DNA of 32,000 nucleotides from Candidatus Electrothrix sp. GW3-4. Lineage in GTDB: Bacteria; Desulfobacterota; Desulfobulbia; Desulfobulbales; Desulfobulbaceae. The stretch is taken from assembly GCF_037902255.1 (NCBI RefSeq), contig NZ_CP147990.1:2250001-2282000 (forward strand), in the 5' to 3' direction. Numbering within the stretch: the first letter of the stretch is position 1; the number at the start of each line of letters is the position of its first letter. Shown piece by piece: positions 1 through 32,000 of this stretch. A model generated the notes under the pieces. That model was given only the letters and a program-made list of their open reading frames with translations, searched no databases and was not told where the DNA came from. Made by a program: the position numbers and the translations under genes.

Positions 1-429
1 GGCGTTATTGGCATTTTGTCGTGCTCCATGAACAGCACTATGCCGTTCACACAGGACTCAATGCTGCTGATGAGGAACTCCTGCATATCTTCGGAGTGCT
101 CCAAAACAGCAAAAAAATTATCAAAGAGTGGAGTCGGTAACATGGGTGTGACACGGCTTGAGCTGCTGAAGATGCCCGAAGCCCAACGCCGGGCTTATGA
201 AAAATACCTAATCAATAAAGCCGTCAAGAAAGATATGCTCGAATCGGCATACGAGAGAGGCTTTGAAGAGGGTATTGCGAGAGGGATCAGAGAGGCAGGT
301 AGGGCGAAAGGAAAACTTGAGGTAAAAAGAGAGATTGCGGTTAAACTGCTTGCTTCGGGAAGTTTAGAGATAGAGGCTATTGCGGAAGTTACGGGGTTGT
401 CGATTGAAGAGCTTCAGGGGTTGCAGTAG
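1..429 (+). CDS. Rpn-family recombination-promoting nuclease / PD-(D/E)XK putative transposase, C-terminal part (5' end lies outside the window)
   Basis: The frame is open from base 1. The tail ...RLELLKMPEAQRRAYEKYL..ERGFEEGIARG..EIAVKLLASGSLEIEAIAEVTGLSIEELQGLQ is the typical C-terminus of Rpn/transposase_31-type proteins (recognised from memory). Confidence 0.55.
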   Translation, partial: GVIGILSCSMNSTMPFTQDSMLLMRNSCISSECSKTAKKLSKSGVGNMGVTRLELLKMPEAQRRAYEKYLINKAVKKDMLESAYERGFEEGIARGIREAGRAKGKLEVKREIAVKLLASGSLEIEAIAEVTGLSIEELQGLQ

Positions 430-458
430 GGTAATCTCTATGCGGAGGGCAAATAAGC

Positions 459-617
459 ATGAACAAGAACTCTATTTCAAAAACCTCTACAGATGAATAC
501 CCTCAAGTGACGCAAGCAGATTTCGACCGGGCTGTTTTGCGCCGGAACCTCGAACCTGATGAAGAAAAACAGCGCATTACTCTTGTGCTTAATGGAGTAA
601 AGAAGCGGGGAAAATAA
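459..617 (+). CDS. Small 52-aa ORF, possibly a truncated BrnA/DUF4415-like antitoxin remnant
   Basis: ATG at 459, TAA at 615-617; too short for the supplied ORF track. ..DEYPQVTQADFDRAV..KQRITLVL resembles the N-terminal/central part of DUF4415 proteins. The C-terminal RHH part is absent and no toxin partner is present. Confidence 0.25.
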   Translation: MNKNSISKTSTDEYPQVTQADFDRAVLRRNLEPDEEKQRITLVLNGVKKRGK

Positions 618-634
618 ATAAAGGAGAAGCATCA

Positions 635-1603
635 ATGAAGTTCTTCAGGCATATTGTAATGTTGGCGATAGTTTTCTTTCTGGCAGCAGTTTGCGATGCA
701 TCCGCTTATGAAGCCGAGATCAAGAAAATGTCCGCAACAATGGCGGAAAAAATCTCCGCGACGGAAAAAGACAAAATAGCTGTTGTGGATTTCACCGACC
801 TTCAGGGGGATGTAACAGAGCTTGGCCGATTCGTTGCTGAGGAGTTTTCCGTTGCTCTTGCCGGTGCGGGCAAAGGATTCAAAGTTGTAGACAGAACTCA
901 TCTCAAAAGCATTATCAAAGAGAACAAGCTGTCCGCAACCGGGTTGATAGATCCTGCGACTGCAAGAAAACTGGGAAAGATTGTCGGGGTGGAAGCCTTG
1001 ATTACCGGGACGCTTACGCCGTTCGGAGACAGTGTGCGGATCGCCGTTAAAATTCTGGATTCCTCCACTGCGGAAGTCGTTGATGCAATAAGTGGGAATA
1101 TTGCCAAGACAGAGGCCGTTAAGGATTTACTTGCCACCAACCTTATCTTCAGGAAAGGGCCTCCTAGTGACACAGGGGAAGGTGAGCCGGGGAAACCTCT
1201 GCAAACGGTTGAAGCTGGAGGCTTACTCGTTCAGCTTATGGGTGGAAAATTATCCAATGGGAATTTAACATTTTCTTTTTTGATCATTAGTCCTAAACAA
1301 GATAAAAAAGTTTATATGTTGACTAATCACAGTTCAAGAATATTTGATTATGAGGGCAATGAATACGAAGCGATAAAGGGTCAGATCGGTTATTCAGAAC
1401 GTAGCTCTAGAGCTATAGAAAAAAATATTATTGCGGGAGTTCCCATCAAATCAAGCATCAGCTTTGAAAATATTCCTCCAAAAATAACAGGGGTAGCACT
1501 GCTTGAAGTTAACTTTATTGATTTCACAGCTCAATTCCACAATATTTCCCTGTCTAAAAGGAGTAATAATAGCTCTGCTCAGTTATATGCAGGATCGGAG
1601 TGA
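635..1603 (+). CDS. Secreted protein or lipoprotein with a CsgG/LpoB/FlgO-like N-terminal domain and an uncharacterised C-terminal domain
   Basis: AGGAG lies 8 nt upstream of the ATG. N-terminal signal peptide MKFFRHIVMLAIVFFLAAVCDASA. The pattern IAVVDF..LG..VAEEF..AL..FKVVDRTHL..IIKENKLSATGLIDPATARKLGKIVGVEALITGTLTPFGDSVRIAVKILD..TAEVV matches the CsgG/LpoB/FlgO-type fold signature. Confidence 0.6.
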   Translation: MKFFRHIVMLAIVFFLAAVCDASAYEAEIKKMSATMAEKISATEKDKIAVVDFTDLQGDVTELGRFVAEEFSVALAGAGKGFKVVDRTHLKSIIKENKLSATGLIDPATARKLGKIVGVEALITGTLTPFGDSVRIAVKILDSSTAEVVDAISGNIAKTEAVKDLLATNLIFRKGPPSDTGEGEPGKPLQTVEAGGLLVQLMGGKLSNGNLTFSFLIISPKQDKKVYMLTNHSSRIFDYEGNEYEAIKGQIGYSERSSRAIEKNIIAGVPIKSSISFENIPPKITGVALLEVNFIDFTAQFHNISLSKRSNNSSAQLYAGSE

Positions 1604-1925
1604 TGTCACTAAACCTGTTGATCAGGCTGATCCGCCTCCGTCGGCTGAACATACAGTAGCGAAGGAATATTATACACTGTTCGAGCATCAGTCTCTGTTT
1701 ACTCAGGAGGCTCGAACTAACCTATCGGTTAGTTTTCAGAATATTGAGGGGGAGGAATTTGTCAGCCTCAATATTGCTCCCACAGGTAAAGATGCATCTG
1801 TTCGTGCCGTGTTCAAGGGATATACGGAAGAATTCACGTCTTCATCCGGTATATTCAATGTCCAAGTGCTGGATATTGATTACAGGAAGCGAAAGGTTGC
1901 CATTCGGGTCAGTCGAAAAAAATAA
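1587..1925 (+). CDS. Hypothetical 112-aa protein
   Basis: The first ATG in the 1503..1925 frame is at 1587 and overlaps the end of the upstream gene. No family recognised. Confidence 0.4.
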   Translation: MQDRSDVTKPVDQADPPPSAEHTVAKEYYTLFEHQSLFTQEARTNLSVSFQNIEGEEFVSLNIAPTGKDASVRAVFKGYTEEFTSSSGIFNVQVLDIDYRKRKVAIRVSRKK

Positions 1926-1965
1926 AGATAGCGTATAACCAACAACCTCAACCCCACACAACATC

Positions 1966-2286
1966 ATGAGCAAAATGACAGAAGCAAAAAAACGAGATTT
2001 TGTCACGCAGATCATCACTCTTGTTGAAGAAAACCAGGAGGTGTTGACCGACAAAGGCTTTGACCCCACTGAGCGGGTTGACGAACTTAAAAACAAGAAA
2101 ACTACTGCCGACACAGCGGAAATTGAACAGCAGGAAGCGGCTGCCAAGGCCAAAGAGGCCACAGCTGAGGCCAACCGCACTCTGGATGACGCCTATAACG
2201 ACGCCTCCGACTTTGCCGACCTGATCTCCGGTCTGCTGGGCAAAGATGACGAGTTGGTCAAGAAGATGCGGAAATTCAGAAAATAA
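1966..2286 (+). CDS. Hypothetical 106-aa protein, likely helical and rich in charged residues
   Basis: Clean ATG ORF with sequence MSKMTEAKKRDF...KKMRKFRK. No family recognised. Its stop lies 5 bp before the tandem array. Confidence 0.55.
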   Translation: MSKMTEAKKRDFVTQIITLVEENQEVLTDKGFDPTERVDELKNKKTTADTAEIEQQEAAAKAKEATAEANRTLDDAYNDASDFADLISGLLGKDDELVKKMRKFRK

Positions 2287-2290
2287 CTTT

Positions 2291-2644
2291 CCTTGGTACG
2301 CACCTTCATCCCCCATTGACGCAGCGTTCTCCCCAAGGGGCGAAGAGTAATCCCCTGGTGACGCAAGTCTATCCCCAAGGGGATCATGCTTGGTCACAAG
2401 GTACGAAGCATTATCCCCTAGTGACGAAAGACCATCCCCAAGGGGATTATGTTCCGTCACAGGTGACGAGGCCCTACCCCCCCGGTGACGCAAGGCTATC
2501 CCCCGGTGACGCAAGGCTATCCCTCGGTGACGAACGATTATCCCCAAAGGGATCGTAGCCGGTCACAAGGTACGAGGGCTTATCCCCTTGTGACGCATGA
2601 CAATCCCCAAGGGGAGAAAGATTGTCCCTGAAAAGCGTGACCAC
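2291..2644. repeat. Degenerate tandem array, about 17 units of 20-22 bp, consensus roughly TCCCCNNGGTGACGCAAGGCTA, with a 63-64-bp higher-order repeat
   Basis: Read directly. TCCCC/CCCC cores recur every 20-22 bp. An exact 21-bp duplication covers 2482-2523. Palindromic cores ATCCCCAAGGGGAT are at 2371-2384 and 2434-2447. T-run at 2645-2650. Confidence 0.9.
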
Positions 2645-2780
2645 CTTTTTTCTGTCAATTCATGGCAGATTGCGGAATAATGGGGCGAACGGTATGTCCT
2701 GATTTCAGGACGCGGGTCGCATCGCGCGGTCTCCTGTTGAATCGAACAAGATGTTGAGAGAATAGCTGAATTCACTAAAA

Positions 2781-3593
2781 ATGACCGAGCAAAATAATCA
2801 TTCCATCCTTGAAGTGCAGGATCTCACGATGGACTTCGGTGGTATCAGGGCCTTGGACAACCTCAACATCCGGGTTCGCCAAGGGGAAATAGCCGCCCTG
2901 ATTGGCCCAAACGGCGCAGGCAAGACCACCTTTTTCAACTGCTTGACTGGGATTTACAAGCCGACTGCTGGCAATCTCCTCCTGACCCCGCCCGGACAAG
3001 ACACAAAACGACTCAACGGCTTAAAACCCAATCAGGTGACGGTGCAAGGACTTGCCCGGACTTTTCAAAATATCCGCCTCTTCCCTGATATGAGTGTCCT
3101 GGAAAACGTCATGATCGGTTGCCATTGCCGAACCAAGGCCAGGGTGCTCGGAGCAATCTTTCGCAATAAGCGAACAATTAAGGAAGAAAAAGAGGTCATT
3201 GCCCGTTCCTTTGCCCTCTTAGAAAAAGTCGGTCTCGCCGAGCTGGCCAATGAATTTGCCAAGAACTTACCCTATGGAGCGCAGCGCAGGCTGGAGATAG
3301 CCAGAGCACTGGCAACTGAACCCGCTCTCTTGCTGCTTGATGAACCGGCAGCCGGCATGAATCCCCAGGAGACCGGAGAACTGGACGAACTGATTACCGA
3401 GATTCGTAATGACGGTATTTCTATCCTGCTCATTGAACACGATATGAAACTGGTAATGAGCCTATCCGACCATATCTTTGTCATGGATTACGGCAAAAAG
3501 ATCGCGGAAGGTACGCCGAACAAGGTCCGCAATAATCCAGAAGTGATTAAGGCCTATCTTGGGGAAGACATGGAAGAATTTCATGATATATAA
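2781..3593 (+). CDS. livG: Branched-chain amino acid ABC transporter ATP-binding protein (LivG type)
   Basis: Walker A GPNGAGKTT, signature LPYGAQRRLEIARAL, Walker B LLLLDEPAAGMNPQE, and the LivG-specific insertion after the Q-loop. No livH/M/F gene is adjacent. Confidence 0.85.
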   Translation: MTEQNNHSILEVQDLTMDFGGIRALDNLNIRVRQGEIAALIGPNGAGKTTFFNCLTGIYKPTAGNLLLTPPGQDTKRLNGLKPNQVTVQGLARTFQNIRLFPDMSVLENVMIGCHCRTKARVLGAIFRNKRTIKEEKEVIARSFALLEKVGLAELANEFAKNLPYGAQRRLEIARALATEPALLLLDEPAAGMNPQETGELDELITEIRNDGISILLIEHDMKLVMSLSDHIFVMDYGKKIAEGTPNKVRNNPEVIKAYLGEDMEEFHDI

Positions 3594-3647
3594 CAACATA
3601 ACAGACTCTATTCCGTCCTCCTGGGGCGGAATAATAAAATACACATA

Positions 3648-5006
3648 ATGAGTAAACACGTTTATATAAAGACCTTTGGCTGCCAGATGAATGAGCGGGA
3701 CTCGGAAATCATGGCTCAGCTCCTGGCCCAATCCGGCTATATCCCGGTGGCGGAACAGACAGATGCTGATCTGGTGATCCTCAACACCTGTTCCATTCGC
3801 GCCAAGGCGGAACAAAAAGTCTTCAGCCTGCTCGGATCGCTCCGTAAGCAGAAAAAACAGCAACCGGAACTCCGCATCGCCGTGGCAGGCTGTGTGGCCC
3901 AGCAGGAAGGCGAACAGATCTTCCGCCGCATGCCCCATGTAGATATCGTGGTGGGCACCCAGCAACTCTATCAACTCCCGGAAATGCTCGGGCGCCTTGA
4001 ACGAAACGAAACGAAACGAGAGATTTCCTGCAATCTGGACAAGGAATTTACCATCCCTCCCTTCCAACGATTGCTTGAGGATGCCCCTCATCAGCTCGCA
4101 GCGTTTCGCAAATTCGTCACCATTATGCAGGGCTGTAATAATTATTGCAGCTATTGTGTAGTGCCAAGCACCCGTGGACGGGAGATCAGCAGACCGGTCG
4201 CAGATATTCTGGAAGAAGTACGCCTTCTCGTGGCGCGGGGTATCAAGGAGATCACCCTGCTGGGCCAGAACGTTAACTCTTATGGCTGCACCAATGCGGT
4301 TGCTGAAGAGCCCACTGGCTTTGCTGACCTGCTCACAATGGTTGCGGCAGTACCAGGGGTACAGCGACTCCGCTTTACCACCTCAAATCCCCAGGATCTC
4401 TCCACCGAGCTGATGCAATGCTTCCGTGATCTCCCCAACCTCTGCCCACAGTTTCATCTCCCCGTGCAGGCCGGTTCCAATGCCGTGCTCAAACGAATGA
4501 ATCGCAAATACACCAGAGAGCTGTACCTGGAAAAGGTTGCAGAGTTGCGCTCCTATTGCCCGGACATCGCCATAGGTACCGATGTTATAGTTGGCTTTCC
4601 CGGCGAAACAGAGGAGGATTTTGAGCAGACCATGGATCTGCTGGAGACCGTGCGCTTTCACGGTTCCTTCTCCTTTAAGTATTCAGACCGACCCCATACC
4701 CGCTCAACGGATTTCAGTGATAAGGTCGAGGAGCAGGTAAAAGGTGAACGGCTCCAGCGCTTTCAAAACCGCCAGGATGCCATCAGTCTGGAGCGCAATC
4801 AGGAATTCCTTGGTAAGACCGTTGAGGTTATGATTGAAGCCAACAGATCATCTGGAAGCCAAGGCCGAACAGGGACAAACCATATTGTTCACTTTACCTC
4901 CCCCACCAACCTCCTGCCCGGTGACCTCGCTCTTGTCACGATCACCCATGCAGGCCAGCACTCCCTCAAAGGAGAACTGGCAGATAAAGAAAAATCTAAT
5001 CGTTAG
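3648..5006 (+). CDS. miaB: tRNA-2-methylthio-N6-dimethylallyladenosine synthase (radical SAM methylthiotransferase)
   Basis: N-terminal YIKTFGCQMNERDSE, radical-SAM motif CNNYCSYCVVP, C-terminal TRAM region. Length is 452 aa. Confidence 0.92.
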   Translation: MSKHVYIKTFGCQMNERDSEIMAQLLAQSGYIPVAEQTDADLVILNTCSIRAKAEQKVFSLLGSLRKQKKQQPELRIAVAGCVAQQEGEQIFRRMPHVDIVVGTQQLYQLPEMLGRLERNETKREISCNLDKEFTIPPFQRLLEDAPHQLAAFRKFVTIMQGCNNYCSYCVVPSTRGREISRPVADILEEVRLLVARGIKEITLLGQNVNSYGCTNAVAEEPTGFADLLTMVAAVPGVQRLRFTTSNPQDLSTELMQCFRDLPNLCPQFHLPVQAGSNAVLKRMNRKYTRELYLEKVAELRSYCPDIAIGTDVIVGFPGETEEDFEQTMDLLETVRFHGSFSFKYSDRPHTRSTDFSDKVEEQVKGERLQRFQNRQDAISLERNQEFLGKTVEVMIEANRSSGSQGRTGTNHIVHFTSPTNLLPGDLALVTITHAGQHSLKGELADKEKSNR

Positions 5007-5149
5007 ATCATCACTGAGACGCACTCCATACACGAACCCTACTGCGTGATCGCCCTTACTCCTTCGCATGGAGGACATGGGTTACGCAAAACGATACAGT
5101 CAACCACAACAGGTTGGAGAGACAGAATTTTACCCTGAGAAAATTTTTT

Positions 5150-5806
5150 ATGCCGCTAGCTCTTTTTGATCTTGATAACACACTCCTCGCTGGTGACAGC
5201 GATTATGAATGGGGCCGCTTTCTCATCAAAAAAGGCCTGGTTGATGAGATCTATTATGAAGCGGAAAACAACCGTTTCTATGAACAATATAAGCAGGGAC
5301 ACTTGAATATTTATGAGTTTTCCGCATTCAGTTTTCAGCCGCTGGCAGAACGCAGCATGGAAGAACTGCAAGCGCTCCACGCAGAATTCATGCAAGAAGT
5401 TATTGAACCGATGATCGGCCAGCGTGCTCAGGACTTGGTTGATAAACATAAACAACAAGGCGATACCGTGATGGTTATCACGGCAACCAACAGCTTTATC
5501 ACCGGCCCTATTGTTCGGGCCTTTGGCATAGAACATCTCTTGGCAACAGAGCCAAAGATCGTTAAGGGTCGCTATACGACAGAGATTGATGGAATCCCCT
5601 GTTTTCATGAGGGCAAGGTCCAACGCCTGGAAAACTGGCTGTCAGCAAACAAGATGTCATTGCAAGGGAGTTGTTTTTACAGTGACTCAATCAATGATCT
5701 TCCCTTACTGGAAAAGGTAGAAACCCCTATCGCCGTAGATCCGGATGAAAAATTGGCTCCCCTTGCCCGCCACAGAGGATGGAAATGTATTTCACTGCGC
5801 GATTGA
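5150..5806 (+). CDS. HAD-IB family hydrolase (phosphoserine phosphatase-like)
   Basis: Motif I FDLDNTLL, ITATN, and SDSINDLPLL (motif IV). The start is placed at ATG 5150 rather than the upstream TTG at 5114. Confidence 0.8.
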   Translation: MPLALFDLDNTLLAGDSDYEWGRFLIKKGLVDEIYYEAENNRFYEQYKQGHLNIYEFSAFSFQPLAERSMEELQALHAEFMQEVIEPMIGQRAQDLVDKHKQQGDTVMVITATNSFITGPIVRAFGIEHLLATEPKIVKGRYTTEIDGIPCFHEGKVQRLENWLSANKMSLQGSCFYSDSINDLPLLEKVETPIAVDPDEKLAPLARHRGWKCISLRD

Positions 5807-6049
5807 TTCATACCCTGCCCTGAGAAGGGGCTCCAGGAAAGGATATTGTTTTTTTCAAAAGTCTTTTTTTTATGGACAGCGCTTTATTTTCTACATACCT
5901 TATAAAGTGAATCCTAACTTCTTGATGACAATGTCGCGGCATCACCTTATGTCATATTTTTTCTTTTGGTTGAATACATACTCTGCCAATTAACGCACCG
6001 ACAAGAAAACTCCCCTCAACAGGAGGATCTGTTACAGCTTACTGAATCC

Positions 6050-7396
6050 ATGGATAAACAGAAGGTCAAAATTTTAATTGTAGACGACGAACAAGTCCAC
6101 AGGTACATGCTCTACTCCATGCTGACGGAATGGGGCTGGTCATGTCAGGAGGCGGATGATGGTGAGACAGCGGTAGAAGCAGTACGACAGGGACCTTTTG
6201 ATGTCATCCTTCTGGATGTCTGCATGGAACCAATCGATGGTTTAGAGGCTCTACGCCAGATACACGCCATTAATCCATCGATTCCTGTCGTTATGATGAC
6301 GGCCTACTCCTCAATAGATTCGGCTGTTGAGGCAATAAAACTCGGTGCCCATGATTACCTGACCAAGCCCATAGATTTTGAGCGACTTCGCCAAACCCTG
6401 GAAGTTGCTATGGGGCATCGTCAGCAACCGGACAAGACAGAGCTCTCTGAAAAACCCTTTGGCGAAGACGGGAGAATCATCGGCTCTTCAGCTCCGATGC
6501 AGGCCCTTTGGGAAATGATCGTCCAGGTTGCGCCCACAGAGGCCACAGTCCTGATCACTGGTGATTCAGGCACTGGAAAGGAGCTCGTCGCCTCTGCCCT
6601 CCATTATAAAAGTCAGCGAAGAAAGGGGCCCTTTATCAAGGTAAACTGTGCTGCTCTTTCTGAAACCCTCTTGGAATCCGAGCTCTTTGGCCATGAAAAA
6701 GGGGCGTTTACAGGGGCGGATCGGCGCCGCGAGGGCTGTTTTGTCCAGGCCCAGGAGGGCACGCTCTTTCTTGATGAAATAGGCGAAACAACCCCGGCCA
6801 TGCAGGCAAAACTCTTACGGGTCCTTCAGGAGCACGAACTCCAGCGAGTCGGTGGGCAAGAGGTCATTCAAGTTGATGTGCGTATTGTCACAGCCACCAA
6901 CCGGGACCTGGAAGCTGAGGTAAAGGCAGGTACTTTTCGGGAAGATCTTTATTACCGGCTCAATGTTGTGGCCCTGGATATGCCTTCGTTATGCGATCGT
7001 GACGGTGATATTCCTTTGCTCGCTGAGTATTTCCTGGCCAATTTTGCCAAAAGAAACAAGCGGGAGGTGCAGGGAATAACCCCAGAATGCATGGATATAC
7101 TGAATCGCTATCCCTGGCCTGGCAATGTCCGCGAACTGGAAAATGCTATCGAACGGGGTGTTATCCTCATGCGGGGAGAGTATCTTGATCTTGAGAGCCT
7201 GCCTATGGCTGTGCAAAACTGGGCAGGTATGCATCCGAAAAAGGAAGAAGAACAACCGTCCACCCTCAGAGAGGCAGAGCGAGTTCTCATCCTGAAAACC
7301 CTTGAGGAAACCAACGGAAATCGCAGTGAAGCAGCCCGCCGCTTACAGATTACGCGCAAGACCTTGCTCAATAAACTTAAAAGGTATGGGGTATAA
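6050..7396 (+). CDS. Sigma-54-dependent Fis-family response regulator (NtrC class)
   Basis: Receiver domain ILIVDDE..DVILLDVCMEPIDG. AAA+ domain with GDSGTGKE and GAFTGA motifs. C-terminal HTH NRSEAARRLQITRKTLLNKLKRYG. The start at ATG 6050 is uncertain. Confidence 0.9.
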   Translation: MDKQKVKILIVDDEQVHRYMLYSMLTEWGWSCQEADDGETAVEAVRQGPFDVILLDVCMEPIDGLEALRQIHAINPSIPVVMMTAYSSIDSAVEAIKLGAHDYLTKPIDFERLRQTLEVAMGHRQQPDKTELSEKPFGEDGRIIGSSAPMQALWEMIVQVAPTEATVLITGDSGTGKELVASALHYKSQRRKGPFIKVNCAALSETLLESELFGHEKGAFTGADRRREGCFVQAQEGTLFLDEIGETTPAMQAKLLRVLQEHELQRVGGQEVIQVDVRIVTATNRDLEAEVKAGTFREDLYYRLNVVALDMPSLCDRDGDIPLLAEYFLANFAKRNKREVQGITPECMDILNRYPWPGNVRELENAIERGVILMRGEYLDLESLPMAVQNWAGMHPKKEEEQPSTLREAERVLILKTLEETNGNRSEAARRLQITRKTLLNKLKRYGV

Positions 7397-7464
7397 AACC
7401 TGAAGAAGCGTCTTCCTCGATACGGCACAGCCTCTTCTCCCTCCCGTGGTTGCGGCCCAAGACT

Positions 7465-8223
7465 TCATGTCTCTCTCCTGATCCCTCTCTCCTCATAGAG
7501 AATCAGAAAAACCAGCAGCGCAATAAAAAGTCCTACATGGGCCGCAAGAAGTAAAGTAGCAGTAAAAAAAGAGGTGGCAAAGCCCCCTTTCTGGATTTTG
7601 AGATCATTACGTGCAAAAAAATTTTCCTGAAACTTCTTCTTATCGGCCTTCGTCGGTTCATATAGGGTGTAGGCATCTGATTCATTTTTAAACGGCAAGA
7701 CCACGCCATGCCGCTGGTAAATCAGTTGCGCTGCAATCCTTCTCTTATTGCCTGTCACGGCAGTCACCAAATATTCGGCCAATTCCGGCTGCATTCCTGT
7801 GCTGAGCTCATCGGATAGTTGCTGCTGTATGGCAAAGCTGCCACGCATTATCACCATTAAAAAAGAGACATTGACGATGAATATCCCAAGAAAGAACAAC
7901 GCCAGGTATTTGCTTTTCCCTCTGTTCGCCGCAACCTGCCAAAAACTGACCGGAAGAAAAACAGAGAGAAGTACTACCAGGGGAAATTGAATCATATCCT
8001 GTTTCAGGAACTCAGGAAAGAGCCTGTAACCAAACAGAAAGAAAAACCATATAAAAACTGTTATTCCAGGAAGTTTCTTCATATTCTTTAAGTAAACTGC
8101 GTGCAGGAGTAGAGGTTTTTCAGCCTGCCGTCTTAACGGGGCAGCCCAAGAAGGATGAAACGAGATAAAGCTTGCAGTGTACCCTTTCGGCGGCTGAACA
8201 GACAGCTTTTTTCTCAGCATCAC
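7465..8223 (-). CDS. Hypothetical integral membrane protein (start uncertain: GTG 8223, ATG 8220 or ATG 8082)
   Basis: Several hydrophobic segments (ITVFIWFFFLFGY, LVVLLSVFLPVSFW, LALFFLGIFIVNVSFLMVI, LLLAAHVGLFIALLVFLIL). Convergent with the response regulator gene. Confidence 0.5.
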   Translation of the reverse strand: MMLRKKLSVQPPKGYTASFISFHPSWAAPLRRQAEKPLLLHAVYLKNMKKLPGITVFIWFFFLFGYRLFPEFLKQDMIQFPLVVLLSVFLPVSFWQVAANRGKSKYLALFFLGIFIVNVSFLMVIMRGSFAIQQQLSDELSTGMQPELAEYLVTAVTGNKRRIAAQLIYQRHGVVLPFKNESDAYTLYEPTKADKKKFQENFFARNDLKIQKGGFATSFFTATLLLAAHVGLFIALLVFLILYEERGIRRET

Positions 8224-8405
8224 TCTCTGTCCCTAAAAAAGAGCGCTATAGCTGCTTGTTGCCTTTTTTCTATTGCCAGATCTCTAAGGATTTTATATAT
8301 ATTATAAGTAAAAAAAATTTTACCTTTTTTTATCCAGGTAGAATGCAGTTCGTCCGAAACTACGGGCAATGAGATAAACTTCACAGAACAAGGAGAGTGA
8401 GAACC

Positions 8406-9521
8406 ATGAAACTGAAAGTGTTGGCACAGGCTGCTGTTTTAGTCGTGCTGTCGGCGGGTGTCGCCTTTGCCGGAGGCAGAGCCTTCACCTGCGACGACTG
8501 CTCAGATGAATGTTTGGAAAATCCTTACAGCAAAGGGTGTCCGCCCGTTTGCAAGGATCCGGGATGTCAGGCATCCCAGACATCCTGCGATGACTGCTCA
8601 GATGAATGCAAAAAGAATCCCTATGGTGCGGATTGTCCAGAGATCTGTCGTGATGTAGCCTGTCAATCCTGCGAGGACTGTACCGACGAATGTAAGATCA
8701 ACCCCTATGGTGATGGCTGTCCAGATATATGCCGCGACATAAAATGCTACAGCTGTGACGACTGTTCTGTCGAGTGCATTGAAAATCCAGAAGGACAGGG
8801 ATGTCCTCCTGTATGTGACGAGCTGGGCTGCAATATCTGTGATAAATTCCCCACTGACTGCCCTGTCTCCTGTAAAGAAGGCTCCCCGGATCAGGAAAAC
8901 TGTCCGACTGAATGTCAGGATGTGCCGGAAGAGTGTCTGTCTGAGGATCCTAGTGGACTCAATGCAGAGATCACCTGTGACGACTGTCCGCCTGAGTGCG
9001 AAGACGACCCCTATGCAGAAGGGTGTCCGGCTGAATGCCAGGAGCTCAACTGTTATGGTGCTCCGGCAGGCCCGCTTCGTTTTGTCGGCGACCTCGGCTA
9101 TCTGCGCCTCTCAGATCCAGCGGATTACCTCTTTGCTCGCTTAGGCGTTGAGTACAGCCCCTTTACAGGTACATCTCTGGAGAACCTGTCTTTCCTGGCA
9201 ATGGCCGGTGCGGCTCCAAAGCTAGACGGCTCTGATGGAGACGATGCACTGTTGCTTGATGTCTTTGCCCAGTACAACTGGTCAGGAGCCTTTGATGGCT
9301 TTATTGGTCTTGGTTTCGGCGCTTGGATCACAGATAATGATAGCGACCTTGACTCTGATGACTCTGATCTCGATTTCCTGGCCAATATTGGTGCCCGTGT
9401 ATACGGAGACCCGGATGGTTTCAATATTTCCGTCTTCCTGGAGGCACGGAATGCGGTTGATGAGCTAAGCGACATGGATCAGTACGGACGATATGGTATC
9501 GGCCTGCGCTTTCAACGTTAA
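8406..9521 (+). CDS. Secreted protein with six 6-Cys modules fused to a C-terminal beta-barrel-like domain
   Basis: AGGAG lies 10 nt upstream of ATG 8406. Signal peptide MKLKVLAQAAVLVVLSAGVAFA. Six modules with pattern C-x2-C-x3-C-x8-C-x3-C-x4-C give 36 Cys (nt 8490-9053). The C-terminal 155 aa show alternating hydrophobic/Gly-Asp patterning and end in GIGLRFQR. Confidence 0.75.
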   Translation: MKLKVLAQAAVLVVLSAGVAFAGGRAFTCDDCSDECLENPYSKGCPPVCKDPGCQASQTSCDDCSDECKKNPYGADCPEICRDVACQSCEDCTDECKINPYGDGCPDICRDIKCYSCDDCSVECIENPEGQGCPPVCDELGCNICDKFPTDCPVSCKEGSPDQENCPTECQDVPEECLSEDPSGLNAEITCDDCPPECEDDPYAEGCPAECQELNCYGAPAGPLRFVGDLGYLRLSDPADYLFARLGVEYSPFTGTSLENLSFLAMAGAAPKLDGSDGDDALLLDVFAQYNWSGAFDGFIGLGFGAWITDNDSDLDSDDSDLDFLANIGARVYGDPDGFNISVFLEARNAVDELSDMDQYGRYGIGLRFQR

Positions 9522-9587
9522 AAACAGATATTTACACAATTTATCGCATGTAGATATATAATATAAGCGAAGAGTAACAGCTTGTGA

Positions 9588-9619
9588 GGGGCACAGGGTC
9601 ATCCTTGTGCCCTTTTTTT
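9588..9619 (+). terminator. Rho-independent terminator downstream of the Cys-rich protein gene
   Basis: GGGGCACAGGG-tcat-CCTTGTGCCC followed by TTTTTTT. Confidence 0.6.
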
Positions 9620-9706
9620 ATTACGCTCCGCAGCGTTTTTCCAATACCCCTTGTATAGCTCTGCTCGCCCCTGACCTGTTCCTGTCTCCCTAATTCCCCC
9701 TCCCTA

Positions 9707-9810
9707 GTACAGTCAGGCGCAAATTACCCTATTCTTTCTGGAGCCGCTTTCCCGTTCTTTACAAGGTAGTTTGCTGTGAAAAGTAGCGCAAGACTTACGC
9801 CGCACTGTAC
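9707..9810. mobile_element. 104-bp MITE derived from the IS630-family element at 13739-15124, in inverted orientation and flanked by TA
   Basis: The left end GTACAGTCAGGCGCAAATTACCCTATTCTTT matches the reverse complement of the IS right end GTACAGCGCGGCGCAAATAACCCTATGCTTT (26/31). The right end ...ACGCCGCACTGTAC matches the IS left IR. TA is present at 9705-9706 and 9811-9812. Confidence 0.65.
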
Positions 9811-10014
9811 TAGACTCTTCGCTCCAGAAAGCCGCGCTCAGACATGAGAGCATGCAAAAAACGTACAGAAAAAAACAGGGGAAATTCGCGCCGAATGCGC
9901 TTAATTTTTCTTACAGCTCAAATTTACTTGCAAGAGGGGGACTGGACTGCAAGAAGAGGCAAAAGGTGCTGAAGGGAAAGGCTTTGTCGGGCAGGGAGGA
10001 ATTGAAGAAGATAG

Positions 10015-10056
10015 AGGAGGGATAAAAACCAACACCGGTAACAGAATATCCCTCCT
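10015..10056 (-). terminator. Possible terminator hairpin downstream of the ferredoxin gene
   Basis: Perfect 10-bp inverted repeat AGGAGGGATA / TATCCCTCCT with a 22-nt loop. On the minus strand it is followed by a pyrimidine/T-rich CTATCTTCTTC, which is not a clean U-tract. Confidence 0.3.
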
Positions 10057-10121
10057 GAGAGTGGACAACGGCTCTACTGCAAGAGCAACGCCGTTGCCCC
10101 TCTCATCATCAACTGTGGTTC

Positions 10122-10307
10122 TTAAACCTCAGTAACGGTGATGGCATCTGCGTCACAAACCTCTACGCAGGTTTCACAACCCAGACATTCGTCTTCGTTG
10201 ACCGGATCAGCTTTTCCGTCAACGAGCTCGAAAACACCTGCCGGGCAGGATCCAACACACTCTTCACAACCTACACATTTATCTTTATCTACAACTACTT
10301 CAAACAT
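10122..10307 (-). CDS. 2x[4Fe-4S] ferredoxin (61 aa)
   Basis: Two cluster motifs, [12 protein letters not shown] and [17 protein letters not shown] Shine-Dalgarno sequence upstream. Confidence 0.9.
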
Positions 10308-10404
10308 TGTCCTTCTCCTTAGTAGCGGCCCTATAATGGACCCTTTTTATAAAAGTAACGTCACGATTAATTTTGTACAATATAACATGTACTGACTTTG
10401 GCAA

Positions 10405-10432
10405 AGATACCCTTAATATTTTTACTGTCAAT
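10405..10432 (-). promoter_or_regulatory. Candidate sigma-70 promoter for the ferredoxin gene
   Basis: On the minus strand: TTGACA, 16 bp spacer, TATCTT, within an AT-rich region about 95 nt upstream of the ATG. Confidence 0.3.
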
Positions 10433-10785
10433 ATTTTTTTTGCATGATCCGCTCAGTCAAATATTTCCTCATGCCTTACCAACATTCCTTGCGAGCAACA
10501 CAACGAAGTAACCAACAAACAATACAGGAAAAAAACAACATATCACACCTCTGCCTTTTCTCCTCCTTCCCAACGGCACATCAAGAATAAGACATATATT
10601 TAAGTGTACGTTCAGGTGTGCATTTCCCAATTAGATTAAAACACCTTTCGTTGAAGGATCAGCACTCTTCATTATCTACATTTTTCATCTACAAGGTTAA
10701 CCTATATCTTGACAAGATCTCCGCTTTATAGTAAACAAAGCTCACGGTGTTACAAAAAATAAAAAAATATTACCCACTATTCGTC

Positions 10786-11388
10786 ATGCATATTTCAGAA
10801 GGAATTCTTTCAGCACCGGTTTTGCTCAGCGGCGGAATAATTGCTGCGATAGGCACCTATATTGGGTTAAAAAAAATTGACCTCGAACAGGTCATGCCCG
10901 TTGCCCTCCTCTCTTCTGCCTTTTTTGTTGCTGGCCTGGTCCATGTTCCGCTCGGCCCCGGATCCGTGCATTTGATGCTGATCGGGCTCCTTGGGGTCAT
11001 GCTGGGGTGGGCCGCTTTTCCGGCTATCCTGATTGCTCTTTTTCTTCAGGCCCTGTTTTTTCAATTCGGCGGTTTTGCCGTTCTGGGCGTGAACACGGTC
11101 ACTATGGCTACTCCAGCCCTCTGCTGCTACTACCTGACTCGTTCTTGGATGAACAACCCTAAGACAAGACCTGCTGCCGCTTTTCTTGCTGGCTTCCTGG
11201 CTATTCTGCTGGCCTCGCTGCTGACCGCTTGCGCTCTCGCCCTGACAGATACCGGCTTCACAACTGCTGCCCAGCTCATTATCGCAGCCAATGTGCCAGT
11301 CATGATTATCGAAGGGAGCATCACCATGTTCACTGTCGGCTTCCTGGCCAAGGTCCAACCGGAAATTTTACACCTCAACTACGCATGA
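10786..11388 (+). CDS. cbiM: ECF-type Ni/Co transporter substrate-capture component (CbiM/NikM)
   Basis: N-terminal MHISEGIL (the metal-binding Met-His N-terminus is conserved in CbiM/NikM) and multiple TM helices. The ORF-track start at 10747 is a GTG that would bury this N-terminus. Confidence 0.85.
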   Translation: MHISEGILSAPVLLSGGIIAAIGTYIGLKKIDLEQVMPVALLSSAFFVAGLVHVPLGPGSVHLMLIGLLGVMLGWAAFPAILIALFLQALFFQFGGFAVLGVNTVTMATPALCCYYLTRSWMNNPKTRPAAAFLAGFLAILLASLLTACALALTDTGFTTAAQLIIAANVPVMIIEGSITMFTVGFLAKVQPEILHLNYA

Positions 11389-12011
11389 ACCGGTCTCGTA
11401 TCCTGACAGCACTCCTCTTTGCCGTATTGTTTTCGTTCTTCACGCTGCCAGCTGAAGCGCATAAGCTCAATGTCTTCTGTTGGGCTGGTGACACGGAGGT
11501 CTACGGAGAGGTATTTTTCAGCGGGGGGCGTAAGGCAAAAAATGTAGTGGTTCATGTCCAGGATGCCAAAACGCACACCCTCCTCCTCACAACCCGGACT
11601 GATGAGGAAGGAAAATTCCAATTCGTCCCGCCACAACAGGCCGTTCAACAAAAGCAGGGCCTCTTGATCACCGTGGAGACAGGTGATGGTCATCGCGGAG
11701 AATGGCCTCTGGCAGCAGACGAATACCTCTTGACAGAATCTGTTCCGCCTCCGACCGAGCAGCTGCCCATAAAAGAATCAGCAACAGCATCTGTCGATAT
11801 GGAGACTGTACGGGTTATTGTGCAGGTTATTGTGCGGCAAGAACTGGAGCGGGAACTGCTCCCCATTAAACGCGAACTGGCTGAAGCACGAGAAAAAAAG
11901 ATCAGCTCTCGGGATATACTTGGCGGGATAGGCTGCATTATCGGACTGGCAGGCCTGCTTGCCTGGTTGCAAGCAAATAAAAAAAAGAAGAAGCGTTCGA
12001 CAGATGGGTAA
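11385..12011 (+). CDS. NikL-like accessory component (signal/TM segment, prealbumin-like domain, C-terminal TM)
   Basis: ATGA overlap with the cbiM stop. Signal sequence LLFAVLFSFFTLPAEA|HK. The stretch VYGEVFFSGG..VVVHVQD..TRTDEEGKFQF looks like a CarboxypepD_reg-type domain. C-terminal TM ILGGIGCIIGLAGLLAWL followed by KKKKKR. Confidence 0.5.
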   Translation: MNRSRILTALLFAVLFSFFTLPAEAHKLNVFCWAGDTEVYGEVFFSGGRKAKNVVVHVQDAKTHTLLLTTRTDEEGKFQFVPPQQAVQQKQGLLITVETGDGHRGEWPLAADEYLLTESVPPPTEQLPIKESATASVDMETVRVIVQVIVRQELERELLPIKRELAEAREKKISSRDILGGIGCIIGLAGLLAWLQANKKKKKRSTDG

Positions 12012-12095
12012 AGGATCCATTGTCAAGAAAAGAGGATCTGAGTAAATTTTGATCCCAAAAAACAATACCTGATGTACAAAAAAGGAGTACGAACG

Positions 12096-12866
12096 ATGAA
12101 GATCAAAGCTGTTGCTGCAACTGCACTTTTTCTCGCCTGCATGACAGGAGAGGCCCTTGCCCACTTCGGGATGGTTATCCCTTCGGACAATATCCTGGAG
12201 CCCAAGAAAAAAAGTGTAAAATTGGACCTTTCCTTCTCACATCCCTTTGAGATAATCGGTATGGATCTGGTCAAACCCAAGGCCTTCTTCATGGTCGCAG
12301 GCGAGCAAAAGACCGACCTGCTGCCAGCACTTAAGGAAGCTAAGGTCATGGATCATGCTGCCTGGACAACCGAGGTGCCCATTAAACGCCCTGGCGTATA
12401 CACCTTTGTCATGGAGCCAACCCCGTACTGGGAACCGGCTGAGGATGTATCTATCATCCATTACACCAAAACCCTGATTGCTGCCTTTGGTGATGATCAG
12501 GGCTGGGATGAGCCCGTTGGTATTGCAACAGAGATCGTGCCACTGACCCGTCCTTTTGGCAACTATGCTGGCAACAGCTTTTCCGGGCAGGTTCTGCTCA
12601 ACGGCAAACCGGTTCCCGGGGCAGAGGTTGAAATAGAACTGTACAATAAAGATAAAAAATTCAGCGCCCCCAGCGACTACCACGTCACCCAGGTGGTCAA
12701 GGCTGACGAGAACGGTGTCTTTACCTTTGCCTGCCCCCAGGCGGGCTGGTGGGGATTTGCCGCGCTGAATGAGGCTGACTACACCATTAAGGATCCTGAA
12801 GGAAACGACAAAGGCGTTGAACTTGGTGCGGTTCTCTGGACCTACCTGGACGAATACAAAAAATAA
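12096..12866 (+). CDS. Periplasmic DUF4198 / NikK-like Ni/Co-binding component
   Basis: AGGAG lies 7 nt upstream of ATG 12096. Signal peptide MKIKAVAATALFLACMTGEALA|HFG. The mature-protein pattern is typical of COG5266/DUF4198 proteins found in nik/cbi ECF loci. Confidence 0.7.
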   Translation: MKIKAVAATALFLACMTGEALAHFGMVIPSDNILEPKKKSVKLDLSFSHPFEIIGMDLVKPKAFFMVAGEQKTDLLPALKEAKVMDHAAWTTEVPIKRPGVYTFVMEPTPYWEPAEDVSIIHYTKTLIAAFGDDQGWDEPVGIATEIVPLTRPFGNYAGNSFSGQVLLNGKPVPGAEVEIELYNKDKKFSAPSDYHVTQVVKADENGVFTFACPQAGWWGFAALNEADYTIKDPEGNDKGVELGAVLWTYLDEYKK

Positions 12867-12914
12867 CATTCCTCCCTTCCTTCCGGGGAGGGATAAACAC
12901 AAGATGGAATTTGG

Positions 12915-12940
12915 CCGGGCGACTCCAAGGAGTCACCCGG
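12915..12940 (+). other. Strong intercistronic hairpin between the nikK-like and cbiQ genes
   Basis: CCGGGCGACTCC-aa-GGAGTCACCCGG: 12-bp arms with one mismatch and no following U-tract. Confidence 0.5.
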
Positions 12941-12995
12941 TACTTTCATATAAAAACCTGTTGAACCTGCCAGTGCAGTTATGGTATGAGACCGC

Positions 12996-13739
12996 ATGAC
13001 CTTTGAACAGTTCAGTGACGGCACTTCATTTCTGCACCGGGCAGACCCTCGGGGCAAACTGATCAGCACTGGCGTGCTCAGCCTGATCATCGCCCTGAGT
13101 CAACGCTGGAACACAGCTTTTCTCGGCCTCCTGCTGGCATTTTTTCTTGTACTTGCAGCCCGCCTGTCATGGACAAAAATCGCTCGTCGCCTCCTGATCG
13201 TTAACAGCTTTAATCTCCTGCTCTGCCTTATTCTGCCCCTGACCTACACAGCCAACAACACCCTTTCGCTTCTCGGGATCACCCTCAGCAGCACCGGTTT
13301 GTTCCTCGCCCTGCTGATCACCGTTAAATCCAATGCTGTTATCCTGCTCTTTATCAGCCTACTGGCCACCTCCACGGCGGCCCAGCTCGGTCATGCCCTC
13401 CAGAAACTGGGCCTGTCACCGAAGCTCTGCCTGCTGCTGCTCTTTTCCTATCGTTATATAGCGCTTATTCAGCAGGAGTTGTTCCGCTTACAACGGGCAG
13501 CCCGCCTGCGTTGCTTTCAGCCAAAGACTAACCTGCATACGTATAGAACCTATAGTTACATGCTGGGCATGATGCTGGTCCGGAGCTGGAACCGAGCCGC
13601 ACGGGTGCAGCAGGCGATGGTATTACGTGGATTTTCCGGAGAATTTCATAATTTGCACGATTCCGGCAAGATGCAGAAAAAAGACCTGTTGCTATTGGTG
13701 ATTCTCCTGCTGGCCGGTTTCGGGTTGATGGTACTCTAG
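12996..13739 (+). CDS. cbiQ: ECF transporter transmembrane (T) component CbiQ/NikQ
   Basis: N-terminal FLHRADPRGKL, a hydrophobic body, and a conserved ARxxR-type loop (AARLRCF). The stop codon TAG (13737-13739) spans the IS630 insertion junction. Confidence 0.8.
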   Translation: MTFEQFSDGTSFLHRADPRGKLISTGVLSLIIALSQRWNTAFLGLLLAFFLVLAARLSWTKIARRLLIVNSFNLLLCLILPLTYTANNTLSLLGITLSSTGLFLALLITVKSNAVILLFISLLATSTAAQLGHALQKLGLSPKLCLLLLFSYRYIALIQQELFRLQRAARLRCFQPKTNLHTYRTYSYMLGMMLVRSWNRAARVQQAMVLRGFSGEFHNLHDSGKMQKKDLLLLVILLLAGFGLMVL

Positions 13740-15124
13740 TACAGCTCAGCGTAAATTAAACACTGCTTTTTTGCACAATAATATTGTATCATGAATCCTT
13801 TTTGATTGCGTATATTGACAACAATCTTGCAACACATGGATTCGAAAATGCCTACACCCAAATCGCCATCAATTGCTGTTTCCGAACAACAGAAAGAAAT
13901 TTTGTCAAAAATAGCTCGACAATCAACAGCTGATTTTCGTGAGGTAAGTCGGGCTTCTTTAATATTGGAGATTGAGAAAGGAAAACCGAACTCAAAGATT
14001 GCAAAAGTCATGAGTTGCAGTATCGACAAGGTTAAACATTGGAGATACAAGTGGCTGGCCAACCAAGATACTTTAATGCAAATAGAGACTGATCCCCAAA
14101 ATGCCAATCAGTTGGAAAAAAGTATTCGAGAAGTTTTAAAAGATAATCCGCGTCCGGGAGCACCAGTAACTTATTCTTCAGAACAATATTGTCAGATTTT
14201 AGCAGTTGCACTGGAGCATCCCGAAGAAAGCGGTCGTCCAATTTCTCAATGGAGCAGTAGGGAATTGGCGGATGAATGCAATAAGCGTGGGATAACCTCT
14301 GGAATTTCGGACCGTCAAGTGGGCCGATTTTTAAAAAGAAACCGATGTGAAACCTCATCATAGTCGGTATTGGCTCAATCCCAATCATGACAATGAAGAA
14401 CTGTTTGTTTTAGAAGTGAAAGATGTCTGTGAAACATACCACGAAGCTCCCCGAAAGGCGGTAATAAACGGCAGGCGAACCATCAGTATTGATGAAAATA
14501 CCGGAATACAGGCTCTTGAGAGGAAAAATCCGACAAAAAAGATAGAGCCGGGAAAGCCGGAGCGGATTGAGTTTGAGTACATCAGGCACGGAACACTCTC
14601 GCTCATTGCAAACTTTGACGTAGTGACCGGTGAAGTCGTCTCTCCCAGCATAGGAGACACTCGGGACGAACATGATTTTTGCGAACATATTCGAAGCCTT
14701 ATATTAAGCGATCCGGAAACTCGGGAGTGGGTCTTTGTGGCTGATCAGCTCAATACTCATAAGTCGGAATCACTTGTCAAGTTGGTCAGTGAATTATGCG
14801 AAATAAAAGATAATTTAGGCGTCAAAGGGAAACAAGGCATTTTGAAATCAATGAAAAGCAGAGCCGAATTTCTCAGGAAGAAAGACCATGCAATTCGCTT
14901 TGTTTATACCCCAAAACACTGTTCATGGCTCAATCAAGTAGAAATTTGGTTTGGTATTCTTACTAAGAAAATCATTAAAAGAGGTAATTTTACATCAAAA
15001 AAAGATCTCAGGAGTAAATTGCTCGACTTTATTGATTACTTTAATGCGACAATGGCAAAACCATACAAATGGACATTTAATGGGTTGCCGTTAAAAGCAT
15101 AGGGTTATTTGCGCCGCGCTGTAC
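13739..15124 (+). mobile_element. IS630-family insertion sequence (1386 bp) with TA target-site duplication
   Basis: Terminal IRs GTACAGCTCAGCGTAAAT (left) and ATTTGCGCCGCGCTGTAC (right) match at 15/18. TA is present at 13737-13738 and 15125-15126. An internal DDE transposase is present. Confidence 0.85.
13848..15102 (+). pseudogene. IS630-family DDE transposase split into two frames at TTTTTAAAAAG (14328-14338)
   Basis: The N-terminal HTH part (..EQQKEILSKIARQ..) ends at 14363. The DDE part (KPHHSRYWLNP..ADQLNTHKS..PKHCSWLNQVEIWF) continues in the +1 frame. Removing one A from the A5 run gives FLKETDVKPHHSRYWL, a typical contiguous junction. Confidence 0.8.
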
Positions 15125-15371
15125 TAGGTTCTAGTGCAATCGGACGCTATCGATAATACGGAACTGGACAGAGGACTGGCTTGGCCTATCCTTTTGGGCA
15201 GAGAAATCATTGATGATTATTTCTGTGTAATCCTCTCTGCAAGACTCAGGTGTGTGTAGCTCATTTGTAACCTCTGGAAATAGCTTTGGTACCTATTTTT
15301 AGAATGCACCTGAGTTCTGCTTTACTCAAAGATGTTCTTTGTATCAGATACCTGTGGCGGCTATGCACTTA

Positions 15372-16004
15372 TTATACGAATTCAGGCAAGAGCAAAAGTT
15401 CCTCTGGACGTTCTATGAGATAATCCGGTGAGAAACGTTTCAGGGCCTCAGCGTTATTATAGCCCCAGGTAACCGCAGCCACCCGCACCCCCGCCTTATG
15501 CGCGGCCTCAATATCCCTGCTTTCGTCACCAATATAGAGCACTTGATTGCGGTCCAAGCCGTATGTTCTAAGCATCTTCTCGATACGCCTCGCCTTGCCC
15601 CAAAGGCCCGAAGAGGTGGAAAAAAGATCAAAACATTCCACCTCGTTCAGCTTGAGAAAGGCCTGGACATTCTCGGAGGCATTGGAGGTGAGCAGGCCGA
15701 GTTGAATTCCCTGCGCCTGGAGTCCAATCAAGGTTTCCTTTATACCGGGCACCAGGGGGATTTCCGCCATCATTCTTCTGAACTCCTTTCTGACACGTTG
15801 GAGAACAAAAGGAAGCTTCGGGAGAGGGATATCCAGGGCTCGAACCACGTCCTGGGATTTCTTGTCGCGAAAGAACTCGATCTCCTCAGGCGCAACCACC
15901 CTAAACCTGCATTCTGTTGCTATCCTGTTCCAGACAGCCAAAAAGCTGCTAAAGGAATCTGCAATGGTGCCATCAAAATCGAAAATCATTTCCCGGTACG
16001 CCAT
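15372..16004 (-). CDS. HAD-IA family hydrolase (phosphoglycolate phosphatase-like)
   Basis: Motif I IFDFDGTIADS, motif II LLTSN, motif IV YIGDESRDIEAAHKAG. Confidence 0.8.
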   Translation of the reverse strand: MAYREMIFDFDGTIADSFSSFLAVWNRIATECRFRVVAPEEIEFFRDKKSQDVVRALDIPLPKLPFVLQRVRKEFRRMMAEIPLVPGIKETLIGLQAQGIQLGLLTSNASENVQAFLKLNEVECFDLFSTSSGLWGKARRIEKMLRTYGLDRNQVLYIGDESRDIEAAHKAGVRVAAVTWGYNNAEALKRFSPDYLIERPEELLLLPEFV

Positions 16005-16052
16005 GTTACCTCCGTTGTGAATAGACCTGACTTCAGCTGCTCGCTTTAACTA

Positions 16053-16081
16053 TTGCATAATTGGCAATTATACTCTATAAT
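16053..16081 (+). promoter_or_regulatory. Candidate sigma-70 promoter about 270 nt upstream of the PFOR gene
   Basis: TTGCAT (16053-16058), 17 bp spacer, TATAAT (16076-16081). Confidence 0.35.
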
Positions 16082-16346
16082 GATAAGTTTTTTTTCTTTT
16101 ATGAAGTAGTATTTTCAGCTCTGCCTCTGCGCATCAAAGGACACCAACCTACCAGAAAAACACTACTTTGTATCACGGAAACCTGCTTAGCATAACCAAC
16201 CTGTCGGGCAGGAACCCCTGAGACCGGGTCTTTTTCAACACACTGCATTACCTAATAAACAGCACCTGTTTATTAATTTTCGTTTTTTTCTTTTTTCGGC
16301 AACACCGCCGAAATACGTCAACCTCACGATTAAAGGGAGATTTTTT

Positions 16347-19300
16347 ATGTCGCGAAAAATGGTCACCATTGACGGCAACCAGGCATGCACCCATGTCGCC
16401 TACGCCACCAGTGAAGTAATCACCATCTACCCCATCACCCCTTCTTCACCGATGGCGGCTGAGGCAGATGCCAAGGCTACAGCGGGGCAGAAAAATATCT
16501 GGGGTTCTATACCGGTTATCTCTCAGATGCAGTCTGAAGGCGGTGTTGCAGGCTCTCTGCATGGCTCCTTGGCCACTGGCGCCCTCTGTACCACCTTTAC
16601 CGCTTCGCAAGGGCTGCTGCTGATGCTGCCCAATATGTATAAACTGGCCGGTGAGCTGACCCCGACCGTTTTCCATGTCACAGCCCGTTCACTCGCCTGT
16701 CAGGGCTTGTCCATCTTCGGCGACCACGGTGACGTGATGAGTGCCCGCCAGACCGGCTGGGCCCAGCTCTGCTCGCAGAATGTCCAGGAAGCCCAGGACA
16801 TGGCCCTGATCTCCACCCAGTCCACCCTGGCCTCCCGCATTCCCTTCCTCCATTTTTTTGACGGCTTCCGGACCTCTCATGAGATCCAGAAGATGGAGCA
16901 GCTGACCAACGAGGATATGCAGGAGATGATCGACGAGAAGCTGATCAGCGAACACCGTGCCCGTGCCCTGACCCCGGATCGGCCTTCCATGTCCGGTACA
17001 GCCCAGAATCCGGATGTCTACTTCACCGGTCGCGAGACCGTGAATAAGTACTACGAGGCGATTCCGGGTATTGTTCAGGAGACCATGGATAAATTCGCCG
17101 CCCTGACCGGTCGCCAGTACCATCTCTTTGATTATTACGGAGCACCTGATGCCACTGACGTGGTTGTCATCATGGGGTCCGGTGCCGAGACCGTGGCCGC
17201 CACCATTGATCACCTGGTGGCTGACGATCGCAAGGTGGGTATGGTTATTGTTCGCCTGTTCCGTCCCTTTGATATGAAGGCCATGGTTAACGCCCTGCCC
17301 TCTTCTGTTGAGCGCATCACGGTCCTGGATCGCTGCAAAGAGCCTGGTGCCCCAGGAGATCCCCTGTACCTGGATGTCCGCGCCGCTATTGGCGAGGCAG
17401 CTGAGGCCAATCCGACCATGTTCATGCCCCTGGTCCTGGGCGGTCGTTACGGCTTGGGTTCTGCGGAATTCAGCCCGGCTATGGTCAAGGCCGTGTACGA
17501 CAACATGGCCTCTCTGGCCCCGAAAAACAAATTCTGCGTTGGCCCGAACGACGATGTGACCCACGCCTCCCTGAGCTACGATAAGTCCTTTAACATTGAG
17601 GGCAATGAGGTCTACCGGGCCATGTTCTACGGTCTGGGCTCTGACGGTACTGTTGGTGCGAACAAGAACACCATTAAGATCATCGGTACCGAGACAGAGA
17701 ACTCTGCCCAGGGCTATTTTGTCTACGACTCCAAGAAGTCCGGCTCCATGACTGTTTCTCATCTCCGTTTTGGTGAGAACCAGGTGGTGGCCCCGTATCT
17801 GATCAGCAAGGCCAGCTTCATTGCCTGTCATAACTTCACCTTCCTGGACAGCTACGATATGCTGGCCAACCTGGAAGATGGCGGCACCTTTCTGCTCACC
17901 ACCACCTATGATAAGGACCAGGTCTGGAATCATCTCCCGGCTAAGGTGCAGCAGCAGCTCATCGATAAAAAGGCCAAGTTCTACATCATTGATGCGATCA
18001 AGCTGGGTCTGGCCATTGGTCTGGGCGCCCGCATCAACATGATCATGCAGACCGCCTTTTTCCTGATCTCCGGTATCCTCAAGAAGGACGAGGCCATTGA
18101 CGCGATCAAGACCGCGATCAAAAAGACCTACGGCAAGAAGGGTGATAAGATCGTCAACATGAACTACGAGGCCGTTGACGCGGCGGTGAACAATATCGTT
18201 GAGGTCGCCCTGTCCGATAAGATCACTGGCCATGAACTGCCTCCGACCGTACCTGCTGAGGCCCCTGAATTTGTCAGAGAGATCACCGCCAAGATGATCG
18301 AAGGTAAGGGTGAGGAGATCAAGGTCTCTGAGATGCCTGCTGACGGCCGCTGGCCCACCGCCACCACCCAATGGGAAAAACGGAACATCGCGGTTAAGGT
18401 ACCGGAATGGGATCCTGAAACCTGTATCCAGTGCGGACGTTGCTCTCTGGTCTGCCCGCACGGTTGTATCCGGATCAAGGTCGCTTCAGCAGAAGATCTG
18501 AAAGCTGCTGGTGCAAGTGAAAGCTTTAAAACCGCAGATGCCAATGGCAAGGAGTTCGCTGGCAAGAAATTCACTGTTCAGGTCTCTACTGCTGACTGTG
18601 CAGGCTGTACCCTGTGCTCCACTGCCTGCCCGGCCCGGAAGAAAGATGCAGACGGCAACAAGACCGAAGAGTCTGCGCTGACGATGATCACCAATAATGA
18701 CGAGGTATTGGCAGAATCATCGGCCAACTGGAAGACCTTCCTGGCCCTGCCTGAGGTAGACAACAGCCAGATCAACCCGGCAACCGTAAAGGGCAGCCAG
18801 CTGAAGCGGGCCCTGTTCGAGTTCTCCGGTGCCTGTGCAGGCTGTGGTGAGACCCCGTACATCAAACTGGTAACCCAGCTCTTTGGTGATCGGATGCTGG
18901 TGGCCAATGCCACTGGTTGCTCCTCCATCTACGGTGGTAACCTGCCCTCCACCCCGTATGCACAACGGGCCGATGGTCGCGGGCCTGCCTGGTCCAACTC
19001 CCTGTTCGAGGACAATGCCGAGTACGGCCTGGGTATGCGCCAGAGCGTAAACAAACTGGGCCTGCAGGCTGCTGAGCTGCTGGAGCTGGCTGTAGAAGAA
19101 GGTCTGGTCAGCAGAGAGCTGGCAGATTCTCTGCTCGACGCCAGCCAGACAACCCAGGACGAGATTGAGGCACAGCGCGCTCGGGTTGATGAGCTGAAGG
19201 CAGCTCTGGCCGGAAGCAATAATGTCATCGCCTCTCGTCTGGTGCCGGTTGCTGATTACCTGGTCAAGAAGTCTGTTTGGTGCTTTGGTGGCGACGGTTG

Positions 19301-19919
19301 GGCCTACGATATCGGTTACGGCGGACTAGATCATGTTCTGGCCTCTGGCGAGAACATCAATGTCCTGGTCCTCGACACCGAGGTCTACTCCAATACCGGT
19401 GGTCAGATGTCCAAATCCACCCCGCGGGCGGCAGTAGCCCAGTTCGCAGCTGGCGGTAAGAAGATGCCTAAGAAAGATATGGGTATGATCTTCTCCACCT
19501 ACGGTAATGTTTACGTTGCTCGCATCTCTCTGGGTGCTAACCCGCAGCAGGTTGTTAAGGCCATCAACGAGGCTGAGGCCTATGACGGACCGTCCATCAT
19601 CATCGCCTATGCCCACTGCATCAACCACGGCCTGAACCTGGCCATGGGTCTTGAGCAGCAGAAAAAGGCGGTTGCCTGTGGTCACTGGCCGCTCTATCGC
19701 TACAACCCGCAGCTGGAGGATGAGGGCAAGAACCCGCTAACCATCGACTCCAAAGAGCCGACCATCAAGTTTGCGGACTACGCCCTGAACGAGAACCGCT
19801 ATCGGATGCTCAAGCTCTCCAACCCGGATCATTTTGACGAGCTGATGGAGGCCTCGCAGAAGGATGTAGACAAATCCTGGAAGTTCCTCCAGGGTCGTTT
19901 CAAGGCGCTTGAGGACTGA
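16347..19919 (+). CDS. nifJ: Pyruvate:ferredoxin (flavodoxin) oxidoreductase, single-polypeptide form
   Basis: 1190 aa. N-terminal MVTIDGNQA..HVAY..SEV..IYPITPSS. Internal ferredoxin domain CIQCGRCSLVCP / CAGCTLCSTACP. TPP-binding GGDGWAYDIGYGGLDH. Confidence 0.95.
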   Translation: MSRKMVTIDGNQACTHVAYATSEVITIYPITPSSPMAAEADAKATAGQKNIWGSIPVISQMQSEGGVAGSLHGSLATGALCTTFTASQGLLLMLPNMYKLAGELTPTVFHVTARSLACQGLSIFGDHGDVMSARQTGWAQLCSQNVQEAQDMALISTQSTLASRIPFLHFFDGFRTSHEIQKMEQLTNEDMQEMIDEKLISEHRARALTPDRPSMSGTAQNPDVYFTGRETVNKYYEAIPGIVQETMDKFAALTGRQYHLFDYYGAPDATDVVVIMGSGAETVAATIDHLVADDRKVGMVIVRLFRPFDMKAMVNALPSSVERITVLDRCKEPGAPGDPLYLDVRAAIGEAAEANPTMFMPLVLGGRYGLGSAEFSPAMVKAVYDNMASLAPKNKFCVGPNDDVTHASLSYDKSFNIEGNEVYRAMFYGLGSDGTVGANKNTIKIIGTETENSAQGYFVYDSKKSGSMTVSHLRFGENQVVAPYLISKASFIACHNFTFLDSYDMLANLEDGGTFLLTTTYDKDQVWNHLPAKVQQQLIDKKAKFYIIDAIKLGLAIGLGARINMIMQTAFFLISGILKKDEAIDAIKTAIKKTYGKKGDKIVNMNYEAVDAAVNNIVEVALSDKITGHELPPTVPAEAPEFVREITAKMIEGKGEEIKVSEMPADGRWPTATTQWEKRNIAVKVPEWDPETCIQCGRCSLVCPHGCIRIKVASAEDLKAAGASESFKTADANGKEFAGKKFTVQVSTADCAGCTLCSTACPARKKDADGNKTEESALTMITNNDEVLAESSANWKTFLALPEVDNSQINPATVKGSQLKRALFEFSGACAGCGETPYIKLVTQLFGDRMLVANATGCSSIYGGNLPSTPYAQRADGRGPAWSNSLFEDNAEYGLGMRQSVNKLGLQAAELLELAVEEGLVSRELADSLLDASQTTQDEIEAQRARVDELKAALAGSNNVIASRLVPVADYLVKKSVWCFGGDGWAYDIGYGGLDHVLASGENINVLVLDTEVYSNTGGQMSKSTPRAAVAQFAAGGKKMPKKDMGMIFSTYGNVYVARISLGANPQQVVKAINEAEAYDGPSIIIAYAHCINHGLNLAMGLEQQKKAVACGHWPLYRYNPQLEDEGKNPLTIDSKEPTIKFADYALNENRYRMLKLSNPDHFDELMEASQKDVDKSWKFLQGRFKALED

Positions 19920-19990
19920 TAAGCCCTCCTCGCTGAGTAGCCTGTTGCTTATTATAAAAAACACAGGTAACAGAAGCAATTGAACAGAAA

Positions 19991-20023
19991 GCCTCTTCCG
20001 AGCAATCGGGAGGGGCTTTTTTT
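19991..20023 (+). terminator. Rho-independent terminator of the PFOR gene
   Basis: GCCTCTTCCGA-gcaa-TCGGGAGGGGC (11-bp stem including two G-U pairs) followed by TTTTTTT. Confidence 0.75.
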
Positions 20024-20412
20024 ATGCCATGACGGATTCCCTCCTTTTATGCGAGCGCCCGCGTGCATTTTCACGCGCGAGGGTCCTTTCTTATTTCCTT
20101 TTTTCTTTCACCCTTGTTAGACTATCAAGCAAGGTCAGCTGACTGGCCATTCTCGTCCTCTGGAGGAGAACTTTTTCTCTGAAAAAATGAAGCACGCGAG
20201 TCACTCACGAGACGGAAAAAGCAGGGCCAATAACAGGGTGCTCCGCCGTCGACAGGCCTATGGTATTATCATCCTCATTCCAAGCAGGGCAAGGGCCATC
20301 ATCCCTTCTTGATGATCTCGGCACCAGCCGCCCTCGAACAGCTCCAAACAATCAACTCAGGGGAACCTCCTGAGTATTTACTGCCAACAAACACCACCGG
20401 AGAACGAAACAA

Positions 20413-21048
20413 ATGAAGAATCTCTTTTTTTCTCTATACATCGTTTGCACCTACCTTCTTACTGCCCTGTGCGTACCAGCCGTGACCCATGCGGAAGAAG
20501 TAGCTGGAACAAATATTGACTGCCCGGACGGTGTCTACAAAGGCACCTTTGACGTGACCTTTATCAAGACTGACCTCGGACCGATCAGGAACAGCATTGA
20601 TGACCTGCTCTTTTTCTATGGCGTAGAGCCCAAAAATCCCTCACAGGGCAATGATAAGATCCAGCTAAAAAGCCTGATGATCTGTTCCGCTGGTGGCGAG
20701 GAGATCAGCACAGCCACCAGACATATCGGCAGCTACACCTTTCTCAATAAGCAATGCAAGATCACTTTAAACGGTAGAGGACAGATCAAGGAGAGGAATC
20801 TTGTTGAGCAAGGGGATGCAAGACTTTCCTGCAAGGACAAGTCTGTTTATCAAGGCGACTACTCCATAACAGCGACCAACCTCTTAGACGCTGGAGAGAA
20901 CCAGGGCACAGGATCAGGGCAGCAGGGGGCCGGGGCAGAGGATACCGGCTCTTCCTCTTCGAGCAAGAGCTGGAATGGTCTGATCACAGAACCTGAACAA
21001 GACAAAAAAGAAACAGGACAGAACCCACTGATCTCGCCCAAACTATAA
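20413..21048 (+). CDS. Hypothetical secreted protein with a Gly/Ser/Gln-rich tail
   Basis: Signal peptide MKNLFFSLYIVCTYLLTALCVPAVTHA. No family recognised. Sits immediately upstream of hsdM. Confidence 0.5.
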   Translation: MKNLFFSLYIVCTYLLTALCVPAVTHAEEVAGTNIDCPDGVYKGTFDVTFIKTDLGPIRNSIDDLLFFYGVEPKNPSQGNDKIQLKSLMICSAGGEEISTATRHIGSYTFLNKQCKITLNGRGQIKERNLVEQGDARLSCKDKSVYQGDYSITATNLLDAGENQGTGSGQQGAGAEDTGSSSSSKSWNGLITEPEQDKKETGQNPLISPKL

Positions 21049-21122
21049 AAAAGCATACAACAGAACAACTGCGGCCTGGCACCCGCTGAACCTGATAAGC
21101 CTGCAAGGAAAAGCAAAAAAAC

Positions 21123-22652
21123 ATGATCACCGGAGAACTTAAATCCAAGGTGGACAGCATCTGGGACACCATGTGGTCTGGCGGCATATCCAACCCGCTC
21201 ACAGTTATTGAGCAGCTGACCTACCTGCTCTTTATCAAGCGGCTCGACGAGCTGCACATCTTGGCTGAGCACAAGGCCAACCGCCTGGATAAGCCCATTG
21301 AACAACCGATCTTCAGCAAGGATCAGGAGCAACTACGTTGGTCCCGTTTTAAGGAAACAGCGCCTGAGCAGATGTTCCTTACGGTCAAGGATGAAGTTTT
21401 TCCCTTTATCAAGACCCTGGGCAACGGAGAGACCAGCGCAGAGGAGAAAGAAAACCGTCAGGAAGAATCGCCAAGTCACCTCGTTCAGGTTGCTGAAAGC
21501 GATGTTGCGTATAAACATGCGTATCAAGAGGAGAGCGTGGCAGAGGAGGACAAGACAGAGAAAGAGGTCTGGAAAAAAGACTCCACAGACTCCACCTATG
21601 CCCATCATATGCGGGATGCCCTGTTCATGATCCCCACCCCACGGGTGCTGGCCAATGTGGTGGATCAGCTGGCAGGCATTGAGATGGCAGATACCGACAC
21701 CAAGGGTGATCTTTACGAGTACATGCTGGGCAAGATTGCCTCGGCAGGCCAGAACGGCCAGTTCCGCACCCCGCGCCACATCATCCGCCTGATGGTGGAC
21801 ATGTGCGCGCCCACGCCCAGGGATCTGATCTGCGATCCGGCCTGCGGTACAGCGGGTTTCCTGATTGCGGCCTCAGAATATCTCCAGCAGCACCACAGCA
21901 GCGAGATCTATCAGAGCGAGGCGAGCCGCCGCCGCTTTAATCAGCTGGATGAGGAGAAGTACTCCCTGCTCCTGGCCAATCCGCCCTTTGCAGGCAGTCT
22001 GGATTACGAGTCCATTGCCAAGGATCTGCAACAGGTGGTCAAGACCAAGAAGACCGAGCTGCTCTTTCTGGCCCTGTTTCTCCGTCTGCTGCGGACCGGC
22101 GGTCGAGCTGCGGTCATTGTCCCGGACGGGGTTCTGTTCGGATCAAGCAAGGCCCATAAGACGTTGCGCAAGATCTTGGTGGAGGAGCAGAAGCTGGACG
22201 CGATCATCTCCATGCCCTCGGGGGTGTTCAAGCCCTATGCCGGGGTGTCCACGACCATCCTCTTTTTCACCAAGACCAACTCTGGGGGCACGGATCAGGT
22301 TTGGTTTTACGACATGCGCTCGGATGGCTTTTCTTTGGATGATAAACGGAGCCCGCAACCGGACAAGAGCAATCTGCCGGATATCCTCGCTCGCTGGCAG
22401 GATTTTCAGGCAGGGTGTACGGCTGAGGCAAAACGCAAGCGTACTGAGCAGAGCTTTCTGGTGCCCAAGGAAGAGATTGCTGGTAATGATTATGATCTGT
22501 CCATCAACCGTTATAAGGAAGTGGTCTACGAGGCCGTGGAATATGATCCGCCGGGGGTTATTCTGGGGCGGTTGGCTGCGCTGGAGCAGGAGATTGCGGC
22601 TGGGCGGGTTGCGCTGGAGGGGTTGTTGGGAGAAAAGGCTATACACGCGTAG
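21123..22652 (+). CDS. hsdM: Type I restriction-modification system methyltransferase subunit HsdM (atypical: acidic insertion, and motif II/III segment apparently missing)
   Basis: HsdM_N-type N-terminus (LKSKVDSIWDTMWSGGISNPLTVIEQLTYLLFIKRLD). GQFRTPRHII, motif I DPACGTAGFL, motif IV NPPFAG, GRAAVIVPDGVLFGS, and C-terminal YDLSINRYKE. Confidence 0.88.
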   Translation: MITGELKSKVDSIWDTMWSGGISNPLTVIEQLTYLLFIKRLDELHILAEHKANRLDKPIEQPIFSKDQEQLRWSRFKETAPEQMFLTVKDEVFPFIKTLGNGETSAEEKENRQEESPSHLVQVAESDVAYKHAYQEESVAEEDKTEKEVWKKDSTDSTYAHHMRDALFMIPTPRVLANVVDQLAGIEMADTDTKGDLYEYMLGKIASAGQNGQFRTPRHIIRLMVDMCAPTPRDLICDPACGTAGFLIAASEYLQQHHSSEIYQSEASRRRFNQLDEEKYSLLLANPPFAGSLDYESIAKDLQQVVKTKKTELLFLALFLRLLRTGGRAAVIVPDGVLFGSSKAHKTLRKILVEEQKLDAIISMPSGVFKPYAGVSTTILFFTKTNSGGTDQVWFYDMRSDGFSLDDKRSPQPDKSNLPDILARWQDFQAGCTAEAKRKRTEQSFLVPKEEIAGNDYDLSINRYKEVVYEAVEYDPPGVILGRLAALEQEIAAGRVALEGLLGEKAIHA

Positions 22653-22673
22653 CCAATTCATCGGGTTCATCTG

Positions 22674-22704
22674 GTTCCCAAGCTCCGGCTTGGGAACTGT
22701 TTTA
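22674..22704 (+). terminator. Hairpin plus short T-tract after hsdM (terminator-like)
   Basis: GTTCCCAAGC-tccg-GCTTGGGAAC is a perfect 10-bp stem, followed by TGTTTTA. Confidence 0.5.
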
Positions 22705-22788
22705 CCTGAAGCTCTGCTTCATGTCTCGAAGTTGGAGTTTCTGTATTAAGGGTACCCAAGCAGAGCTTGGGCACCAGGACGAAAAGGA

Positions 22789-23020
22789 GACGTTTGTTTC
22801 TTGCGAGAGGTCTTTCTTTTGTAAAGAGAGGCTCTGCTCTTCTTGCGAGAGGCTCTACTCTTCTTGCGAGAGGTTCTACTCTTTTAAAGAGAGGTGTCGC
22901 TCTTTTTTCGAGAAGCTGCTCGTTTGATAAAAGCGGTTCTTCCTCTCAAGAGAGGAGAGGTTCTTGTTTAACGAGGAGCCGTGCTGTTGTTACGAGGAAG
23001 CTGTACTGCAAAGAATGTAT
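22789..23020. repeat. Degenerate tandem array, 11 units with a 21-bp period, consensus GCTCTACTCTTCTTGCGAGAG
   Basis: Read directly. Unit boundaries fall at 22789, 22810, 22831, 22852, 22873, 22894, 22915, 22936, 22960, 22979 and 23000. Units at 22831 and 22852 are 20/21 identical. The array degrades toward the 3' side. Confidence 0.9.
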
Positions 23021-23066
23021 CGCCTGTTGCGGACAAGACAGGGGCATTGAGCTTTTCGCTCTTGCT

Positions 23067-23168
23067 GCCCAGCGTTAAAACGCTGGGCTATTGGCGGGCT
23101 GTCCCTCCGGGACGCTTTTACCGCCCCGGAGGGGCCGAACGATAATAGCCCAATGTTTTAACATTGGG
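23067..23168. repeat. REPIN-like nested imperfect palindrome (two inverted ~45-bp arms, each carrying its own hairpin)
   Basis: Hairpin A is GCCCAGCG-ttaaaa-CGCTGGGC (23067-23088). The outer stem pairs GGGCTATT (23085-23092) with AATAGCCC (23144-23151). The inner stem pairs CCCTCCGGG (23103-23111) with CCCGGAGGG (23125-23133). Hairpin B is CCCAATGT-ttta-ACATTGGG (23149-23168). Confidence 0.8.
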
Positions 23169-23183
23169 TGGAATCTGGCGCGG

Positions 23184-23207
23184 AAAAACTCTACGCACTG
23201 CGTAGAG
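23184..23207 (-). terminator. Minus-strand terminator-like hairpin
   Basis: On the minus strand: CTCTACGC-agt-GCGTAGAG followed by TTTTT (A5 at 23184-23188 on the plus strand). No obvious minus-strand gene feeds into it. Confidence 0.35.
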
Positions 23208-23255
23208 AATTGAACTGCCTCTTGATGTGTTAAGGGTTGAGGAAGGAGAAGAAGG

Positions 23256-24437
23256 GTGAAGGTTGAAATAGTGGGTGAAGGTGGTGGTAGCATTAGAGAT
23301 GCTGAGATGACGTGGGTTGATAAAAAACTTGGCGAGCTTGCAAAAATTTGCACCGGCAAACTCGACGCGAACGCAAGCTCGGAGAATGGCAAATATCCTT
23401 TTTTTACATGCGCACGACAACCTCTGCGAATCAACAGTTACAGCTATGACGGTGAATGCGTACTTGTCGCAGGAAATGGAGATTTAAACGTCAAATATTA
23501 TGAAGGTAAATTCGATGCGTATCAGCGAACCTACATTATTAAGGTCCGCCCGGAGTTAAGAGATTCGCTTTCTCTTGGTTACGTATATCATTTTCTTGAA
23601 ACATATCTTGAGACACTCAGAAAGCAAAGCATTGGTGGGATCATAAAATACATCAAGCTTGGAAATTTAACTAAAGCTCCAATCCCCCTCCCGCCCATAT
23701 CCGAGCAAAAACGCATTGCAAAAATCCTGAATGCAGCAGACGCCCTACGGGCCAAACGCCGAGAAGCCCTCGCCCAACTCGACACCCTCCTGCAATCCAC
23801 CTTCCTGAATATGTTCGGCGATCCGGTCGCCAATCCGATGGGGTGGAAAATGGGGCGTTTGGCAGATATTGTCGAGCGTCTCGATGGTGGCAAAAATGTT
23901 GCCCAATCTGAAACGAAAACTGACTATCGCGTCCTTAAGGTCAGTGCAGTGACATACGGAGTATATCGACCCGAAGAAAGCAAATACCTTCCCGCTGATT
24001 TCAACGTTCCAGAATCCTACATCGTTAAAAGTGGCGATCTGTTGATCAGTCGAGCAAATACCACCGAGCTGATAGGGGCGACGGCTTATGTCTGGGAAAC
24101 ACCGGAAAGAATCGCACTTCCCGATAAAATCTGGAAGTTCATCTGGAAAAATGATGCCCAAATCGAACCGTTGTTTATTTATCATCTGTCTCAACATATC
24201 GAGTTCCGCCGCATCCTTGCTAGCCGTGCCTCGGGAACTAGCGGTTCCATGAAGAATATCGCGAAATCAAAGCTTCTTAGCTTGCCAGTTCCCCTCCCAC
24301 CCCTCCCTCTCCAACACCGCTTCGCCACCATAGTAAAATCCGTAGAACAACAAAAGTCCCGGATGAAAACTCACCTGACCGAACTGGACACCCTGTTCGC
24401 AGCCCTCCAACAACGAGCCTTTAACGGAGACCTCTAA
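23256..24437 (+). CDS. hsdS: Type I restriction-modification system specificity subunit HsdS (two TRDs)
   Basis: Central conserved region PLPPISEQKRIAKILNAADALRAKRREALAQLDTLLQSTFLNMFGDP. C-terminal conserved region LPVPLPPLPLQHRFATIVKSVEQQKSRM..LDTLFAALQQRAFNGDL. GTG 23256 has AAGGAG 7 nt upstream; the alternative start ATG 23307 (MTWVDKKLGEL) looks more like a typical HsdS N-terminus. Confidence 0.85.
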   Translation: MKVEIVGEGGGSIRDAEMTWVDKKLGELAKICTGKLDANASSENGKYPFFTCARQPLRINSYSYDGECVLVAGNGDLNVKYYEGKFDAYQRTYIIKVRPELRDSLSLGYVYHFLETYLETLRKQSIGGIIKYIKLGNLTKAPIPLPPISEQKRIAKILNAADALRAKRREALAQLDTLLQSTFLNMFGDPVANPMGWKMGRLADIVERLDGGKNVAQSETKTDYRVLKVSAVTYGVYRPEESKYLPADFNVPESYIVKSGDLLISRANTTELIGATAYVWETPERIALPDKIWKFIWKNDAQIEPLFIYHLSQHIEFRRILASRASGTSGSMKNIAKSKLLSLPVPLPPLPLQHRFATIVKSVEQQKSRMKTHLTELDTLFAALQQRAFNGDL

Positions 24438-24443
24438 TCCACC

Positions 24444-27400
24444 ATGAGCAACTTCGCCTTCCTGCCCACCGAGTTCCGCACCATCGCCGAATCCGCAATC
24501 AAGGCGGAAGGCCACATCATGGGCGACCCGCGTGCTGCCTGCTTCCATGCCCGCTTCACCCTGGAAGCCATTGTCCACTGGCTCTACCGCCACGACAGCA
24601 GCCTCCACCAACCCTATGCCCGCAACCTGGGTGCCCTGCTTTATGAAGCCACCTTTCAGGATCTCCTGCCCCAGCCCGTGTTGCACAAGGCCCAGCTGAT
24701 CCACAAGCTCGGTAATGCAGCTGTCCATAACACCCGGTCCGTGCCCAGCAGCGACGCGCTTCAGGCGGTCAAAGACCTCCACCATTTCTGCCACTGGCTG
24801 GTGCGGACCTACAGTCCTTCTGCTGTCCTGAAAACATCGGGTTGGCGTGATGATCTGGTGTTGCCAGCCCTGGACAGCAAAGCCGTGGTGCCGCGCAAGG
24901 AGCTGGAAACCCTGGAGAGCCGGTTAGCGGCCCAGAACGAAAAGAGCCTCAAGCAACAGCAGGAACGGGATGTCCTAGATGCGGAAATTCAGGCCCTGCG
25001 GGAACAGCTCACAGCTCTCCGGGTCCAGTCTGAGCAGCAGATTGATCCCCATGACTACTCTGAGGCCGAGACCCGGCACGCCCTGATCGACGTGGACCTG
25101 CACCGGGCTGGCTGGCCCCTGGCTGATCCCCAGGATCGGGAATACAAGGTCAGCAATATGCCCACTTCCACCAGCACCAGCACCGGTATCGGTATCGGCA
25201 TTGGCTATGTCGATTATGTGCTCTGGGGTGATGACGGCAGGCCCCTGGCCGTGGTGGAGGCGAAAAAGAGCACCGCAGATCCCCAAGCAGGTCAGCAGCA
25301 GGCCAAGCTCTATGCGGACTGCCTGGAGCAGATGCATAGTCAACGCCCGCTCATCTTCTACACCAACGGCTACAGCACTTGGCTCTGGGACGATACCAGC
25401 TATCCGCCCCGGCAGGTGGCTGGTTTCTACTCCAAGGACGAGCTCACCCGCCTGATTCTTCGCCGCAACCGTTGCACACCCCTGAAGCAGCTCAAGGTCA
25501 AGGAGGCAATCGCGGGCCGCTATTACCAAATCCGGGCCATCCGTAGTATTGCGGACCAATTTACCGAGGCCCGCCGCAAGGCCCTGCTGGTCATGGCCAC
25601 GGGAACCGGTAAGACCCGAACCGCTATCGCCTTGGTGGATATCCTCCAACGGGCCGGGTGGGTGAAGCGGGCCCTGTTTCTTGCGGATCGGATCTCCCTG
25701 GTCAGGCAGGCCTGCAATGCCTTTAAGGAGCATCTGCCCGAATCCAGCCCGGTGAATCTGGTTACGGAAAAGGGCACTGAGGGCCGGGTGGCGGTCTGCA
25801 CTTACCCCACCATGATGGGTCTGATAAATAAAACCATGAACGAGGACAAGGGGACAGCGGCCCGCCAGTCTTGCCAGTCCTGTTTTGGAGTGGGCCATTT
25901 TGACCTGATCATCATTGACGAGGCCCACCGCTCCGTGTACCGGAAATACGGGGCCATCTTCCGTTATTTCGATGCCCTGCTGGTCGGTCTGACCGCCACC
26001 CCCCGTGAAGAAGTGGACAAGAACACCTATGACCTCTTTGAGCTGGAACAGGGCGTGCCCACCGATGCCTATGAGCTGGCCGAGGGCGTTAAGGACGGCT
26101 TCCTGGTGCCGCCCCGGGTGGCCCAGGTGGATATGCGCTTTCCCGGCCAGGGTATTGATTATGATCTGCTCAGTGCCGAGGAACAGGCCCAATGGGAAGA
26201 ACTGGACTGGGGTGATGATGGGGAGCCGGATCGCTTCCCGGACAAGGTCAATGCTGCGGCCATCAATAACTGGCTCTTTAACCAAGACACAGTGGACAAG
26301 GTGCTCAAGTATCTTATGGAGCATGGACATCGGGTGGAAGGCGGGGACCGGCTGGCCAAGACCATCATCTTTGCCCGTAACCACCAGCACGCTGCCTTTA
26401 TTGAGGAACGTTTTAATGCCAATTATCGAAAGTATGCTGGCCATTTTGCTCGGGTGATTGATAATACCATCAAGCATGCCCAGAACCTGATTGAGGAATT
26501 TGAGCAACAGGATAAGGCACCCCATATCGCCATCTCCGTGGACATGCTGGACACCGGCATTGATGTGCCTGCGGTGGCCAATCTGGTCTTTTTTAAACCG
26601 GTCTTTTCCAAGATCAAATTCTGGCAGATGATCGGACGCGGCACCCGACCCTGCCCGGATCTCTTTGGTCCTGGTGAGGATAAGCAGGACTTTCGGGTCT
26701 TTGACTTCTGCTTTAATTTTGATTTTTTTCAGGAAAACCCAGAGGGCATCAATGCCGGGGATACTGCCCCGCTGGGTACTCGCCTTTTTCAGGCACGGGT
26801 TCAGTTGCTCAGTCATATTCAGTCCCGCCCTGAAACCGATGCAGATGCTCAGCTGGCAACGAGCCTGACAGATGGCCTGCACCGGGAGGTCAAGGCCATG
26901 CACCGGGATAACTTCATTGTCCGCATGCATAGGCAGGCAGTGGAGCAGTTTCAGGAGCGCACAGCCTGGGACCGGCTCAGCGAGAGCGATTGTATGACCC
27001 TGCAACGGGAGGTGGCAGGCCTGCCCAGCGAGCTTGCCAGCGACAATATCCGGTCCCGGCTCTTTGACCTCACGGCCCTGCGTATGCAGCTGGCCCTGAT
27101 CGAGGGCGGCAGCTTTGAGCGTCAGCGCAGGCGGGTCATGGAGATTGCCCAGCTGCTGGAAGAGAAACGGGCTGTCCCGGCAGTAGCGGTCCAGCTGGCC
27201 TATCTTGCTAGGGTCCAGGAAGACGGCTTCTGGCAAGGGATGACTCTGGCCGAGCTGGAGGATCTCCGCCTTCGCTTCCGGGAGCTGGTGCCCTTGCTGG
27301 ACAAGCAGGAGCGCAATTTGGTGTACACGGATTTTCAGGACGAGGTTCTGGGGGTGCGGGAAGAGGAGCCGGTCTATATCCCCAGGATGACCGGGGCCCA

Positions 27401-27881
27401 GTATGAAAAAAAGGTCACGGACTATTTGCGCTGCCATACAAACCAGCTGGTCATCCAACGCCTCAAGGCCAATGAACCCCTCACCAGCCTGGACCTCCAG
27501 GGCCTGGAAAGCGTACTCACCGAGCTCGGGGCAGAGGAAGGCGAAACCCTGCTTGCTGACCTGCTGTCCCGGAGCAAGGCCCCCTCGCTGCCCCATTTTA
27601 TCCGCTCCCTGGTGGGCCTGGATCGAACCGCTGCCAAGGCTGCCTTTGCCCAGTTCCTCAACGACCGCAGCCTGACAGCTCCGCAGATCCGTTTTATCGA
27701 GCTGATCATTGACCAACTCACGGCACGGGGCGTGATGAATGCCGAGGCCCTCTACCAGCCCCCGTTCAGCAACCTCCATTCCGGTGGACCGGAAGTACTC
27801 TTTTCAGGTAAGGAAAATATCATTGAGGGGGTCTTTACCACTCTGGAATCTCTGGCACCCCGGATCCAAGAGGTTGGCTGA
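24444..27881 (+). CDS. hsdR: Type I restriction enzyme R subunit HsdR (DUF4145 N-domain, PD-(D/E)xK nuclease, SF2 helicase, EcoEI-type C-terminal domain)
   Basis: The nuclease core is GYVDYVLWGDDGRPLAVVEAKK. Helicase motifs are MATGTGKT, DEAH (IIIDEAHR), LTATP and QMIGRGTR. The N-terminal ~125 aa resemble DUF4145. Confidence 0.9.
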   Translation: MSNFAFLPTEFRTIAESAIKAEGHIMGDPRAACFHARFTLEAIVHWLYRHDSSLHQPYARNLGALLYEATFQDLLPQPVLHKAQLIHKLGNAAVHNTRSVPSSDALQAVKDLHHFCHWLVRTYSPSAVLKTSGWRDDLVLPALDSKAVVPRKELETLESRLAAQNEKSLKQQQERDVLDAEIQALREQLTALRVQSEQQIDPHDYSEAETRHALIDVDLHRAGWPLADPQDREYKVSNMPTSTSTSTGIGIGIGYVDYVLWGDDGRPLAVVEAKKSTADPQAGQQQAKLYADCLEQMHSQRPLIFYTNGYSTWLWDDTSYPPRQVAGFYSKDELTRLILRRNRCTPLKQLKVKEAIAGRYYQIRAIRSIADQFTEARRKALLVMATGTGKTRTAIALVDILQRAGWVKRALFLADRISLVRQACNAFKEHLPESSPVNLVTEKGTEGRVAVCTYPTMMGLINKTMNEDKGTAARQSCQSCFGVGHFDLIIIDEAHRSVYRKYGAIFRYFDALLVGLTATPREEVDKNTYDLFELEQGVPTDAYELAEGVKDGFLVPPRVAQVDMRFPGQGIDYDLLSAEEQAQWEELDWGDDGEPDRFPDKVNAAAINNWLFNQDTVDKVLKYLMEHGHRVEGGDRLAKTIIFARNHQHAAFIEERFNANYRKYAGHFARVIDNTIKHAQNLIEEFEQQDKAPHIAISVDMLDTGIDVPAVANLVFFKPVFSKIKFWQMIGRGTRPCPDLFGPGEDKQDFRVFDFCFNFDFFQENPEGINAGDTAPLGTRLFQARVQLLSHIQSRPETDADAQLATSLTDGLHREVKAMHRDNFIVRMHRQAVEQFQERTAWDRLSESDCMTLQREVAGLPSELASDNIRSRLFDLTALRMQLALIEGGSFERQRRRVMEIAQLLEEKRAVPAVAVQLAYLARVQEDGFWQGMTLAELEDLRLRFRELVPLLDKQERNLVYTDFQDEVLGVREEEPVYIPRMTGAQYEKKVTDYLRCHTNQLVIQRLKANEPLTSLDLQGLESVLTELGAEEGETLLADLLSRSKAPSLPHFIRSLVGLDRTAAKAAFAQFLNDRSLTAPQIRFIELIIDQLTARGVMNAEALYQPPFSNLHSGGPEVLFSGKENIIEGVFTTLESLAPRIQEVG

Positions 27882-27968
27882 TCAAATCGTTGTGGCGCGT
27901 TCGAGGATGTCACCTGGGAGCCCGTATCATCAACGGCCTCAACTACCTGCTTAGGTAGGTGAAGGGCA

Positions 27969-28876
27969 TCACACCTTCTCCACACTTGCCTTCCCCAAAA
28001 TACCCGCAGGCCGGAAGATCAGGATCAGGACCAAGAGGGAAAAGGCAAACACATCTTCGTAATCACTGGAGACATAGCCAGTGGCAAAGGCCTCGGTGAG
28101 ACCGAGGATGAAGCTGCCCAGCACGGCACCTGGAATAGAGCCGATCCCCCCAGGACCGCAGCGGTAAAGGCCTTGATGCCAGCAATAAAGCCAATAAAGA
28201 AGTTGATCTGCCCGACATGGGAGGCGATGAGCAGGCCACCCAGGGCGGCCAGGGCCGAGCCGATCACAAAGGTAGCCGAGATAACATTATTCACATTGAT
28301 CCCCACCAGGGCGGCCATGGTCTTATCCTGGGCCGTGGCCCGCATGGCCTTGCCCAGAAGGGTGAATTTGATCAACCAGGTGAGGATCCCCATGATCACA
28401 GCGGTAGTGACCAGGATGACAAAATCTGTTGAGCCGATCACGTAGGCATAGGGTTCGAGAAAGGCAAACTCGGGAATCAGCTCCGGGAAAGAGAGAAATT
28501 CTGAGGTCTGGGCCAGCAGGACATAGTTCTGGAGAAAGATCGACATGCCAATGGCTGAGATCAAGGGCGATAAGCGCGGGGCATCACGCAGGGGCCGGTA
28601 GGCCAGCTTTTCCACGGTAAAACCGTAGGCCGCTGCCCAGATCATGGCGGCAACAGCGGCCAGGAGCAAAACCGCAAAGAGGGGAAGGCCGTAGATAGAC
28701 AGGACCGTGGCCACGATAAAGGCGGTAAAGGCCCCGATCATGTAGATCTCACCATGGGCGAAATTGATCAGGCCAATAATGCCGTAGACCATGGTGTAGC
28801 CCAAGGCGATCAAGGCATAGATGGAGCCCCGGGTCAGGCCACTAAAAAAAAGTTCAATCAGGTATTCAAAGTCCAT
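27969..28876 (-). pseudogene. livH: Branched-chain amino acid ABC transporter permease LivH, frame broken at a C6/G6 run (28146-28151)
   Basis: The N-terminal 240 aa are typical LivH (GSIYALIALGYTMVYGIIGLINFAHGE...). After AAVLGG the ORF goes out of frame. Adding one G restores GGIGSIPGAVLGSFILGLTEAFATGYVSSDYEDVFAFSLLVLILIFRPAGILGKASVEKV and a stop at 27969-27971. Confidence 0.85.
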
Positions 28877-28967
28877 AAGTCATTCGTAGGGAAGAGGCGG
28901 GAGTGGCTCCAGCCTGCTCATTGCTGCTCAAAATTTTACTTAAGATCTTAACAAGTAACAGAATTAC

Positions 28968-29363
28968 TCACGAGACCAGAATATCCTCAACCAGTTTCAT
29001 GGCCTGCTCTGTGCGTTCAGTGGAAATGGCAGCAATGGAGGTGTCGTTGTTGCGGCTGATGATATGAAAGCTGCGGATATGGAGATCGGCCTCTTTGAAT
29101 TTTCGGGCAATTTTGGCCAAGGCGCCAGGTTCGTCCTTGAGCTTGATCAGCAGGCAGTCTTCCGTTATCGCATTGAAAGACGCATCGCGCAGGGCCCTCA
29201 AGGCAAGGTCATATTTGTTCACCGTCATGACGATAACAGAGGCATTGCCCACTGTTTCCGACTCGATCGTGTCAATATTGATATCGTTTGCAGCCATAAG
29301 TTCTGTTATATCTGCCAGGGGAAAACGTGGCTGCTCCTCCACGACAACAGAGATCTGTTTCAT
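28968..29363 (-). CDS. ACT domain-containing protein (tandem ACT, 131 aa)
   Basis: The second half, LLIKLKDEPGALAKIARKFKEADLHIRSFHII, is a classic ACT beta-alpha-beta signature. The first half shows a similar pattern. Confidence 0.7.
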   Translation of the reverse strand: MKQISVVVEEQPRFPLADITELMAANDINIDTIESETVGNASVIVMTVNKYDLALRALRDASFNAITEDCLLIKLKDEPGALAKIARKFKEADLHIRSFHIISRNNDTSIAAISTERTEQAMKLVEDILVS

Positions 29364-29428
29364 AGGTCCTTTTCAGGTTAGAGTATAGTTCACTTTCTCG
29401 AGAGATGCATTATACTGCGGTCTTGTTT

Positions 29429-30549
29429 TCAGCCCCTGCATTCGCTCAAATCATGCATGAAGGTGTCTATAAATTCTTTACTGACATGGGGCATGATAAT
29501 AATATGGGCAATATCCTTATAGGCAGCAAGTTGCCATTTTTTAATAACCTCCGTCGAAGGACGTTGAAAAACCACGGTGTTAGAGTATTTGTTTTTCCAG
29601 GCCTCCCATTCAAGTTGCCGGAACTGCTCCAAGGCATACTCTGCCCGTTCAAGACAAGCCTCTGCCATCCGCCTAAACCCATCCATACCCTTCTGCTGAA
29701 TAGCATACCAGAGAAAAAGCGGCGTAATCCCGTTGCGGGAACCGCTTAAGGTGGTATCCAATGTCCCTACATATTCAATAGACCTGGCGATCCTATCAAC
29801 ATTCCCCCTTTTGGCAAGGGTCACCCCGCAGGGAATCGGTGAACCGATAAATTTATGACCACTGATGGCGAAGCTATCAATAGCGGAACTGAGGCCGATT
29901 GAAGGGGCATCTGCAAAGAAAGGGAGCAGCATACCACTAAGGGCGGCATCACAATGGATATAATGATCCCGGATCGCCAATTCTTCCAAGATAGCATGTA
30001 TTTTCCCCACATCATCTACAGCCCCTTTCATGGTTGTCCCGATATTGGCCACTACAATAGGGACAACATCACGTTTTATCCTGAGGGTCTCTTGCAGATC
30101 ATGATAGTCTATTTCCCCGTTATCCAGCGACCTGATCATAATATTTTTGATATTCAACAGGCGCAGTATCTTGGTCACGCTGTAATGGGTATCCTGAGAG
30201 TAATAGACAATGGCGTTGGGATAGAGTTCTCTGGCCAGATAGAGACCGTACATATTCCCTTCCGTGCCCCCATTGGTGACATAGCCCCAATAGTCATTAT
30301 CTGTATGCGTGAGTTGAGCAAAAAGGAAAGCACTTCTCGCTCAATCTCATGGGTGTTCACCTGATAGTTGCTGGAGACAAAGGGGTCGCCGACATTATTG
30401 AGAGCGAACCTGAAAAACTTATATAATTCCGAGTAGTCGAAATCTAAGCTACAGGGATAACCGATAAAGCTCTCAGACTTTTCTTGAAGTTTCCGATACA
30501 GCTGAGCAATTTTATCTGCTCCCTGCTGAGAAAGTCGGGATGATCCCAT
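29429..30549 (-). pseudogene. hdc: PLP-dependent histidine decarboxylase, frame broken at an A5/T5 run (30320-30324)
   Basis: The N-terminal ORF (30175..30549) reads FIGYPCSLDFDYSELYKFFRFALNNVGDPF..THEIEREVLSF. The C-terminal ORF (29429..30253) reads YLARELYPNAIVYYSQDTHYSV..SGHKFIGSPIPCG. Adding one T restores ..[35 protein letters not shown]. Confidence 0.82.
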
Positions 30550-31171
30550 TAATTATCTCTCCTGCGCCGTTGCCTTGGTAAAGATTCACCCTACTGAGTA
30601 CAGCGCGGTGTACCGCGAGGCAACATTTCATCTTCAATTTCATTTTCAACAACCCATTATAGAGCGTTTGCGTCTGGTCGAAAAAGGATCAGGTAACAGA
30701 CCCAAGCTGACCCCTGAAAAAAATAATCATTCCTGATCAACTTCTCTGGATTGAAAATATTTTTTATTGATTTGTAATTCTCCTCCTGTTATTCCTCCTG
30801 TTATGAATGGATGCTTTTACCCTGTAACAAGAAGCTGGCAACCAAGACAACATTCATCTATATTCTCGACATTACGACAATGCAAACCTGACCGTATGCT
30901 ACAGCATGGTGGTTACGGCACAATCCGCAAGCCCGATAAAGGACATAAACAGACTTTATCAGGCTTTGTAAAAATGTCAATGTGGCAATACAAGCTGTAA
31001 CGAACAGGGCGAATAAGGGACGGCAACAAACTTGATGAGATAACAGCCTCAGGAAATCAGCACCAAACGCTGTCTCTTCTGCTCCTGAGAAGAAAAGAGA
31101 AGAAAGACGCCTGAGTTGCCTCATAAAGATAAAAAAAAAATTATACTGTGAAGAGAAAAGAGGTGTACCCC

Positions 31172-32000
31172 ATGGAACGATCAACCGACAAGGCAGTAAC
31201 CCATGTGCTGAGCAAACATAAAGGCGGCAAGCAGGTTCAGACCGCTTGGGACAGATACGAGGCCCAGCAACCGCAATGCGGTTTTGGTGAACTCGGCGTC
31301 TGCTGTCGTCATTGCATGCAAGGCCCCTGCCGCATCGACCCCTTTGGTGAAGGCCCTGACCGGGGATCTGCGGCGCTACTGCGGACACCATTGTTGCCCG
31401 TGGACTGGCCCGTACCATCGCAGGCGGCACTGCCTCACATAGTGGCCATGCCCTCCATGTGGCCCATGTCTTCAAGAAAACGCTGGCAGGAGAAGCCCCT
31501 GACTACGCCATCAAGGACGAGGCAAAACTCAAGGCAGTAGCAACTCGCTGTGACATCGAGGTTGCAGGCCGCTCAACCAACGAGATCGCTCTGGAGCTGG
31601 TGGACAAGGCCCTGTCGGAATTTGGCGACAAAGGTGAGGCCCTGACCTGGGCTGCAACCACTGTTACCCCTGGTCGGATTGATACCTGTAACGAGCTGGG
31701 CATCGTGCCCACCAGTATTGACGGCACCATTGCCGAGGTTATGCACCGGACCACCTATGGCGTGGATGCCGACCCGATCAATATCCTCCTTGGTGCCCTG
31801 AAATGTGCAGTGGCTGATTATTCAGCCTGCCATCTGGCCACCGATCTGTCTGACATCCTCTTTGGCACCCCGCAACCTGTGGTCAGCAAGGCCAATCTGG
31901 GGGTACTCAAGGAGGATGCCGTCAATATTGCCCTGCACGGTCATAACCCGCTGCTCAGCGACATCATTGCCCAAGTCGCCTCAGAGCCGGAACTGATTGC
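31172..32000 (+). pseudogene. cooS: Anaerobic carbon-monoxide dehydrogenase catalytic subunit CooS, partial at the window end, frame broken at a G4 run (31362-31365)
   Basis: AAAGAGGTG Shine-Dalgarno before ATG 31172. The first frame reads TAWDRYEAQQPQCGFGELGVCCRHCMQGPCRIDPFGEGPDRG. The +1 frame continues ICGATADTIVARGLARTIAGGTASHSGH...ALHGHNPLLSDII, collinear with CODH-II-type CooS as I remember it. One extra G would join the frames. Confidence 0.85.

Follow-up and report, generated by a model that had tools for sequence, protein, structure and literature searches.

A gene for a small helical protein and a strictly phased array of 21-bp units form a previously undescribed pairing that occurs in cable bacteria, marine Bacteroidota, and other bacteria. 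We analyzed one such locus in a 32-kb window of Candidatus Electrothrix sp. GW3-4 DNA (the whole stretch under study, 32,000 nucleotides) and compared it with related loci. The most likely reading of the array is a phased protein-binding DNA site, in which duplex dyads displayed on one helical face would nucleate a cooperative nucleoprotein complex; we hold this reading tentatively, with somewhat less than even confidence. The features of the locus are as follows.

1966–2286, plus strand: gene for the small protein (106 aa; the annotation starts at the ATG at 1975 and gives 103 aa)
2291–2644, no strand: tandem array of about 17 units with a 21-bp period
2291–2476, no strand: phase block 1, nine units in exact 21-bp register (phased print, spacings)
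2371–2384, no strand: perfect palindromic core ATCCCCAAGGGGAT, type X.X′, matching both strands; second copy at 2434–2447
2455–2468, no strand: palindromic core CGTCACAGGTGACG, type Y′.Y, read from the sequence
2477–2483, no strand: C7 homopolymer run carrying the only phase slip of the array (+1)
2484–2644, no strand: phase block 2, eight units in exact 21-bp register, including the near-identical copies at 2479–2532
2622–2650, plus strand: array end, GTCCCTGAAAAGCGTGACCACC followed by a T6 run
2652–2681, plus strand: promoter-like site for the livG-like gene downstream, forming the right-hand boundary of the module

The array is real and its motif is confined to it. A degenerate core, ATCCCCNNGKKRM, matched 10 times in the 32-kb window, nine times within the array, as compared with a mean of 0.31 and a maximum of 3 matches in shuffled sequences. 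Tandem Repeats Finder (TRF) reported a 63-bp period at 2334–2503 (2.7 copies, 74% matches) and a 21-bp period at 2479–2532 (2.6 copies, 96% matches), and a repeat search of the window found 137-nt copies at 2310, 2373, and 2479, at intervals of 63 and 106 nt. These results bear out several points of a preliminary description of this DNA, namely an array of about 17 units, a 63-bp super-repeat, and a 21-bp duplication at 2482–2523, which proved near-exact. The perfect palindromic cores that it had listed were also present, ATCCCCAAGGGGAT in its two copies and GTCACAGGTGAC at 2456–2467, and imperfect copies of the ATCCCCAAGGGGAT core lie near 2330, 2540, and 2603.

Each unit consists of a 12–14-bp (pseudo)dyad, TC[C/A]C[C/A]-N2-[G/T]G[G/T]GA, and a 7–9-bp spacer, and the two half-site types in the array, X (ATCCCC) and Y′ (CGTCAC), pair without restriction as X.Y, X.X′, and Y′.Y. 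Since successive ATCCC motifs are spaced 42, 21, 42, 21, 64, 21, 21, 42, and 21 nt apart, the exact 21-bp phase is kept throughout the array with a single +1 slip, seen as the 64-nt gap between ATCCCC at 2434 and 2498. The preliminary description had given a unit length of 20–22 bp, which these spacings refute; the apparent 22 + 20 units arise because the array mixes units of two half-site types in both orientations. The first two units of block 1 are degenerate and are conserved in the orthologous loci L045–L047. As first described, the array starts 5 nt past the stop codon of the upstream gene (TAA at 2284–2286); it ends before the T-run at 2645–2650. The GTCCCTGAAAAGCGTGACCACC end is similar to AAAAcCGCTGAAAG...GGGATT, the conserved tail of Prolixibacteraceae-type arrays, and its counterpart in L045 is CCCCGGAAAGCGGCGAGC. 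The flank around 2652–2681 is conserved in L045–L047, and the downstream gene at 2781–3593 encodes a LivG-type ABC ATPase (domains ABC_tran and BCA_ABC_TP_C), in line with its initial assignment as livG. In the window, the array–gene module has LivG and a CsgG-like lipoprotein as neighbors. A mobile element with terminal inverted or direct repeats was rejected because the conserved left hairpin and the right tail were no more alike than shuffled sequences.

The product of the 1966–2286 gene was 100% identical to WGN25_10060 of Ca. Electrothrix sp. GW3-4. We found 84 homologues, and a profile search of 1.84 billion representative proteins placed the family in 226 clusters at 50% identity. Its members are spread over Desulfobulbaceae (cable bacteria), Marinilabiliales, and GC-rich metagenome contigs. 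In the AlphaFold2 model (pLDDT 95), the protein was all-helical (helices at 6–22, 24–29, 35–91, and 96–105), with one helix of about 57 residues; it is acidic overall, although both termini, KKRDF and KKMRKFRK, are basic and conserved. Tandem-duplicated family members were predicted to fold as a confident pseudo-dimer (pLDDT 93, pTM 0.78). Searches of Pfam, NCBIfam, PADLOC, and PHROGs with the small protein gave sub-threshold noise only (DUF6987 at E = 0.0015, FlgN, and a T7SS effector), PADLOC gave zero matches for three family members, and the all-helical bundles modeled with AlphaFold2 had no significant match in PDB or Pfam. No HTH, RHH, winged-helix, or other DNA-binding fold was recognized, and structure searches returned generic helical bundles only. 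The family loci are chromosomal, and tblastn detected nothing of the family in 72,556 plasmids, 50,697 phages, or IMG/VR; a plasmid or phage origin was rejected because homologues are absent from these collections. We found no description of the element in the literature searched on 21-bp repeats, cable bacteria repeats, and DUF6987, which, with the results from Rfam, Pfam, PADLOC, PHROGs, and PDB, agrees with the initial statement that no described element matches it.

The array and the small gene are linked well beyond this locus. A periodic array (21/42/63/84/105/126 nt) was present within 700 nt downstream of the small gene in 49 of 54 family loci; at 24 control lags, three loci passed the same threshold, as did 0.17% of background windows. 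Among the TRF arrays near the gene, 37 of 39 had a period of 21, 42, 63, 84, 105, or 126 nt, and TRF periods elsewhere in the family loci were diverse. The remote homologues L053 and L055–L057 also bear arrays; in L055, a CGGGA-type motif recurs about every 10–11 nt, as judged by eye from the phased print. The small gene was the only gene common to the 43 loci compared, with no conserved neighbor; a translated-repeat similarity among GC-rich loci was an artefact. The adjacent "hypothetical" gene is therefore the conserved partner of the array across phyla, contrary to the earlier claim that no obvious cognate DNA-binding gene lies alongside it.

Spacings between occurrences of the same k-mer were exact multiples of 21 in 204 of 212 cases, the remaining eight being off by 1–2 nt. 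Since this register is strict although the spacers have heavily diverged, indels appear to be selected against. Half-site pairs combine freely and without compensation in cable bacteria (ATCCCC/CGTCAC), L005 (ATTCA/CGGCA), and L057 (CTTAC/CTGAC). Unit sequences are lineage-specific and differ even between paralogues within one genome, that of Draconibacterium X8, where the cores were GTACC (L011), ATTCC (L013), and CAACC (L028). Core type does not track protein phylogeny: L009 and L042 both carry TATCC with divergent proteins, and the proteins of L010 (ATTCC) and L022 (TTACC) look nearly identical in an alignment inspected by eye.

The array is strictly phased, follows a dyad and half-site logic, is linked to one gene, and lacks coding and RNA-folding signatures. 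On the favored reading, it would be a cis-acting element working as double-stranded DNA. About 17 two-fold-symmetric sites with centers two helical turns (21 bp) apart, and so all on one side of the helix, would be bound by a dimeric factor that tolerates two half-site variants, and cooperative binding may then build a long nucleoprotein filament or solenoid, which might serve in anchoring, insulation, topology, or segregation. The linked small helical protein may be the binding factor or an adaptor that docks onto the complex. It is the only candidate partner for the array and the best one because no other gene consistently travels with such arrays; a fused pseudo-dimer form also occurs. We counted several observations against the DNA-site model: the protein is acidic and has no DNA-binding fold, core type and phylogeny do not match, arrays exist without the gene, and the regions upstream of the gene are free of dyads, with no dyad copy within 300 nt in 23 loci. 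The absence of upstream dyads in these 23 loci also led us to reject an autoregulatory operator with a decoy array. A further point against the model is that the array in cable bacteria is almost certainly transcribed, because it abuts the stop codon.

The proximity of the array to the stop codon, 5 nt away, and the T-run at its end would also fit an array acting as RNA, either as the 3′ UTR of the small gene in cable bacteria or as a separate or read-through RNA in Bacteroidota. In either form, the RNA might be a REP-like stabilizer or terminator, or its many sites might act as a decoy and titrate an RNA-binding protein, which could be the small protein itself. Two orphan arrays, in L168 and L112, likewise begin immediately downstream of a stop codon. 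The folding of most palindromic arrays is much stronger than that of shuffled sequences (z-scores of −4 to −12), spacers are mutually complementary in some super-repeats (ATCATAGATAT with ATATCTATGAT), the window arms at 2378–2394 and 2403–2419 are complementary at 88%, and in 24 of 34 arrays the gene strand contains more C than G. However, departures from the consensus pairs comprised 293 one-sided mismatches as against 23 compensated and 33 uncompensated double changes, and G-U pairs showed no bias between the gene strand and the opposite strand (73 versus 90). Fold z-scores were symmetric between strands and were about 0 in L032, L013, and the closest orthologue, L045 (+0.3/+0.2). The orientation of the units with respect to the gene is not constant (minus strand in L032, plus strand in L045–L047), and in Bacteroidota, strong intrinsic terminators of canonical form lie between the gene and the array, with no conserved promoter seen before the array. 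Moreover, dyads centered on 2 nt cannot close an RNA loop unless C-G pairs open, and an RNA function does not explain the strict 21-nt register. Rfam gave nothing relevant for the window at the gathering score, for 2100–2850 at E ≤ 10, or for 20 related loci. We therefore consider a function as RNA rather unlikely, and the evidence favors phased sites on one face of the DNA rather than a structured or sponge RNA, both of which the preliminary description had proposed. Two specific sponges were rejected: a CsrA-type sponge, since only three units of the window have AAGGU in a loop and the orthologue lacks it, and a CsrB/RsmZ-type sponge sRNA, since no Rfam match was obtained at the gathering score or at E ≤ 10 and the hairpins are not conserved.

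The 21-nt period corresponds to seven codons, which raises the question of whether the array encodes a heptad-repeat peptide, as a separate ORF or as a frameshift or read-through extension of the small protein. The frame xxC|CNN|GGx is open for 110–140 codons in L008, L049, L051, and L052 and from 2250 to 2558 in the window; a peptide, LL(T/N)KLEQxFG, that follows paralogue arrays varies mainly at third codon positions, as judged by eye; and gene callers sometimes call or fuse array regions (for example, P0188). Conversely, all six frames are stopped in nine arrays (L003, L005, L013, L028, L036, L038, L042, L002, and the window), and frames that are open throughout are split evenly between the strands (13 arrays minus, 13 plus). 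Differences between the gene and its L045 orthologue fell at the three codon positions as 5/3/20, as for a coding gene, whereas array differences fell as 9/10/17 and 7/1/7, with no third-position bias. The +1 slip breaks the frame in the window, the apparent frame of the tail motif clashes with the open array frame in L022 and L024, and there is neither a slippery site nor a conserved start codon. A conserved tail read as K-x-A-E-S/R...G-I was rejected on the grounds of the stops, the strand symmetry, the lack of a period-3 signal, and the L022/L024 frame clash. A coding function is thus highly improbable, and the array was found not to be a degenerate repeat-protein gene. The earlier conclusion against coding therefore stands by virtue of the stops and codon-position data; the argument then given for it, variable unit length, fails, since the array keeps strictly to a 21-bp period.

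The gene–array link is one-way, since arrays of the same build also exist without the gene. A second such array lies in the window at 22798–23007, and among arrays found by motif alone, the small gene was present beside only 6 of 77. Others occur in GC-rich soil contigs, in L168 directly 3′ of a NACHT-domain gene, and in L170, where three arrays lie within 4.3 kb among toxin–antitoxin cassettes. These dispersed copies would be expected of a REP/BIME-like extragenic repeat that is spread and homogenized at gene 3′ ends by recombination or transposition, the small gene being a favored neighbor or domesticated maintainer, as RAYT is for REPINs, with no nucleoprotein machine. Such an origin would also account for units in both orientations, as in BIMEs, for the fast turnover of the interior between the window and its syntenic orthologue L045 while the flanks are conserved, and for differences between L045 and L047 that look like conversions between units. 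However, linkage to one protein family across phyla in 49 of 54 loci is far beyond chance, about 280 kb of Bacteroidota flanking DNA contains almost no other 21-bp arrays, and the window motif is absent from the other 31 kb of the window. Register and array length are conserved, L045, L046, and L047 being equal in length, and no transposase is consistently adjacent; one candidate neighbor, cluster C11 (in L004 and L015), had no Pfam match at E ≤ 1e-5. We consider a dispersed repeat of this kind unlikely. That unit composition differs between close relatives might even suggest a neutral minisatellite without function, but this is the least credible of the readings, given a gene–array linkage that persists from phylum to phylum, a 21-bp register kept strictly although the spacers have diverged, and an array length maintained among variants; the array was found not to be a strain-specific minisatellite lacking conservation.

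We compared the pairing with known repeat-based systems. Plasmid centromeres include F sopB–sopC, with 12 × 43-bp repeats that each contain a dyad, R1 ParR–parC, with 10 × 11-bp repeats, and the 20-bp repeats bound by pSK41 ParR. The pairing resembles them in that the gene of a small dimeric protein has next to it a tandem array of short sites, many of them with dyad symmetry, in that the arrays are lineage-specific and orthogonal between paralogues, and in that a cooperative superstructure of many dimers would be expected. An array lies within 700 nt of the gene in 49 of 54 loci, with the encoded protein as its putative binder. Unlike plasmid centromeres, the loci are chromosomal, with no ParA, ParM, or TubZ NTPase nearby in the 43 loci compared, the protein is acidic and has no RHH/HTH fold, and the arrays are longer (10–25 units) and also occur without the gene. 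Theta-plasmid iterons (7 × 22 bp in R6K; 19 bp, spaced about two turns, in P1 and F) are likewise direct repeats about two helical turns apart that adjoin the gene of their binding protein. In contrast, the present loci have no winged-helix Rep initiator, no conserved neighbor, and no plasmid context, and have many more units with dyads in both orientations. The iteron and centromere labels of the preliminary description thus do not hold, as no Rep, Par NTPase, known centromere-binding fold, or plasmid or phage context was found; its interpretation as a whole was partly supported.

REPs are 20–40 nt long and irregularly spaced, and RAYT is an HUH Y1 transposase. Like REP/BIME and REPIN–RAYT elements, the arrays consist of extragenic palindromic units of alternating orientation, clustered in tandem at the 3′ ends of genes; one genome has several types of unit, the cognate repeat family flanks a single-copy gene, and some copies are dispersed (L170, L168), although within the 32-kb window the motif occurs only in the array. 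The strict 21-bp register, the 106-aa helical bundle in place of a transposase, and the near-confinement of Bacteroidota arrays to the small gene set them apart. In type III toxin–antitoxin systems, ToxI comprises 5.5 36-nt RNA repeats, followed by a terminator and toxN. Here, too, a terminator separates the repeat array and the protein gene in a self-contained two-part module, often in a defense- or toxin–antitoxin-rich context. Unlike in ToxIN, CptIN, and TenpIN, however, the gene comes first and the array lies downstream, the protein, which PADLOC leaves unmatched, is no ToxN/AbiQ-type endoribonuclease, and the units are shorter than those of ToxI, dyad-symmetric, and devoid of an RNA signature. 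CRISPR arrays have 23–50-nt repeats and unique spacers of similar length, whereas the whole unit here is 21 nt with semi-conserved 7–9-nt spacers. As to regulatory sites, six dimers of BvgA occupy 14-bp dyads spaced 22 bp apart on one face of the helix (PMC7250471). The geometry of the array is almost the same as that of the BvgA~P sites at Pptx and Pfha: dyads of about 14 bp, spacers of about 8 bp, centers about two turns apart and all on one face, and many weak, degenerate half-sites (PMC7250471). BvgA arrays, however, have three to six sites in promoters, unlike the 10–25 sites found here downstream of a gene with neither a promoter relationship nor a NarL-type regulator.

The link between one protein family and a strictly phased array is the kind of regularity that lay behind earlier systems (CRISPR–cas, par–parS, and RAYT–REPIN), and the family, which is uncharacterized, occurs in cable bacteria as well as in Marinilabiliales that have been cultured. 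Should the array prove to be a scaffold for protein binding, it would represent a new mode of DNA recognition by a helical-bundle protein, provide naturally orthogonal protein–site pairs (three different cores occur in one Draconibacterium genome), and offer a handle on chromosome organization in cable bacteria, which are not yet genetically manipulable. Direct testing is possible because several carriers are in culture (Maribellus mangrovi, Draconibacterium sediminis, Gaoshiqia sediminis, Mariniphaga sediminis, and Carboxylicivirga).

A broader possibility, which we regard as more doubtful than the DNA-site reading itself, is a new two-component system widespread in bacteria, consisting of a helical protein without a known nucleic-acid-binding fold and its phased array. 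The protein would assemble on, or create and maintain, long in-phase arrays, whose evolution would be concerted and paralogue-specific, as in an undescribed chromosomal landmark or scaffold, and orphan arrays would be additional sites for the same machinery. The recurring location of these loci near toxin–antitoxin, restriction–modification, CRISPR, and Schlafen-like helicase genes might reflect a role in defense or in mobile islands.

The tandem array at 2291–2644 of the window (about 17 units) is genuine, as TRF, a second repeat search and a core-motif count agreed. TRF reported a period of 63 bp over 2334–2503 (2.7 copies, 74% matches) and of 21 bp over 2479–2532 (96% matches), the repeat search of the window found 137-nt copies starting at 2310, 2373 and 2479, and nine of ten matches to the degenerate core ATCCCCNNGKKRM within the 32-kb window fell in the array (shuffle mean, 0.31). 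The unit length of 20–22 bp given in the preliminary description did not hold, since a 21-nt column print showed one register with a single +1 shift:

First register block: nine units in one 21-nt register (phased print)
2477–2483: C7 run, site of the +1 register shift
Second register block: eight units after the C7 run, keeping the new 21-nt register

The half-sites X (ATCCCC) and Y' (CGTCAC) and their complements X' (GGGGAT) and Y (GTGACG) form three unit types, X.Y, X.X' (ATCCCCAAGGGGAT) and Y'.Y (CGTCACAGGTGACG), and the mixing of these types accounts for the 63-bp super-repeat and the seemingly uneven unit lengths.

The ORF directly upstream (1966–2286, plus strand) is a real gene, 100% identical to WGN25_10060 of the cable bacterium Candidatus Electrothrix sp. 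GW3-4; it differs from an orthologue at 5/3/20 sites by codon position, and 19 diverse members of its protein family share 17 invariant residues. The family is small yet broad: a word-indexed search gave 84 matches, and 1.84 billion representative proteins yielded 226 clusters at E ≤ 1e-3. Carriers include Electrothrix, Electronema, GC-rich metagenome contigs and many Marinilabiliales (Draconibacterium, Maribellus, Carboxylicivirga, Mariniphaga, Gaoshiqia, Sunxiuqinia and others), often with two or three paralogues per genome. The AF2 model was all-helical (pLDDT 95) with one 57-residue helix, and a confident pseudo-dimer fold was predicted for naturally tandem-duplicated members (pLDDT 93, pTM 0.78). 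The family was unnamed in every protein library searched, and a search of solved structures found nothing similar except generic helical bundles. A C/A-rich leader lacking a Shine-Dalgarno sequence (CAACAACCTCAACCCCACACAACATC, 1925–1965) precedes the gene and is kept in the fetched loci L044, L045 and L048, which suggests efficient SD-independent translation.

TRF arrays were found directly downstream of the small gene, with periods of 21, 42, 63, 84, 105 or 126 nt, among 43 genome loci retrieved through the protein. When all fetched loci were combined, 49 of 54 evaluable ones showed periodicity near the gene end, defined as at least 52% identity at a multiple-of-21-nt lag no more than 700 nt from it; with 24 control lags only three loci reached this criterion, as did 0.17% of background windows. 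The period was a multiple of 21 in 37 of the 39 TRF arrays near the gene, whereas periods far from it were diverse. The remote homologues L053 and L055–L057 likewise carry arrays, and comparison of neighboring genes across loci revealed none conserved apart from the small gene. Unit sequence differs by lineage, even among three Draconibacterium X8 paralogues of one genome (L011, L013 and L028), which have different cores, but each unit consists of a dyad xxxCC-N2-4-GGxxx (TATCC/GGATA, TTACC/GGTAA, ATTCC/GGAAT, GTACC/GGTAC, CAACC/GGTTG, TGACC/GGTCA, TGTCC/GGACA or TCCCC/GGGGA, for example) followed by a 7–9-nt spacer. Register is kept with exceptional precision: of 212 spacings between identical k-mers, 204 were exact multiples of 21 and the other eight were off by 1–2 nt. 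Since it is held despite spacers diverged by roughly half, selection probably acts against indels. The small helical protein family and strictly 21-bp-phased dyad arrays form a previously undescribed cross-phylum pairing, of which the window array is a typical member.

Several features accompany these loci. Composite paralogue arrays lie 3' of the gene in L008, L049 (4340–4720), L051 and L052, with about six TCCCC-type units followed by about 12 AT-richer CGAATCATGACAAAACACTAC-type units in the same 21-nt register; a peptide-like LL(T/N)KLEQxFG follows the arrays of L049, L051 and L052, varying, by eye, mainly at third codon positions. The locus L053 (3001–4278) encodes P0188, a 425-aa product in which the gene caller fused a tandem-duplicated member to the downstream array, so that its C terminus (NIRTTVR ISRTPVR...) is translated array; such fusions may conceal arrays in protein databases. 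Two further conserved elements were observed:

3' tail, non-repeat, [G/T]TAAAAnCGCTGAAAG-N5-TG-N6-GGGATT: many Bacteroidota arrays (L016, L018, L020–L026, L030, L037, L042), with a similar end at window 2622–2641
Upstream region, about 230 to 40 nt before the small gene: Prolixibacteraceae-type loci (L010, L013, L016, L018, L019, L022–L025, L037, L042)

L053 and L055 have related ends of GTAAAA type, and reading the tail as codons (K-x-A-E) was inconsistent from locus to locus. The upstream region contains a promoter-like TTGAC-N19-CATAATTTG and a hairpin (GCCACCTG..CAGGTGGC) preceded by an A-run, with compensatory changes (GCCGCCC/GGGCGGC in L013); it gave no Rfam match and may represent a structured 5' leader or else a terminator acting on the minus strand.

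The syntenic metagenomic orthologues L045–L047 (protein 95% identical) share both flanks with the window array, but their interior has X.Y and X.X' units arranged in a 42-nt super-repeat. The L045 and L047 arrays are equal in length, with about 5% of their positions different, in part via exchanges between units. Between L049 and L008, array and gene are equally conserved (89% each). The array thus evolves in concert while length and register are held.

A 21-nt period could encode a heptad repeat, and the frame xxC|CNN|GGx is indeed open over 110–140 codons in some paralogue loci. However, all six frames contain stops in nine arrays, that of the window among them; frames open throughout are as frequent on one strand as on the other (13 arrays each); differences between orthologous arrays do not concentrate at third positions (9/10/17 and 7/1/7, compared with 5/3/20 in the gene); and the +1 slip interrupts the window frame. 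A coding function is therefore very improbable. That the array acts as RNA is also unlikely, if less so. In favor of such a role, the window array directly adjoins the stop codon and is almost certainly transcribed, long spacers in some super-repeats are complementary to each other, and the gene strand has a weak C>G bias. Conversely, departures from the consensus dyad pair in 26 arrays comprised 293 one-sided mismatches and 54 one-sided G-U pairs, and the double changes were compensated in only 23 cases and uncompensated in 33; G-U pairs showed no gene-strand excess (73, against 90 on the opposite strand). Fold z-scores were alike on both strands and about 0 in the closest orthologue L045 (+0.3/+0.2), in L032 (+1.0/-1.1) and in L013; self-complementarity is thus common, not a conserved property. 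Unit orientation varies as well, with motif matches all on the minus strand in L032, whose unit is the reverse complement of the window X.Y unit, spacer included, and all on the plus strand in L045–L047. In Bacteroidota, a canonical terminator (GC hairpin and T-run) follows the gene and the arrays start 40–250 nt beyond it, where no recognizable conserved promoter was found; Rfam searches of the window and of 20 related loci also found nothing relevant.

We tentatively favor the array as duplex DNA that nucleates a long nucleoprotein assembly, because its sites match those of cooperative, one-face dimeric DNA-binding proteins: the dyads span 12–14 bp, two half-site variants combine without compensation (in L005 and L057 too), and centers are spaced by exactly two helical turns. 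In L055, the motif recurs about every 10–11 nt by eye. BvgA~P occupies weak, degenerate sites as six head-to-head dimers spaced 22 bp apart (PMC7250471); there, as in the array (21 bp), dyads lie about two turns apart on one helix face. The array dyads would likewise seat dimers cooperatively along one face. Both this function and the binding partner are inferred. Linkage points to the small protein as the sole candidate partner, a weak step; its fused pseudo-dimers would suit a dyad reader, but it is acidic and has no recognizable DNA-binding fold, core type does not track its phylogeny, and no operator was found at its own promoter. The earlier proposal of non-coding, phased sites survives in part: non-coding, phased dyads fit, whereas the centromere and iteron labels failed membership tests.

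Neighboring genes, although not conserved, are often of defense or mobile-island type. In three Prolixibacteraceae genomes, the small gene lies between cas9 and cas1 of type II CRISPR loci (L004 3995–4312, L005 2435–2755, L015 3995–4312), accompanied by the array in L005 and L015. HNH genes and genes for a Schlafen-like helicase (DUF2075) adjoin it in several Prolixibacteraceae, its neighbors in cable loci include toxin-antitoxin, RhuM/Fic and PIN genes, and L053 is a prophage-like region with a CI-like repressor and a collagen-like gene. No member of the family was found in plasmid, phage or IMG/VR collections.

A scan of metagenome contigs for pairs of cable-type cores at a distance of 21 nt gave 120 loci, 77 of them with 21-periodic arrays, and only 6 of those 77 had the small gene. 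The arrays of L061, L090 and L130 are probably coding heptads; others are clearly of the same kind as the window array. Seven soil contigs (L068, L073, L083, L097, L109, L101 and L153; GC 0.63–0.72) carry near-perfect GATCCCCCAGGGGAAGTTGAG arrays of 15–25 units, with neither a small-gene homologue nor a shared flanking protein. Within 4.3 kb of contig L170, three cable-type arrays (1130–1390, 2050–2373 and 3930–4118) alternate with PIN/antitoxin and HigB/HigA toxin-antitoxin cassettes, reminiscent of cassette arrays, and one array in L168 begins immediately downstream of a gene for a NACHT-domain NTPase. In L112 and L117, TAGATCCCTGAGTGACTCGGG × 22 lies directly 3' of a membrane-protein gene. 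The window itself holds a second array, in a 600-nt gap of a type I restriction-modification operon and with no small-gene homologue nearby:

21123–22652: hsdM
22798–23007: second array, about 10 units, periods 21 and 63 bp, unit TTCTTGCGAGAGGCTCTACTC with arms AGAG/CTCT, unrelated to the first array
23256–24437: hsdS
24444–27881: hsdR

Since arrays occur without the small gene, they form a broader class; the gene nearly always needs an array, and the link is one-way. This distribution resembles that of REP/BIME and RAYT-REPIN systems, from which the strict register and the nature of the protein differ. GC-rich hairpins flank the second array (22672–22697 and 22752–22776; 23066–23090 and 23095–23135; GTTCCCAAGC..GCTTGGGAAC, GGTACCCAAGC..GCTTGGGCACC and CCCAGCGTT..AACGCTGGG) and resemble extragenic palindromes of the REP type. 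The paralogue arrays of L008, L049 and L051 end in a hairpin similar to these, GGGGCGACCGGCGGTCGCCC.

Follow-up and report, generated by a model that had tools for sequence, protein, structure and literature searches.

We have found in a cable bacterium a secreted protein in which six small cysteine modules of a previously undescribed type, constituting a new domain, are joined to a predicted eight-stranded outer-membrane β-barrel. The 371-residue protein is encoded on the forward strand at positions 8406–9521 of the window (the whole 32,000-nucleotide stretch of Candidatus Electrothrix sp. GW3-4 DNA that was analyzed), and its open reading frame was confirmed from the sequence. Homologues in unnamed metagenome-assembled genomes (MAGs) and metagenomes aside, the protein is restricted to cable bacteria, which conduct electrons over centimeters through periplasmic nickel-dithiolene fibers. 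To our knowledge, no protein component of these conductive fibers has been identified so far. We propose that the protein, anchored in the outer membrane, acts as a cysteine-rich periplasmic tether, or as a cross-linker, in the cable-specific envelope with its Ni-S fibers; this is a tentative assignment, to which we give a probability of roughly 0.4.

The gene and its product

The start codon was placed at ATG 8406 rather than at GTG 8397 because a Shine-Dalgarno sequence, read directly from the DNA, supports the ATG. The gene is monocistronic, with its own strong terminator shortly past the stop codon. A sigma-54 promoter was sought because a sigma-54 response regulator is encoded nearby; no site was found upstream of the gene, and sigma-54 matches across the window occurred at chance level. 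A search of positions 7300–11000 for Rfam RNAs (e.g., a cobalamin or NiCo riboswitch upstream of nikM) returned no match. We rejected the notion that the module array is an assembly or tandem-repeat artifact: it has no tandem repeat at the DNA level, and the GC content is native. The features of the gene, in window coordinates, are these:

8390–8395, + strand: Shine-Dalgarno sequence AAGGAG, 10 nt 5′ of the ATG
8406–8471, + strand: Sec-type signal peptide, residues 1–22, MKLKVLAQAAVLVVLSAGVAFA, with probable cleavage after AFA (judged by inspection)
8490–8567, + strand: Cys module 1, residues 29–54, canonical by regular expression; Cys columns at least 90% conserved
8586–8663, + strand: Cys module 2, residues 61–86, canonical by regular expression; short helices in the AF2 model, pLDDT 83–88
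8670–8747, + strand: Cys module 3, residues 89–114, canonical by regular expression; holds the most conserved stretch, CPDICRDIKC
8754–8831, + strand: Cys module 4, residues 117–142, canonical by regular expression
8838–8936, + strand: Cys module 5, residues 145–177, divergent and symmetric, C-x6-C-x3-C-x9-C-x3-C-x6-C
8976–9053, + strand: Cys module 6, residues 191–216, canonical by regular expression, adjoining the barrel
9069–9518, + strand: eight-stranded outer-membrane β-barrel predicted by AF2 and Foldseek, residues 222–371, with no Cys and no His
9586–9615, + strand: intrinsic terminator, a 13-bp stem with 7 GC pairs and then a T-run, 65 nt past the stop codon

The signal peptide is followed by GG and, by inspection, is conserved in both orthologues and paralogues. 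Residues 1–24 have pLDDT values below 50 in the AF2 model. A lipobox is absent from the signal peptide, and a twin-arginine (RR) motif is absent from those of all 23 orthologues.

The cysteine modules

Every one of the 36 cysteines falls within residues 29–216, and five of the six modules match the pattern C-x2-C-x3-C-x8-C-x3-C-x4-C exactly. A previous, sequence-only reading of this DNA had described a secreted protein in which six modules of six cysteines precede a small outer-membrane β-barrel, and the Cys count, AF2, Foldseek and the amphipathicity of the strands agree with that description. Its inventory of modules (four canonical, one divergent and a canonical sixth) was reproduced by the regular expression on residues 29–216, and the peptide strings that it quoted are correct. 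The 28-residue period that it reported holds for modules 2 to 5 and fails from module 1 to module 2, where the step is 32 residues.

The composition of this region is extreme: 18.8% Cys, 25% Asp plus Glu and 11% Pro, with a net charge of −38 and no His, Met or Trp. Tyrosine is present and conserved. The list of Cys spacings contains no x0 or x1 gaps, i.e., there is no C-x-C or CC. According to AF2, short helices flank a central loop in the modules (helix-loop-helix), a prediction to be read as secondary structure only.

In modules 1–5, every Cys column is either invariant or conserved to 90% or more among 23 orthologues whose identity goes down to 57%, and all six cysteines of the divergent module 5 are invariant; the Cys pattern is thus not a product of chance. 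Orthologues carry from 5 to 8 modules each, with module 6 being dispensable or duplicated among them. The residues between the cysteines are also conserved, position by position within each module. When Electrothrix and Electronema proteins are compared, each module is nearest to the one that occupies the same position in the other genus, and the array therefore predates the split between the two genera. With dN/dS at about 0.05 in the Cys array and in the barrel alike, the protein is under strong purifying selection.

The modules belong to no family that we could find. The whole protein matched nothing in Pfam or NCBIfam at an E-value of 10, and 15 Cys regions searched separately also had no match there. 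PDB sequences, searched with the full protein and with a profile for each domain, yielded chance-level matches only, while Foldseek returned 0 matches at an E-value of 10 for a Cys-only model. When 1.84 billion proteins were searched with a profile, only the protein’s own orthologues and one marginal paralogue were recovered. The earlier statement that the module lies outside any known family thus stands on all of these searches.

The C-terminal barrel

In the AF2 model, the C-terminal domain comprises eight antiparallel strands of 9–15 residues with pLDDT values of 85–96. The best eight Foldseek matches were all eight-stranded outer-membrane barrels (E-values of 4e-5 to 9e-4); the target TM-scores for PagL, OmpA, OprF, OmpW, NspA and OmpX were 0.45–0.64. 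The strands are amphipathic, showing hydrophobic/polar dyad alternation (an example of a barrel peptide is VYGDPDGFNISVFLEAR), and the Arg, Glu and Asp residues of the interior are invariant. The barrel that had been suspected from the alternating pattern is thereby supported by AF2 and Foldseek, at about 150 residues rather than 155.

Sequence comparisons gave a different return. The whole protein had no match to a curated outer-membrane barrel family (OMP_b-brl, OmpA_membrane, OmpW or PagL; NCBIfam) at an E-value of 10, the C-terminal domain alone had none in Pfam or NCBIfam at an E-value of 1, and a barrel profile found nothing beyond chance level among PDB sequences. One orthologue bears the UniRef name “Outer membrane protein beta-barrel domain-containing”. 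The window protein ends in GLRFQR, its last residue being Arg, as opposed to the usual aromatic residue; among orthologues this position is taken by Y, H, L, Q, R, F or M. In complete paralogues the ending is RF in nearly all cases and QF in one.

Two assignments were rejected for this domain. PagL, a lipid A deacylase, was the top Foldseek match, but the catalytic His-Ser pair is impossible because the barrel contains no His. An autotransporter or type V secretion barrel was dismissed because there are eight strands in 150 residues, and autotransporter barrels were weak Foldseek matches with target TM-scores of 0.23–0.29.

In eight-stranded outer-membrane barrels, both chain ends are on the periplasmic side. 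Given such a barrel at the C terminus, the Cys array should hang in the periplasm; on this modeled orientation, the N-terminal ~190 residues should lie beneath the outer membrane.

Distribution and paralogues

All 64 homologues come from Electrothrix, Electronema or unnamed MAGs and metagenomes. We also scanned genomes with a signature pattern taken from the module 3 stretch; each of the 19 GTDB species genomes that carry it is either a cable bacterium or a Desulfobulbaceae MAG that shares the synteny. The barrel family and the N-terminal domain of the paralogues are confined to cable bacteria, except for a few unnamed metagenome proteins.

The paralogues have the same signal peptide, of the form MKLKVL...LS...A, and a barrel at about 52% identity. 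At NCBI they are named “IMCp domain-containing”, and short Gly-linker forms exist as well. They carry a 130-residue N-terminal domain, whereas the window protein has no such domain. The middle of the window protein is made of Cys modules; in most paralogues, by contrast, PGPERIVEK repeats or a simple linker take this place, and the substitutes comprise these repeats, linkers of Gly or of Ala/Pro, and a PKD domain. Cys modules also occur in the paralogues P0028 and P0078 and in the tandem paralogue at locus L019. The single module of P0078 and of P0028 is of the module 6 type, and in P0028 and the L019 paralogue the Cys modules fill the spacer position between the N-terminal domain and the barrel. 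Because the signal peptide and barrel are constant while the middles are interchangeable, we regard these proteins as a family of barrel-anchored periplasmic tethers. The gene contexts of the paralogues in closed genomes were uninformative.

Genomic neighborhood

The genes surrounding the protein’s own gene in the window are as follows:

7465–8079, − strand: divergent gene for a 204-residue membrane protein, function not assigned; conserved as a neighbor only in Electrothrix
10122–10307, − strand: 2×[4Fe-4S] ferredoxin, between the gene and nik; matches 14 Fer4 models
10747–13739, + strand: nikM-nikL-nikK-nikQ, an ECF-type Ni/Co importer (Pfam CbiM, DUF4198 and CbiQ; NCBIfam NikL)

The start of nikM (Pfam CbiM) lies 1226 nt past the stop codon, so the sequence-only reading was accurate in placing a ferredoxin gene nearby and a Ni/Co transporter about 1.2 kb downstream. 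Does this proximity signify a functional link? Within Electrothrix, the adjacency is real: nikMLKQ adjoins the gene in eight of the eight Electrothrix-type loci that extend downstream (the window, L002, L006–L009, L011 and L016), a count that takes in YB6 and gigas, which are distant (locus L024 ends within the gene), and the nik genes keep their order. The gene is located elsewhere in Electronema-type loci, none of which shows nik adjacency. The suggested link to nickel transport thus holds in part, as adjacency in one genus, and is weakened by its absence from the other and by the opposite-strand ferredoxin gene and strong terminator that intervene. On these same three grounds, we rejected membership in a nikMLKQ(O) operon.

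Eight Electronema-type loci have, in divergent orientation to the gene, an orphan dihaem cytochrome b of the SdhC_b558 family; neither Electrothrix nor E. aureum GS has this neighbor. We considered whether the two genera share an upstream neighbor and rejected this, as the Electrothrix membrane protein is unrelated to the SdhC-like protein of Electronema.

A proposed role in the cable envelope

In our proposal, the predicted eight-stranded barrel of the C-terminal 150 residues would anchor the protein in the outer membrane, and the N-terminal part, a strongly acidic chain of six small, helical modules with six cysteines apiece, would lie in the compartment that holds the fibers. Within each module, the six cysteines would clamp two short helical halves. 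Some of the thiols or disulfides may form covalent S-S or S-metal bonds to the fiber sheath or to the ends of nickel-dithiolene ribbons, and such bonds would fasten the fibers to the outer-membrane ridges. The periplasmic orientation, the state of the cysteines and any contact with fiber or nickel are inferred.

The literature offers a place for such a protein. The fibers of cable bacteria lie in the periplasm and contain much Ni and S; a wealth of disulfide bridges has been put forward to explain their resistance to SDS/EDTA (PMC8238962). In the latest structural model, Ni(ett) oligomers are S-S cross-linked to cysteine residues, with no protein named (PMC13534509), and homology searches found no periplasmic Ni- or S-related fiber candidate (PMC11976967). 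Our literature search turned up no mention of this protein and no paper that combines cable bacteria with “cysteine-rich”; a search on the Dsb machinery and fiber proteomics gave nothing relevant. The protein fits the profile of a fiber candidate: it is cable-restricted, highly conserved and predicted to lie beneath the outer membrane; about one-fifth of its Cys region is Cys; and in Electrothrix it sits beside a nickel importer. It therefore offers experimenters a concrete target, a candidate component of wiring that has had no known proteins, and the cable-bacterium context makes the envelope metal or redox idea of the previous reading more specific.

Several observations count against the tether. 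The nik adjacency is missing in Electronema, and there is no co-transcription with nik. The net charge of the array is unlike that of known thiolate-cluster proteins, and the barrel finishes with Arg in place of an aromatic residue. Spectroscopic work attributes nickel ligation to dithiolenes and not to cysteine (PMC13534509), which leaves capping or anchoring of the ribbons as the most that the cysteines could do. Restriction to the lineage does not by itself tie the protein to fibers, because many cable-specific proteins must exist.

A bolder version, which we hold to be doubtful, makes the protein a genetically encoded part of the conduction machinery: its 18 Cys pairs would be end caps, nucleation sites or covalent anchors for nickel-dithiolene nanoribbons, bonding to them by S-S or Ni-S and fastening them to the outer-membrane ridges. 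If this version were true, the protein would be the first tied to the Ni-S fibers, and its module would be a new kind of domain that binds a metal-organic framework.

Alternative functions

Somewhat less probably, in our view, each module would be a stiff mini-domain held by three disulfides, and the array would serve only as a spacer, a ruler or an element of the wall of the cable-type envelope, with no contact to metal or fiber. Sec-exported, Cys-rich repeats are usually disulfide-bonded. The architecture is agreeable to this explanation, in that each module has six cysteines, half-module spacing is fixed while the loop varies from x6 to x9, and the core is a twin C-x3-C in a predicted helix-loop-helix, as in known disulfide hairpins. 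The variable number of modules is a further point in its favor, and the Cys modules of P0028 and the L019 paralogue, which stand where other paralogues have inert linkers, fit a passive stalk and count against a fiber tether. However, the window protein has no distal domain for a stalk to hold off, so that the Cys array is its sole functional part. Sulfidic pore water would be hostile to 18 exposed disulfides, and the position-specific conservation of non-Cys residues, together with a dN/dS at the level of the barrel, exceeds what a plain spacer needs. Even as a mere disulfide-stapled strut, the protein would present a new Cys-module domain and a new family of barrel-anchored tethers with interchangeable middles, relevant to the construction of the ridged cable envelope.

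We consider it unlikely that the protein is a periplasmic sponge or chaperone for nickel or other soft metals, its thiolates and carboxylates capturing Ni2+ beneath the outer membrane and buffering it or passing it to NikMLKQ or to fiber assembly; the six cysteines of a module could provide the ligands of a binuclear M2(Cys)6 site. The wealth of Cys, Asp and Glu and the nik adjacency of all eight Electrothrix-type loci that extend downstream would suit such a function. So would the exceptional nickel demand of cable bacteria, in which more than 95% of cellular Ni is in the fibers (PMC13534509), and the fact that a NikA homologue is the only periplasmic Ni-binding candidate known (PMC11976967). 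On the other hand, the gene is outside the nik transcription unit and has lost the adjacency in every Electronema-type locus; the region has no His, no C-x-C or CC and no match to the metallothionein or Zn_clus models of Pfam; and a membrane-fixed protein would make a poor shuttle.

Quite improbable, in our estimation, is a thiol/disulfide or persulfide/polysulfide redox module, whose 18 Cys pairs would relay electrons or carry sulfur between periplasmic sulfide chemistry, quinol-linked membrane proteins and the fibers. The predicted compartment of the protein is the one in which sulfide-derived electrons must reach the fibers (PMC13047784), and a cytochrome b is paired with the gene in the eight Electronema-type loci. 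But this neighbor is not found in Electrothrix or E. aureum GS, the protein has neither a thioredoxin-like fold nor a CPxC active-site motif, and two-electron thiol chemistry is ill-suited to fast one-electron conduction.

We give very little credence to a surface-exposed passenger, with the Cys array outside the cell as an adhesin or as a contact to minerals or metals. Its order, N-terminal to a C-terminal barrel, is autotransporter-like, and extracellular electron transfer is an activity of cable bacteria. The barrels known to export passengers, however, are built of 12 or more strands, and the present one has only 8, with no linker helix predicted inside.

The sequence-only reading had leaned toward Fe-S ligation, and this leaning did not survive: an envelope Fe-S protein with cysteines ligating [4Fe-4S] or a similar cluster is scarcely credible, because Tat motifs are absent from all orthologues and none of the Fer4 models matches even at an E-value of 10, whereas the neighboring ferredoxin matches 14. 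The C-x2-C-x2-C-x3-C spacing at two module junctions (C86–C96 and C114–C124) and a CP dipeptide later in each module do recall such sites, but Pro is missing after the fourth Cys and the AF2 prediction is of helical hairpins instead of a ferredoxin fold. A Sec-exported protein crosses the membrane unfolded and cannot bring along a cluster assembled in the cytoplasm. Raman spectroscopy, moreover, shows no Fe-based cofactors in the fibers (PMC13534509).

Comparison with known systems

The predicted barrel resembles OmpA, OmpX, OmpW, NspA, PagL, PagP and the N-terminal domain of OprF in its length of about 150 residues, its eight long amphipathic strands and its polar, charged interior. In OmpA, the periplasmic domain is C-terminal to the barrel; here, it is N-terminal. 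The four loops opposite the termini are all acidic in this protein, a trait conserved across paralogues that sets it apart from known eight-stranded barrels, and while those usually end in Phe, this one ends in Arg, at a position that varies among orthologues.

With metallothioneins and Zn2Cys6 proteins, the modules share a very high Cys density, six cysteines per ~28 residues and two half-sites of three. They differ in having no C-x-C or CC, in being acidic, not Lys-rich, in the presence of Tyr and in being secreted.

Another likeness, at the level of the motif alone, is to small Tim proteins, plant alpha-hairpinins and CHCH proteins. In all six modules, a central C-x3-C...C-x3-C is flanked by short predicted helices (x3|x8|x3, or x3|x9|x3 in the divergent module). 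In small Tims, the twin C-x3-C binds Zn or forms two inter-helix disulfides, and the same ambiguity applies to the Cys modules here. The present modules differ in their extra outer Cys pair, their tandem array of six and their location in a bacterial periplasm; the zf-Tim10_DDP model of Pfam had no match, and no homology to twin C-x3-C hairpin proteins was detected.

In its proposed role, the protein is reminiscent of chlamydial OmcA and OmcB with MOMP, which are likewise periplasm-facing, Cys-rich, outer-membrane-attached proteins. There is no kinship in sequence or fold, the Cys pattern is another one, the anchor here is the protein’s own barrel, and cross-linking is only hypothetical. In Chlamydia, disulfide cross-links among OmcA, OmcB and MOMP create a detergent-resistant shell. 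That shell has a parallel in the SDS/EDTA-resistant fiber sheath of cable bacteria, for which disulfide bridges have been proposed (PMC8238962).

Gene and protein organization

The Cys-rich gene encodes a secreted protein, under strong constraint and restricted to cable bacteria, in which an orphan array of six Cys modules is carried on an 8-stranded outer-membrane anchor. Judged by its sequence, the gene looks monocistronic because it has its own Shine-Dalgarno sequence and a strong terminator:

Window 8406-9521 (+): Cys-rich gene, intact ORF of 371 codons
10 nt 5' of its ATG (+): Shine-Dalgarno sequence AAGGAG
Window 9586-9615: strong intrinsic terminator, 13-bp stem followed by a T-run

A Sec-type signal peptide, MKLKVLAQAAVLVVLSAGVAFA, opens the protein and is followed by GG; it has neither a twin-arginine motif nor a lipobox. 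All cysteines (36/36) fall within residues 29–216. Five modules (residues 29–54, 61–86, 89–114, 117–142 and 191–216) have the exact spacing C-x2-C-x3-C-x8-C-x3-C-x4-C, and residues 145–177 form a symmetric variant, C-x6-C-x3-C-x9-C-x3-C-x6-C. Our recount of the ORF, the 36 cysteines and the module pattern thus agreed in all essentials with the description in an earlier, sequence-only reading. The module array contains no tandem repeat at the DNA level and its GC content is native; the array is therefore old, and an assembly artefact is ruled out.

The Cys modules

Cys makes up 19% of the Cys region, Asp+Glu 25% and Pro 11%; the region contains no His, Met or Trp and carries a net charge of -38. 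AlphaFold2 modeled each module as short helical turns flanking an NPYGxG-type loop (pLDDT 75–91 in modules 1–5, lower in module 6). The Cys spacing is fixed within each half-module; loop length ranges from x6 to x9 across orthologues and modules. Around the loop the spacing shows approximate mirror symmetry (2,3 and 3,4 in canonical modules; 6,3 and 3,6 in the divergent one), an arrangement that would fit two antiparallel half-sites of three cysteines apiece. The four central cysteines of each module make up a twin C-x3-C motif. The ferredoxin cluster spacing C-x2-C-x2-C-x3-C occurs at two module junctions, window 8661-8693 (C86–C96) and 8745-8777 (C114–C124).

No Pfam or NCBIfam family and no PDB sequence matched the modules, and a Cys-only AlphaFold2 model found no Foldseek match up to an E-value of 10. 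The module is a new domain without detectable relatives, in line with the sequence-only reading, which could place it in no family.

The C-terminal barrel

No sequence family matched the C-terminal domain. AlphaFold2, run on the orthologue alignment, predicted eight long β-strands in residues 224–370 (pLDDT mostly 85–96), and the best PDB matches from Foldseek were all 8-stranded outer-membrane barrels: PagL, the OmpA transmembrane domain, the OprF N-domain, OmpW, NspA and OmpX (E 4e-5 to 9e-4; target-normalised TM-scores 0.45–0.64). The outer-membrane barrel proposed from sequence alone was thereby recovered. In the strands, a hydrophobic face alternates with a polar, Gly-rich face bearing invariant Arg, Glu and Asp, as expected for a small transmembrane barrel. 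Although PagL ranks among the closest folds, the domain has no His, and a PagL-type enzyme was ruled out. An autotransporter was likewise dismissed, an 8-stranded barrel being too small.

Outer-membrane barrels with an even number of strands have both termini in the periplasm. The model would therefore place the N-terminal Cys array in the periplasm, directly beneath the outer membrane, in the space through which the fibres pass.

The four barrel loops opposite the termini are all acidic and are conserved even across paralogues:

Window 9111-9113, residues 236–238: SDP
Window 9231-9245, residues 276–280: SDGDD
Window 9333-9368, residues 310–321: DNDSDLDSDDSD
Window 9456-9488, residues 351–361: VDELSDMDQ

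Such conservation is unusual for presumed extracellular loops, so they may form a cation-binding face.

Conservation and distribution

We found 64 homologues by a word-indexed search across 5.8 billion proteins. All those with names come from Candidatus Electrothrix, Candidatus Electronema or early 'Desulfobulbus sp.' cable-bacterium bins; the remainder are unnamed metagenome proteins. Two Cys-module peptide signatures, scanned against 185,579 species-representative genomes, located 19 loci, every one in cable bacteria or in Desulfobulbaceae MAGs with cable-type synteny. An exhaustive HMMER search of 1.84 billion representative proteins with a Cys-region profile matched three: two orthologues and P0078, a marginal paralogue with one Cys module.

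Among 23 full-length orthologues (57–90% identity), the Cys columns of modules 1–5 show either no change or at least 90% conservation. Some orthologues lack module 6 and others have additional modules, so that the Cys count of a protein ranges from 30 to 49. The dN/dS ratio is ~0.05 in both Cys region and barrel, an approximate value as dS is near saturation. Each module resembles the module at the same position in the other genus more closely than it resembles adjacent modules; the sequences thus indicate that the array predates the Electrothrix/Electronema split.

Genomic context

In all Electrothrix-type loci that reach far enough, those of the distant YB6 and gigas included, the Cys-rich gene is followed by a ferredoxin gene (-), nikMLKQ (of which gigas has only nikL and nikK) and, where covered, PFOR. 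Upstream, most of these loci, YB6 and gigas excepted, have a sigma-54 response regulator and a divergent gene for a 204-aa membrane protein (60–72% identity in most loci) that matched no family. One publication draws the Cys-rich gene and ferredoxin as 'hyp.' and 'fd' without discussion (PMC11247825). Neither a sigma-54 promoter for the Cys-rich gene nor a riboswitch in its context, including upstream of nikM, was found.

Window 635-1603: CsgG/FlgO-like protein, unrelated to the Cys-rich gene finding
Window 7465-8079 (-): 204-aa membrane protein
Window 10747-13739 (+): nikM-nikL-nikK-nikQ, no adjacent nikO ATPase gene
Window 13806-15102: IS element (HTH_32 ORF and DDE_3 transposase) between nikQ and a HAD hydrolase gene, missing at the corresponding position in E. 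aestuarii and E. aarhusensis
Window 21123-27881: complete type I restriction-modification system (HsdM, HsdS, HsdR), likewise unrelated

In Electronema-type loci the Cys-rich gene is never close to nik. The adjacency that the sequence-only reading cited for a speculative metal-binding role is thus kept within Electrothrix-type loci as genus-specific synteny; it is not an operon, and is weak evidence. In eight Electronema-type loci the divergent partner of the Cys-rich gene is an orphan dihaem cytochrome b of the SdhC_b558 family (TIGR02046, 115 bits vs. a cutoff of 96), which no SdhA or SdhB gene adjoins and which could be a quinol-linked partner:

L001:9084-9722 (-); L004:3368-4003 (-); also in L012, L013, L014, L019, L020 and L022

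A common upstream neighbour across genera was rejected, those of the two genera being unrelated.

Possible functions

The core of the periplasmic fibres of cable bacteria is a nickel bis(dithiolene) framework with >95% of cellular Ni, and Ni(ett) oligomers were modeled with terminal sulfurs S–S bonded to cysteine residues (PMC13534509). As an explanation for the fibre sheath's SDS/EDTA resistance and its high S content, earlier work proposed abundant protein disulfide bridges (PMC8238962). A comparative genomics study turned up no candidate for a Ni-binding fibre protein in the periplasm, and its authors observed that a new motif would slip past homology-based searches (PMC11976967). The literature searched makes no mention of a cysteine-rich protein in cable bacteria.

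We tentatively propose, with a probability of about 0.4, that the window protein tethers or cross-links the cable-specific envelope and its fibres. Its cysteines would staple each module internally, and some might be S–S or S–metal linked to the fibre sheath or ribbon ends. By sequence, three disulfides, a metal site (e.g., M2Cys6) or reactive thiols per module would all be compatible. A passive stalk stapled by disulfides is somewhat less likely than the tether; a periplasmic Ni sponge or chaperone seems unlikely, and a thiol or persulfide redox relay decidedly improbable. A surface-exposed passenger, which would put the array outside rather than beneath the outer membrane, has very little to recommend it. 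The Fe–S ligation toward which the sequence-only reading leaned is unlikely, and an Fe–S protein hardly credible: there is no Tat signal, no Fer4 match (vs. 14 Fer4 models matched by the adjacent ferredoxin), and no Pro after either C-x2-C-x2-C-x3-C junction. The protein side of conduction in cable bacteria has long been missing, and the window protein offers a specific candidate for it that can be put to the test, its functional link being putative.

A modular family

The signal peptide and barrel (~52% identity) are shared by paralogues within these organisms, which differ in the region between. Most have a ~130-aa N-terminal domain, which, like the barrel, is nearly confined to the cable-bacteria lineage, ahead of a variable middle:

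8 to about 25 PGPERIVEK-type repeats (NCBI name 'IMCp domain-containing')
Short Gly linker
Ala/Pro linker
PKD domain
Cys modules (P0028, P0078 and a tandem paralogue in Electronema sp. PJ)

The last lies directly upstream of the orthologue (L019:8473-9777, +) and combines the N-domain, divergent Cys modules and barrel in 434 aa; two related genomes (L020, L022) are similar, as judged by the upstream barrel only.

The family looks like a set of barrel-anchored periplasmic tethers with exchangeable middles, and the window protein like the one in which the distal domain was lost and the Cys modules multiplied, so that the array would be its working part. The (V)PGPERIVEK repeats, present in 8 to about 25 copies between N-domain and barrel in P0032, P0038, P0040 and P0044 (e.g., L027:8001-9236), resemble alveolin or articulin repeats; their copy number differs widely among strains, suggestive of a ruler or a membrane-skeleton element in the periplasm. 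The barrel of the window protein is a new addition, divergent in sequence, to a known structural class, and an N-terminal periplasmic array mounted on a C-terminal barrel of eight strands, in a family with swappable middles, is a new architecture variant.

Follow-up and report, generated by a model that had tools for sequence, protein, structure and literature searches.

A 21-bp-period tandem array between hsdM and hsdS of Candidatus Electrothrix as a probable remnant of a heptad-repeat coding cassette

Accessory cargo genes are known inside type I restriction-modification (R-M) operons, an example being prrC in the prr locus of Escherichia coli. The tandem array that is the subject of this work lies in such an operon, between hsdM and hsdS, within a 32,000-nucleotide stretch of the genome of Candidatus Electrothrix sp. 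GW3-4 (referred to as the window here). It resembles prrC, as well as the DUF1456 and YhcG/DUF1016 cargo of sister operons, in that hsd genes of the same strand border it on both sides and it occurs in one lineage only, the orthologous operons holding other cargo or nothing at all, which is the pattern expected of the occupant of a cargo slot. It is unlike this cargo in being a low-complexity heptad-repeat open reading frame (ORF) from an undescribed family, probably in decay, in which no defense or toxin domain is recognizable. The array also compares with bacterial tandem-repeat (minisatellite-like) coding regions: its period is a multiple of 3, the number of units differs between copies (7, 20, and 10), and adjacent units can be near-identical, as expected from recent duplication. 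Unlike tandem-repeat proteins, however, the protein of this cassette would be very short and highly basic, with no recognizable nonrepeat domain, and is known from three copies. The spacer that contains the array is a mosaic of small palindromic modules that are reordered between genes, like the REP/BIME elements of E. coli and the BOX elements of pneumococcus, but in contrast to these systems the tandem array is not part of the modules and is present without them in two homologous loci. Lastly, the module ahead of hsdS resembles the Acido-Lenti-1 RNA motif (Rfam RF01687; Weinberg et al. 2010, PMC2864571), since it consists of two copies of a two-hairpin motif whose first hairpin is near-identical to that of bona fide members in Acidobacteria and the PVC group. 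It departs from described members in that both copies score below the gathering threshold, that the motif is new to the host phylum, Desulfobacterota, and that its two copies lie side by side in convergent orientation, fixed beside hsdS; moreover, this likeness concerns the flank and not the array.

The spacer between hsdM and hsdS measures 603 nucleotides (nt), and the array starts 138 nt past the hsdM stop codon and ends 235 nt before the hsdS start codon (Table 1). Four parts make up the mosaic, namely, a long hairpin of 107 nt (the left module), the array with its tail, a palindromic module of 104 nt (the right module), and a small palindrome. HsdM is 77% identical to its counterpart in Ca. 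Electrothrix communis and 75% identical to that of E. laxa, and HsdS shares the N-terminal motif KxExVGxxGGG with the HsdS of a related operon (L132). The N-terminal DUF4145 of HsdR is likewise found on the HsdR orthologues of related operons. The remaining neighbors of the array in the window encode PFOR, a permease, and a 211-amino-acid (aa) protein of no known family. The latter (20413-21048) lies directly upstream of hsdM, has a signal-peptide-like N terminus, finds no match in Pfam, NCBIfam, PADLOC, or PHROGs, and is 45% identical to a 205-aa protein whose gene overlaps the hsdM start in another of these operons (L130, 1054-1671). This protein may represent an additional, conserved member of hsd operons of this type.

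Table 1. Positions of the operon genes, the repeat cassette, and the palindromic modules in the window
Feature	Position	Strand	Basis or description
hsdM, type I methyltransferase subunit	21123..22652	+	Pfam HsdM_N and N6_Mtase
Left palindromic module	22671..22777	+	107-nt long hairpin, two copies of CCCAAGC-N3/4-GCTTGGG; inverted repeats, fold, terminator scan
ORF	22767..23078	+	103 codons from TTG 22767, 94 from TTG 22794; only stop-free frame across the array
Putative cassette segment (leader with KRRR codons, heptad array, tail)	22782..23039	+	Homologous to L126 and L128
Seven regular 21-nt (7-codon) units	22791..22937	+	RLFLARG LSFVKRG SALLARG STLLARG STLLKRG VALFSRS CSFDKSG
Irregular/degenerate units	22938..23021	+	24 nt SSSQERRG, 18 nt SCLTRS, 21 nt RAVVTRK, 21 nt LYCKECI; orthologous to the tails of L126 and L128
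Short filler	23040..23066	+	Between cassette and right module
Right palindromic module	23067..23170	.	Convergent pair of 47-nt Acido-Lenti-1-like elements, 23068-23114 (+) and 23122-23168 (-)
Small palindrome (palD) CTCTACGCAcTGCGTAGAG	23189..23207	.	Inverted-repeat and terminator scans
hsdS, specificity subunit	23256..24437	+	Pfam Methylase_S
hsdR, restriction subunit, N-terminal DUF4145	24444..27881	+	Pfam

A sequence-only reading of the window had listed 11 consecutive units at 22789-23020, and the sequence does partition exactly into them, with seven units of 21 nt followed by units of 24, 19, 21, and 21 nt. The array is a real tandem repeat and represents extra material between hsdM and hsdS. 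TRF reports a period of 21 at 22826-22883 (94% matches, score 102) as well as a period-63 super-repeat at 22798-22917 (score 161), a repeat search finds seven copies in register that reach to 22990, and the unit consensus gives two matches at three or fewer mismatches, versus none expected from 100 shuffles. As that reading had also stated, the units starting at 22831 and 22852 are 20/21 identical (one mismatch in 21 positions); in the codon register, these near-identical units (22833-22853 and 22854-22874) indicate a probable recent local duplication. When the sequence is read in this register, the irregular units become 24 nt (22938-22961) and 18 nt (22962-22979), so that the array keeps its phase over 77 codons, from 22791 to 23021. 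The claim that identity decays toward 23020 was right in that degenerate units are present at the 3' end, but these units have not decayed in place, because the same 8-codon unit, 6-codon unit, and tail recur in two homologues elsewhere.

Homologues were sought by scanning with a degenerate DNA pattern of the whole unit and then with a profile of two translated ORFs. The pattern had no match in the GTDB genomes and none in viral contigs, while the JGI metagenomes yielded two matches, of which one was true (contig L126) and the other (L127) was discarded as a chance match. The profile built from the translated ORFs of the window and L126 then retrieved one further protein, P0121, encoded on contig L128. 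Window, L126, and L128 align without gaps over 258 columns, which comprise the leader GAAAAGGAGACGTT (encoding KRRR), the heptads, the 8-codon unit, the 6-codon unit, and the tail; the cassette occupies positions 863-1429 on the minus strand of L126 and, on L128, an ORF at 503-994. With BLASTN, the window segment is 88% identical to L126 over 75 nt. The short filler that follows the cassette in the window (Table 1) has no homologous sequence in L126, in L128, or among the orthologous hsd operons. Regular units number ∼7 in the window, ∼20 in L126, where a super-period of 105 nt is seen, and ∼10 in L128.

Neither homologue lies in an hsd operon. The array of L126 is flanked by a cable-bacteria-specific gene for a 268-aa protein and by a PIN toxin module, and that of L128, as judged by eye from the sequence, lies beside the 3' end of a tRNA. 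Nine loci orthologous to the L126 site carry toxin-antitoxin or PD-(D/E)XK cargo and no array, and for this reason the L126 copy is also a sporadic insertion in a variable hotspot. This hotspot (L126 and L133-L141) extends between the conserved 268-aa gene and hisI/hisG, and its small cargo differs per lineage, including PIN, ParE, DUF4160/DUF2442, HTH, and PD-(D/E)XK/Rpn-like genes, with the heptad cassette in L126. P0121 has an ATG start codon, a Shine-Dalgarno-like site, and, by eye, a signal-peptide-like N terminus, and its AlphaFold2 model shows no confident fold (pLDDT 43). The cassette ORFs belong to no family in Pfam, NCBIfam, PADLOC, or PHROGs. A profile search of 1.8 billion representatives gave 78 matches besides P0121, and the best-scoring ones that we inspected were unrelated ORFs with 7-residue repeats. 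In the literature on repeats of cable bacteria, only IS elements are discussed.

We then compared the hsdM-hsdS junctions of orthologous operons; of the seven related ones examined, none contains the array. Three of them (L004 from E. laxa, L005, and L132) contain only palindromic modules in spacers of 230 to 280 nt. The E. communis operon (L003) has a DUF1456 gene with the left module on one side and the right module on the other, and two others (L129 and L130) hold a YhcG/DUF1016-like gene together with DUF1456 in the slot. In the more distant L131, hsdM overlaps hsdS and the cargo follows hsdS. On this comparison, the spacer is best read as a cargo slot punctuated by conserved palindromes, with the array as its putative lineage-specific occupant.

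The left, right, and small palindromes recur at 88 to 95% identity in an order that varies among hsd operons, and, among the window and the Electrothrix loci that we fetched, they were seen in hsd operons only. The first copy of the inverted repeat in the left module, together with a T-run (22672-22699), looks like the intrinsic terminator of hsdM. The two halves of this module could pair either locally or with each other. The module is 90 to 95% conserved in L003 (7748-7851), L130 (5049-5152), and, as one half only, L004 (7568-7627), and is found in part in L129; the gene that it follows differs, being hsdM in the window and DUF1456 in L130. The small palindrome, palD, takes other positions in L004, L132, L129, and L130: it comes after the right module in the window, directly after hsdM in E. 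laxa (L004, 7532-7558), and on both sides of the right module in L132 (2894-2921). Additionally, an element of ∼80 nt (GGGCGG(A)CC...GGGCAGAyACAyGGGyCTGCCCCTA) has two copies in the spacer of E. communis (L003, 7654-7730 and 8370-8450), where they flank the left module and DUF1456, and one in L005 (7624-7700); similar sequence is visible in L130 (4943-5030), and the window has no copy.

The right module is 88 to 93% conserved ahead of hsdS in L003, L004, L005, and L132 and half-present in L129 and L130. Its two elements score 33.6 and 30.9 bits against RF01687, below the gathering score of 37, with E values of 2e-6 and 1e-5 in a local search, and both copies contain the two hairpins of the model. 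The 22-nt palindrome of this module, CCCAGCGTTnnAACGCTGGGCT, is found at no fewer than 120 places in Acidobacteria, Planctomycetota, Verrucomicrobiota, and Bacteroidota. Most of the 20 such loci that we scored are bona fide Acido-Lenti-1 motifs, often arranged as divergent pairs, and none of 120 loci has an hsd homologue near the palindrome. This distribution suggests that the Acido-Lenti-1-like element may be a dispersed palindromic DNA element rather than a small RNA gene, and the motif would now extend to Desulfobacterota.

To return to the array, its coding origin is indicated by how the three copies vary. Only one frame, that of ORF 22767-23078, is stop-free across the array in all three of them, and the two in-frame TGA codons of L126 are located in the tail, after the array. 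Among 35 to 37 units, codon position 2 is the most conserved, with an entropy of 0.53 (position 1, 1.20; position 3, 1.04; permutation P = 0.006). The second base of the codon is a near-invariant T for residues 3 and 4 (Leu/Phe/Val/Ile) and a near-invariant C for residue 2 (Ser/Pro/Thr/Ala). Lineage-specific substitutions avoid position 2 (11, 2, and 13 at positions 1, 2, and 3 in L126; 14, 6, and 15 in L128), and units recently duplicated within L126 differ by 13, 3, and 8 substitutions (p = 0.044), although all substitution counts are small, as the family has three members only. Pairwise pN/pS was not discriminating, with values of 0.45 to 0.88 in the ORF frame that are not clearly below those of the other frames. 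Two other frames were considered and rejected. L126 also has an open antisense ORF of 300 codons, but with antisense coding the most variable positions would fall on codon position 2, and this frame has stops in the window and L128. The sense ORF 22721-22927 lies in a frame with 4 to 8 stop-containing codon pairs in the comparisons with homologues. We conclude that the period of 21 would represent heptad repeats (S-S/P-L/F-L/V-K-R-G) of a protein-coding cassette.

This conclusion departs from the sequence-only reading in several respects. According to that reading, the array was non-coding, with ORFs that exist only through the repeat, whereas homologues in two contexts keep the same stop-free frame with position 2 conserved. 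A repeat-protein gene was the outcome that the reading had itself set against its claim, and the evolutionary evidence points to just that. The array was further held to be an unusual, non-coding kind of cargo, but as protein-coding cargo, or a remnant of it, it would be of the normal kind for this slot. The statement that neither ORF has an ATG start is correct for ORF 22767-23078, which begins with TTG, and incorrect for ORF 22721-22927, which does begin with ATG.

The array would best be explained as the repetitive interior, in units of seven codons, of a small accessory ORF cassette that occurs sporadically in cable bacteria (Ca. Electrothrix). The predicted plan of this cassette is a leader, tandem heptads of the form [S/T/C]-[S/P/T]-[L/F]-[L/V/F]-[K/A]-[R/S]-[G/S], an 8-codon unit, a 6-codon unit, and a tail, AVVTR..KEC..CC. 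The differences in unit number are consistent with expansion by slippage or unequal recombination between units. In the window, the cassette would sit in a variable cargo slot bordered by the terminator-like left module after hsdM and by the Acido-Lenti-1-like right module before hsdS. Its copy here would be a remnant past protein-level selection, i.e., passive cargo whose transcription, if any, would come from read-through in the operon.

Whether the array acts in the operon as nucleic acid has to be weighed against this explanation. It could be an RNA of ∼11 small hairpins, one per 21 nt, or a row of phased, protein-bound AGAG-N-CTCT dyads, and in either form it would adjust how transcripts are terminated, processed, or translated between the two hsd genes. 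Every unit can form a hairpin of 5 to 6 bp, 21 bp correspond to two helical turns of DNA, a terminator-like hairpin precedes the array and hsdS follows it, and the 603-nt spacer folds with a z-score of -8.4. However, this strong z-score stems mainly from the flanking palindromic modules, and one hairpin per unit was rejected when pairing reached 77.6% versus 76.2% in shuffled sequences, without covariation and with better pairing (83.3%) in a register slid by +2. The dyad look of the array arises because its codons are mutual reverse complements (TCT/AGA and CTT/AAG). No Rfam family corresponds to the array: the whole window has no match at the gathering score, and an E-value scan of the spacer gives Acido-Lenti-1 on the flank only and chance-level matches over the array. 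Given that neither a hairpin nor a binding site explains the period-3 conservation, that homologous arrays lie outside any hsd operon, and that seven related hsd operons work without one, we consider a non-coding operon element quite unlikely. A tandem repeat in an R-M locus, with a copy number that varies among the three homologous arrays, could also bring to mind a phase-variation repeat, an iteron or centromere array, or a degenerate CRISPR-like array, but these are extremely unlikely. A 21-nt unit, as a multiple of 3 located outside the hsd ORFs, allows no frame switching, and the array region is identical in three assemblies, namely, the window and two Logan metagenome contigs, although the latter are from two runs with adjacent accession numbers and may represent the same strain. 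Neither rep nor par genes are found among the neighbors, as an iteron or centromere array would lead one to expect, and the units run head to tail with no spacers between them, unlike a CRISPR.

A closer contest is whether the copy in the window is still a functional gene. Translation from TTG 22794 would give a very basic (13 R, 5 K), Cys-containing heptad protein of ∼94 residues, which would serve as active cargo of the R-M operon, predicted to be, e.g., a nucleic-acid-binding or envelope protein. This is a minority possibility in our view. It agrees with the intact ORF, with a strong Shine-Dalgarno-like AAGGAG at 22784-22789 that precedes this in-frame TTG by 4 nt, with the C-terminal KEC..CC that is in frame in both the window and P0121, with the start codon, Shine-Dalgarno-like site, and signal-peptide-like N terminus of P0121, and with the real genes that occupy the slot in relatives. 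Nevertheless, the open frame is weak evidence, because a neutral copy stays open ∼20% of the time. The stop codon of the ORF falls within the right module, in the loop of its first palindrome. The AAGGAG corresponds to the inherited KRRR codons, being inside the ORF of L126 and absent in L128. Around 15 upstream codons that are common to L126 and L128 are missing from the window, which offers no ATG, and no promoter-like site is found between the hsdM terminator hairpin and the ORF. The codons are rare in the host genome, with a CAI-like value of 0.49 compared with 0.59 to 0.81 for the genes of the window and 11 of 13 Arg codons being AGA or AGG. Gene calls on the two identical Logan contigs place no gene at ORF 22767-23078. 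Finally, window-specific substitutions fall evenly on the codon positions (13, 13, and 8; in the tail 2, 7, and 5), a pattern that differs from what is seen in the two other lineages (Fisher p = 0.009 and 0.006), and these counts give no support for purifying selection acting on the protein in this lineage.

Because the upstream codons and the ATG are missing, the AAGGAG is inherited, the codons are rare, and the substitutions are even, the window copy is most likely a relic. On the sequence evidence, we thus lean toward the reading of the array as a segment of a heptad-repeat cassette whose copy in the window is a decaying cargo remnant that has presumably lost its function. A bolder proposal is that the cassette is a living, mobile family of small genes, limited to cable bacteria, that colonizes defense and toxin-antitoxin hotspots and encodes secreted or nucleic-acid-binding, basic, Cys-containing heptad proteins of variable length, the hsd copy being expressed and modulating restriction or filling another defense-linked role; we regard this as unlikely.

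Reading the array as a cassette remnant removes an apparent oddity, in that a supposedly non-coding array in a type I R-M operon becomes cargo derived from protein-coding sequence. It also calls for caution with other arrays of 21-bp period, which can be heptad-repeat coding sequences with a palindromic look that comes from complementary codons. The novelty is a rare, unannotated repeat-ORF family, documented here in cable bacteria, and not a new class of element. The comparison of hsd operons from Electrothrix further exposes a slot for cargo that is set off by conserved palindromic modules. The module beside hsdS resembles the orphan Acido-Lenti-1 motif, for which the phylum is new, and may be a more interesting lead than the array.

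The window contains another array, at 2291-2644, which the sequence-only reading had described as unrelated to the one in the hsd operon, and we agree, since the two have only chance words of 7 to 8 nt in common. This array has periods of 21 and 63 bp and consists of copies of GGTGACGnnnnnnTATCCCC in direct and inverted orientation, so that neighboring units form long hairpins. No single frame is open across it, and it has no match in Rfam. The array lies directly after a gene for a 106-aa protein (1966-2286) with a weak match to DUF6987.
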